The notes: generated by a model from the sequence alone, not told the origin. Numbered from the whole stretch's first letter, positions 1-63,979 are shown. The stretch: DNA of 63,979 nt, filler included, from Circinaria calcarea (GCA_051942165.1; 3 parts of 3 records of this genome joined end to end with filler, not necessarily neighbours in it), one strand, 5' to 3'. Numbers and translations: made by a program.

Positions 1-1031
1 GATGGGTCTTCCACAAGAACTGTGCTTGAAGAAGGTAGTCCGGAACCAATATCAAGCTGTAAGTAAAATGGATTTTGCTGCTCTTCATTCGGTGTCTGTT
101 CAGATGTTAACCTATTCCAGATCCTGCGGTGACTGGAGGGAGTTCCAAAGATCTTGGCACAATCTTTGTCCAGTTTCAAATTCCCCAGATGGAAACTGCC
201 AAATTCCCAGCAAAGGAATCATTGCCAGGAAGGATTTCGCAAGACGATTTATCTCTAATGCTAAGGGGAAATCAGCAGAGCAAACCACTTCCGGGAAAAA
301 TCCACCAGCATCACAGCGAGGTAGACGTGGAAGCACTCCTTGAGAAGAAAGCACTTTCTGAGGCTGTTTACAAGAACGTATCTCGCCGCATCGAGGGTAT
401 TCAAAGCAGACAGGCGTCTCTGGAGAGTCGCTATCCAGCTAGTGTGGCAATCGCCTGACGTGCAGTGGTTAATGCGGAGCGTATCATCCCATTGACCAAA
501 ACCATGGATGAGCATAAGGCCATTATGGACGAGGTAAATGATATCCTTGAACGGCTCCGAAAGCAGAATGAATCCCAGTTCTACACACCAAGACCAGTCA
601 ACGACTATGATGAATTCCAAAACGACAAAGGATTTCGCGGTAGTCCTACGTTCGATGCCACCAATTGGTCCAATCGTGACGAGCTTGTCTATGGTGTTCC
701 TGGGAATCAAGGCGGTGTTGGACTACGCTATGGGAATGAGCACTATCAGACCGCTCGATCCCGCCGCAACACGCGAATGCATTGGGGATTCAACAACTAC
801 GGAACTAGAAAATGCCGGGACTGGATCTACCGCGGGCATGCGCATAATACCGGCGTTGCTGCCTACTGTCAAAGCAGGGTGACTGGCGGGAGGATATACG
901 GCGGGGGGACATTTGGAGAGCAAGGAGTCACTCAGTATGGCACAGCGTCTTATCAGGGGAATACAGCATCTCGTCGGGCGGTACCTTTTCATCCAGCCGT
1001 TCAACATCTCAGGGGTCCAAGTCATGTTTGA
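1..1031 (+). pseudogene. Array copy A: 5'-truncated paralogue of the CCCH/helical-domain family, with an in-frame TGA at 456-458
   Basis: Intron 59-120 (GTAAGT..TGTTAAC..CAG, phase 1) is followed by YPAVTGG, the family motif. ORFs 129-458 and 465-1031 are in the same frame. Joined across the TGA they give EKKALSE...DEHKAIMDEVNDIL, which aligns with copies B-D. Confidence 0.65.
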
Positions 1032-2174
1032 CATGGGCTATCTTAGAGAGCAGTGACACGGGGTAGATGAAGATGCGGGTGCCAAACGAAGGGTCAATAG
1101 GGTATGGTGAGTCAATACGCCATCATAGGCAGAGGCGTTGACTTGGGAATTCTTCTGGAGCATCACTCACATAGCGCCGAGCTTTAGGTTTCAGAGGCTT
1201 TTGTTGCTAAAGCCGGATGTGCTAAAAGCAGAAATCAAATGAAGCATGTCATTAGTCTTAAGCAATATGTATGATGGCATGTATTGCTATCTGAGTGTGT
1301 AGTTATCTAAATTAGCATACAGCGAAAAGTTGTTTTTGAGAGGTTTGTAGAGAGTGTTGAGCGTGGACTACGTATTACGAGTAGGTAACACGTGACTCGG
1401 TAAGCCCTATGCTTTCCAACAAATTAGGTCCACTCGGGCTCCGAGAGCAACTAGTTAGAGTTACACGTTTGAAACTTACAGATCGAATAGGAATTCGCAA
1501 ACCGAATCCTGCCATAACCTTCACGTATCTGTAACTTCGCAATCACTGTAGACATTGCCGTTGACACGTAGAATTTAGTAGCCCATCATTCCCAGCAAAT
1601 TCACAGCAAGTAGCAGTAGATGAATGCCTCTGTCATTGGTAGAATATGTAACAGTACCCATTTCGTATTGCCTCCATCTGAATTCCCAAGCTCTGGTAGC
1701 TGAACATCTATCCTCTCCTTGTGTGTATATATATATATGAAAAGGTCTGACCACGTGAGGGGAGTACCCTAAGGAGGATCTAGCTCTCCGAGTCCGGTGG
1801 TACGTGGGATATCTCCGCTTGTCCAACACTTGATGCTCGATAGATATTCCGGGTCTTGATATAGGTGTTGTTTCTGCTCGCTACACCTAGATGTGATTCT
1901 ACCGTAGTGCTATCCGTTACTTTAATCTCAATCGTTCCTACCTTAGATCTCTTCGTCAACATCTCACACACTTGCAGACCTTGCCATACCTTGACACTCT
2001 CTGAAAGTCGTAGCATCAACGTCCTCTTCTGTTGCTATTAGCTTCTGTGTAGGAAGTGGACCTGCAAATTCAGAAGGTAGGTATCTGTCGTTCTGTTACT
2101 CATACTGCCCCGCTCATATACCTGTGCCTCTTGTCTCTAGCACCTCAAAAAAGCTTCTGAATCAGACTGTTGAG

Positions 2175-3161
2175 ATGAGCCAAATCGGTCAGCACGAGGA
2201 GTCTCTGGCAGGCCAACAACACACTCCGATGCAAAGAAACGCATCTCTTCAAAGACACGTCGCTGTCCATCGTGCAGATCCAGGAAGCAGTCACCTAAAT
2301 CGTCGTGCCTCTATCGCACGGGTTCGTGGTCATGTGCATCGTCCAAGTCGTCTCCGGGATTGTATCACACTTGATACTCCTAGCCGTCTTCGCGATATTG
2401 TTGCGACAGAGCCTGCGCTTGAGAACGACTCGAGCACGGCCTCCAATCCGCCACACTTGGATGTTCCAAATTCGACGCCGAGAAACGAACGACCTGATTC
2501 CGGGGATAGCAACATCGAAGCCAACACCCCACGGGTTGTACAGACCGAGCAGAATCCTCGTTCGGTCAAGAATATAACGTGCCACTGGTGGGCTACGAAG
2601 GTGTGCAGGTATACAGAGGACGAGTGCTTGTATGCCCACTCGATCCAGAAGACGATTGCTGAGCAGCCGCGGAAGCTCGATCCCAATGGTAAGTCAATGT
2701 GTTCGACCTCGAAGTACAGATCTGATATTTTCCATAAAGGGCCTCCTGTTGCAGGGCGAAACGCTCATTCGTCCAGACCAGTTCATCGAGATTGGCGAAG
2801 CGCACATCAGCTTCCACGTCCCGCAAATAATCTCGAGGCAGCTCTCCCAATCCAGCAACCGGAGGTCCAAAGGTCCTCCCAACAGCAAGTATCAGATCTC
2901 GCCGAAAAGATCGAGACTGAGATTGAAGAGATGAAGAAGAAGAGGGGTATCTCAGAGAGTGTTATTGCAGACATCTGCAATAAAGTGGACTCCGAGCTCC
3001 GCTACGGACGGGGTCTACAGCAACAGCTTGGGTACTTTGAAGCCGTACCACAGACCGAGATCATTATGAATTGGGTCTTCGCCGCGAATGACATTGTAAG
3101 GCAGCATAGAATCATAATCGATTCTATCAATGAAGAGCTTGGAGCTATGGGAAAGCTCTAA
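2175..3161 (+). CDS. Array copy B: CCCH (C-x7-C-x6-C-x3-H) zinc-finger protein with C-terminal helical domain
   Basis: Finger KNITCHWWATKVCRYTEDECLYAH. In-frame 51-nt intron 2689-2739 (GTAAGT..AAAG) gives DPNG-PPVAGRNA. Probable 5'UTR intron 2077-2140. ATG at 2175. Confidence 0.8.
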   Translation: MSQIGQHEESLAGQQHTPMQRNASLQRHVAVHRADPGSSHLNRRASIARVRGHVHRPSRLRDCITLDTPSRLRDIVATEPALENDSSTASNPPHLDVPNSTPRNERPDSGDSNIEANTPRVVQTEQNPRSVKNITCHWWATKVCRYTEDECLYAHSIQKTIAEQPRKLDPNGKSMCSTSKYRSDIFHKGPPVAGRNAHSSRPVHRDWRSAHQLPRPANNLEAALPIQQPEVQRSSQQQVSDLAEKIETEIEEMKKKRGISESVIADICNKVDSELRYGRGLQQQLGYFEAVPQTEIIMNWVFAANDIVRQHRIIIDSINEELGAMGKL

Positions 3162-4513
3162 GTGAAGACAGGGAAGTGGTTTCAGAGAATGGATAGATGG
3201 GAGGGATGATTTATATGTATGGGGCGAAACGTTTACGTAAAGACAAAACTTTGGATCTATTGCTGCAACGGATAATTCGCGCATCTGCAGGTCGTAATTG
3301 GTCACGTCTGGTACTCTCGCGATGCGCCGCAGTAGCAAAGACTGGAAACTGTTTATCCTATACCTGAGAAAAGGTTTCTTGACAAATAGACAGATGTATA
3401 TTGTGTTCTCTCAGAAATAAGGATCATGTTGTTGGGGCTTACGTAAGCCGACCAGTATTTTAGCGAACTCTCTTGCTCTTACCTAGTTACATGAACATGC
3501 AGAAAATTCCAAGATCCTTGAACGTAGTGCATTGCAGGAATACAATGTGTGGTAAGAGGTTTGGTGAAAAGTCTAAACGGCTCAAGCGCGTTGCCTAGAC
3601 AACGCTAGTGCCCGGCCTGGAACATCAATTTCACCGCTCCATGCTCCGTTTGTAAACATAGATTCGCTAGGCCCTTCAGTTACCTACAAGGAGTGTAAGA
3701 TGTTTACATGGCCGTTGTCATTCTAACCATGTGTTATATAGCCTTCCGGTAGTAGTTGTAGGCTTTAACTAATAAGCCCTCATTAATACCCATCGTTCTG
3801 AGCGCAGCGACATCTACTTGAAATCCATTCTTGTCCAGCTGCCTGCCGTGAAAGAAATACGGAAAGTACTCGCACGAACCTCTACACCTATATCTTCCCC
3901 ACCAACAACTCTAGGGGACCGTATCTAAGCAATCAAGGCATGTGTTTGTCTTCACTTGTACTTAAGGTCACCAGAACTCTTCCTTCCTTCCTAAATGAGC
4001 TTCATAGATTGCTCCCTTGACTGCGTAAACTTATAAAGCTTCTAATATGTAGATATTTATGCCTCAGTACTAGAAGTATAAAGTATAAATGCTAGCGAGT
4101 CATACGTCTGGACGATAGTTATTTACGGAGTGTTGGGCGTTTGTCTCATACAATGCTTTAGATGGTCTTGCCGAAACCCACATGAGTACACCCACAAGTA
4201 GGGGCCAGGACCAAAGTGATAACCCTAACCCTAGCTCCGTAGCGCCAAGGGCCCCGGAGAGCTAAACATATGAATACGATTTTGATGCAAACATTACTCC
4301 CTGCCTTACATATATCTGTCCTAACTCATAATATCTTTCAACTGGGAGTAGTTTCTAACCTACCCCTACCACTGTCCTCCAACCAGCGATTCTTTCAAGA
4401 AGAAATTACAGAAAGCATTCTAGTGGGTTGATGGCAGTTTCTCACCACAACGTTCTCCTTCCTCACTAAAATTAATCATAGGCAGTTTAGCCGAAGTGTC
4501 GAAATAATCCTAG

Positions 4514-5553
4514 ATGAACTTGTCAACAAAGCAGTCCGGGAAACCGCTCCATAACAGAATAGCTGCAATCCGTGGCTACCGCCGTCCACTAGAACAGCCA
4601 AGAGCGTCAAAGGAAGTTCTCTTGAATGCTCCCCCAAGAATACGAACACTCTTGTCCAACGAAACTGCACTGAGAACATCACCAAAGGGGATCTCGAGTA
4701 ATGTCGGAACAAGCTCGACAGGGTCCTCACCAATTGCGGGCATTCAAGTAGAGCATGTGAACTATTCTGCATTCTTTTCTCCCGCCCATTATTCTCCTGC
4801 TTCGAGTGCATCAAGTTCGAGTACATATGAGCAAGGGGATATAGCCAACAAGACGAGCCCGGGAATAGGCTCTAAAGTTGGCGCTGCTTTCCAAGAAGAT
4901 CCAGATTCAGGTGAACGTGTCACATGCAAATACTGGAACTGTCATTTAGCAAACTGTAAACATGAAGTGGAGGAATGCTTGCATGCCTCCAAGGAAGCAC
5001 ATCGCAAGGGAGAAGGGACTAGCGAGATCGACGTTGGGCGTACGCGAATCCGATGTTGATATGTGATTGCCACCAACTGACATAGTTAAAAGGACCTGCT
5101 GTCACTAGAGGGTATGAGGTATCAATCTATCAAGCAGGCATGAATTGGCACGAGACGGATTTCTCCACTCCATGGCCAAGTCCACTCTCCCAGGAGCAAC
5201 CTTCATCTACCCCCAGCATCGAACGGGAGTTATACGACATGTCAGCAAGACGAGTCTTAAATTATGCACAACAAGTAAAAGAAAGCATGGACGATGCAGT
5301 TCAAGCTTTAAGGGAGAAAAGAGAAATCTCCGAGCAGTCAATTGCAAACTTACTACAGAACGTCAATTATGTTCTCGACATAAGTAGAGACATGGTTTTG
5401 CGTTGTGGGTACCTTGAGGCAATATCTAAGATGAACGCAGTCCTTCGCGTGGTTACTGCCATGCATGAGATGGTCGATCAGCATCGTGCTATTAATGACG
5501 AGATAGATGAGATCTTTTGGCGTCTCGGGGTGTACAAGACAGGTGCAGAGTGA
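4514..5553 (+). CDS. Array copy C: degenerate CCCH zinc-finger protein with C-terminal helical domain
   Basis: RVTCKYWNCHLANCKHEVEECLHAS has Ser at the 4th ligand. Intron 5040-5092 (GTACGC..CTGAC..AAG) joins ORF 4514 to ORF 5140 in frame via RPAVTRG. C-terminus EKREISEQ...DQHRAINDEIDEIF. Confidence 0.75.
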
Positions 5554-6277
5554 TGAGATAGGTAGGATGCATTGAATTGAACAGAGATATGGATTCGAAG
5601 GATTGGGTAGGACCATCAAGAATTGCTAGAGTGAGGAGAACAAGACTGTGGCCAGAAGTTCCGTGCCCTAGGATGTAGCTGCAGAGTTACGTCAATTTTC
5701 GCCTGGTGTGATACCTAGGTAGCAAAGAAGATCTGTTCAGGTACTCAGCCCTTTCTCAAAAGAACACTTGTCGTGAAATCGTGATTTCTTCCAACATATG
5801 CTCTAACCATTGGCAGCTTCTAGAGATTAGACATTTTCATCCAGAAATTCGGATGCACATTGGGAAAGCCTATTGGTATAAGCGAGCATGCAAGGAGCAC
5901 ACCTACCCGTAGGGCTAGATAGACAATCGTTAGCTGAAGCGAGTTAGCATTTGTAAAGGCCTAATAATGCCATTTTTGATTACTCCATCTTCAAACCCAT
6001 GTTGGGTTCCAGAATGGACACAAGCCCTATTGTCCATTGTTGCTGTGTTAACTTGGCTAGATTGTGTAGGCTCGCAAGGTATCCTTAAATACCTGACTCT
6101 TCGAAGGCCTTTTTCTTCGTCATCACAGGCACGATTAGAACTGGGACTTGCCTTGACCAAACTGAGAAGACCGTATTGACACATCGTTGAAAATACAGGT
6201 AGTACCGGCTCTCTCCTAGCATGAAATAATACTCGTCTGACAAATATGAGCAAAGCAGGCGAGCTCTGCTTTTCGAC

Positions 6278-7200
6278 ATGGACAGCATGAACGTACTGCC
6301 TAATAGGAGTGTTGCCGCCCTTCAACCTAAATACCATACATCCAGTCTTTCAAATATGCACCTTACACCCTCGAATAGAGATACCCTTGCCTCTTCTTGC
6401 CATCTCGACGACACAGCTACGGCGAACCCAGCTCCGCTTCTCCAGCAGTCTATAAGCATCCAGGGACTTCGAAACGATCGTCCGAGTCTTCGTGTTTTAC
6501 AGTGCCATCCAAAGTCGCCTTGGGTGGGGCGTTTGAAATCAGAGCCAGAAGTTCCATCCTCTTTGCCTTCAACCATGCAATCTTTTGCCAGTAAAGTGGA
6601 AGACTTCGCGCGTGCTGAACATCGGGGCGATGAGGCGAACAGAGTAGCGGATGGTAAGCCCTGCTTTCGGTGTACTCTTACTAAGCAGTGTTATTCTGGC
6701 ACCGGAGTGCTAACCTTTTGGAACCGACCTCAGCCACCAGAAAAGATACACAAGAGCCTCGTTCAACCCACTTTAACTGGCGCCAAAAATATTTTCCCGG
6801 CGTTAAAATCTCCAATACAGGTCATAGCATCAATCCGAAATTCACTTCGAAGCCGATTCCAACTCTCAATTTCCCAATCAGTTCAGAGGGAGTAGCTCAC
6901 TCTCCAAAGAGGAACCACGAAACAAGACGCGCTCACGAGGTGGATGTGGGGGCACTGAAAGTAGAAAGAGCTATATCGGAGGAGGCTATCGCGGGTCTGA
7001 TAAAACTATTGGACTCCATTCTCGCAACAGCAAGATTGTTGACACAACGATTGGGTTTCATAGCGGTAATACCGCAAACGGACCCCATCCTCGAGATGGT
7101 TGTTGGAATTAACGAGATGGTTGGGCATCATCGATCAACGATTGATAAGATAGACGCTACTTTGAGGGAGGCTGGCAAACGAATCGAAAATGAGATATGA
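6278..7200 (+). CDS. Array copy D: family member lacking the zinc finger, helical domain retained
   Basis: Phase-1 intron 6654-6733 (GTAAGC..TGCTAAC..CAG; alternative in-frame acceptor at 6688) joins ORFs 6278 and 6688. C-terminus ERAISEEAI...LGFIAVIPQTDPI...GHHRSTIDKID matches copy B LGYFEAVPQTEII...QHRIIIDSIN. Confidence 0.7.
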
Positions 7201-7560
7201 CAGTAGGCTGATCGAGGACGTTTTGGTAAAGAGTAGTTCTGCTTTTCTAGACATAACAGGGGAGAGATGGATAGAGGGAGGTGTTGAATATCGGAAAACC
7301 AGATAGAGAGCATGCACAGTCTCGAAATCCGTGTTTCAATAGTAATATTTATGTCTATGTCTCGAGATCGCGTTCATTAATGGAGTGCCATGGTTATATC
7401 TTGTTATTTTTGATTGCAAGACACGACGTCGACCCCAATCTAGCTTTCCCCAGCAAAGCTTAGCTTCATCCGCAAGCAACACCCGCGCGGTTAACCCCTT
7501 GACCTTGACAACGCGTTTTTCGACATCTGCCCATTTTTCATATTTCCCGATTCGCATGTA

Positions 7561-7786
7561 AGAGTATAGAGCATAAGTCATTGGCCACCCCCCATTTTTT
7601 CCAAGTCCACTCACCGCAGAGTAAATTGATCATTTCGGTAAATTACGGCCCACCTCGACTAGCTAGCCGGGATACCCTTCTGATAGTGGTGGGTGGGGCC
7701 GTAATTTACCGAAATTATCAATTTACCCTGCGGTGAGCGGACTTGAAAAAAATGGGGGGTGGCCAATGACTTATGCTTTATACTCT
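7561..7786. mobile_element. 226-bp MITE with ~90-bp terminal inverted repeats and flanking TA (Tc1/mariner-type)
   Basis: 7561-7650 is the reverse complement of 7697-7786 with 5 mismatches. TA at 7559-7560 and 7787-7788. No coding capacity. Confidence 0.85.
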
Positions 7787-10354
7787 TACCAACCCGCAGT
7801 AATTCACCAGAATAGCTCCGATATCGGCCTTGCAGCATCGACCTTTCATATGGATCTGTACCCAAAACTATGCCCCAGCTGTATGTTCTGTACCGTACAA
7901 CTGACTCACCAAATAGCAGACCGAAGGCTCATCCGCGGCTGTGATAACAAATCATCATCGTACTCGACTTCGCCGCTAGTTACCTGCTGGTATCTCATGG
8001 TCTGTGAAGATACGAGAAACTTGACCACAATCCGTACCTGGTTCCCCAGCCAAAACTTTAAAGCCAGTTGACTGCCGCCTCTCTTCTACCTCATTACTGT
8101 GCAGTACTATTCCTCAGAGGTGCCGCTTTCAATAACTAATTTTTTACCGATTCTAATACTTCGAACAAGCCTGTCATATCGGTGAAGTCCAATTTCCGCA
8201 GCGAATTCCGCTTGGTTGTCTCCTTGTCTCTTCAATTGACCCTTCTGGCCATATCTTGTAACTATTGTTTGATATTAATCCCATATTGTAGGCTTCTTGA
8301 TTAACTTTTCCTGCAGCAATGGAGTTTCTAGTAACGTGCTGACGAAAGCCATATTCCGCCCCTCAAGTCAGTCGGCTGGTGCTGGACCCAGACGAGAACC
8401 TAGTAAAAGGCTTCACCACACTAAGAGTCTGCATTCAACTATATGCTTGTGACTACAGAGATTTATCTCAGAAATTGCTCTGCTCATTACCATAAGCCCC
8501 AGCCCGAGCACTGTTGCCGGATCTTGATCTTTTACCTAGGAGACTAATGGAATGTTTTAGGGAACTTAAGAAATAAGTCGTTGACTCATAGAACTGTTCA
8601 GGACACTCACGGAATTGTTCAAGAGACCCATAAAACAGGTAGCTATGGGTAACATATTTGCTGCAAGGTAGTGACTCTTCACTGCTGCGTGTCGGATAAC
8701 GGCTGGCTATGCTCCCAACTTTGCTGAGGGTTGGGCGTGATTCATAAGTTTGCTTGGTGGATCTTCAGTCTGTTGTATAACCAGGGCTTTCAAGCTATCT
8801 CCAGGGTCGATCAATCACCTTAGCCTTCTTTCTTCCAAAGGGAATGCGATCTTCTAACCAATGAGCTGTGCGTCCGCCTAGGAATTGTTAGCCTTTTTAC
8901 CCCCAGTTTCTTCCGGTGATAGGACAAGCTTTTTCTGTAACTTCTTTCCTTCCACTACTCCTATGGCCAGATTCTGGTAAAATGATGTGGTTCTGAATTG
9001 CTGTAGGTACTGGGAGACTTGAAGTAACAATGGGATCTCCTGTGTCTGGAAACTTAGCATTGTACTCTCCTCACATCCTACAGCCGTTGCCAAGTGTCCA
9101 CTGTTGACATTTTATAGTTGCTTCGAATCTGCACTCGCCTTATGGTCAACGACGATAGGTCTACAAGCCTCGTTTGACAAATATCTTGATGCGTCAGGCG
9201 TTTCGATTAGGAGCTCGACTGCATAGGTACAGTTTCAAGAAGGAAGCTCAGTAAACGTAGTGCGGACATACTATCTTCAAAAAGCGGCTGAAGAGCATAA
9301 GTCAAGAGAGGTTTGTAAAGCTGCTTTCAGAGAGAGGATCAGGGGAAACTCGTCTTAGAGCGGACCAGACGTAAGTACATGTACTATTGGTTTTTTCAAT
9401 CTTTTTCACGGTTAGAATTTCCGAAGGGAAGAGACTCGACTTGGAAGGAAGCCTCATGGTAATGTAAATATGATAGGGCTCCTTGCGAGAGGTTCGTAAG
9501 AGTCTATGTTTTGTGTAGGTGGCTTTCGTTTCAAACATGATCTTCAGTTGGTGGCTAGGGAGAGAAGAGGGTACTTCCTCAGAGCTTTAGCAAGGTTTGG
9601 CTAAGCTACATGGAGGACTGCCATTGAGTCTCCATCTGTTGCTTCTCTTCGGTAGAAAACTCTCGTCCTGTCGTCGATGTTGGCTACTGACCTTGTCACT
9701 ACAGACGCTCCGAGGTAGAGTGCATGTGGGTGCAGAAGATTAAGGTAAGAGCTTAACAACTGACCAGTACCCAGATGGTTGCTGCCGCCCGTGTTGATTA
9801 TGGTCTTGCAACTCAAACAGATGCATGTTGGCACGAGGAAGGCACTGGGTATTAGGGACGAAAAAGGTACCATGTTTGATTCAAACAGAGCGATGATAAC
9901 TTACTTCTGTTATCAGGTACTGACACATTGGTATAAATTTGTGCGCAATCCAGACAGGTAAAACATTCTGTCAATCTCGCCTAGAATCCGCTTGCCCTCT
10001 TCAGTATATAGTGTAGTGTCAACTAACTCCTTTTATTCATCTTCGTTAAATTCTTCACTGAGTCATCCTTAATCATAAAACCCACAAAAACCGGAGACTT
10101 TCTTATTTTGTCCAACCTTAGGAAATCCCAAGATTAACCAGCTCTTGATCCCTCAGCTTTTCACTCCTTTACCAGCTTCATCTTTTTCGTCCTTCGGTGT
10201 TGTGACTCCTTGATCAACAGAGCCATCACACCTTTTTCAGTTCGCTCTCAAGCACACAGATTCTTGATAGAAAGTGTAAGTATTTCTGCGTTCTCGACTT
10301 ATCTTACCATCTCAGGTCTGATACGCTATTATGATAGCACTCGATCCCTCACAA

Positions 10355-11622
10355 ATGAATCCCTCTACCCAGAACTTAAGGCCCGGGTCTGGTCGACCAG
10401 ATTCAAGTAATCCTGGCTCATCTCGTCGAGGTCAGAGTGAAGGCTACAATACTCGCCCTGATGAGTCCCTATACACTGGCAGTGTCGGAATGGGAACGGA
10501 AAGCCCGAGGTCGACTTATAGCCAGCTGGGCTATGGCAACCCAACTGTAAACCGTTCCGGCCACCTCTCAAGCAACTGGCAGCCCTATACTGGCCACCTC
10601 AGCAGTGAATTCGGGGATCCAAGGAATACCAAGCGTGAAGTCGATGAGCTTACCTATGAGTCTGGTTCATCTGGTTTACGCATGGGTGAAGAATCTGGTC
10701 TCTCAACACAGGATGCCTTCGAACACGGAGCATTTAGGGACCAGCTTCCACGTGGTGGAAAACACCACCGACAACCTAGACTCGACAGTGGTAGTGTCTC
10801 AAGTAGCTGTGGCGGTTCCAGATTTGATGACTTCGATGAGAACCCTCGTCACAACCTCTTCGGTGGTTCGAGAGACTCTCGCGCTCCTCGTAGCACAGAT
10901 TTTCGAAGCCCGGCTGACAAGCCCTCGGTGAAGCACTTGACATGTGTAAGTCCGTTACTCTGTTGCAACTATAAGATATTGACGAGAACTGGATAGTGGT
11001 ATTGGTGGTCACGCGGCTCCTGTATCCATTCTGACGAGAGTTGCCTATACTCTCACTACGACACCGGCGCACGCGCAGATCAACCAGTGAAGATGGATCC
11101 CAGCTGTGAGTAGACATAAATTTGAAAGATCTAAGAATCGGAAATATATGTTGTTAACTGTCAATAGTGCCATCTGTCGCCGGCCGCAACGCCATAGAGC
11201 TCGAGGGTAAGTATACGGAGCAACTAAAGAAAATTTCTCGGGCTGCAATGGGAGGAGAACCAACTGAGACTGGATATGCTTCCAACAAAAAGGTCGACCA
11301 GCTGGAGAACGCGGTCAAGACGCTTGGGACAAAGCTAGAGGAAGTGGCCCGAAATCAGGCTCAATGGAGTCAACAGGCAAGGCGCGAACATCAGCTAATG
11401 AGCGCGCTGTCACTGGCTGCCAAGCGAGGGGAGATCACCAACACCGAGCTGGAGCAGGTCGGCGCGAAGATGGAGGCGCGACTGAGGGAGGGAGAGGAGA
11501 CACTCAACCAATCGGTCACTGACATAGTGAATATCAACGACATGGTTAAGCGCCAGTTGGGTGTGGCCGGCTTCCATCAGTTGGGTGCGGCCAGTATCTC
11601 GAGTCGGCCGCGTCGTGGTTGA
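10355..11622 (+). CDS. Array copy E: CCCH (C-x8-C-x6-C-x3-H) zinc-finger protein with coiled-coil C-terminus
   Basis: Exons 10355-10945, 10997-11105 and 11168-11622. Introns 10946-10996 (GTAAGT..TAG) and 11106-11167 (GTGAGT..TAG) give KHLTC-WYWWSRGSCIHSDESCLYSH...MDPS-LPSVAGRNA. Confidence 0.85.
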
Positions 11623-12228
11623 TGCGGAAGGTGACATTCCAGTCACTTTTGGTAGACGTATGTATCAGCTCGACTAGAAAAGGCTGTGTGAAGGCTCTTG
11701 AAAATACAAAGCTAAGTATGTGATTTCGCATAATGCTTATCTAAAGAATTGCCTTGTATCGTGATCTAAATGTTAAACCCACAACTTGTTGATCGAGAAG
11801 CGCGTTTTGGTTTAGGGTCTGTGTTTACTAAAAACGAGACCTTTCGCGTAATCGTCCCAGTCCCTCTGCTATGTTCTCCTTTTCCTCCAGCAATGACTGT
11901 CACCTGAACCTGAGAAAGTGGGCACCCTTCTCATATAACACTTCGTACAATCCACGACTCTAAGGTCAACTCTAATCATGATAGCAAGTCCTGGCTGTGC
12001 ATTCCGTATGAAACTGTTAACTCCCTACCACCCACTGTGAATTCACTTAGAGTATCCAATCGGTGTTAGCTTGGTGAGTCTGATGAAATTCGCTTTTGTT
12101 GCTCCCAATGATTTGTTTCGTTCGATAGGAAGCAGATTGTAAATACAAAGGCAGTCATCTTGCAGTACTCCTAAAAGCACTTGCACTTACTTTTGCGGCT
12201 CATTTGGAAGTATCCTTACCAGTCAATC

Positions 12229-13586
12229 ATGGACTGCAGAGGGGATTCTAGCTTTGCCCATGCACTGAAGCAGCAAGGATGCCAATACACAGCTTCAAAC
12301 ATCCAGACTATCGACACGCGTACCATGGACAGTCCCCAGGACATTACATACCCCCACCAAGAGATAGCCCCGTCACATTCAAGATATATGCGGCGGTGTC
12401 AACCCTACTACTCAACACAGAGCTACTCTGCACAACATCCTTACAACTACCATCAAGACGGGTCCTACTATAGACCAAATAGTGCTGCCAGTGCTTCGCC
12501 ATACAGTTACCATGAAGGCTTTCTAACGGCCAACCATCATAACTTCGGTGGCGATGCTCCACACCAAGAGGTAAAGGCTGAGCCTAGCGAGCAGCACAAT
12601 CAGTGGAGCCCAGGCGAATTCAGGGAGTCGAGTTCCAACAGTTTTGCTGGTAAGTAGCCTTACCATAATTCTCGAAAGAAGATTGACAAAGGCAATTGGT
12701 ACATTGAAGCTCACGTAGCCACTTATCTAGGACAAAACGATACTGATTTTAAGTACGAGGTTCCACGAACCTCGTTTGTAAACACTCAACAACATATCCC
12801 TTCTTCGCATGACCAGCTCGCAGCTACATGCGGCTTAAACAGAGCGACATCCAAGAATCAAACCTGCCACTTTTGGCGCAACGGCCGTTGTATCTATTCA
12901 GAAGATGCTTGTTTCTATGCGCATCATAACATAGACCACAAAGACTCTCAGCCAGTCAAGTGCGAATCTGATTGTGAGCGCGGCCACATTTGCAAAAAAA
13001 ACGAGCTGGTAAACTGATAGTACGTGCAGGTGCCTCCACTGGATATAGCAATACCGATGATGTTTATTCTCCTCAGCCCGCCTTTGTTGATCCAAGTGCG
13101 CCTGCACCCCATGGAACCCAAGCATCTTCGGAACAGCAGAAACATCCGGAGGAACCAACACATCTATTGCCCTTCCATCTCACCAGCCCAGCAACCAGCG
13201 AGCTACCCAACCCCTACCGCCCCGATCTCAGCCCCTCATTCCCTCCCCACCAACCTGATCCCCGAACCGCAAACGCCATCACCACAGCCTACCAAGAGAT
13301 CACCCACCTCAAGGCCGTCATCAGCGCGCAGAAAATCGCTCTTTCCGACGCCAGGATGATTGCCCTACAGGAGGCCAAGCACTACGCCTCTGAGCATGAG
13401 AGGATATGCCGCTTGGCGGAGAGTGTCAGAGAGGGCACCGCGAATTCCAAGACGGTGATGTATGCAATGGATGAGATGGCGCCGAGACTCTTGCAGAGAA
13501 AGCAGACTATGGAGACGTTGGCGAAGAGGGTTGATTGTGGGGACAGAAGGGAGGGAGTTGGTGGGGAGGGGGCTGTGAAGGCTTGA
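12229..13586 (+). CDS. Array copy F: CCCH (C-x7-C-x6-C-x3-H) zinc-finger protein with helical C-terminus
   Basis: Exons 12229-12649, 12731-12973 and 13030-13586. The middle exon (not in the ORF track) encodes KNQTCHFWRNGRCIYSEDACFYAH. Introns 12650-12730 and 12974-13029 are canonical. Start codon uncertain. Confidence 0.8.
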
Positions 13587-14067
13587 GTCTGGATTAGGTT
13601 GGCGTAAGAGAATAGATTGGGATTTTGAGTTTTAGATGGTATTTGGAAAGAGACTTTCCTCTACATAGCACAGAGGCATGGAAGTCTACGGTTTCAGAAA
13701 GCACCTTGGAGATAGGAGCATACTTCAGGAAGCACGCATTCAAAGGAATAGAAGAGCAGTAGACGCATTGAAGACCCTACGCTGAATCGAAGAACATCCC
13801 TCCCTATAAGACATAGCGTACTTCAATCTTGCTCAAAGATGAATTGATCAAACCATAGGTATGGAACTTTCCATGAATAAGACTACATCGAATAGTAGCA
13901 AAACGAGAATACGGAATGGCGGGAGAGTCAGGTTATGGAATCGGCAGAACATGTCAATACAGACATGGTGGAAGAAAAATATATCTTGTACAAAAAGGTG
14001 CGAGAGATCGCTCCGCAGTCTTGTGATAAATAAGGGAGGGGTGCTGGAAAATCGGGACTAGTAATAT

Positions 14068-14131
14068 AGGAATTAGGTGATAGAGGAATTAGGTGGTAGA
14101 GGAGTTAGGTGATAGAGGAATTAGGTGATAG
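14068..14131. repeat. Minisatellite, 4 x 16 bp (AGGAATTAGGTGATAG)
   Basis: Copies at 14068, 14084, 14100 and 14116 with single A/G variants. Confidence 0.9.
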
Positions 14132-14767
14132 AGTAGGTGAGGATATCAGCTCTGTAGTCGGTGAAGCATGAAAGCAAGGTGCCACGGTGCTTAGTACAAT
14201 TTCAACGGTGGACGCACTATCTTGAAGGTGCGGTTCATTATCTCAAACAATGGAACAAGGTTGCCAAGTGAAAGGACTATCTTGGGGGCTGTCTCAAATG
14301 GTGTAGGGAGTGTCTGGAACATGCATACTCAAAGAACAATCAAGACTTGCGCTATTGAATGTCCAGATCATGACAGATGTCTAGGAGAGAAGGCTGGATG
14401 AGGGTCGCACATTCTCTGACAATGAGTCCTTGTATCAAGTGGCGTCTGTTAGCAAATAATGAAAGTCAACAACCGATTAGATACGACCGGATTCCAAAAG
14501 CTGCATTTACTTTTCTAGGCAATTCTTGACTTTCCTGGCTTGCATTGCCAAAAGTATCCAGCACTGACGAGAAGGAATCATCTCGAATCACTTTGCGGAA
14601 CAAGTAGGTATATATGGCATGCACTCTCCTATATGACATTGACATCACAGCCACCTTGGTTTTTTTTAGAGCCACAAACCCCAGACATATATCTTTTTTA
14701 GTAACCACCACCGAGAACCAAAAGTGCTTTCTGAGGGCTCACTGCACACTGTTGGCCAAGAAACAAC

Positions 14768-15229
14768 ATGGCCAGGCCCATCGACACAGGTCATGCCATA
14801 GAGCATCCAGCCAAATTTAGCCTGGAGGGATTGACCTATAGTCTTTTAGATGAAGGAAACAATTGGCCACCAGTGACCATCAGACGAGTGAGGCCAGAGA
14901 AAAACTTGTTGCCGAGAGACATACTCATCATTCTCCACGATCTCATGAACAAGGTGAAGGAAGCGGTGCAAGAGTTCGATAACCATCTCGCTACACTCGG
15001 TCCCCAGGTTGAAGCTGGCAATCTTACTTGGGTGAACGATTACGAGCTCAGCTGGGAGGCCCACAATCGTTTGCGCCTGGCGGCACAGGCTTTCCAAAAG
15101 AAGAAGTACCAATCCCCAGAGCACGCAAAGCTGGTCGAGCCTTTCAATAAGCACTTGGAGGAGCTTCTAGAGTACGAGGATCAACAGATGGCGGACCTGA
15201 TAGAAATGAAAGAGGCATTCGAGTACTGA
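14768..15229 (+). CDS. Hypothetical helical protein, 153 aa
   Basis: Intronless ATG-started ORF with protein-like amphipathic helical composition. No family recognised. Confidence 0.55.
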   Translation: MARPIDTGHAIEHPAKFSLEGLTYSLLDEGNNWPPVTIRRVRPEKNLLPRDILIILHDLMNKVKEAVQEFDNHLATLGPQVEAGNLTWVNDYELSWEAHNRLRLAAQAFQKKKYQSPEHAKLVEPFNKHLEELLEYEDQQMADLIEMKEAFEY

Positions 15230-15814
15230 TCGGAAGCATTACCCGAGGTACTGGCGAGTCTGTCGGAACCAGGTGCACTGAGATTTTGAGACATCTAGTA
15301 AAGGTTTCTCGTTGCAATGGGGGAGCATATGTCCGTTAGCAAACCTATAGATCGAAAGAAGCAGATATCTTCAGCCAAATGGACCAGCAAGTAGCATACA
15401 TCTCCATTCCGGTCAAGTCGAGAACAGCTGGCAATGGATTTCAGACTGATTTAGGAGTCTTTCTGTGTTCTCGGTGGACAAGTACTGAGGTCTTGTACGG
15501 TCTAGCAGATAACTTAGACAAAGATCTTTTTCTTCAAATGATGCTGAAATTACACTGCCTACTTCACACTCAGTACGTCCAACCAAAGAAACTTTGCAGC
15601 CATCCCAACAGCTTCACCTGTAACTCGTGAGATCTAAAATAAATATCGAAATCGAGAAGCTTGAGAAATCCCTGTGTAGTATGATCATCGGTGGGACCCT
15701 ACATGCACAAATTTACGCGTTGTGCTCGTAGGCCGGTAATCAAACGCCAGGGTAAGCTCCCAGAGTAAGGCATGAGCCTTTCGAAAATGAAAATAGTGTG
15801 CTCCAAAAAGCCCC

Positions 15815-16161
15815 TCGACTCACAACGATAGAAGGGAAAACCTCGATTCGGTTAGTGTAGGGCTAAGTGGAGCTAAAAAATATCATTTTATTTTCCACAT
15901 TTTGTAGGGCTGAGTTTGCTAGAAATTTGGTGCGTGAAACCCACATCGACTCTCAACGATAGCTCGAACTGGTTAGCGCAAATTTGCCCCTAGCGTTAGG
16001 GTGATTTGGCTCCCCTTCGGATCCGAGATGGTCGATAACACTAGTCTAGGGTTAATTCATTGCTGAGCGGAGGACAAAGATAAGCCCTGGAGGCCCCCTT
16101 CAATACATAAGTTGATATCGACATTCAACGATGAAGGGAAAAACCTCAACTAGGTTAGTGT
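15815..16161. repeat. Three dispersed degenerate ~30-45 bp direct repeats
   Basis: TCGAC..CAACGAT..(GAAGGGAAAA)CCTC..GGTTAG at 15815-15858, 15946-15976 and 16118-16161. Confidence 0.6.
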
Positions 16162-16243
16162 GACCGCCTTGCAACTCGTTGCGCCAAAAATAGCACTTGA
16201 GAATTAGATAGTCACAAGGGGATCAAATGTTGGTCCTATAGCA

Positions 16244-17181
16244 TCATATGGCTCCTAATTCCTTAAGCTTTGCTATCATACCATCAACATCTGATACCTT
16301 TGCGCCGCCCTGCCGTGGGGGAGGTTCTGTAGTCATAGTTAGCCAATTTGCCACATTACCTATTGTAACGTCTCGAGTATTCCAAGGACATACCCGTGAC
16401 CTTCAAGGTCTTCAGTCTCCGCTTGTCGTCTATTCCATAATCGGCCAACGTCTTCTTCTCCAACTTCTTCTTCTTTGCCTTCATGATATTGGGCAAACTT
16501 GCATACCTAGGCTCGTTCAAGCGTAGATCTGTGGTGATGATCATAGGTAGTTTCGCCCGTAGTGTTTCTATGCCTCCATCCACTTCCCTCATCACTGTTA
16601 CATTATCCCCATCGAAGTCGACCTTACTTGCCGATGTGGCCTGCGGCCACCCCAGTAGCCCAGCAAGCATTTGTCCAGTCTGCATGCTATCATCGTCGAT
16701 ACTCTGCTTCCCCAGTATTACTAGGTTTCGATCCTCTTTCTCGACGATCGCCTTCAAGAGTTTTGCTACGCCTAACGGCTCCAAGTCTCCATCCTTTTCA
16801 GTATTTACCTCGACGTGTATGGATCGATCGGCACCCATGGCCATTGCCGTGCGGAGGACATCGCTGCATTTTGCGACGCCAGCTGAGACTGCTAGGATGT
16901 CTGAGACCGGAGTTTGTTTTCGTTCCCGAATTCGGACGGCTTCCTCAATGGAGAGTTCATCGAAAGGGTTCAAGGAGTGTTTGACGCCCACAGTCTCGAC
17001 GGCGGTTTGGGCTTTGTTAACACGAGGTCTTATCTGCCAGTGAGACACCGAATATTAGTTGGGCTTCAAGAATAACAAGAATTCGAATGCCGGCTTTGAA
17101 GTAGCGGAGGAATCGATTGGAGCTCACCGCATAGTCAATGACTCTTTTGACAGGTACAAGAATTCGGAGCGATGTGGACAT
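16244..17181 (-). CDS. ETFB: Electron transfer flavoprotein beta subunit
   Basis: Motifs MSTSLRILVPVKRVIDYA, NPFDELSIEEAVR, LGKQSIDDD and DLRLNEPRYASLPNIMKAKKK. Exons 17181-17128, 17033-16394 and 16326-16244 with canonical introns. Confidence 0.95.
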
Positions 17182-17780
17182 GATTATGTACAGCGTAGGG
17201 AGAATAGGAACAAGCTCAAAGGCTTTCGTATATCTACCACGAAGCAGCTGTGAAGTCGGAAATCTCCGATTGTGGTTTTTGCCTCGGCAATGTTTTAGCA
17301 CGCGCCTTTCTCGACCATTCCCTAGCAGACGCCTTTGTTTATTCAGCACAAGCTGGTGTTTTGTTTGTCTCGACGAAGCTGTGTCAAGGAACATCCATCC
17401 ATTGGGTCCACAGCTAGACCTCAGAGGATGACAGCTTATGCTCAACAGCTTTATTTCATCCGATAGAACACGGGAGTGCTTTTCTGTGTCCTTCTTCATA
17501 CTCCGACATGTCTTGTTCTTTACTAAACCTGCTAGACGTACGGTATCTATGGGGTCCTTTGACAAGGTATCTTTTGGTACCATAGAAGCCTATCGAATAT
17601 CATCTCCTGAGGATATATATGTTCATCTGGTCTTGATCATTCCTTCAAATCATTCCAGTCCAGATTTACCTTGCATATATTCAATAACCTCTATTTCTAT
17701 TACACTCATTCTATATAAAACACCCCTTCCATTCAAAAACCAAGAGCCGTTCACTCAAGATGAAGATTGGTACCACAGCT

Positions 17781-18533
17781 ATGAGCGCCAGGTGCGCACC
17801 GGACTGTCATTTCATATCCCTCCTTCCCCGAGAAATTCGTTTTCAAATATTATCATATCTACTTGCATCGGAGCCCACAGACCTATTCCCGGAACGTGGT
17901 CTCTCACGTCAGTGCTCCTTATACCCTGCCATTCTCTATACCTGCAAGCTACTCGAACTGGAAGGCACCCAAATCCTATACGGCAATCTACTGGTTATCG
18001 ACATATGCGAAGCCACAATTCCTACACCCTTTGGAATTCCGATACGCAAATGGTGCCATGACATAGGGAGGAATGCCCCGATGGTGAGAAAGATCCGACT
18101 TTATGGGAGATGGTTCCAGCCAGTGGCGTCTATATACTACGACCTTTCTTTGAAATATGTATTGTTTCTGAGACGTACCTTGATAACGGTAGGGAAAACT
18201 CTGAACAAACTTCAGACCGTGGAAATTCAACCGACAATGGGAACTCATCATATCTGGGTCTGGGGTCGAAATGACGAAGCATTCTACACTATCGCTTGTT
18301 ACCTATGGAACTCGGGCAGTGCGCTTGCCCCAGAAAGATGGGAAGAGCCAACCATGCGACTTTTCGATGGATGTGAGGATCTGAACGGTGTGACCATCCT
18401 GCCGGTAGAAGGAGAGATGAGTCTCGACAAGTATGACGGGGATAGTAATGATGTTGTGTGTTTGCTGGCTTTAAAGGAATTGCTCGCCCGGATTGACAAA
18501 GGTACAAGGCGAAGAAGGGGGGTTGGTCGATAA
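17781..18533 (+). CDS. Fungal protein with N-terminal F-box-like motif
   Basis: FISLLPREIRFQILSYLL followed by PAILYTCK..E..ILY..N, a pattern typical of fungal F-box-like hypothetical proteins. Intronless ORF. Confidence 0.65.
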   Translation: MSARCAPDCHFISLLPREIRFQILSYLLASEPTDLFPERGLSRQCSLYPAILYTCKLLELEGTQILYGNLLVIDICEATIPTPFGIPIRKWCHDIGRNAPMVRKIRLYGRWFQPVASIYYDLSLKYVLFLRRTLITVGKTLNKLQTVEIQPTMGTHHIWVWGRNDEAFYTIACYLWNSGSALAPERWEEPTMRLFDGCEDLNGVTILPVEGEMSLDKYDGDSNDVVCLLALKELLARIDKGTRRRRGVGR

Positions 18534-18819
18534 TCCCAGGCGGAAATGACCGAGACCAGAGCTATGCCAGCTTGCTCTGTCTGGTCTGCGTCTATGTGAG
18601 TGGAGTTACAGTGTTCCAGGTTTGGATGTTGCTCTTTGCATCACAAGGATAAAGAGGCTTCGTTTAAAACAATCAAATTTTAATCGGTATGTATCTGCTA
18701 GATATCTATGGTAGCTTCCTTGCTAAAGTTATCAACTTGCATTGATCTTCTGCAATGGGGAGGTGATTCAAAATTGAAACGGCATCGGTATGCGAAGGAG
18801 TTCCAGTCCTACTTTAACA

Positions 18820-19412
18820 CTTCTTATTGCAATATGCTCATTTGTGCATAGCTTCACTGGAAATCTTCCATACTAAACCGTGCTCCTTGTGATTCTCCAT
18901 GGTGTGTGTTTGGGCTGGTTCTCGTAAGTAAGCCCCGTTGCAGCAGTGGTGCCAGCAGATTCGACCGTGGATTGCGGAGTGCGTAAAACAAGTAAGGTTG
19001 ATAGGGCCCGAGTATACCAACTGCGCCACGACAGCCAACGTCGATAGATGGTTGGCGGTACGGCTTTGAAATCCTTTGTGGATTAAGCATGTGGTTGGTG
19101 TATTACTGCAGCACTTTAAGGGGCTCGAGGTCAGAGATACAGCCTGCCCTCTCAGACATGCGGGATTGGACGCGACCCATGAAAAGAATTATCCTGCAGT
19201 GCGAGAGCATCAGAGAGATTAAGGTATTGGACGAATATACTCAGGGAAACAGGTTGAATTATGAGGAAAGAAGGTGGCTAGTGGACATGCAGGGTATCAT
19301 TGACGAGACAAGGAGAAACCCAAAGGCGGCCGACCAGAGGGTCATTGGATCAAGAGAGTTAAATTCCATGGAAACTGTAGTAATAAAAACATCTCTCTTA
19401 CTATTGCTCTAG
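18820..19412 (+). pseudogene. Decayed tandem paralogue of the 17781-18533 gene
   Basis: From 18935, PLQQWCQQIRPWIAECVKQVRLIG aligns with PIRKWCHDIGRNAPMVRKIRLYG. ORF 19089 DWTRPMKRIILQCESI aligns with RWEEPTMRLFDGCEDL. The pieces are in different frames and bounded by stops. 5' limit approximate. Confidence 0.55.
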
Positions 19413-19539
19413 AATTAGACGGCTGTACTTAGCCAGTAGAACACGTTGTTTCGGGAAGCATCTTGTGATTGGTCATACTCGACTGTTAACTTGATTGTTG
19501 TTTGACGGACTACCTAGAAAGCCTACAGCTTCGGATGGT

Positions 19540-20581
19540 CTAGATCAGTCCCATAGTCCTACGACTGATGCCTCTCCCATATACCTTTTCCGCCAGCATT
19601 CTCAACATCATCGGCATGAACCAGTCATAGTGTTCCACAATATCACTCACTTCCACTGCACGGTAGATATTACTCCACCTACCCCTTTCCCCGGCTTGTT
19701 TCTCGCCTGCACGTCTTTTCTCCTTACTCCACCATGCCGGAAGAATCCCATCTCGCGTTTCAGCTTTGTTAAGAAAGCGCTTGAACCGCGGTAGGGGGTC
19801 CTCGTTCGCATACAAGCCACCAGCATAGCCAATGAACGCATGTTCGTCTTCAAGTCTAAGACGGTAGGCATCAATGAGCGTAGCGAAAGCATCTTGCTCA
19901 GAAAGAATGCTGAGGTATGCGGAGTAATCGAGCCCTCCGAAAGGGTTTGAGGTAATTGCATGTGCCAAGACTAGGATACCAGAAGCGACGTTGAAAGTAG
20001 AGAGTAGCGCTTGCAGTGGCGTAGGAGCAGGTGTCGATGGGTCTAACCTGGCGATACCTTGATCGCAGGCTGCTCTGTGCATTTCCCGGTCTGCTATTTC
20101 GCAATCCCAAGAACAGTAAAGGCCATGGTGACAGCTGTCGCAGCGTTTCAGAGGATAATAAAGCTGGGATTCTGGTTTTCTGCATCTCGTGCACACGGGG
20201 TCTTGCCTCCTACTCCTATAAGCATCATCAGCAAAGAGTTGGTAATAAGCGACAGTGAAGAGACCAATAAAATTCTTGGGAATGTTCGGATTCCTCCGAG
20301 TTTCCTGTATCGTCAGATGCTTCAGATCCCTCCGAGTTTCCTATATCGTCAGATTCTTCAGATCCCTCCGCGTACCCAGTATAGCCAGAGTCGTCTAATT
20401 TTGATTTCGAAGACCCTTCAGACTCTTTGAAATCTTTCTCTTCGCTGTTTTTCCATTCCGCCTTCTTGCCTTCTGGCTCTTTCCCATTGGCATCCTTCCC
20501 GTGGTCATCCTTCCGTTCCTCGAATGTCACCCTTTTCAACTTCATACCCAGATCCATTATCTTATGAGTATGGTTTGCCAT
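19540..20581 (-). CDS. MYND-type zinc-finger protein with acidic N-terminal repeats
   Basis: MYND motif CTRC..CDSC...YCSWDC...H...C, then the fungal MYND-associated LIDAYRLR..LPAWWS..MPMMLRMLAEKVYG region. A putative 49-nt phase-2 intron (20264-20216, atypical GTCTCT donor) links it to ORF 20228-20686 from ATG 20581. Confidence 0.75.
20285..20372 (-). repeat. Coding 33-bp tandem repeat (~2.5-3 copies, EGSEESDDxGN)
   Basis: TTCAGATCCCTCCGAGTTTCCT(G/A)TATCGTCAGA recurs at 33-nt spacing. Confidence 0.8.
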
Positions 20582-21088
20582 TCCAGAGCCTGAGAACACA
20601 AGAAAGCGCCTAAAGGAGGACAGTAACTGAAGTGAAAGATTGAAAGAGAGGCGCATTGGACAGGAGTCCGCCGTACTTAACCTCACGAGAGAACCGTCGC
20701 CCGCTTGTCAGTTTCACGGTCAGACATCTCTAATCCTACTGAAGAGTGTCGCAGTACTATTTACTGCTGGCTACCGCCCCGGTTTCGGCATTTTCTTTTA
20801 CCACTGACACAAAAAGTGGGATAGGTTACTTTCTGTCTTTCACCTGCACAATGACCAGCAGCTTCAGCATATTTCCAACGTGTTCACAATCTCAGCCTTT
20901 GTAGATTTGTTCCAGCCGTTCATGCGAGCGGGCCACAGTCTTACTTTCTCTTACGACTGCAGAGGCTGTGAAAGCGAAGGCGGAAGTCATGGATGCGGAA
21001 TATGTAGATCTGAGCATAGTACTGTACGTAAAGCGTGTAACTCTCAGTACACGAGAATTTTTCCCATTGAAGGCTAAGCGAGGGCATT

Positions 21089-21264
21089 CACGCGCTTGAC
21101 AAAAAAAGTGGTTAGTTATTTAATTACTTGCTCACCGTAGCTCCCACTAACAGCAGGCGTAAAGCCCCGGGAATCCAAGGCTCACCACAATTCTCGGGGC
21201 CTTATTAGGCGAGCAACTACGGCGAGGCAAATCAGTAATTAACCACTTTTTTGTCATGCGCGTG
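21089..21264. mobile_element. 176-bp hairpin MITE with target-site duplication
   Basis: TIRs CACGCGCTTGACAAAAAAAGTGGTTA / TAACCACTTTTTTGTCATGCGCGTG. Inner inverted arms at 21161-21174 and 21190-21203. Direct repeat GCATT at 21084-21088 and 21265-21269. Confidence 0.8.
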
Positions 21265-21695
21265 GCATTCCAGACTCCACCTTCGAACTTCCCAACTCAT
21301 CTGATCCTAACTCCCTCACGACCATTCCTGTTTTCAATCGTAAATATACTCATAAACCCTCGCCCCAATACCCCGCTCATATAGATTAGATCCAAAGGAG
21401 ATGGCGTGACAAGGTTTTTCGGTCTATCCAGATGTTCTCGACTACAACTGCCAAGCCAAATGAGCACGTTTGCGTGCATATCATACTAGGAATCTAGAAA
21501 GTGAAGGCCGCCACAAGAACTGGCCGTCTCGTACTAACGAACATCATTCGCCTACTCCGTCATGATATCTCCATTTCACTATCCTAAAAAAGCGAGAAAA
21601 CGCGGTTCGCCCATCTTTTTAAAGTCGAGCATGTCTCTCTATCTTTCTCTCCCTCGTTCCTCCAGTCAAGACGCCTCACGCTTTCTAAGCCCGCC

Positions 21696-22168
21696 ATGTA
21701 TTCCATCTCCTTCCTCTTCTTCCTCACCCTCCTGCACCTAACCGCAGCCCACTTTACTTTCGACTACCCTCCCACGCGCGGCGACTCCTTCCTCCCTCCC
21801 GCCTCCCAGTGGCTCCGTCCCTGTAAGCCTCCCATTCCTCTTTCCTCTCCCTTTCCGCCCCAACCTCTCCCACTAACTCCGCTGGCCCCTACCTAGGCGC
21901 CGGTATCCCCCCAACCACCAACCGCACCCTTTACCCCCTCTCCTCTGGCCCCATTCTCATCAAAGGTTCCCACCCCTGGGCCCTCACTTACGTAAACCTC
22001 GCTCTCGGCTCCAATGCCACCACCTTCAACATCTCCCTCGTGGCCGGCTTCAATCAAACGGGCAACGGCACCTTTTGCTTACCAAACGTTGTGCTACCGC
22101 AGGAAGCTGGGGTGAGCGAGGGTGCAAACGCGAGTTTGCAGGTCATCCAGCTGGGGACGACGGGGAGT
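21696..22168 (+). CDS. Secreted BIM1/X325-like (LPMO-like His-brace) copper-binding protein, 3' truncated by the gap
   Basis: Signal peptide ending AA|HFTFDYPPTRG puts His at mature position 1. Intron 21823-21896 gives RPC-AGIPPTTNRTLYP..GSHPW..GNGTFCLP..GANASLQVIQ. Confidence 0.75.
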
Positions 22169-22268
22169 NNNNNNNNNNNNNNNNNNNNNNNNNNNNNNNN
22201 NNNNNNNNNNNNTTAATTAATTAANNNNNNNNNNNNNNNNNNNNNNNNNNNNNNNNNNNNNNNNNNNN
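22169..22268. other. Assembly gap with artificial TTAATTAATTAA six-frame-stop linker
   Basis: 100-nt N run with the linker at 22213-22224, same format as the second gap. Confidence 0.95.
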
Positions 22269-22498
22269 ATTTTATATATTTTTTTAATATATTATATATA
22301 AATAAATTTATTATAAATTTTTTATTATATTAAGTTTAAGGTTTCGGCGCCGAGTTTTTATATATAATATATTTCTTATAGATTTTTATTAAAAGATTTA
22401 AATTTAGACGAATTACGGAGTAAGTTTTCTCTATGTTTTTTTCTCCGCACGCATTGCAAGCAATGAGAGCAATAAAAGAATTACGGTTGCTATTTGGC

Positions 22499-22667
22499 CA
22501 GCTGGCTCGACAGTGGAGTTACGCAGGATAGGTGTCTCCCTGCTGGCTCGACGACGGGATTGTAGGAGTTACGTAGGAAGAAACCAGCTGGCTCGACAAT
22601 GGGATTGTAAGAGTTATGCAGGAAGAAACCTGTTGACTCGATAATGGGATTGTGGGATTTACGCAGG
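22499..22667. repeat. ~45-bp tandem repeat, 3 copies plus a partial one
   Basis: GCTGGCTCGACAATGGGATTGTAGGAGTTACGCAGGAAGAAACC variants at ~22501 (partial), 22542, 22587 and 22632. Confidence 0.85.
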
Positions 22668-24081
22668 TCCTTGGGAGCTAAGCAGCAAGCTGCTAACTCT
22701 ACCAGAATACCCCATAGTGCAATGAAAAGGTTTGGTGCTCAGAAATTCGAATTACTATATGCAGTTGCCAAGCCCCACGTGCCGCCCTGTACTAGGGCTA
22801 TCGTGAAACTAGGGAAGACCCCTAGATTGTTCACCGTTTTGGCATCCGTGGGGATCACCCACCAGCTATTCCTTTTCAGACTTTGACACTGCTGTAACCT
22901 GTAATCACCGAATCGACACCATCGATTTATTAGATATATTTACTGTGGTCGCACGCATAACAAATGTTAGCGCAGGTTTCGATCAACTCCGGTATATTTA
23001 GCAAAAGCTGTATAAACTCCTATAAAAAGGGGGTGTAATACGGGGGGCCTCTTCCGGTGTATATTCTGTTTTTCTATATGGAATCAACTGTCGTCTGGGC
23101 CTTCTATGAACATTGCAAGAAATACCACGCTAACATCTATTATATCTACGACCACAGTATATATAGTTTTCAATGGCGTCTTCTTCGAACGGGAAAAAAC
23201 CAATGAACTCGAACTTTAAGAAGGGTAATCGACGAGCACATCGACGACATTCGGAGATGGACAACAGACATAGATGGACCAAGCGAGAGAAGAAGCAGCT
23301 GGCACCACCGTAAGCATTTGTAGCAGACTTCTCCCGCTGATGGCTTACTTTCCTTGGGAATCGTAGGAAAGATAGGACAAACACTGATCAGCATGAACGC
23401 GTCCAAGACGGCCCCCTGATAGCGGAGAGCACCCACCATCAAGAGAATCGGGTCGAGATTACTCCCGTGCAGCCCAACCATAAAATCCCAAGGTTTCTTC
23501 CGGAAGAAGATACCTCTGAACTGCTACCAGAAAAGGACCCGTTTGAATGTAGCACATGGATAGACCAGAACCATTTGGCGGAGACCGGTCCATTTGGAGA
23601 TGTTGTCTATCCGTTAGAAAGAGCTGGTCAAGAGGCCCGAGAAAAGGAGGATGTTGAGAGTGTCAAGGGTGATAAAGACATTAGAGAGCAGGAGGATCTT
23701 GAAACTGTATGTGTCTCGGGTATATTCTGAATAATAGCAGACCCTAACTTGCAACTCAAGTTCATCGCTAGTATCACCAATCATTCGGCCGCCTTCCACC
23801 ATGGTGGAAATAACTTATTCGTTATCGGCCTTGAGTCTCATATGGACCGAGATCCTTTCCGCAGTTCCCACCATGGTGGAACTGCGGAGATGACCCCTTC
23901 CAACCATATTCTCATTCAATGGCCACTGTACCATCTGCCTCTCTTCCGCTTTTTACGGGCGGCTGCGGCCTTGTCGCCTTGCATCCAAGGGAAATCTAGT
24001 GTGATCCATCCCAATTGTTTGCCAAAACTCGAGGATCATGCGTATACGCGGAACCAAAAACGGCGGAGAACCCCTCCAGTT

Positions 24082-24807
24082 CTATTTGATTGTCGGCCAA
24101 AGTGCAAGTCTATTCGACTTGATGGTATCAAAGATCGACAATACTTGGTTTCTGATTTCGAGGTACCGCACCGTCGATAGGCCCGCACTTTTCACAAACG
24201 ACCGCTCTACTGCATGTTGGAGGAGATGGAGATGACGATCCTCCAGGTATTCGGCTTGGGGATGTGGTTCAACTCCAATGTAATGCAACCGCTTCCCGAT
24301 TGAGCGGCCGAAGTCCTCGGCCTCACTGATGGTGATGAGCGGATCAGGGAACCTTCTTTGATTTCCTGACGTGAGTCTTAGAGGAAGAGGTGCGCGACAA
24401 ATTCGCTCGTGCATGATACATGCTTTCTGCTTTCCTGTAACGTCTTTATAAATGAGACATACCGCCATCCTGTTGTTCTCTTTTTCCCCCTTCCGAAGAG
24501 GATGAACAGATATGCCCAATACTCGCAGATCTACCGATAATTGTGATGACGCCTCACTTGTGGTTGAGTTATTGTCTTGTTTGCTCTCGTCTCGAGCAGA
24601 GCGATAGGGCGAGTCCGGAGTAGGTTCGTCCTCGCTGTCATTGATCACGGAACGCCGCCTATTCCCACCATGGTGGGAAACGGAAAGTTGTTGGTCGATT
24701 TGAGGGTCAAGGCCGACATCGGACAGGTTATTTGCCCCTTGTTGGAAGAGACTCGGCTGGTCGGTGATGCCGGCGTTGGGCTTAGGTTGTAAATTAGTGT
24801 CTGCCAT
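24082..24807 (-). CDS. Hypothetical 241-aa ORF inside a repeat/palindrome island
   Basis: ATG-started open frame. Its 5' ~150 nt is duplicated in inverted orientation at ~23735-23890. No family recognised. Confidence 0.35.
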   Translation of the reverse strand: MADTNLQPKPNAGITDQPSLFQQGANNLSDVGLDPQIDQQLSVSHHGGNRRRSVINDSEDEPTPDSPYRSARDESKQDNNSTTSEASSQLSVDLRVLGISVHPLRKGEKENNRMAVCLIYKDVTGKQKACIMHERICRAPLPLRLTSGNQRRFPDPLITISEAEDFGRSIGKRLHYIGVEPHPQAEYLEDRHLHLLQHAVERSFVKSAGLSTVRYLEIRNQVLSIFDTIKSNRLALWPTIK

Positions 24808-26065
24808 TGCTCAGAACTGTACCTAAGACACATACAGTTTCAACATCATCTCCGCAGTTCCCACATGGTGGGAACTACGGAGAGGATCTTGGGGATTGAC
24901 ATTTCGTCGAGAGCACCACACGCGCTGTGTATGGGACCTAGTTATTGCTTTATTTTTCTGTTCGGATTTGCAGCCAGCTTTGCTATCGCCAATAGAATAG
25001 TGATATTTACATAGCCGGATCAAAATTCTGTTCGAGCACTAGCTGTCGGTTGGGTGGTGAAGCCTTCACCCAAGGGATCACACTGGGCGTCTTCTTCCTC
25101 GTCGTCGATACCTAGTTTCACTTCCAAAGTACTTTTCCCCATAACAAAATAGTAGCAGTTCAGCAGGTTCCTAGGTGCTTACCAGTAACTTATTAATAAC
25201 TTGCCACAACCCTAATCAGCCCGTGTAACAGGCACCACCAACTACCGTACGCACCAGACCCTTTCACTGGTCAACCAGGTCTCAGACCTTTCGCATTATT
25301 TAGTTATTTGCTAGTGCTTTTCTACTTCACGGGCACAAACTCACATATTCTATTTGGAGTACTGTGGTGGAGCCAAGGCGACTAATGGCTGGGCGCGCAT
25401 ATGGAACGGGGCAGGCAGGCATGCATGGAGGACTCCGACATCTTACATACACACTCTTTTTTACACGCATAGCATAGCAGCATAGCAGTCAGTCCATATC
25501 ATATACCCTTTGATTCTTTATTATTCAGGCCCTTACTACCTACCCATTCTCGACAGCGTCTTTGCCTATACCATACCTTAGGAGCATAGCGGAGCACCCT
25601 ATTTCCTCTACATTGTTACATTTTGTTTTCAAATTCCTACTTCGATAGCAGCGGTTCCGGCCTGCCCCACTGTTGATTTAGAAATTGTAATAAACGAAAC
25701 CATTTTTATTTTCCTACACGTATTATGACATATTAAAGCCAGCTGGTTTAAAAAAATAGCAATTTTCTAGAAAATATTTTTATATTTTAATAAATATTTT
25801 TTTTAAAATCATCATCATCGTACAGCTACTGTATCTAGGAAGGCTTATCTATCTGGAATAAGGCAAAGGCAGAGGATTAGGTAACTGCGTAAGTAAAACC
25901 CCGGGTATCAACGTCCTCAAGCTCCCCTTTTCCAGACTATCCTATCCTATCCAACGAAAAGCGACGTAGGTATCGGTCATAGGCGCATTGGCGTACCCAA
26001 AAGCTAAATTCCCATCATCTCCATACATACACCCCATACCTTCCCCAACAAGAGAAACCGAAAAC

Positions 26066-28925
26066 CTAACTCACGCTCACAAACTGCCCGATACCCGGCA
26101 CACCGTCGCAAAGCACATAGACCACATAAGGTCCCGGCGGCGCCACGTTTCGATTCGGCGGCATCTTGACCGTCAACTTCTGGCCCGTCTTGCCGGGATT
26201 GAAACCCGTGGTATCCAGATACGCCATCCGATGGTTCATGTGTAAGCTATGCGTGACGAAGCCACCGTGGTAGAGCGCCACCTGGACGGTCTTGGCACCC
26301 GCAGGAGCGGTGAAGGTAAGGGTAAAAGTGGCGCCGGTGGCCTTAAGGGAGAGGGAGCTGAGGGTGATTTTGGTGGGACGTCGGTTTGCGTTGGCACCTT
26401 GGAGGTACGACGGTGTGTAGATTTCCACACGGAATTCGGTGATGTAGTCTTCCGAGGGGACTTGGTTGGGTACGGGGGTGAGAATGGGCATTTCAACGGG
26501 GTTGGAGCCGGCGACTAGGACGGTCCCGTCTAGAAGGAGAAGCGCGACAGAGTGGTAGAGCCGTGCAATGGTAGATGTGGCACCGGTGCTCCAACGTTGA
26601 CCGAGCGGTTTGGTAGGGGTGTAAATAAGAGATTCGTAGGTTGGGTTGGAGGCGATGCCGAAGCCTTGAGCGCCGCGATTGCAGCCATTTAGGAAGAGGA
26701 CGGTACCGTCGGGGAGGAGAGTGCCTTCAACCATACCGCGACCTTCGGGCATCGAGTCCATTTCCCAGGCGGGATTGGCGGAGAGAGGCTGGATGCGACC
26801 GCAGCTGGGATCGGTTGGACTGGTAATGTCTTGGTAGGCACCTCCTCCGCAGATGATGACGTCTGGAGCCCAGTTGTTGGCGCTCGAAAGTGGCAGAAGC
26901 ACACTGCCACCGGTGTTTGGGTAGGTCCGGTAGTCGCCCGGTAGGTCGGGGAAGGTTTTGATGGTTTTGTTTGTGGCGACGTTGAAGATCTCAGAGGATT
27001 TGGAGACGAAGACGAAAAGGTTTCCGTCATTGAGAAGGTGGATAAATGGATACATGTAGTATGGTTGATTCTTGGCCAGAAGATCCATGGGGACGTTGAC
27101 GCCTTGTGAGATACCCTGATTACTTAGGACCTCATAGGTAGGATTGTTGTTCGCAGGCACGGTAGGGTCCAAACCATTCAAACTGCCACTAGCAACAAAG
27201 ATGGTACCATCAGGCATTGTCTGTGCAGAAGCATACCAACGGGCGCTAGCAAGCTTGTTACCGGGCTCACTCCATGATTGACCGTTAAGGGCGGCACTGG
27301 TCGACGAGCGTTGGAGGTATCTGATAGCATTGAACCCGTCCCCAACGGTGGGATCGATGAAATCCAATGGAGCATTGCCACCAAGAGAGAGCCATCGACC
27401 ATCAGGTAAGAAGGCACCACCGGAGCAAAATGCATTCGTCTGTTCTCAATCAGTATCAACTGTTCAATCAAGGACCGAGTCCCCTTACCTTGTAAGAAAG
27501 CCCAACCACCGTATTTGTTGAAGGATCATACTCTGCAGAGTACGCATACTGCCCGTTGCCAAGCTTGATCTGAGTGTAGTTCTCGACCTTGTCCAAGAAT
27601 ATCACGCGGCCGTTTGGCATCAGTCCTGCGTGCATCGCCGGAACACCTGCTTGACCGACGATCTTGAAGATGCCCGGATTGGCGGCAACCGGTGCAGGTG
27701 AGGGACCCGGAGCTGCAACCACGGGTGACCCGGTGCAAGGTCCACTCTGGCATCCATTACCGCAATGAGAGGCTGTGTTACCGCAGACTACATCTCATCA
27801 GCAATGTCACAGTAGTGAATGTCTTGCTTGATGCTTACATCCGTACATTGAGCAGCAACCACCCTGTGGCCAACTGCCGCAGACTGTATTGGCATTGGCA
27901 GCTCCACAGGTCCCATCCTTGGTGGCAACACCACTCCCCCCTCCTGGAGCAGTTGTAGGGATGGGTAGAACCGGCTCTTGCGTAGCTACCGGAGTAGAAG
28001 GGCTCGGCGGGGGCGCAGTGCCTGTACAACCGTTTTGACAACCGTTAGCAGGCAGACAACTATAACCGAATTAGTATGCCGGTAGTAGAAATGAATGTGA
28101 AGAGACTAACTGTCCAGGTGTAGATCCACAAAATCTATAAGTTAGACGTTCACTATCAGCAAGAGATCTGTATTAAGTGCATATCAGGGTTTGTTTCGTA
28201 CCCATATGATGAGCAACAGCCTCCGTAGGCTCCATTGGCATCGCAAGTTGCCCCTCCAAATCCAGTCCCGCATCTACCATCACTCCGGGGAGCCGTTGAC
28301 GGTGGTGCAGCACTAGGGTTCGTGACCGGCCCAGTCGACGTACCTGTACAGCCAGAAAGACAACCAGTCCCGCAATGAGCTGCAGTGTTCCCACACCATC
28401 CATATGACTGGGGGAGTGTCAGCCCGTAGTCCAGGGGAGCAACGTAAAGCAACATGATGCAACATAGGGCCCCAGAAACTCACCGAGCAGCACGTTCCCT
28501 ACTCCATGTTAGCATTATATGGTTCATCTACCAATGGGATGCTCCGCTCACTGTGTACACTGTGCTTTTCGGGTCGCAGAGAAGATTGCCGTTGGCCGGA
28601 CCACATTTTCCATCTGTCGAATAGTTTGGCGCTTGGCGAGGCTCAATGTGATATTCGATGTGGTGACTGAACGATTGAGGGTACAACAACTCGGGGGGCG
28701 TTATGCCGCATCTTTCCGAGATGATATCAGCCCTGTTACCTCTGACGTTCAGAGCAGAAGAGAAAGGACCTACGATCCATCCGCACGGCAGTATTGACCT
28801 CTCAAGCATCCAGTATACCTCGGCGATTCTCGATCGCATGATAGTTGGACGTGTTTAAAGATGATATTGGCGTAGGTGATTGGGAGGAAGATTCCCACGA
28901 ACGAGCAGAGTACAAGGGTCTTCAT
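26066..28925 (-). CDS. Secreted glyoxal-oxidase-like copper radical oxidase (AA5_1) with three CBM18/hevein chitin-binding modules
   Basis: Signal peptide MKTLVLCSFVGIFLPITYA (ATG 28925). Three DGxCG...CCS.YG.CG...HC..GC modules split over small exons. Catalytic motifs NAFCSGG, RWYASA, ARLYHSVALLL and GFVTHS. Confidence 0.9.
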
Positions 28926-30811
28926 CGTCGTTCTGATTTCGAGCCGTCAGTAAAGACCGTGAAGAGGTAGGGTCGCGCGCGGTGAATTGGGGGAGTTGTG
29001 AATTTTCGGAAGCGCAACGATTGAAAAGTCAACGGTCAATGAGCATATAGCCGAAGCTCGCCAAGGGGAGTGTGATACCCTAATTGCCCGGAATGTGTTG
29101 AAGTAAGGCCACCCGCAATTATCCTCTATTCTCTTCAACGCCCTTGGATCTTCTTTCGTCTAAACGAGAAGGGATATGGAGGCACAAGGAGGCTGAGATT
29201 TCCAAGAAGCAGGAACCCGATGCGAGACTACTTTCATTGAATGCTGTTGGTGCAACAATACGCGGGTGGCAAGTGAACCAGTAGTGACTTTGTATTATCA
29301 ATCTGTACTCACTCTTGGACGTCCACAGTTCCCCCAATCCTATCGCTTCCTGCCCCAATGCCCAAATTGCCCCAATCTCGCTCCCAGAGCTCTCCTAGAT
29401 CTTTCTCAGATGGCCTAAGACTAAGATGATAGATGTACTTCCTCAGGCGGTACCCGGTGGAACTGGCGCAAGATCACTAAAGAGCGTGTGTCGTAGTGAA
29501 ACCCTACGCAAACAAGATCCAAGACCGAAACGAATGGCGGTCGCTCGCAGAAAGAGGAGGAGCGGGGAAGAAGTCGCAGATGAGCAGGTGATTAAGGATT
29601 GTGTGCAAAAGCAGTGAAGAGAAGCACCTCTCACGAGGACACCAGAAAAGAAAGTTGACTTCTTCTCCCTCCCCCGACTGCGCATCCCTATTCCCTATGG
29701 CCTCGATGAAACTCTCCCCCTGACGATGCCCTCCAATGGCCGCTACCCAATCTCCATTCTCGTATATCCGATCGTCATCCGACCCGTTCTTTTATCCGTC
29801 ACACAAAACCCGACCGACCGGAGATTTTTTTTCGAGCGGCTCTTTTAGTCCCAACGCCTTCCTCGTCCGGCGGTTGTACTGTGGGGACGTGATCGTGATG
29901 GGCCCAAGACGCGCCCAGTGGCTAATGCATCCAGCCTAAAGCCAGGGTCAGGTGGCCGGCAAAACGCAGCCAAAATGCAGTCAACCAGGCGCCGATCAAA
30001 AAATCCTTCGTCTCCAGCCACTCAGCATCCTCCTGTTCCTGCATATCGACCGGGGGAACCCACTGATTGCTAAAGTAACTCAGCTCGTGCATCGTCTTTC
30101 TCGGTTGCCGGGTGAAAGCGCGCGAAAAGGTTCCAGGCGGGGAATATCAGCACAATTGGAGTTCATATCCCATTAGTGCTGCTTCCGGCTGACCTGGTGG
30201 TTTCCCCGTCCTGTGTTCTCGGGGTACCAAGAAACGGTCGTTCGTTTGATCTGATTCTATTTTATTCTATTCTGGCCGTCCCTTTGACGCTGTTATACCA
30301 AGGAGAGCCAAAGTACCCGTTCCGTCCTCTACCGAGTATCCCGATCTCTACTCCGTAAACGCGCCCATCCCATGCACTTCGAACCCTCAACCCCCCAACC
30401 CGCAGAAAGGCGGGCGGTAAGGCGGGCGGTAAGAATAACCGTATGTATGCACAGATGGAAAATCTCGCAACCCCTGCAGGGGGCCAGGCAGCCCAAGCGT
30501 GAAAAAGCTTAACCGGGGGTTTCAGGAGGCGAATGGGGTTTAAGATTGGAAATTAAAAAGGGGGCGGGGCGATTATATAATCTCATTTTTCGGGGGACGA
30601 GGTTCTAATTGGTCGGAGTCTCTGAAAATTCATTTATCTTTGATCGTTTCCCGTAGATTCAAGACCCGGCCAAACGGCTTAGGTTCAGTGTCTCGAGAAT
30701 CTATCCGTGGTATTGGTCTCGTACTCGTGACCGTCATCACTCATGAATCATGTCTCCCCAAAGATCCCAACACCGTCCATATGCACGCTGAAACGCTACC
30801 GGCTCTCGACC

Positions 30812-33389
30812 TTACAGCTGTCCCGCTGCTGTCACCATGTCTCGCCCGTCCAACCTTTCCGCCGTATCCACCCCCCAGGCTTCCCGTCCGTCTCGTGCCC
30901 GGAACGCCCCAAAGGCAAACCTCCTGTCTTCACGTTGTCCCTTGGGTCGGCTGAGTAGCCGTGTCACCAAATCGATCCTGCTGTGCGGGTCTCGAAAGGC
31001 TGCATCGCCGCACAGTGAACTCGGATACCCGAGGCTGATGATGTTGCCGAGAACACGGATGTTGTACGGCAGGTACCTCTTTCGCGTAGGCCAAATGACG
31101 AGGAAGGAAAGAGCGTAGATGACGACGAACACCACCAGAGCATTGTAGGCAGGCACACAGGCAGCTTCCCGCACCGATTGGCTGCCAACGAAGAATTGGG
31201 CGGTGAAGACACCTCCGGCCAGAATGGGTAGAGTGATTGACATGAGGCCGACGAATGAAACCCAGGCCACCTTGTAATGGCGCGCAAGAGCCGCCTTGAC
31301 CGTGACGACTACTGGAAGGCCGCTGCCGTAATCGAGGAGGAGCGAATCCTGGGCGACGGCTCCGTCCGACTTAGCAAGGTTTGCAAAGGGTTCTAGAGTG
31401 CGGAATGTAACGTCGATCGACTGCCAAAAGAGAAATAGAATCATGCTGAGTAGAGATGGGATGAAGCTATAGAGGAAATTGGCGGGGGAAAAGCCAAGGC
31501 TGGTGGTAGGCGCCGGAAGACCGGGTGGGAATCCATTCTGGACGGCTCGGTTGACGAAACTAACGACAAGAAAGGCGATCAGGAGGACTATAGCGATGAC
31601 CATCCACGCTACCACCCATGTTTCGCTTAAGAACCAGGGGATGTAAAGGTACCGCATAGCGGACGACGGGTGACCGGGTCGTTGGCTTTCAAGGTCGACG
31701 CCGGTTGGATTGAGAGGGCTGCCTTCTTGCCCGCTGCCCGTTCCATTATCTTTTTCTCGGTCCGGGTATGATACGTGTTCATGGTCTTCACCAATGCCGT
31801 AAAACGCTTCGCCTAGTCTGCTAGACCTTGTCCAATACCCAAGTCGAAGATTCCTCCATTTTTGTAGATCCGGTAGGCCATCTCCCGGAACATCAGATGC
31901 AGATAGCGCATCAGAGCGTTGTAGTAATACAAAAATGTCGGCTAGAGATACCGGGTCCCATTTCAGTCCTGTGGTTGTTCGTGCAAATCGGAGGTAAAGA
32001 AGGATAAGAGCAATTATTAGATAGAAGTAAAGGACAATCAGCACCCAAGCTATAGGCTGCACTGTTGACCATATCCAAACGCCTTGCGATGAAAGGGTAT
32101 AAAGTCGAGTCTGAAACAGAGAGCTCTGTAAGGGTATCGTAAAAAGACCGAGCCACAATAACACCAAGGCTGTAGTAACTAAAGGTTCTCCATGCTTGAG
32201 AAAAGACAAATTGGGTATCATAAAGTTCGTTTGAACCGTCGCGATGTTGTAGAGATATCCGGATGACCGTTTTGGTCGGTCGGAAGCCAAAAGCGTAAAA
32301 GGCAGAATGCGGTGAACAGCACGCTGAATGACCAGAGTCCAAATGACTATGATGCTTGCTAGAATCTGCGGCAAGAACTCAAAAACAAAGTAACGGCTTG
32401 TCCCAACACCATCATACTGCCATAGACCGTTGTTCTTCGATGACCACGCGCTGCAGAAAATTAGGGCAGCGATCATCAGGATACAACAGAATATCAATCC
32501 AAGGACGGAAGGCAATCGGAGGGAGCTTGGAAGAAAGTCCAGTTTTGGGTATCGACGGACATTAGGAGATGGATCCGCGGGATGATTATTGTGCACGATT
32601 GGAGTATTGTCGGCGGCTGCGAGCGATGTCTGGGCCTGAGGGATGATCGGTTGAGGTCCTAGAGGTTCTGACGCATGCAATTGTTCTCGAGTTGGGATGG
32701 GACAATTGGGCATCTGCCTGTCTTCTGCCGAGGGCGGCATTCCGTCTTCTAGATCGCTTGCCGCACGAATTCTGTTCGGGTTGATAGGGGGAATTGGCGG
32801 AGCGGTGGAAAGTTCAAATTGACCGTCTGCATGTTCGGAGAAGGAATCTTCACTTCCAGCTCGCTGCCTCCGTCTCCCTAGCAGTTCTTCATCCCTGGTC
32901 AATTGATCGATGGCGAACTGAATATAGGGAGTGTCGTCTACCCCAGGGGTGGGAGGGCTGACTTCGCTGACAGAGGGTCTCCACGTCCTTGAATTCCTGG
33001 CAGTCGGCTCCGGATTCCTGAGGATGGCCTCATTGTCAAATCTTGCAGTCCGCGGTGTCCTCCTTTCCATATCGAGGTTTTCTTCTGACCCGGTCATTGG
33101 TTGAGCGTGCTGTACCTGCAATAGGTCTCGACTGGTGTTGGGCGAGCGCATTTGTGAAGGGGGCGTTCGGTATCGTACAATGGTTGTCCGGTCGCTTTCG
33201 GCGGAGACCTCAGAGGCATGGTCGGAAAAGGAGTAGTAATCATCTGAAGCGGCCACTGATTGTTTCGAAGGAGTGTGGGCGAGGTGTGGTTTGCTAGCTG
33301 TGAAATGTTAGCAAGGCTCGCAAGGCTGGATGGAGGCTACCGGTCGGCTCACTGTTGACAGTGTTCAAATGCACGCTACCCAAATTCAT
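30812..33389 (-). CDS. Multi-pass membrane protein, DUF3433-like
   Basis: Two repeated TM bundles ending in ..LPF..LA / ..LEPF.NLA..G...SLLLDY. Also TGLKWDPVSLAD and PGVDDTPYIQFAIDQLTRDEE. First exon 33389-33353, intron 33352-33298. Confidence 0.75.
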
Positions 33390-34314
33390 TTCGATCGTGA
33401 AGAGGTGAATGATTATGATTACTACTGTACAGGTGAATGAAGACGTGCATGATGCCGCCGAAGAATGTTGAATACATAGTGAGCGGTGAATGCGTGAGGC
33501 TGTCAATGAAAGGGGATGGCTGGGCCGGGGCGCACAGGTGGTTGGGCGAGTTGGGGACAGCCTCCGGCGCAAACGAGATTGGCATCTGCGAGAGAGCAAC
33601 CCGATCACGATTTACTTTACACGTCACACTGCTAAACTTGGAAAATTTGAGCATCCCCGTTACATATCGGGCTTGATTGAGCTTGTCTGATGTATTCGTG
33701 ATTAAGCATCCCTTGCTGGCCAGGTTGTCTGCGGTTCAGGGGACTCTGTTCTCTAGCAGCAGAACAGCGACCACTCCGGAGACCTCGGACACACTATCAT
33801 TGTAAATTTGAAGACTTCATTGCATTGTTTCTCAGCATACAGAATGCCCCTATGCACTGCAGACAATGACCCTATCCCGCCGTAGCCAATCCCTCTGGCC
33901 TAGAAGAACAGATGCGGTCAACGAAGGACACCCACGCAAAATATGGTTGAGGCGGAACACTCCACAGAGTGAATCGCGTGCTACTTCATGGTTCAACCGC
34001 ATTAGTTCCGGACCAATATCAAATAGCGTGGCAGCCTTCAATTCTACTGGGAGTTCTCGCTTAACTAGGGCTAGCTTAAGAGACGGTTTGTTGCCAGATG
34101 GGCCTGGTTGTGATGTTGCTAGTCATGAAAATGAAGGCAGACAGTATCTCCAATGCGAGTAGAATATGAGAGTAGATCGTGGAAATGGCCATATCTAATG
34201 CAATTGGTACTCTCGAAAGAGGTTTTCTATGAGTAGTGATGTCAATATTCTATACATGCATATATCTATCGCAATGGAGCGCGAGAGTTCCCTCCTTCTA
34301 TTGATGACAGTCAA

Positions 34315-36368
34315 TCAGCCTTCGAAGACACTATGGTTCAACTCCACCCCAAAGTCTTTCGCCATATGCTTCATTTGCAACTCGATGTCGTCCTCCATCC
34401 CACCTCCCATGCCGAAGAATTGCTTGATCTTACTGCCATAGAATACAACATCGCTGCTGAAAAGTACAAACTTGAAAATCAGATGCCTTCCGAGGTTCTT
34501 CAGCTTCTCACCATACGTCAGATCCGGACTTTCGACCAGACTCCGAGACGCCCAGTTACCAGTTATTTTAATGCGGTTGACGGGAGATCCCAAGTATTGG
34601 TTGTTCCCCTGAACGATACGTAGGTTCCGGCCGATGAAAATGAGCTCCTGTGGCCATTTCTTTTCGTCACCTAGGATATCCCTAATCCCTTTCCGCATCT
34701 TTTGCTGCATCTCATAGGCACGTTCTGCCTGCTCTCTCTTTGATAACTTCCTTATTTCTCTCGAGGTACTCTGGTCACCGCCGGTATATGGACGCATGAG
34801 AGTGGCGGAAGCAAAGATGTCAGCATTCTTAATGCCCCAGCCCTCGACTATCTCACCAAGCATCTTGTTATCAAAAGTCATCAGGCTTTTCCAGAAAAGA
34901 CAGTATTGATGGCGAAAGTCAGGCTTCATGTTTATGTAAAGGCCGTGGTCGATCAAAACTAGCTCTGGCTTTCCAGATGGCAACCGTCGAATGAAGATAT
35001 TCCCAGGATGTGGATCACAATGTACGAAGCCCCAAAGGAACATTTGCGCGGAGAATAGATCAACCATGGTGGTCATCACATCTTTGAGAGATAATCCAAG
35101 ACCTCCCTTGCCATCTTCACCTTTCCATGATTCCCTGTTGGGTTTGATTCTCTCTTGCACCAAATTGCTGTGTATACTCATCATGGTTTCCTCCTGACCG
35201 GGGGTATCAAGACTTGTCCCCTGACAACCAGGGCTTCCTTGCCTTCGTTTCCCTCGCCAAGGTCTTGTTAGACTTTCCTTGTCCCATAGTCGTACACCCT
35301 CGATCCATTCTGCAGTCATAACTCGCTTGGAGCTCAGCTCCCTGTAGACCTTTGGAATATATACACGCCCTCTTAGGCGGGATTCGCCTGCCACAAGTTT
35401 TGCCATGCGCTCAGAATTATCAGCCTCGTTTTGGAAATCTGTTTCTAACAACAAACGCTCTGATATATACGGTACCAAACTATATAAGGGAAGGTCGAAG
35501 ATCTTGGTATATATATATGTTACAACCCTACATCTAGATTAGCCATCTGCCAACATTGTTTATACCGCTCAGGACCTTACTTGAATGTCCACAGATCCCA
35601 TCCAACCTGCGATGCAATCTCCCACTTCTGGACCTTAATCGCTACTTCCCGACCATCTTTCAACTTTGCCCAGTGCACTTGCGCAACGCTGGCACTTGCC
35701 CTAGCTTTTCTTTCCATCACTCCCATGCCCGTTTCCCCAGTAAAGCTGACGCCAAACACTTCTTCTGGGGTTTTACCAAAGTCCTCCCGGATAACCTGCT
35801 CCACTTCCGTCCATGTATTTTGGGGAGCGTCGTCAAACATTTTGGCAAACATTTCCTGGAACTCGGGAGGAAGAATAGCAGATTGCATGGCGATTGCCTG
35901 CCCGATCTTAAGATATAATCCCCCATTATTACGGAGGAGTTCGAAGAGACGTTCAGCGTTGCGATGGTGGAGGGCAGCTATCGAATCTGCCAGCGGAGGG
36001 TGAGGACGGAAGTTGATTTTGTAATCGATGGCAACTAATGAGCCGAGGGCGAAAGTACGTGTGCTGCGGGCTATCGACGAGGCATAAAACTGTCTGTCGA
36101 TTCCATACAACAGCCCGACGCCCCCGGCAAGGTACAAGAGGCGACGACCCCATTTTCGAGTGCGTCGGTAAGTCTTCGGAGGAGCCGGTTTGGGGAGAGA
36201 GCCAGGTGGTGTAGGGGCAAACGCTTGGTATTGCTGGGTTTGGAGGAACCTCTTAGGGAGTAGAAAGCGTCCGTATTTGGGAATAGTTGACCGCTGGGAT
36301 TGGAGAATACTTGCCGTTGTCGATGATTTCAAGCAGCGCGAACATTCACCAGCCAAAGGGGTGAGCAT
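34315..36368 (-). CDS. ABC1/aarF (ADCK1/Mcp2-like) atypical protein kinase, probably mitochondrial
   Basis: Motifs NGGLYLKIGQ, ASASVAQVH, VAIKVQ, VHCDPHPGN and LIDHG. Intron 35580-35528. Arg-rich N-terminus. Confidence 0.9.
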
Positions 36369-39300
36369 CTCACGACGAGAGAGTAGACACCAGCGCGGTG
36401 ACAGTGGTAACACCCAAGAGCACTTTCACGTCCGCATGGTAAAAGAGTGCAAAGTTACATGTAAAGTATTCTACCACCGTACTTTGTGCATGTATCTTAG
36501 TTTATCCTTCGATGACGCAGTTGATCGCAATACGGAAAATCTTTTACCGACCGTTAATCAATTTCCGAGCCCTAACTACATGTACTCTTGGAAATAGAAC
36601 TCTCCTGAGCATCTTCTCTCAAAGGCACCTACCATCAACCTCTCAAGTGCAATTGGAATCTCCAAGGAACCTTGTCTTGGATCAAATGAAGAGCACTCAG
36701 CGCGTCACAGGAAACCTACAGAGGTACCTTGGAGACGGTGTCACCACCAACCAGACTTCTTCATAGGTGAACACGTTTTCCAATAGACTCATCTTAGCAC
36801 AACAGTCCAGCCAGTGGTTTCGAGTGAACCGACCCTAGTACCAATGCTTAAAATGTTTCCCATTGATTCCTGCTTGATCGGCTCCGTATCCCAATTCCCA
36901 ACCAAGCGAACCCTTCTGATACGCACCCCTTTCACAGAAGATGACCTTTTACTATCTATGTTATCTGCAAAGGCTATCGGGTCCATGGTCTCTGGCGGAA
37001 AACAGAGATATGGCTTTCTTATCTTCAAGTTCAGTAATGTTCTCTTTGATTGTTTTTAGCAGGTCCTATCAAAGCCACAGATTTAGAGTTTTGGGAAGAC
37101 CACGTTGTATTTTCGCCTTTAGGAGCCAATTGCACCACCGACAGAATCCTTTAATGCAGCTAGCTATCTGACAACCTGTCTGCAGGGACGTCTCGGTTGA
37201 GGATCGATTGATCGCCCGCATATAGCTACGGAGTTTCAATGGAGTATCAATAGCAAGGGGCGGTGTTCTGATTATGGAACCAGACCTTACCAACGTTCAA
37301 AGGAAAGGGCACCTGAGGAAACGTGCAGAAGTGGTCTCGGACAACCGTCCAGTTGATTGAATCTGTAACCACCACAAGACCTCGACCATGTTTATGGCAA
37401 ACTAGTGACTTCGCTTATGGCTGCGTAATGACCCAGTCTTGGACATGGAGAAACGGACCGTACCAAAGACCATTCAAGAGAAGCCATGACAAGAAAGCAA
37501 CCCCCACGTAAAGCATGGGATATTTTTATCCCACGGCTCTTCCCGGGAGAATTACTTGAGATTTGCGCCATGTGTCTAGTGGTGTTGCTAAGCGAGATCT
37601 CTTCTCAATATCTCGCGCGCTTCTACTACGGAGCTTGCGAGTTGATTTTCATCCATTCGGAGGTACTCCGTAACACCGAAGATTGCAAGGCCTCCCTATT
37701 GAAGGCCGCGGGATCCCACTAACGTCTCATGAGACGGAAAGCGAGTAAGCCCTTTGTGGCTGTTGTGGGTTGTCTCCACGCTGCTCAAATTTCCAATCGT
37801 TACTTCTTGCATGCTGGATTACTATTGCATTGGGAATTTGCCATCACTTGACTTTCCCTGACCCTTCACAGATCATTCATTGTTGCAAGCCCCCTGGAAA
37901 GCTTGTAGAACTTATGCAGCCCTAATCGCGGGTCAAGGCGTTGGTTGAATTTACTCCGTGTGATCAACGGGTTTCACATGTTCATGTAAGGTCTCCGCTC
38001 GACTGGCCATGGGGTGACCGCTCACCCTTCGGACCAAGAATATCCGCATAATTCATTGGAACTGCAAGAGGAATCTGTTGTCGATCATTTTCCCGTGTGG
38101 AGCTAATTCTCGGAGTGTTCCACGAGTTCTGGAACTGACCATTATCCCAGTCTTAGGATGCCTCCTTGGATTTTTAGTGTTACACGTTTCTTACTGGTAT
38201 TCGAGCCATGCTGTGTACATACCTTCTTCTCGTATCGACAGCGAGCTTCAACAGAGATTTATACTTGGAGACTAGTAAGCACCATGTGGGCGAGCTGGAA
38301 GTATCCAGATACGCTCGTCTGACATTCTTCAAACAAGAAACCTGCTCCGTGGTTTACCCAAACATCTATCAGGCTATATGATTCAGACGGTGGATGGTCA
38401 TGAGTGGTCCTAGCTTCCTGTCTCAATGTTTGTTGGTGTGCGCTCCCCAACATCCGTAAAATCCCGATGTCAAACCCGAGCTTTTAACTACTTTCGAGGA
38501 CAGAAGGATGTGGCTTGAGTCCTTCCAAGGTACAAGTATTTCTGTTCAGCCTCACCCGTTTCTGTCTCACCACATTAGACCTCGCACAGGATTTGATAGC
38601 CTTTCCTATGAGCTTGCGCTCTAGGCGAGGCTACTCTGCCAGCTTCCTCTAATCAGAAGTGTGGGAACGAGCCTGTGGCCTGGTTCATACCGGTCGAACT
38701 TTCTATACATACCCGGGAGTGTGCAAGCTTTATCATATTCTCCGAGCTCTGCATTGGCGCACCTACTAAATAATCGCCTGTAAGCCTATCTGCGCCTCTT
38801 GTGTGGGAGGTCATAGGATATACTAAACAACTAAAGCCGTGGTGGTAATCCAAACCTAACCAAGCCAACGTGATACCAAACCTAGGGAGCTGGGAGGATT
38901 AGAGTTATACCAATCATGGTATCGAACATCGATATGGAACGAACGTTTACAGGCGCGTCTACGGATCCTTGGGTTTGATGGGACTTGATGTGTCATGATA
39001 TCTTTTCGGTGGTCACCGTCAGTATGATTGCATGGGAGCTGTCTCCGTTGGGAGTGTCTGAACGATCATGGCTGATGGCTGCGTTGGAGCTTCACCGACA
39101 ATTCCCTGTGATCCGAAGTAAGAAGTACTCCGGAGAAGATGATAAGGAATAGGCATATATAATGGTGTCTTATTGTTCAGAGAGATCTCAACCTTCCGTC
39201 AAACAGAGTACACCAGATCATTGCATTTTTCCGTTCCGTTCACTACGAGAGATTTCTCCAAGCCTTTCCTTGTACCATTCGACCTTGCCATGGATTACTC

Positions 39301-41187
39301 AAATGACTTTGACATGCTAGCGTCCTCTCCACCAGCCGCCATGCATCTATCAATCATCAAGCTCGTCCTCGCCTTTACGGCGGCTTACGAGCGCCAGCGT
39401 TATTCGGACACTCGAAGCTCACACGCTCGCAGAGGTCAACAGGTGCGGTTCTCTAAACTGGTCAGTTGAGAGAGTGCTCGGTCCTTACAATGCTCCAACT
39501 CCTTCATCCTACTCTTCCATCCAAGTCCAGAGCTCATTTCTCCATAGCTTCGACGGTACGGGTTATCGACACGCTCTCGCTTAGGGCGGCCCAGCAAACG
39601 TTTGCGCGACGGCGAACCCAACCAAGACCGAGGGACACCTTATCGATGCGCCGCCTACGGCTCGAACCCGAGGTTTTGAACATCACGACCATATTGAGTC
39701 TATCAGTTGCGAGATCCTCGATACCCTTTACAGCCTTGCGGGTGCAAACCCATACCAGTTCGTGCCTGTGCCTGTCACTATCCGTCTTTCGGTTGAATGC
39801 TTTTTCTTTACCTATGGCGTCTTGATGGGCAGCTGGAGAAGATGAAGTAGAGGGAGAGCATCGGCTCTTCCGGGCTTTTCTCGATGCGCCTTGTACACTG
39901 ATGCTTTCGTTGTCTCGGTTCCAGTCAGGTTTCATCGATCTCCTATCTAGTCTTCTATATCTATATTCGATCTACATATATCGGGTTACCAAAGAAACCT
40001 CAAGAGTGCCTCGTGCTCCCAGAGACTTGCCACGATATCGTACACACTTGTATCTCAACCCAAATTAGAACTGCCGCGCCGGCATTTGATTGTGCTACCC
40101 ACTTATACATGCTAACGAGAGCACTGCCGAGAGTAGCATGAGAATTGCAGAGGACCTCTTTTGTAGGAAGTGCACATTATATCATAGAATTCATTTTGGC
40201 CTTGTTGGACCTTTTGTTCACCGGGGCTTGATCTACGGGCATAGAGTAACCCACCCCTCTCCAACCCCCATTACCGGTGCCTTCAATGGTCGCTCATCGG
40301 CAAGAAGCGACGATTGCAGGCCCTAAGAGCGGCCATGCGAGAAGAACATTGCCTTGGGGGCCGCTTTGCATTGACCGTCTCCGGTATTAGGATTACCAGA
40401 TCGACGACTAGCGCCGAGTGCTTAAATGACGGCTCAGGGGGTGAAGAGTTATCAAAGGTCATGAATGAACTGATGAGCACAGATTGATCGATAAAGCGAT
40501 GGTATCGGAAGTGAAGTGATGCAGACTTCGATTGTAGGGCGTATCATTAATGCACTGCTCCCCATCTGCGCATTGCTATTCATCCCCCGTCCCATAATCC
40601 TCTGCAGCCAATGGCGGCACTTAAGCGTATAGCGCGAGCATCCCAATCCAATCTCCAGTGACCAGGCGAAAAGTGGATCACCGGTGGAGATAGATTAACC
40701 AGGCAATTTGGTCCGTGTCCTCGACACAATTAACTCTGTCTGTCCTTCCATCCTGCTTCAACTTGCCGGCAACAACGACCGCCAGCTACAGATTCCCTTT
40801 GTTTTGTTTCTTGTCACTCATTCATCCTCTTTTGCTACGGTATTGGTGGTGCAGCGTCCCTCGCTGGGCATTCCTTTCGGTGGCGCTCTTCCGCCATTAG
40901 TGCCAGAATCCCCCCCCCCACAACGGTGCCAACCCTCCGGCCCAATAAGCCCTCAACGGTGACGGCGAGCTTAGGAGGAAGGAAAAAGGACGACGATCCA
41001 ACCATCCGCCTGTCCGATCAGGCGTCGACAATCCTACAGTCGGGCCTCAAACGCGATCCTCGCCAACTTTGCGACACCGGGGGATGTACCTGTCTCGTCG
41101 CGCTGTCCCCAGCCTCATTGTCTGATATCGAGAGATTAGCAGCCTCTAGCTGTAGCGCCCTGCTCGGGTCGATAACATCCATCAGTC

Positions 41188-43999
41188 ATGTTGAGGCCGG
41201 CGACGCCTTTGTCCATACTCCTGTTCATTGCTTTCATCTTGCTGCTCCTCTCCGTCATCTCGACGCCGATCGTCAAAGCGATCCCGCTCGCCACGTTCAA
41301 GGGTGTCGAATACGGTGTCTTTGGCTATTGTACGGGAAATGACTGTATCGGGCCTAAAATCGGCTACAACACAGGTGAGTCTTCTTATTTCTCCAGAAGA
41401 GGCAGAACAGAAGAGAGCGGAGCGGAACGGTCGTCTACAAGGCGACGCGGGAACGCCAGGCTTCCGGTCACATAGGATAGCAAAGGCGGTGCTAACAAAC
41501 GTATCACTTCAGATAGCAATGCCGACTTCTCTCTTTCGGCCAGCACACGACACTCGTTATCAGCAATACTCATTGTTCATCCGATCGCAGCGCTCCTGAC
41601 CTTGATTTGCTTCATATTGTCCTGTTCAGCACACCTCCATTCGCCATCACACTCTCCCAAGTTTTTACTTGCCTTGATCATACTATTACTACCAACGCTA
41701 CTGATTACCCTACTCGCCTTCTTAGTTGATATCCTGTTGTTCGTACCGCACTTGGGATGGGGAGGCTGGATTGTGTTGGCCTCTACGATCTTAATCGTGG
41801 CGAGCGGCATTGTGACTTGTGCGATGCGGAGAACGCTAGTCAGCAGGAAGGCTCGAAAGAAGAGGATTGCTGAAAATGCAGAGATGAATGGAGATAACTT
41901 CTATGCACGGCAAAATACCCCAAAAGCCGAGTCTCCGCCTTCCTTCAATCAACAACCTACCGCTCCAATGGTCAACGGGGCACCTGGATCTGATAAACTT
42001 CCCTCGTTTGCTACATTTGATGCACATGCGGATGGACATACCGGCTCCGATGATCAGATTCCACTGAAGCCTGTCTCGCCCTCGAACAGAACTGCACCGA
42101 GCACTGCCAGTGGGTTTCCATCTAGCATGTCTGATGATGGAATGGATAGGTACGGTGGCCCTGGAAGAGGTGGACCAGGAGGCATGCGAGGTGGTCGAGG
42201 TGGATATAATGGACCTCGTGACGAGTTTGGCAATCCATTACCTCCTTCGGCTGCCCTTGGCCCAGGACCCCCTGGTCAGCGCAGAAATTCTGGTGAATCA
42301 CGCATGCACCGTCAATACTCCAATGAGACGATGAACTCTCAAGGCTCACGCGGCCGAGGAAGGGGTGGCTATCCGCCGCGTGGTTACGGTAGAGGTGGGC
42401 CGTATGGCGGCGGGAGAGGTGGACCACCAGGTATGAGCGGAAGCGGTCGAGGTATACCGATGGGTGCTATGGTAGCAGGTGCTGGAGCAGGCATGCTGGC
42501 AGGGGAGATGGGTCGAGGCCAAAGAGGTCCTCCACCAGGGTACGCCAATGGTTATCCACCGCAAGGAAGAGACGGTCCAGGGCCCTATAATCGTGATGTG
42601 TCACCTGCAGGGTATGGAATGCCTGGTCCAAATGGCAGAAGGCCTTCTCCACCAAATGGAGAATATAATATGCCTGGTCCGAATGGGAGGAGGCCTTCTC
42701 CACCAAATGGAGAATATGTTATGCCCGGTCCGAATGGTAGGAGGCCTTCACCACCAAACGGAGAATATGGTAGACATCAATCACCGGGACCACCTTCAGC
42801 TCCTGGTTATGGCAGAAAACGCTCTCCAGGTCCACCATCCGCACCAGGTTACGGGTATGGTGGACGGGAGCCATCACCAGGCCCACCATCCGCACCAGGT
42901 TATGGGTATGGTGGACGGGAGCCGTCACCCGGCCCAGTCGGACAGAGATTTCCCCAAAACTCGCCTCCTCCTCCACTCCCGATGGAACATCTACCAGAAA
43001 GCTCTAATATTGGTCAAGCAGTCGAGATGGATGCTTCTACGGGTAGTCCGTCGCAAACACCAGGGTATGCTCCAGCTCATCCATCGAGGGACAATGACAG
43101 CGACGTCAAGGCATTTGTTGGTCTTCAACAGCGGAGAGTCGGTAGCCCATTACGTCATGAGGATCCCATTAGTCCTGCGAGTATGTATTCTGGACCACAA
43201 GAGTAAGTCTATCCTCACCGGGGTTGTTGGTCTACGTCTGACATTCTCTAGCTCATATATTCCACCCCGTGCAGCCTGGTCCGGCGGCCCAAGTCGTAAC
43301 AATACCCCGCCCATCAACACCAATATCCAACCCCTTTCACCAATCCATCAGTCTCCAGTGGAACTTCCCGCCCAAGCACACTCACCTCCAATTCAGCACC
43401 AGCCACTTAACTTTAATCCACCCACGCATACTCGCTCCGTCTCAGGAGATCACTACTACGAAGACGTCGATCCTCGCTTCGCAGATCCCGAACCACCACA
43501 GACCCAATCCTCAGTTACTGTCCCCGCCCTCCTAATGCCGGGACACCTCGACGATGTCTCCAATCTACCTCTCCACATGCAAAATCAACCCACCGATCGA
43601 GATCGTCCTGGCCATGATCCCCGCTACCTCGAGCCCGCTTCGTCGTACGAATTCATCCAGCAAGATTCTCGCTCGCCCGCAGCTAGCGAGGAGAGCAACT
43701 TTACCTCCATTAGTCAGCGAGGGGTCAATCCGGATTGGAGACCACCGCCTCCGGGTCAAGGACTGTACCAGGGACCGGCACCAGGGCAAGGGCACGGTAA
43801 TGAGATGGGCATGGGTGGTGTGCCGAATCGGAGACCGATGCCTCAGCAGAGGGATGTGCTGTTGGCGGGGAATCCAGACTTTGAGTTACCGGGGATGAGT
43901 GGTGGAGGGAGGGGCGGAGGAGGAGGAGTGGGTGTGGCAAGGGGAGCATATGGCGGGGCGACAAGGGAGGAGACGGCGTATTTGGGCAATGCTATCTGA
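41188..43999 (+). CDS. palI: pH-response membrane protein PalI/Rim9 (SUR7/PalI family) with long Pro/Gly-rich tail
   Basis: MLRPATPLSILLFIAF..LSVISTPI..YGVFGYC; LIVHPIAA; FLVDILLFVPH; CAMRRTLVSRKARKKRIAENAEM. Introns 41375-41512 and 43203-43251. Confidence 0.9.
42619..42932 (+). repeat. Two adjacent coding 51-bp tandem repeat blocks in palI
   Basis: MPGPNGRRPSPPNGEY at 42619, 42670 and 42721, followed by about 2.5 copies of PSPGPPSAPGYGYGGRE. Confidence 0.9.
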
Positions 44000-44401
44000 A
44001 GGGTTGTGTAAAAAGAGAATGAATGTGCATAATCTGTGGACTGTATCCTGTGGATATCAATAAAATTGGGCTTCTGGGGAGCTTGAGTGAGGATCTTGCT
44101 AGGCTTTGTTTCTTCTTCTTTTATCCTTTTTCATCCTTTTCTCTCCACCTGGGGAATCGCCATGTAGGGATGATGCAATGCAGTGCATTCCTATTCTTGG
44201 AGGGTTTTTTCAAACTAACTGTTTATACATAAGGGGGCGAACTTCTAAATAAAATAACAAAACCTTCTTGAAACCATTATATCATTTGTGGCTTTTCTTC
44301 TTTTTTCCCTTTTTTTCCCCTTTTGTGGGATCTCTTACCGATATTAAATGGATTTGCGCATGGAAACTACCCCCCGACCCTGACCCTGACCCTTCTCCCA
44401 C

Positions 44402-44501
44402 NNNNNNNNNNNNNNNNNNNNNNNNNNNNNNNNNNNNNNNNNNNNTTAATTAATTAANNNNNNNNNNNNNNNNNNNNNNNNNNNNNNNNNNNNNNNNNNN
44501 N
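44402..44501. other. Assembly gap with artificial TTAATTAATTAA linker
   Basis: 100-nt N run with the linker at 44446-44457. Confidence 0.95.
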
Positions 44502-45054
44502 GAGTGCCACATTACGGACCAAGAACCAAGGGGCCCTCGTGTAGAGCATCATCATCTATCTGCCTAGGAGATATAACTGGGTAGGATTACCTATGACTTA
44601 CCATGTAGTGTAATATTGGGGCTCTCATGGGGGGCACAGGAAGTGGGATATCACTCGGAAAGAGTTTTTGCTTAAAGGGAAAAAAGAAACGTTTCAAAGG
44701 GGCAAAGGCATCTGATTTTCATCTAGTACACGACAGAAACTAAACGAGTCTATGGTTCTCTTTTGCCCCACGCCTCACCCGTCCATCAAAGTCGTGTGGT
44801 AATTTATAACCATTACGCGCTCCAGAGGAAACGGAAACGAAGGAACCTCACCGAACCCAGACCGGTTTGTTTCCCTCCTCGCCAGAGACCGAGACTGAGA
44901 GCGCCGGAGTCGCCGGCATCACGTTCGCCATATGCCTTGTCCTATTCCACAATGCATCCCAATGACATGTCCATGTAACGAAGAAACCTTTCAACGTTTC
45001 ACCGCATCTATGCCTACATCGACCACACGTGAAAGAAATATTAACCATGACGGG

Positions 45055-47902
45055 TCATGATTCCTTGTGGGACCCATTACTTGACGGCTGCGTAGTACTA
45101 GACTTCACCATGTCATTGGCGCCTATCGAGTTGCCTCGCTCAATTCTCGGCCGTCCATCGTCGCTAGTTGTCCGTTGGAGTCTAGGCTCATCTTGGGGCT
45201 GGTGACGCTGCGCCTCAGATCAGCAAACATGACAGATTTTTCAGGCAATATAAACGGCATTCATCTTTTTCATATGCTTGCCGTAGACAACTTTCATATA
45301 CGAATAGAGATCTCCCCCACGTACGAGATCAGATTGAGAATTGTATTGAGAATTGTATACTTATACAGTTGGTGAAGATAATGCGGTTGGTCCGAATAAC
45401 ACATCGTAAGGTTGTGATAAACAAGCTAAAAACAGGCTCAAAATGTACATACCGCGGTCTGACCATCATGATCTCTTGGCCGTCTCTGATCCCTTCCATT
45501 TATCGCATCATCCTGTAGTCTGAGAGCATCTAATCTTTTCTGACTGTCCTGTGTCATGGGGTCCACCTCATCTATCCGGGATGGCGCTGTAACTTTCACC
45601 CCGCGATGGCTGGTTGACGGCGGTTGAATAGATGTTCGACCATTTTGCATTTGCTTGGCTTGCTCCGCAAGTCTATCCCATTTTCCTTGCCGAATCTGCT
45701 GCCTCTGCTCTGCACTACTTTGCATCTCGGTATAGTCATGCGAGCAATCGTCAAATAACTGAGGATTGATCTCCATGAATAACTTCATGGCGTTGTAGAC
45801 CATGCCGTGAATAGTCCTTTGTAATCAGCCAAGTCATAGCAAGGAGTGATTGGATGATTCACCTATTCCAATGACCTTTGGAGTTTTCGTACAATGGTGC
45901 AAACATGATTGGCAGGATAACCTCGATATTGTCGCTGATGAGATTGCAAAAGTATTCGTTATTCCAGAAATACAAGGCGCGCTCAGCAACCTTCATGTCC
46001 ATGCTGTTAGTTGGGCACTCAGACTTGACAGCAGATAATCTTACCTGGAAATGTGGACTAGCCACTGATTTGGCTAGTTGGTTGAATAGAGGTTCCTGCA
46101 CTTTGGCAAATTCATTTGGATCCATTACCTCGAAAATGTCTTCAACCTCGTTGAGAAACATGACTTCCTTGGTACTGTTGACTTTCGGCCAGTATCGAAG
46201 GAGGCCCAGAACCACCTAATCAGGCAGGTGAACACACGGCCACGCTCTGATTGCGGTTGACTTACCTCCTCTGTCAGCGCCGCGTCCTTCTCTAAAAACT
46301 GTACAATACAATAAGCTAGTTGGGGATGGTACATGCTAAGACTCTTGACTTTGTGGAGTGGTATTAGCACTCGCGTGAGGAAAAGCTTATGCTCCTCCTT
46401 CAAAGGAAGGGCAAATCCATTGATAATTGAGCCAAGGATCTCGAGAAGTTCAGCTATTCCATTAAATCTCTCCGTTTCGTAGATGAACTGGAAGAAGACA
46501 TTGTTGATAGATCGTCGGATGTATGATCGAAGATTCAAGAATTTGCCGTATATCCGGTGCAGTGTCGTTTTGAGAAAATCTCGCTCCCGTGGGTCCTCGG
46601 AGTCGAACAATTCCAGAAGCTGACTCGATTAGCGCAGCTGCTCGTTCTAAGCCGCCGGGTTCACTTACTTGTAGAACGAATTGGTGGTCGATATATGCTT
46701 TCGCAACATTGGTGTTGAAATCTTGACTTTCGATGAAACGGAGAAAGAACTCATACACAACCTGAATATGCGGCCACGCCACCTCCAGGACCGGCTCATC
46801 TTCTTCCGGATCAAAGGCTTCACCTTGAGGGTTCACTGGTGGTGGAATGGGGCGGAACAGATTCTTGCTAAACATCTCGACGACCCTTGGGTACATTGGC
46901 TCCGTAATCACTTGCCGATTGTTCGCAACGTAATCGAGTAATTCATGGAGAGCTAATCTCTTGATCTCTTTTGGCTTCATGTCGCCGCTAGCATCGTTGA
47001 AATCAAAGATGATATTGCATTGGTCAATCTTTTGCATGAAAAGCTCCTGCCGACGATTCGGAGGAACTTCGTGAAAGCCTGGGAGCTTTTCTAATTCTCG
47101 TTGCCGCTGGTCAGATATGTCAAATCTAGAAGAGTGCTGGCGCTTGGGTGTTCTAATTCCTTCTGGCACATCCTTCGGGGTCGACGATAATCGATCAAAG
47201 GCAAGCGATTTGATTCCTGGTTTGGGCGGAGCAAGATCTCCCGGCATAGTTTCCGCAGCCCCTGGTGGGGGAATATGCTTGAAAGACCTCTATCAGCTAA
47301 AGCAAGAAGGCAAAGTAGTGATTTGAGAGAGTCTCCAACGTCTCATGTGATCAGAGAGATTGATACTTACCGGTGCGCTGGGGCTTATTATTACGCTTGG
47401 TGCTAAAAGCTGGCCGGTTCTTGTTGGAGTACCCGGACCGCCGCCACTCCCTGGTAGCCCTAGGCTCCCCACGTTATGCTGGGATGGTACAAAAGGCAAA
47501 CCGGTGCCGCTAGGCGACAGTAGATTTGGAGGGCCTTGGGGTGATGCAAGTAGAGAGTTACCATGTCGGCCCTGAGCAGATCCGTTGTCATCGGGTGGCA
47601 AAGGTTTATTCCGCAAATCGTTCAATGTTGTCGTCGAAGACGTGGGCGTATTGTGGCTCGAAGACACAGGTGATTGGGCATGGCCGATGGGGATGGACCC
47701 GGAGCTTTGCGAGGGCGAGGCAGTACCCGAAGTCGACTCTTTCTTGCTTTTGGACGATTTGCTAGAATCTTTAGCTCGCGAGAGCTGCTCATGCTGAGAT
47801 CGTCAGCCAATACTGAACCAAGGTGAGATGCAAAGGGATTGAGCCCGGCGGCGGCAGAAGCAAGTGTGGGAGCCATACTACTCTGTTCCTGAAGTTCTTC
47901 AT
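45055..47902 (-). CDS. RTS1: PP2A B56/B' regulatory subunit (Rts1/ParA)
   Basis: First exon MKNFRNRV (47902-47879). Motifs [49 protein letters not shown] and [16 protein letters not shown]. Multiple introns. Last exon 45206-45055 inferred (alternative stop at 45438). Confidence 0.93.
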
Positions 47903-48702
47903 CGCAGCCTAGCTCCAACCGATGCTTGATTCAATCCAAGAGCCGCGAGAGCAGCCTCAATCAAGTCAAGGATCGCGTATGCCTGTCCCCGCAATTCGTA
48001 GCTTCAGCGATCTTTGGGTTCCTGATCCAGCACCAATAAACTTGAGCTGTGCAGCCGCTACAACATTTGGCGCAAGGGAGGATCCTTCAAGAAAGCATGC
48101 TGCCGACGACTGGCGGTAGAGCTGGGTCGAAGGTTGGTACTGGCAGTCCTTTGGTTGGTCAATATAGTTCTGGAGCTCCTAGTCCTCCAGTGCGAGATTT
48201 ATGGGCCGATTTTCCCCTACCAGAAGTGTTCCACGAAGATGTCGCTAATAAAGTCCTGTATCCGTCGAAGAAGAGCAGCGAAGATTGATTACTGAGTGTG
48301 CCGCTGTCTGGTACAAACAACAATAATAATGATTAAGTCGGCGTCGCTGTGGATTGAGCAGGAAAGTGCCAAGACACGCTTGCCGAGATGAGATAGTCCG
48401 AGGGGCGGGATGTAGGAGACCCGGTAGTAGAGCAGAAGGAGAGAAATGTGTACAACACGGTTATATACCACTTGTCGGAGAGGATGGACACTGTTGTTGA
48501 TATATCCTCTCGGAAGTGACATTCAGACATCTTCTTGGCTATTGTCATCATCCACGTAAACAAAGTAAGTCGTGGCTTCAATCTCAGATTTTCATTCTAC
48601 ATGGATTTCGTCTTTCACCTCTCCGGATACTCTCTCACCGAACCACCAATCGGAGTGACATGAATAATTCTTCTCATCTATCAAGTCTATGTTATAGTGG
48701 AC

Positions 48703-50869
48703 ATGTCTCCTGCTCTGATCATCGAGGAGAACCCTCCTCCCATCAAAACCCCCACCTTGTCAGTCCCCCAAGTTGCACCGTGGTACGCTGTACCCTCAAC
48801 GCCGGTGATCAGCGTTGAACATCCTTTCATCATCAAGAATGTCTCCAAGGCAGTGCAAACGCTGGGCGGTCCAGAAAGAGTCAAGGAAGTACGGTGCGGC
48901 TTTCTCATTGTTTCCCCAGCTTTACTCATCCGATATCTTCATAGCTTGTGGAAATGGAGAAGTCTGGCATGGAAGCAAGCCTGTTCCTGCGCCCAAGTGA
49001 TCGAATGGCCAAATCCATTCCTTCCAGTAATATCGCTACCGGCAATGTGCTTCTCCGGATCACGATACCAAAGAGGACCGGCCGCAGGCGGAAGCGAGAC
49101 TCTCAAGGTCCTTTTCGAGACGCTGAATGTCAACCCCAGGCCTCAGCGCAAGGGGAAGCGGAATCGCAGTCAATGTCTACCTCTAGACCAAGAAACGCTC
49201 GATTGATGTTGCAGGCAATCCGAGACAACATCGATAACTGCACGATTCAAGCCGTCGGACAGATCGAACAAACCCATCGTTTTAGAGGTAAGCTTTCTAC
49301 TCATTCAACAATGTCCGTCGCGCAATCCTCATATGAAATTTCGATATTACAGGCCTACCAGATTTTGCATATTCTACCGTGAATAGCCCGTTCATGAAGA
49401 AAATGAGAGAATTCATCTTACCGTACGAGTGTAAGATTTTCGTTACGGCTTCATACGAAACTATGTTAACTTAGACTTACAGATGAGAAGCTGAAAGGCT
49501 TCAAATTCGACCTTAGTACCGGCGTAAAGAAGAACACAGATATCCTACCACCGCCAAGCTTTACGCACTTCTCCATACCCTTCAATTATTCGTGAGACTC
49601 GGCATCTTCCGTTCTCAACTCGAATAGGCGTGCTGATCACAGATTGTACAGCTACAAACAGAACCCGTCCATTAAGTCAGTTGTCGATAGTTCGGGTCAA
49701 TTATCCACCATCAACACACAGACTTCCCGTAAGATCAAGACGCAGCTCGTGGCTTTTGATGCCGAGACAGTTCCTCAGGGTCCTACGGACGATACAACAC
49801 CTTTTGAAGCTCTAGATGCTGGATTGCAACGTCTAATTGAACACGTTCGTGCCTTGCTTGACAAGCGGCCCATGTGGACTCGACGGGCGCTATCGAACCA
49901 GATGCGTACCACCCAGTGGATGATTCTTGGCAAGCATGTCTACCAGTATGTGGGTTACATGTTCCGTTCTGGGCCCTGGCGAGATGTTGTGATTAAATAT
50001 GGTATCGATCCACGGACCGATCCGAAGTATCGCATCTACCAGAGTATCATGTTTCAATTTGACGCAGCCAGTGCATATGTGATCTCAAAGACGACGAATG
50101 GAATTCGCCGAGGGGGAAGAGGCGGCGCTAGGCAGGCCGGACCAGGACCTACCCACTCAAATAACAGTCATGTCTTTGATGGTGTAAGCGTAGAAATGGA
50201 TGGGAAAATGTGGCAAGTCTGCGACATCACCGACCCATCGCTGAAAGAACTTCTCGCAACCTCTGATCTACGGAAGCAATGTGACGTGAGGAATTCCGGG
50301 CTTGCTAGACGCAGTTTTCAGGCTGACCTGTCGGTTAGAATAAGGTGGACGGATGGTACCACAACGGCACCTGGGCCAAAGCAAGGATCCTTATGAAAGC
50401 CAAGATGAGCTACATCACTTCCGGGAAAGGGATTCCTCCAGACTCCGACTATACCAAGCTGTTTGCTATTCCGGATGTGCTTGACAAAAGCACGGAACAT
50501 CTCGCCACTTTCACTAAACCCAATGCGACAGCGCAAGAAGTCGAGCTGGCAAACTACATTCGGAATTTAGCGCGTGCATCCAACCCCGACCAGGGTGGCA
50601 GCAACCAAGGTGATGATAGATGGGCGAGTTGGCTTACTGAAAACGGCAGTCATGGAGGAGGGAATGATGGAGACGGACAGGTCCACCATGACAGGAGGCT
50701 CGAACTTGATTCGCAGGAGCCGGAACGGGATCCGGAACTGGAGGAAGGAGGGAATGCGCTGGTGGGGGTGATGGACGACGAGGAGGACGGAGAAGGTTCC
50801 GGTAGCTCCAGCCAGAGCGAAAATGAGACGGAAGAAGATGATGATCTTGAAGACGATGCAGAGGGGTAA
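48703..50869 (+). CDS. TFC1: RNA polymerase III transcription factor TFIIIC tau95 subunit (Tfc1/Sfc1)
   Basis: Motifs VISVEHPFII..KAVQTLGG, NVLLRITIPKRTGRRRKR, THRFR-GLPDF, RPMWTRR, GYMFRSGPWRD...YGIDPR and WQVCDITDP. Acidic tail. Several introns. Confidence 0.88.
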
Positions 50870-51647
50870 ATAGCTCTTGCTGAAGGGATTTACAGTGTAC
50901 ATGGACCTGGCGTACCAATTGTTTGACAGGGCTGGTGGAGCTCTGTACACAGCGTATCAAAACGGCAGTTTGTATTTGCTAGAACCAAAGAGCCTTTGAC
51001 CATACTACATCACTGGCAGCATAGAGGATCCCATCTATCATTCGTCCTCAATCAGAATAGCCGTAAGGTGGTGAGAGTTACTCCGTACTGGCATCAGAAA
51101 AGATAGGCCGGATGATTGACGGCCCGTTGCTTAAGCGCTGCTGGCCTGTGCACTGACTTTTAAGGCTGGACGGCGGCCCTTAGGGGCTTGGCGGGACTGG
51201 GTTAGGGCAACTCTGTACCCCGGCTTTTCTCCGTCGTCACTCTGTGCTGGGGAGGTGAGGTGATTGTGAGAATTCCCATCGCGTCGCCCAAAAGCCCGGT
51301 GAACGAGGTGAACAAGGTGAGTGAGGTGAGGGTTCGATTCACTGGCCCATGAATTTATGATCACCACCCTCTTTACGATTATACAATCACCCACACATTT
51401 ATCAACCGACTTGCATCTCTTTCTCTTCTCAACCAAAGACGAATCGCAGAGGCGGACCTCGTTTTCGCGCAACGCAACCTTCACCACATCCTAACCTGCC
51501 CAAGCTCTCAAGAACACTACGGACAATCTATGCCGGTTGACAAAGTCTCAAAGAGGTGGCACTAGCATCCTCATCGCCAGCTGGGGCAGTTGGGACGCCT
51601 TGTCTACCGGCTGTTGGAGCTGGGGAAGCTTGACGCCGTAAAGAGGC

Positions 51648-54600
51648 ATGGCGGAAAGGAATATCGATCTCTTTGCCGGTAGGCTGGGAGATCCGAACTT
51701 GGGTACGTGCTATGCTCTTCGCCGGGCGGGAAGAAACGGCGTTCAAGCCCTTGTGCTGAGACGGGGTGGGACTGACGTGCGCAAGCAGATCTGAAAATCA
51801 AGCTCAATGCTGCCACGGAGCTGCGAGACAATGTGGAGTCCTTGTGCACCGGCCCGGCGTATGCCATCTTTCTCCGAAAGTTCTTGCCCATCTTTAAAAA
51901 GCTGCTGGAAGGACCGCCGGTTTTTACGAGTACATCTTGGGAACAGGTAAGGCCAAGTATCACAGTTGCACAACAGGATGCTGACCGGGTGTTCAACCGA
52001 CCAGAGGCTGCGGAACTGTATTCTCGAAATATTTCATCGACTTCCGATGAACCCTCCCGATGTGCTCAAGCCTTATGCTCCCGAAATTGTGGATCTGCTG
52101 ATGGGCTTGGTGAAGATAGAGAATGAGGATAACGCGGTGCTGTGTATGAAGACGGTCATGGATCTGGAGCGACACCAGACGGAAGCGACGGCGGATAGGG
52201 TTCAGCCTTTCTTGGACCTCATCCAAGAGATGTTTGAAGTAATGGAGCAAGTCGTCAAGGATACCTTCGAGGCCCCGGTTCAAGGTGGTGCTGCCTCCGG
52301 TTCTACACCAAACAACTCATCCCAGATCTTTCAATCGCCTCGGCCTGGCTCGCCTTCGGGATCCGTTGTGTCAGAACTTTCTATCGATCAGCAAACCGCT
52401 CGTCCGCTACTGAAGGGGATGCAGTCGTTCAAAGTTCTGGCCGAATGCCCCATCATCGTTGTCTCACTTTTCCAAGCCCACCGAAACTCCGTACATGCCA
52501 ATGTGAAGAAGTTCGTACCCTTGATCAAAGCCGTTCTGCTGCTCCAAGCCAAACCGCAGGAACAAGCTCACCTGGACGCGGCCAAACGTGAAGAGGTGTT
52601 CACCGGCGTGAGCAAAGATATCAAGAATAGGGCTGCGTTCGGAGAGTTCATCACAGCACAAGTCAAAACTATGAGCTTTCTGGCATACCTACTTCGTGTC
52701 TATTCACAGCAGCTCAACGATTTCTTACCGCACCTTCCCGACGTATGTGTACGTATGCTTAGAGATTGCCCCAGCGAAAAGTCTGCCACCAGGAAAGAAT
52801 TACTCGTGGCCATTCGACACATTGTTAACTTTAATTTTCGCATGGTCTTCAACACTAAGGTCGATGCCCTGCTGGACGAACGGACCTTGATTGGTGACGG
52901 GCTGACCGTTTATGAGACCATGAGGCCTCTAGCCTACAGCATGTTGGCCGATCTGATTCATCATGTACGTGAACGACTTAGTTCATCACAGATCCGAAGG
53001 ACTATCGAGGTGTTTTCGAAGAATCTCTTGGATGATTTCCCTGGAACGAGTTTTCAGACTATGAGCGCTAAGCTCCTATTAAACATGGCAGACCGAATAG
53101 CGAAGTTGGAAAAGAAGCAGGATGCTCGCTATTTTTTGATTATGATACTCAACGCGATCGCAGACAAGTTTGCAGCAATGAACAGGGAGTATCCTAACGC
53201 TGTGAAACTCTTGAAGGTCTACGAACAGCAAAACCTAGACGTTACGCCCGAAGATCACCTGGCGGAGAGCGAGAGCCCACCTGTTTGGGACGAAACCGAC
53301 ATCTTCACCGCCACTCCGATCAAGACCTCTATTCCTCGGGATCGTAGTGCGAACCCCGTCGAGGACAATAAGTTTCTTTTCAAGAATCTCATGAACGGTC
53401 TGAAAAACATGTTTTACCAACTCAAAATGTGTAATCCAGAAGTTCAGCCGGTTGATGCTGCGAATGCTCCATCGAACTGGCAGGAGGTATCCTATGGTTA
53501 CAGAGCAGAGGAGGTCACTGTCATAACCAAGCTTTTCCGCGAGGGCGCCAGGGTCTTTCGGTATTACAGATTGGATGAACCTCCGGCAGAGACGCACTAT
53601 ACCTCTCCGGTTGAGTTCTTGGCCAACCTTTACATGGTCCAGAGCGGCAAAGAAGAGAAGGACCTTCTGGAGACTTTTGCAACCGTATTTCATTGCATAG
53701 ATCCTGCTACGTTCCATGAGGTCTTTCATTCTCAAATACCTTTACTCTATGACATGATGTTCGAGCATACCGCCTTGCTACACATCCCGCAATTCTTCCT
53801 TGCGAGTGAAGCCACCTCACCAAGCTTTGCAGGCATGCTCCTTCAATTCCTCATGGAGAAGATTGAAGATGTCGGCACAAAGGACATCAAAAAGTCTTCC
53901 ATCCTACTCCGCATGTTTAAGCTATCCTTCATGGCAGTAACTTTGTTCTCTCAGCAGAATGAGCAGGTCTTACTGCCCCATGTAACGAAGCTAGTGACCA
54001 AGTCTATACAGCTTTCCACCACAGCTGATGAACCCATGAACTACTTCTACCTTTTGCGCTCTCTCTTCCGAAGTATCGGCGGTGGCCGCTTTGAGCTTTT
54101 GTACAAGGAAATTCTGCCTCTTCTGGAAATGTTATTAGAGGTCCTGAACAACCTGCTGATGGCGGCACGGAAATCCCAGGAGCGGCATTTATATGTGGAG
54201 CTCTGTCTGACGGTACCTGCTCGATTAAGCAATCTCCTGCCGCATCTCAGTTACCTCATGCGTCCCTTGGTAGTCGCCCTCCGAGCTGACTCTGATCTGG
54301 TTGGGCAAGGACTGAGAACACTAGAACTTTGCGTGGATAATTTGACTGCCGACTACTTAGACCCGATCATGGCACCCGTCATCGACGAACTTATGAGTGC
54401 TCTTTGGGATCACCTTCGCCCGACGCCCTATAGTCACTTCCATGCGCATTCTACCATGCGAATCCTGGGTAAGCTCGGCGGAAGAAACCGCAAGTTTCTC
54501 ACTGGCCCACCAAGTCTCGAATTCCGCCCGTACGCGGATGACGAGTGTAGCGTAGATATAAAGCTCATAGGTGCAAACAAGGAGCGAGCTTTCCCAGCCA

Positions 54601-57600
54601 ACATTGGCATCGATCTAGCAATAGCGAAAATCAAAGAAGTACCCAAGGCCCCCGCCGCGAAGAGGGCCGATGGTTTCTACAAACAGCAGTCGTTCAGATT
54701 GATCGCTGCCCAGCTCAAGATTCACATCGGCTACGAGCATCTACCAGACGACTTTGCGAGACTCGTTAGGCAACAAGCCCAAGATTTGGTCGAGGGTCAC
54801 AGTCAAGCTGCATCTGATCTAATGGACAAGTCTGATCGCGAAAAATCAATTGCGAAACGAGATGCGCAAGAAGAGACGCTAAAGAAGTTGCTGAAAGGCT
54901 GCATGTTTGCCACGACGTTGCCAGATCTCAAGGCTGTTGCGTCAAATCTGCTGCTTGATGTCTGTCGTCACTTTACGATTATAGAACTCGGGCGGTCACT
55001 CGCCTGGGCAAAGCACCAACTCAAGCCTTTCGATGTTAAGTCAGGAGAAGGTCCTTTATGTCTTGACAGTCGGATCCTTGCAGAAGCTATTGTGGACTGC
55101 TTGTCTTCGGATGACCACGCCCTTCGAGATGCAGCCGAAGAAGCCATCAGGAATGTCTACGATGCCTCCGCCACCATATTTGGTTCACCAGACAAGGCCG
55201 GGAGACTGCCGTTCTTCGTGTATTTGGCCAAAGTTTTCTGCCATAACTGTCATGAAGAAGAATGGTATACCAAATCCGGGGGCGGGCTTGGAATTCATCT
55301 TCTAATTACAAGATTTGGCCTCAGCGATGGATGGGTGGCAGATAGGCAGGTTGACTTTGTCAGAGCCCTCATATACATCATGAAGGATATGCCCCAAGAC
55401 TTGCCAGCTCATACGCGTATCAAAGCCCAAGAGACCCTGGAGATTCTTCTGCACCGATGCAACAAAGGGGTTTCAAAGTCAGATCTAACATCAGATAAAA
55501 GCCGTCTTTACAATCTCTGTGGCTTCCTCATCTTTGAGCTCTCGCATATGAACAAGCATGTGCGGGATGCAGCCCAGAGATCATTCAAGACTATCGCGGA
55601 CATTATTGGAGCTCAGACATATGAACTCTTAGATCCCGTCAAAGACCGACTTTTGCAGCCGATATACAACAAGCCGCTGCGGGCCTTGCCGTTCGCAATA
55701 CAAATTGGATATATCGAGGCTATCACATTTTGCCTTCGTCTACAGCATGGGATAGTTGAATTCAATGATCCTCTCAACCGACTTCTGATGGAGTCTCTGG
55801 CATTAGCCGATGCCGAAGACGAGACGCTGGCCGCCAAGCCAAATGAGCACCGGACTGCAGAGGCTATCATTAACTTGCGGGTTTCGTGCATCAAGTTACT
55901 CTCGACTGCAATAGCTTTTCCGGATTTTGGTGCACAACCCCAGAACCAAGCCCGAAGTCGTATCATATCTGTGTTTTTCAAGTCTCTGTATTCCAAGTCC
56001 CCCGAAGTCATTGACGCAGCGAACGCTGGGCTTAAAGGCGTCTTGTCGCAGACCAACAAACTACCGAAAGATCTGCTTCAAAACGGCTTACGACCCATCC
56101 TCATGAACCTTCAAGATCCAAGGAAATTGAGCGTGGCCGGTCTGGATGGCTTGGCCAGGCTCCTTAACCTGCTCACCAACTATTTTAAAGTCGAAATTGG
56201 CGATCGGCTGATCTCTCATATGGAAACTATCTCTGATGGTACAGCTCTACAGAAAACGTCCTTTTCGTTGATCGAGCAGAATTCCACCATGAAGATTGTC
56301 ACTGCGACTCTCAACATTTTTCATCTTCTCCCTGCTTCAGCAACCTCAATGATGGAAAAGCTAGTGGTAAGGGTTCTTGACCTTGAGGAGAAGCTTCGAA
56401 GAACTCAATACAGTCCTTTTCGGGAACCATTGCTCAGGTACCTCAATCGCTATCCCAAAGAGACTTGGGATTTGTTTTCTCCTAAACTCGTAGATGTGAC
56501 ATATGGAAGATTTTTTGCACAGATAATCGACAACCCGAATTCTGGACCATTGCGAGATATGTTGACAGCGGACGTGGAAGGCCTCATCAAGTCGTCCTTC
56601 GATGTACAGGACCAAGGGAGTGATGTTGCGGTAGTAAACGGCATCCACATTATCCACTCTACACTCAACCACAAAACCGACTGGCTGGTTGGGGAGGAAA
56701 CTCTACGTCAGGTTTTGGTTGATGCTGGCAGAGGTCTGCATGCAAGGCAAAAGCTGGACAGCATCGCCCCTGAACTCCGATTGGCAGCCAATCAGGCTGG
56801 CGAGCGTTTGATGGATATCTTTGTCGTATACTTGAAGCAGTCCCCACAGGATCTCGACTTCCTATTCCAGCTGATAGATCTGACAACTGCAGACGATCTC
56901 AAATCATACCCTTCCCTTTTGGCATTCATATACGAAAAGATAATCACGAGCGAGTCGGTCGAGTATTGGCGTACTATCGTCATGCGGTGCCTCGACCTCT
57001 ATGGTATCCGTGGATCAAGTCAGAGGACCAAAACATTCGCATTCCGGAACCTGGTCAACCCAATCTTGGCTATGGACATTATGCGAGGATATCAACAAAC
57101 ACCATCTCAAAGTCAGCGCCGACTGATGGACAAGAGCCTTGTCGAGGCTATCCACAACAAGCTATGGAAGCCTCAAGTCATCGACCTTAGTGAAGACAAT
57201 GGGCAACCTGGTGTCGATCACTCCCGTTTGGAGCTGCTTCAAATGTCTGCACTCTTGCTTAAATACCACCATAACTTGGTATCTGAAGCACGCAAAGATA
57301 TTATTAAATTTGGATGGAGCTACATACGGCTTGAGGATACCATCAACAAGCACGCCGCCTATGTGCTGATTGGATATTTCATCGCTCAGTTCGAGTCGCC
57401 TTCGAAGATTGTAAACCAGATTTATGTCGCCCTATTGAAAGCTCACCAAAGTGAAGGTCGAGCCCTGGTGATCCAAGCGCTTGATCTAATAGCACCAGTT
57501 TTGCCAAAACGCTTGACCGGTCCTGGAGATCCAAGATATCCAATGTGGGCTAGATGGCCTAAACGGATACTGGCAGAAGAAAGTTCAAATTTGCAGCAGC

Positions 57601-60600
57601 TCATCAGTATTCTCCAGTTCATGGTCCGCCATCCTGACTTGTTCTATGATGCACGAGAGCATTTCATCCCCTTGATAATACCATCATTGTCTAAGATAGC
57701 CCCGCCGCCGAATCCCTCCAACGAAAACAAGAAACTCGTATTGAACGTGATAGAAGTGATCTGGCAATGGGAAGAACGACGGGTGCAAGGCAGCAGCCGG
57801 TCGGTGTCCCAATCTTCGGAGTCGCCGCAGTCGAGAAAACGCCGACTAGAGGTTTCCCAGGGGAGCTCAGCGTCGCCTGTTGCGAGCCTGGCACCTCCTG
57901 CGTTAGCAGAGCGAAATGAGTATCTCATACCAACTCACTTACGGGCATCATTGATCAAATACCTTGCACAGCTCATCAGTACACTCCCAGAACGATATCC
58001 TGTCCCGGCCGTCAAGCTAAGGGAGCTACAGCCGACTCCAATGCATGTAACTCTACCACCGAATGAAATCTGTCGCAAGGCCCTAGGACTTTTCCACGAT
58101 CTGCTGTCACCGGGCTATTGGACGGACCTGGAAGTCGATTTGTTCCCAAGGATGACCGAGTCTGTCTTGGCCTCCGATAAAACCGACAAGCAAGATGAGA
58201 AGACCGTAACCTGTATTATCAACACCCTCCAGATTGTGCGAGTCATATTGAACATGAAACCGGATGACTGGATTCTTGCGCAGCTCAGTCAAATCCAACG
58301 CCTGCTGGAAAAGCCATTACGTTACGACAATGCAGAAATTCAGGACTGCTTGCACACTAAGGATGATGAAATGGATGGTCATCGACCAATCAGGCCGCTC
58401 CTCAGACGGGTGTTAGACGCCATTCCCAAGGAGAGTAACGAGGAAGAGGACATGGAAATTGAAACACCTTCATCTGAATTTGTTACCTTCTTGTCCGTGA
58501 CTGCAACCGAGCTCATGTCTGTTGGCAACCATGTCTCAAGTATCAACATCCTGTGGACACTGGCACAGGTAAAACCAATGATAATTGATCAGCACATTCC
58601 TCACATCATGCGAGTACTTCAAGGAAAACTGGCCAAGGAACATGTTGCATTACAGAGTACAGGGCCTGGACAAATGGGTATGCCCCCGGGAATTAGGCCG
58701 GGAGAGCCAGTACAAGCCGTGCCTGAGCCTAAAGATATAGAAATCCAGACGAAGCTCATTCTTAAAACAATCGAACTTGTTTCATTGAGGATGGCTACTC
58801 TAGGTGACCAACGACGTCCTTTCCTTAGCGTTTTAGCCTCTTTGGTCGAGCGATCTCAAGACAAAGAGTTGTGTGAAAAGATCCTGTCTATGGTGGAAAC
58901 CTGGATCTTTGATTCCAACGAGCCTTGGCCGACATTGAAGGAGAAAACCGCTGTGCTTCACAAAATGCTCCTATTCGAATCCCGAGTCGACCCATCGCTA
59001 TTACACAAGTTTCTCGAACTGGTGATACGAATCTACGAGGACCCCAAAATCACAAGAACAGAACTGACCGTGCGCCTCGAGCATGCGTTTCTAGTCGGAA
59101 CGAGGGCGCAGGACGTACAGATGCGAAATCGCTTTATGACCATCTTTGACCGGAGTCTCACCCGAAGTGCGAACGCGAGGCTGATTTACGTCTTGACTTC
59201 GCAAAACTGGGACACACTGGCCGAGAGCTTCTGGCTTAGCCAAGCCCTGCAGCTACTATTTGGCTCCATTGAGATGGGGTTACCTGCGCAGCTTCACCAG
59301 GAAGATTTCAAAATGCTAGCGCCGAGTCAACTTTTCGAAGGGAGCAGAGAATCCCGAAGAGATAATTTGATGCTCGATGATAAGTTTGAAGAGTTTATGA
59401 TGAGTCACAAGCGTTTCTATACGTCGTTGGGCGAAGTGAAGGTTCGCGACATCTTCGAGCCCCTCTGCCAGCTCCAACATACAGACCCAGAGGTAGCATA
59501 TCAGCTCTGGGTGGCCATATTTCCGCTTTGCTGGGCATCAGTTTCTAGAGAGGATCGTATGGAACTTGAGAAGGGTATGGTCAGCCTACTCACGAAGGAT
59601 TATCATCAAAGACAGGTAGAACGACGACCCAACATTATCCAAGCACTTCTCGAAGGTGTTGTTCGCTCGCGGCCCCGATTCAAGCTCCCTGCCCATGTGA
59701 TGAAATTCCTGAGTAAAACGTACGACGCCTGGTACACTGCGGCAGTGTACCTGGAAGAGTCTGCAATCACCCCAATAATCAATACGCCCTCCGTTCGCGA
59801 GAGTAACCTTGACGCCCTAGTCGAAATATACGCTGGGCTGCAAGAAGATGATTTATTTTATGGCACATGGCGGCGTCGGTGCAAGTTTGTGGAAACGAAT
59901 GCTGCACTGTCATATGAGCAGAATGGTATGTGGGACAAGGCACAGCAGCTGTACGAGGCAGCTCAGATCAAGGCCAGAACTGGCGTAGTCCCTTTCTCCC
60001 AGGGCGAATACATGCTCTGGGAAGACCATTGGGTCATTTGCGCGCAAAAACTCCAACAGTGGGATATTCTGACCGACTTTGCCAAACACGAAAACTTCAA
60101 CGACCTTCTCCTGGAGGGCTCTTGGAGGAACTATGAGACCTGGACAGGACAGGAAAACCTTGAGCAAATCAGCTCAGTCATCAGAGCAGTGTCCGACGCG
60201 CCAACGCCACGAAGAACCTTCTTTCAAGCCTTTGTGTCATTACTCAAGTTTCATGAAAAAGCCGAGAGCCCGCAAGACTTCAATCGAATCTGTGATGAGT
60301 CCATTCAACTGTCAATCCGTAAGTGGCATCAACTTCCACGACGGATCACAAACGCACATGTGCCCATCTTGCAGAACTTTCAGCAACTGGTAGAATTACA
60401 TGACGCTCAGGTAATATGCGCCAGTTTGGCACAAACCAATCAAGCCAACCTAGATCAGAAGTCGCAGGAGCTGAAGCTTTTGCTGGGTACCTGGCGTGAT
60501 AGGTTGCCGAATGTCTGGGACGACATCAATGCCTGGCAAGACTTGGTTACCTGGAGACAACATATCTTCCAGTTAATCAATCGTACTTACCTCGCCCTAC

Positions 60601-63338
60601 TCCCGCCTCAGGTAGGCAACGTCACAGGTAACTCGTATGCGTACAGAGGATATCACGAAACCGCATGGATTATCAACCGCTTTGCTCATGTTGCTCGAAA
60701 GCACCAATTACCTGATGTCTGTATCAGCCAGTTAAGCAAGATTTATACTCTACCAAACATTGAGATTCAGGAAGCCTTCTTGAAGTTGAGGGAGCAGGCC
60801 AAATGCCACTATCAAAACTCTGGCGAGCTCAACAGTGGCCTAGACGTTATCAACAATACTAATCTCAACTACTTTGGCCAGCAGCAGAAGGCCGAATTCT
60901 TCACACTCAAGGGAATGTTCCTTGCCAAGCTCAACCACAATGACGAGGCGAATGATGCATTTGGGACTGCACTTTACTACGATATCCGCCTGCCGAAAGC
61001 CTGGGCTGAATGGGGCTATTATAACGACAGGATGTTCAAAGCAGAGCCGGAGAACATGGAACGCGCAGCTGCTGCAGTGAGCTGCTACCTGGAGGCAGCT
61101 GGCCTGTTCAAGAATGCCAAGTCAAGGAAGCTCCTGAGTCGTACTTTGTGGTTACTAAGCGTGGACAATTCCGAGAACAGAGTTTCACAAGCTTTTGAAG
61201 AGTTCAAAGGCGAAACTCCCGTGTGGTATTGGATCACTTTCGTTCCGCAACTCCTAACCAGTCTTAGTCATCGCGAAGCCCGATTAGCTCGTGCAGTCTT
61301 AGTAAAAATCGCCAAGATCTATCCGCAAGCGCTGTACTTCCAGCTTCGCACCACGCGTGAAGACTTGTTAGCTATCAAGAAATCCACCGAACAGAAGCAG
61401 GAAAGGATCAATAGGCAAAAGCAAAGCTCGCCGGCAATCAAGCAAGATACTTCGGATACCCTCACTGTACCGAACGGCCGATCTGCAAACTCATCCAAAC
61501 CAGTAACAGCAAATGGTGAACCAAATCAAAACACGGAGCCAAACGGTACAAGCAGCTCACCGAAACGGGAATCTGGGAGTCAACCCCAACCCACCGTCGA
61601 ACCAGAATCAGAGAGACCTCCCACGCCAAAGAAACCTTGGGAGTACGCAGATGAGATCATGTCAGTCCTGAAAACCGCATTTCCCTTGTTGGCGCTCTCA
61701 ATGGAAACCATGGTGGATCAGATACAGAAACACTTCAAATGTCCTCCGGATGAGGACGCCTACAGGTTGATCGTGGCATTGCTGAACGATGGCTTATCGG
61801 TATTGCACAATTTTCATTCAGCCTCACTCTCCTTTCCCCATGAACTCCACACTGACCAAACCCAGTATATCGGTCGGATGCCGGCTGCATATGCACAGGA
61901 TTTTAAACTACCGCCAGCTACAGAAGCAAACATCCGGAAATTTGCTGAGACCATTCTACCACCACACATACGAAGCTCATTTGAAGAAGACTTCGTTGCA
62001 AAGAAGCCTACGATGTATGAATACATCCATAAGCTTCGAAAGTGGCGAGACAAGTTCGAAGAAAAACTGGATCGAAGGCCACAGCGAAACAGCCTCGAGA
62101 CCTACAGTCCTCATTTGAGCGAATTCCGCTTCCAGAAGTTCGATGACATTGAAGTACCCGGGCAGTATCTCCAACATCGCGACAAGAATCAAGACTTTAT
62201 AAGGATCGAACGGTTCCTACCCAACGTCGATCTCGTCCGAAGTATCGGTTTCTCACATCGACGTCTCACGATCCGAGGCCACGATGGAAGCACGCATCCA
62301 TTCGCTGTTCAGCATCCCGCTGCCCGGCATAGCCGCAGGGAGGAGAGGACGTTACAGCTCTTCCGTATCTTCAACGGGGTATTGGCCAAACGGAAAGAGA
62401 GTAGGCGTCGGAATCTCAACTTCCATCTACCGCTGATGGTTCCGTTGGCACCCTCTATCCGATTGGTGCAGGAGGACGCTCAGTACATGTCTCTGCAAGG
62501 CGCGTTTGAAGATCACTGTCGACGTAACGGAGCCAATAAGGATGATCCGGTCCTTTTCACCATGGAAAAGTTACGGGCCATGGCCGAAATAAGGACTAAT
62601 GTAAGTGGACATGGTCAGACACCTTTACTCGGTAGTACTGATGGATCAAACCAGCGAGTACCTGATCAAGCGCAAAACCTACGGATGGAAGCTTTTACAG
62701 CCATCCAGGACAAATGGGTCTCTAATACCGTAGCCCTCGAATACTTTCAGCAGATCTACCCCTCCTTTGCCGACTTCTGGCTATTCCGACGTCAATTCTC
62801 TTATCAATTTGCCGCTCTCACCTTCATGACTTATGTCATGCATATGGGCAACCGCTATCCTCACAAGCTTTCCATTGCACGTGGTACAGGAAACATTTGG
62901 GGTTCCGAACTCATTTCGACCATGGCCCCAAGCAAACCTCTTTTCGGTCACGCCGAACCCGTTCCTTTTAGGCTGACACCTAATCTACAAGCACTCATGG
63001 GTCCGCTCGCCACCGAGGGCATTTACTCTTGCGCTATCATGGCGATCGCCCGGTGTCTTACCGAGCCAGAGTTCGAGCTCGAGCAGCAACTCAGTATCTT
63101 TGTCCGAGACGAGGTTATGTTCTGGTTCACCCAGCAGCATAAGAGCAATCCGCAAGAGGCGCAACTGAGGGAGACGGTGCAGGCCAACAGTGACTTGATT
63201 GTCAGGAAAGCGACGAGTTTGGCGGAACCGCCGACGGGAAATCTGCCGGCAAACCAGACCGTTATTGATCTTATCAGTCGGGCGGTGAATCCGATGAACC
63301 TGGCGCAGAGCGATGCTTTGTGGATGCCGTATCTCTAG
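51648..63338 (+). CDS. TRA1: Tra1/TRRAP PIKK pseudokinase, SAGA/NuA4 subunit
   Basis: ~3800 aa with HEAT, FAT, PI3K-like and FATC parts, ending [12 protein letters not shown]. Motifs [13 protein letters not shown] and [14 protein letters not shown] 51648. Introns 51703-51788 and 51947-52004, plus in-frame 61800-61865 and 62601-62654. Confidence 0.97.
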
Positions 63339-63979
63339 GGCGCAAGGATCGGAGCATCGGAAGGGCGTTTAGGATAGGCATGGCACATCTACATCTGGAG
63401 TGTGTCTTGGCATAGGTGGGATGATACCTCGGGCTTGCTATCGATAGCTTTAGCATGGCGCTGGCGGATAATTGTACGTTGCTCGCTCGGTGGTCAGCTT
63501 AGGTTCCCGTTTCTTTGGTCAATAGAGTTTCACCATATCCATCTTGAACCGTGACCGTGTTATTAAAGTTCAGCCATGATTAAATCGAGACTTGTGATTT
63601 TGAAGTTTTCGATCTGAAAAGTCTGTGTCTCGGACTCTAAGTGAATTTGTCGATTGAGCACGCCTTTTCCCCCCCTGAAGCTTAACCGCTCTCCCTCTTC
63701 CGGGCTAATTCAATCATGACTGTAGGGGTTTTTTTCTCTCCATCGCGGCACCTCTACTTCGAAACCCGAATCAGAAGACTCGGGCAAGGCTACGGGAGAA
63801 AGCGGACAACCACCATTAACGTTTGTGTGAGCGTGAGCGTGAGCGGGTCTGGTATGGTGTCTAGGACGGTCTATAGGTGTATGCGGGTTATGCCAGGAGG
63901 GGATGGACATGGTAGGAAACTAATGGAAATGGGGGCGGGGCCGGGGGATGTCGGGTTTGTAGGCTAGCATGACTAGGAT

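Follow-up and report, generated by a model that had tools for sequence, protein, structure and literature searches.

CCCH Proteins and Helical Hairpins as the Closest Described Systems

The closest described counterparts of the zinc finger treated here are the CCCH proteins (zf-CCCH clan, IPR000571; TTP/TIS11), whose conventional motif is C-x7-8-C-x5-C-x3-H. In the TTP/TIS11-type tandem proteins, two such fingers lie 18 residues apart in one chain. C-X8-C-X6-C-X3-H is counted, in the portion of PMC3427045 available, among the non-conventional CCCH motifs of plants, and surveys based on IPR000571 have described CCCH genes as contracted in lichen fungi (PMC9232553, in the part available). For the helical C-terminal part, the comparable structures are FadA, the arm of seryl-tRNA synthetase, the ESCRT-III/CHMP hairpin, prefoldin and the chemoreceptor tips, all of which consist of a pair of long helices that run antiparallel on either side of a tight turn.

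The window, that is, the whole stretch of DNA analysed (63,979 nucleotides, filler included), carries at positions 1-13586 an array of six genes, here called copies A to F. Their likeness to the CCCH proteins lies in the C..C..C-x3-H order and in aromatic residues beside the ligands. However, copies B, E and F have a single finger each, unlike the tandem proteins; the middle spacer is 6 residues instead of 5; and the CCCH families have no counterpart to the AGRNA motif or the hairpin of the array. The sole named relative of the family is P0017 (KAL9122676.1, "MAG: hypothetical protein Q9187_000773"), from the lichen fungus Circinaria calcarea (Lecanoromycetes), which holds the whole architecture. 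Like copy B, it has a C-x7-C-x6-C-x3-H finger, a 16-residue linker, a G, the motif QPAVAGRNA, a spacer with V-P-W-R and a C-terminal hairpin, but its N-terminus is much shorter, with the finger beginning at residue 16.

Copies A-F are six ancient tandem paralogues of one unannotated fungal family, the ancestral architecture of which is whole in B and P0017. This architecture consists, in order, of a disordered N-terminus, a single non-canonical CCCH-type finger (C-x7/8-C-x6-C-x3-H), a 16-residue linker, the site of a phase-1 intron, P-x-V-A-G-R-N-A, a disordered spacer with a small hydrophobic-x-W-R motif, and, at the C-terminus, an antiparallel two-helix hairpin of about 85-95 amino acids. 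The reading that we favour, and regard as probable though well short of certain, builds on this: the fingers would bind nucleic acid, the hairpins would oligomerise, and purifying selection would maintain these modules. Three elements define the family, namely a single CCCH-like finger of non-canonical type, the AGRNA motif, which is conserved, and a hairpin domain at the C-terminus, which is new; standard domain scans miss all three. The array is a modest new family and appears not to represent a genetic system of a new kind.

Organisation of the Array

Six co-oriented genes had been noticed in positions 1-13586, and this was borne out by the gene models, all of which lie on the plus strand and give open frames after splicing. 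Copy A (1-1031), truncated at its 5′ end by the window edge, consists of exons 1-58 and 121-1031 with a phase-1 intron at 59-120. Copies B (2175-3161; exons 2175-2688 and 2740-3161), C (4514-5553; exons 4514-5039 and 5093-5553) and D (6278-7200; exons 6278-6653 and 6734-7200) each have one phase-1 intron, at 2689-2739 (51 nt), 5040-5092 and 6654-6733, respectively. Copy E (10331-11622) has three exons (10331-10945, 10997-11105 and 11168-11622), separated by a phase-0 intron at 10946-10996 and a phase-1 intron at 11106-11167, and copy F (12229-13586) also has three (12229-12649, 12710-12973 and 13030-13586), with phase-1 introns at 12650-12709 and 12974-13029. For the first of the introns of F, alternative acceptors are possible 9 or 21 nt downstream.

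In the models of A-F, all eight introns are bounded by GT..AG, are 51-80 nt long and contain branch-like motifs. The GC content of the genes is 0.47-0.53, against 0.43-0.45 in the spacers, and their dinucleotide ratios are coding-like. None of the 11 ORFs of the spacers and the opposite strand has a Pfam match at E ≤ 0.01, and Rfam and tRNA scans gave no matches. Upstream of B-F, one 8-mer was common to four of the five genes and one 9-mer to three of the five; both promoter words were taken as chance.

The Zinc Finger Module

Intact fingers are found only in B (C-x7-C-x6-C-x3-H, 2580-2639), E (C-x8-C-x6-C-x3-H, 10943-11056) and F (C-x7-C-x6-C-x3-H, 12865-12924). The fingers of E and F were expected to sit in small exons, and they do: that of F lies within the 264-nt exon, and that of E mostly in the 109-nt exon, its first Cys being the last codon of exon 1, so that splicing of the phase-0 intron restores the finger. 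The finger-like segment of C (4925-4990) is altered, with a longer first spacer and Ser at the fourth ligand position. No finger is present in D, and in A the corresponding region falls to the left of the window edge.

When a finger HMM was run against the 2501 ORFs of the six-frame translated window, it picked out B, C, E and F and nothing else, with one match per gene and none to D. A scan with the ligand pattern returned the B and F fingers and one unrelated minus-strand match, and nothing more; the finger of E was missed by it because it is split across the intron. In pairwise BLAST within a six-sequence database, F is linked through the finger module to B (2e-7) and E (1e-6). The Cys/Cys/Cys/His order with C-x3-H occurs in B, E, F and P0017 and fails in C, and the middle spacer is 6 in every intact finger, so the conventional spacing is not reached.

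None of the copies attains a Pfam CCCH cut-off. The finger exon of F scores highest (zf-CCCH_3 16.5 bits against a cut-off of 31; zf_CCCH_4 14.1 against 29; Torus 14.6 against 29), P0017 reaches 13.3 bits for Torus (cut-off 29), and at E ≤ 1 no CCCH model matches B, C or E. The sub-threshold Pfam matches of the finger are nevertheless to CCCH-type models only, and in the Atlas search the CCCH clan appeared in all 10 of the best family-bearing matches, at low scores of about 0.8. The finger profile (A6), which was dominated by the long spacer of P0017, was also run against PDB sequences, with nothing to show but two chance matches of low complexity (E about 0.8). Since the scores lie below the Pfam CCCH cut-offs, surveys based on IPR000571 probably leave fingers of the array type uncounted, the models scored here being those of Pfam and not IPR000571 itself.

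In B, E, F and P0017, aromatic residues follow the first Cys and also stand in the stretch from the third Cys to the His, at positions which we take to be the RNA-contacting ones of CCCH fingers. The finger may bind RNA or another nucleic acid.

The Shared Intron and the Post-Intron Motif

A phase-1 intron exactly 16 codons past the fourth ligand position had been noticed in B, C, E and F and was reproduced in the gene models of all four of these copies; in A and D, too, the aligned position is occupied by a phase-1 intron. In P0017, as annotated at NCBI, the protein continues uninterrupted through the equivalent junction (...VEQGQPAVAGRNA...). Behind the intron, the short motif that had been attributed to the array is present in A (PAVTGG, 123-140), B (PPVAGRNA, 2742-2765), C (PAVTRG, 5095-5112) and E (PSVAGRNA, 11170-11193), and is absent from D (ATRKDT) and F (ASTGYS). 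The array illustrates how a shared intron and short motifs can persist in tandem paralogues of which some lose or remodel the finger and others the tail.

The C-Terminal Domains

Copies A-D have a homologous C-terminal domain of about 85 amino acids in common, located at 315-566 in A, 2904-3158 in B, 5284-5538 in C and 6934-7188 in D. The alignability of these four copies, which had been proposed, was confirmed both by pairwise BLAST in the six-sequence database (B-C 2e-15, B-D 4e-12, C-D 1e-11, A-C 2e-4, A-D 3e-3) and by an HMM built from A-D, which recovered these four and no others from the 1326 ORFs of a six-frame translation of the window (4.1e-50 for C and 2.1e-48 for D). In A the domain is interrupted by an in-frame TGA at 456-458, flanked by HMM matches of 2.4e-18 and 4.6e-13, and is followed by a long Gly/Tyr/Asn-rich C-terminal extension. 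The AlphaFold2 model of the B domain is predicted as an antiparallel two-helix hairpin (helices 2-57 and 59-99; pLDDT 91.9), and a homodimer prediction for it, in which the alignment was left unused, returned a score of 0.00 and speaks neither for nor against pairing.

The tails of E and F are different. That of E (11290-11571) is a helical tail of its own type, with AlphaFold2 helices at 33-85 and 91-130 (53 and 40 residues, pLDDT about 90 in the core) and, as predicted, the same two-helix layout as the A-D hairpin; that of F (13272-13535, in the last exon) is a putative helical tail. Homology of these tails to the A-D hairpin is not demonstrated, because the HMM E-values are 24 and 40 and the hhalign probability is at most 0.5%. 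A helical C-terminus common to all six therefore stands as homology for A-D and, in E, as a similar predicted layout, the tails of E and F having no sequence or profile similarity to the A-D hairpin. One hairpin family across all six copies is something that we infer from the N-terminal modules held in common, to which the predicted layout adds a further ground in the case of E alone. Homology cannot be proved from a fold as simple as a hairpin of two helices. An Atlas search with the E tail found only generic bacterial helical clusters (0.85-0.86), and the last exon of F had no relative among 66 candidates of near length.

Fold searches with the B and E models returned generic antiparallel hairpins only, many of them within intermolecular bundles (Foldseek TM 0.6-0.68, best E 0.22; VIA Z 9-10.5; sequence identity 2-15%). 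The highest VIA Z was 10.5, and behind it came 139 chains at Z ≥ 8; values of this order are described by the tool itself as common for long helices. None of the hairpin families stands out, and the likeness to the structures named at the outset is therefore probably one of arrangement and not of membership.

Mode of Action and Its Alternatives

Under the favoured reading, the single finger would bind RNA or another nucleic acid, weakly on its own, and it is for this reason that pairing of the hairpins into four-helix bundles is proposed; the resulting homo- or hetero-oligomers would unite at least two fingers, by analogy with the two fingers in one tandem-CCCH chain. The members with a lost or damaged finger (D and C) might in that case act as modulators of those that bear one, or titrate them, and the upkeep of the array would be ordinary purifying selection on both folded modules. 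The six proteins are a concrete set bearing on the question of whether hairpin pairing compensates for a single finger.

The strongest competitor, though a rather unlikely one, accepts the family as real but takes the finger as a zinc module that binds DNA or protein, as in an adaptor or a transcription factor, for instance; the hairpin would be a docking site for other proteins instead of a means of self-association. The failure of all Pfam CCCH cut-offs and the unusual C-x6 middle spacer fit this view, as does the ability of CCCH proteins to bind both DNA and RNA (PMC10262688, in the part available). Among the fold matches of the hairpin are parts of transcription complexes, namely a NuA4 subunit and Mediator subunits, whose Z of 9-10 is the generic level of all the matches. 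The presumed RNA-contacting aromatics of B, E, F and P0017 speak against it, and a DNA-binding domain was not detected.

A bolder form of the oligomer model, which we think improbable, is a combinatorial RNA-binding system private to one group of lichen-forming (Lecanoromycete-type) fungi, in which B, E and F together with D, C and perhaps A would co-assemble in mixed four-helix bundles, so that the mix of expressed paralogues sets the RNAs bound, possibly for stage- or symbiosis-specific post-transcriptional control. If true, the array would be the multi-gene equivalent of a tandem-finger protein.

Age, Constraint and Decay

The original prediction was of an old local expansion under birth-and-death evolution, of the kind typical of conflict loci or of lineage-specific RNA regulators. 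Its first part agrees with the results: no DNA-level repeats link copies A-F, the protein identity between paralogues is 20-31% by BLAST, and in the hairpin tree the A-, C- and D-types each cluster with their own orthologues (support 100/100, 99/99 and 85/90), P0017 being the longest branch. The paralogues are too diverged for dS. A RIP-like signature is absent, the indices of the array genes resembling those of Tra1, and RIP as the cause of copy divergence was rejected on the same ground.

Orthologues were found for five copies. For A it is P0007 (38% identity over 323 aa, with Arg at the position of the TGA of A); for B, P0001, P0002 and P0003; for C, P0004 (67%); for D, P0005 and P0008; and for E, P0018 (88%), P0019 (64%) and P0020 (62%), the identities of the B and E orthologues spanning 62-90%. 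P0017 shares with B 49% identity in the finger module and 29% in the hairpin. When A-E are compared with their more distant orthologues, the hairpins are 64-75% identical but the linkers 14-53%, and the finger and linker of B together are 95% identical to those of P0001. These comparisons suggest constraint on individual domains and not the turnover of an arms race. With separate orthologues for each of A-E and with conserved hairpins, the array is old and probably maintained, and is unlikely to be a conflict locus with fast turnover. Of birth and death, only the decay is seen (the in-frame TGA of A, the lost finger of D and the damaged finger of C); signs of recent births or of a changing copy number were not seen, and there is no recent duplicate among the copies.

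An arms race with rapid birth and death (meiotic drive, allorecognition, antiviral or transposon defence) is accordingly given little credence. It could draw on the narrow distribution of the family, on the strong divergence between copies, on the decay of members and on one hairpin-forming inverted repeat within the D-E spacer. Against it stand the supported A-, C- and D-type groups with the orthologues of B and E, the even conservation of the folded modules, the lack of any recent duplicate, inter-copy repeat or RIP-like signature, and the housekeeping genes that adjoin the array; Pfam scans found no toxin, nuclease, HET or NLR-type domains. Fast-turnover arrays have no stable 1:1 orthologues, whereas protein orthologues exist here for A-E, which is a partial test of this property. 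The notion of chance ORFs or dead pseudogenes, with the shared features arising from low-complexity sequence, is close to refuted: the in-frame stop in A and the last exon of F without detected relative favour it, but orthologues with conserved domains occur in several other assemblies, P0017 was independently annotated with the same architecture, and splice signals in all eight introns and the composition of the genes are consistent and coding-like.

Extent of the Family

That the array is not a named system was upheld, in that its proteins reach no Pfam family and its sole named relative is a "hypothetical protein". No description of the family was found in the literature on CCCH fingers, lichens/Lecanoromycetes and tandem duplication in Pezizomycotina, and the portion of PMC6652019 available held nothing relevant to it. 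Metagenome contigs scanned with the alignment of the B group (A4) and with that of the E group (A5) encoded no relative. A profile search of 1,835,955,588 representatives returned 13 proteins at E ≤ 0.001, from which three were removed as repeat proteins; the family is very rare, with 10 believable matches in 1.84 billion representatives. Across the six copies, everything is kept in B, the finger is damaged in C, D is fingerless, A carries a nonsense codon, and E and F keep the finger with tails unlike those of A-D.

Gene Models and Coding Signals

Six gene models were assembled from the + strand stop-to-stop frames of window 1–13586 together with the raw sequence, and after splicing all of them (copies A to F) are open as far as the stop. 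Copy A, whose 5′ end is cut by the window, has exons at 1–58 and 121–1031, copy B at 2175–2688 and 2740–3161, copy C at 4514–5039 and 5093–5553, and copy D at 6278–6653 and 6734–7200. Copies E and F have three exons each, located at 10331–10945, 10997–11105 and 11168–11622, and at 12229–12649, 12710–12973 and 13030–13586, respectively; the first acceptor of F possibly lies 9 or 21 nt further on. The eight introns are all GT..AG, are 51–80 nt long, and carry a branch-like CTRAY/TTRAC word 10–25 nt upstream of the acceptor. The six co-oriented genes of the original prediction are thus recovered as spliced models, and so is the shared phase-1 intron, which was said to lie 16 codons past the fourth zinc-ligand position and does so exactly in B, C, E and F; in A and D a phase-1 intron occupies the aligned place, so that it is present in all six copies.

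The GC content of the genes is 0.47–0.53, against 0.43–0.45 in the spacers. The TpA/ApT ratio of the array genes (0.52–0.77) is close to that of Tra1 (0.62), by which the array genes look coding and carry no signature of RIP. An in-frame TGA lies at 456–458, inside the hairpin of copy A, where the related protein P0007 has Arg in the alignment. Since the frame past the TGA stays open for 190 more codons and still matches P0007, the stop of A is put down to a recent or strain-specific nonsense mutation, to an error in sequencing or to read-through.

Paralogy of the Six Copies

Pairwise BLAST was run in a database of the six proteins alone, and the E-values refer to that database: 2.1e-15 for B–C (over 311 aa), 4.2e-12 for B–D, 1.4e-11 for C–D, 1.5e-12 for B–E, 2.0e-7 for B–F, 9.6e-7 for E–F, 1.9e-4 for A–C, 3e-3 for A–D and 0.033 for A–B. 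An HMM of the A–D C-terminal domain, scanned over the 1326 six-frame ORFs of the window, matched only A–D (4e-50 to 5e-13; next E 0.96), and an HMM of the finger module, scanned over 2501 ORFs, matched B, C, E and F (1.5e-27 to 1e-20) and no others (next 0.057). Each model necessarily recovers the sequences it was trained on, and the information in the scans lies in the lack of any other similar sequence in the 64 kb. Judged from these sequence comparisons, the likeness among the six copies is above chance.

The Finger and the Motifs after the Intron

The finger is intact in B (C-x7-C-x6-C-x3-H, 2580–2639, +), in E (C-x8-C-x6-C-x3-H, 10943–11056, +) and in F (C-x7-C-x6-C-x3-H, 12865–12924, +). 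The first Cys of the E finger is the final codon of exon 1, that is to say, only splicing rebuilds the finger, which gives independent support for the E model. In C the finger is altered, with a lengthened first spacer and a Ser in place of the fourth ligand; D has no finger ligands and is not matched by the finger HMM; and in A, of which 19 codons can be seen upstream of the intron, the fourth-ligand position is likewise Ser, the remainder of the finger region lying beyond the window edge. The predicted post-intron motifs are found as described in A (PAVTGG), B (PPVAGRNA), C (PAVTRG) and E (PSVAGRNA), and are absent from the spliced models of D and F. A second small motif, hydrophobic-x-W-R/Q, is located about 10 residues downstream in the alignments of B, C, D and the relatives, and copy A has F-Q at this site.

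The ligand order of the finger is CCCH, and aromatic residues stand after the first Cys and within the x3 spacer that precedes the His, positions that serve for base stacking in CCCH fingers. The sub-threshold Pfam matches to the finger are to CCCH-type models only, no Pfam CCCH cut-off being reached by the fingers of the family, and the Atlas leads (scores about 0.8, as leads only) are also CCCH-type. Taken together, these features suggest that the finger binds nucleic acid, RNA being the likeliest. Its middle spacer of six residues is of the kind classed as non-conventional in PMC3427045.

The C-Terminal Hairpin

The last 100 residues of B were predicted by AlphaFold2, from a 13-row alignment, to form two long helices (2–57 and 59–99) with a mean pLDDT of 91.9. 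Foldseek with this hairpin gave a best E of 0.22, with FadA, seryl-tRNA synthetase arms and ROP-like designs among the hits, and a wide VIA search gave a top Z of 10.5 and 139 chains at Z ≥ 8, including ESCRT-III hairpins, prefoldin, chemoreceptor tips and a NuA4 subunit. What the hairpin has in common with all of these is the generic antiparallel form, and neither Foldseek nor VIA returned a family that could be named.

The original prediction of a shared helical C-terminus holds in part: it is homologous among A–D by HMM, but the tails of E and F have no profile similarity to it. The 13-sequence hairpin HMM gave E-values of 24 and 40 against the E and F tails, hhalign of these tails with the A–D hairpin gave a probability of at most 0.5%, with whole or trimmed alignments, and hhalign of the F tail with the E tail likewise found no similarity. 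When the E tail was folded with its three orthologues, helices were predicted at 33–85 and 91–130, the pLDDT of the core being near 90, and E and B therefore share a predicted two-helix layout of about 55 + about 40 residues. This modelled layout agrees with, and does not prove, descent from one ancestral hairpin; the F tail is putatively helical from its residues.

Relatives, Age and Constraint

A word-indexed search with B returned one protein, P0001, which is 62% identical and retains the finger. A HMMER profile search with the A–D domain against 1,835,955,588 representatives yielded 13 proteins with E ≤ 0.001, of which 10 were kept as believable relatives; P0006, P0012 and P0014 were rejected, being long repeat proteins whose matches break up into 14, 10 and 3 short stretches. 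Only one cluster among the relatives is named, with two "MAG: hypothetical protein" entries from Circinaria calcarea (Lecanoromycetes, Pertusariales). Its full-length member P0017 (KAL9122676.1, 282 aa) has a C-x7-C-x6-C-x3-H finger, 16 residues, G, QPAVAGRNA, a V-P-W-R spacer and the hairpin, and runs uninterrupted across the shared-intron position. With this module order, P0017 is an independently annotated gene with the architecture of B, and it is the closest known protein, although unnamed. The last exon of E has three orthologues (88, 64 and 62% identical), and that of F has no relative within the length range searched. No description of the family was found in a full-text literature search.

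A maximum-likelihood tree was built from 14 hairpin rows. It excludes P0010, a partial sequence in the cluster of P0017; P0015 and P0016, which belong to the 90% cluster of P0005; P0001, which has no hairpin; and the E and F groups, which could not be aligned. In the tree, A falls with P0007 and P0013 at a support of 100/100, C with P0004 at 99/99, and D with P0005 and P0008 at 85/90; B, P0002 and P0003 are on short branches. These orthologue groups make the duplications older than the splits between the genomes concerned, and the failure to find any DNA-level repeat joining the copies also marks the duplications as old, which upholds the old local expansion first proposed. P0009 and P0011 form a clade (100/99) without a counterpart in the window, P0011 beginning with a PAAVERNA form of the AGRNA motif; they may be a further paralogue type or the form of the family in a more distant species.

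Hairpin identity is 67% for A and P0007, 75% for B and P0003, 64% for C and P0004, 66% and 67% for D with P0005 and P0008, and 68% and 66% for E with P0019 and P0020, against 14–53% for the disordered segments in all these A–E comparisons. Finger plus linker are 95% identical between B and P0001, and the N-terminus 71%. At the sequence level, these identities speak for constraint on the domains of all copy types compared (A–E), finger-less D included. Birth-and-death dynamics, typical of conflict loci or of lineage-specific RNA regulators, had also been proposed, but with orthologue groups for A, C and D and hairpins 64–75% identical in A–E, the array does not appear to behave like a fast-turnover conflict array. 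The longest contig recorded is 15,642 bases for each of P0003, P0005 and P0013 (B-, D- and A-type), 18,649 bases for both P0007 and P0019 (A- and E-type), and 7,772 for both P0004 and P0016 (C- and D-type); such matching contig records, as distinct from the DNA of the relatives, suggest that the array is conserved in them.

Proposed Working and Comparison with CCCH Proteins

The family has a modular architecture, is conserved, and has lost its modules differentially. As a rule a finger on its own requires partners, and the obvious module for pairing would be the conserved hairpin; on these two grounds it is proposed that homo- or hetero-oligomers formed via the hairpins could bring fingers together, in which D (and C) might act as finger-less partners. 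CCCH zinc-finger proteins are the closest described class, from which the array family differs in finger number, spacing and everything downstream; in contrast to tandem-finger proteins, there is one finger per chain by the finger HMM. CCCH genes counted by IPR000571 are reported to be contracted in lichen fungi (PMC9232553). Because the present fingers fall below the CCCH cut-offs, which are those of Pfam and not of IPR000571, counts of that type probably miss fingers of this kind. The array illustrates cleanly how modules decay in an old tandem family, and its hairpin is a new domain to annotate.

Spacers and Flanking Sequence

The D–E spacer (7201–10330) is 3.1 kb long, more than twice any other spacer of the array, and none of its six ORFs scanned has a Pfam match. 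A seventh copy in a decayed state may lie there, but neither the hairpin nor the finger HMM detected one. An inverted repeat within it, with arms of 94 nt at 7558–7651 and 7696–7789 (95% complementary, 44-nt loop), occurs once in the window and is possibly what remains of a miniature transposon, or else an element that forms a hairpin. Rfam and tRNA scans were empty. Between F and the next ORF, a tandem repeat of a 16-nt unit (TAGAGGAATTAGGTGA-like) is located at 14065–14144, in four overlapping 32-nt copies. Right of the array, a 164-codon open frame (14735–15229, +), helical-looking and acidic, is matched by neither Pfam nor the hairpin or finger HMM, and is perhaps a small gene unrelated to it. 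From 16356 to 63338, over the right three quarters of the window, the genes are ordinary and conserved: ETF (16356–17054, −), glyoxal oxidase (26066–27445, −), DUF3433 (30812–33307, −), ABC1 kinase (34315–36425, −), SUR7/PalI (41476–43206, +), PP2A B56 (46462–47289, −), TFIIIC Tau95 (49596–50396, +) and Tra1 (51951–63338, +), the last in a single 3795-codon frame.
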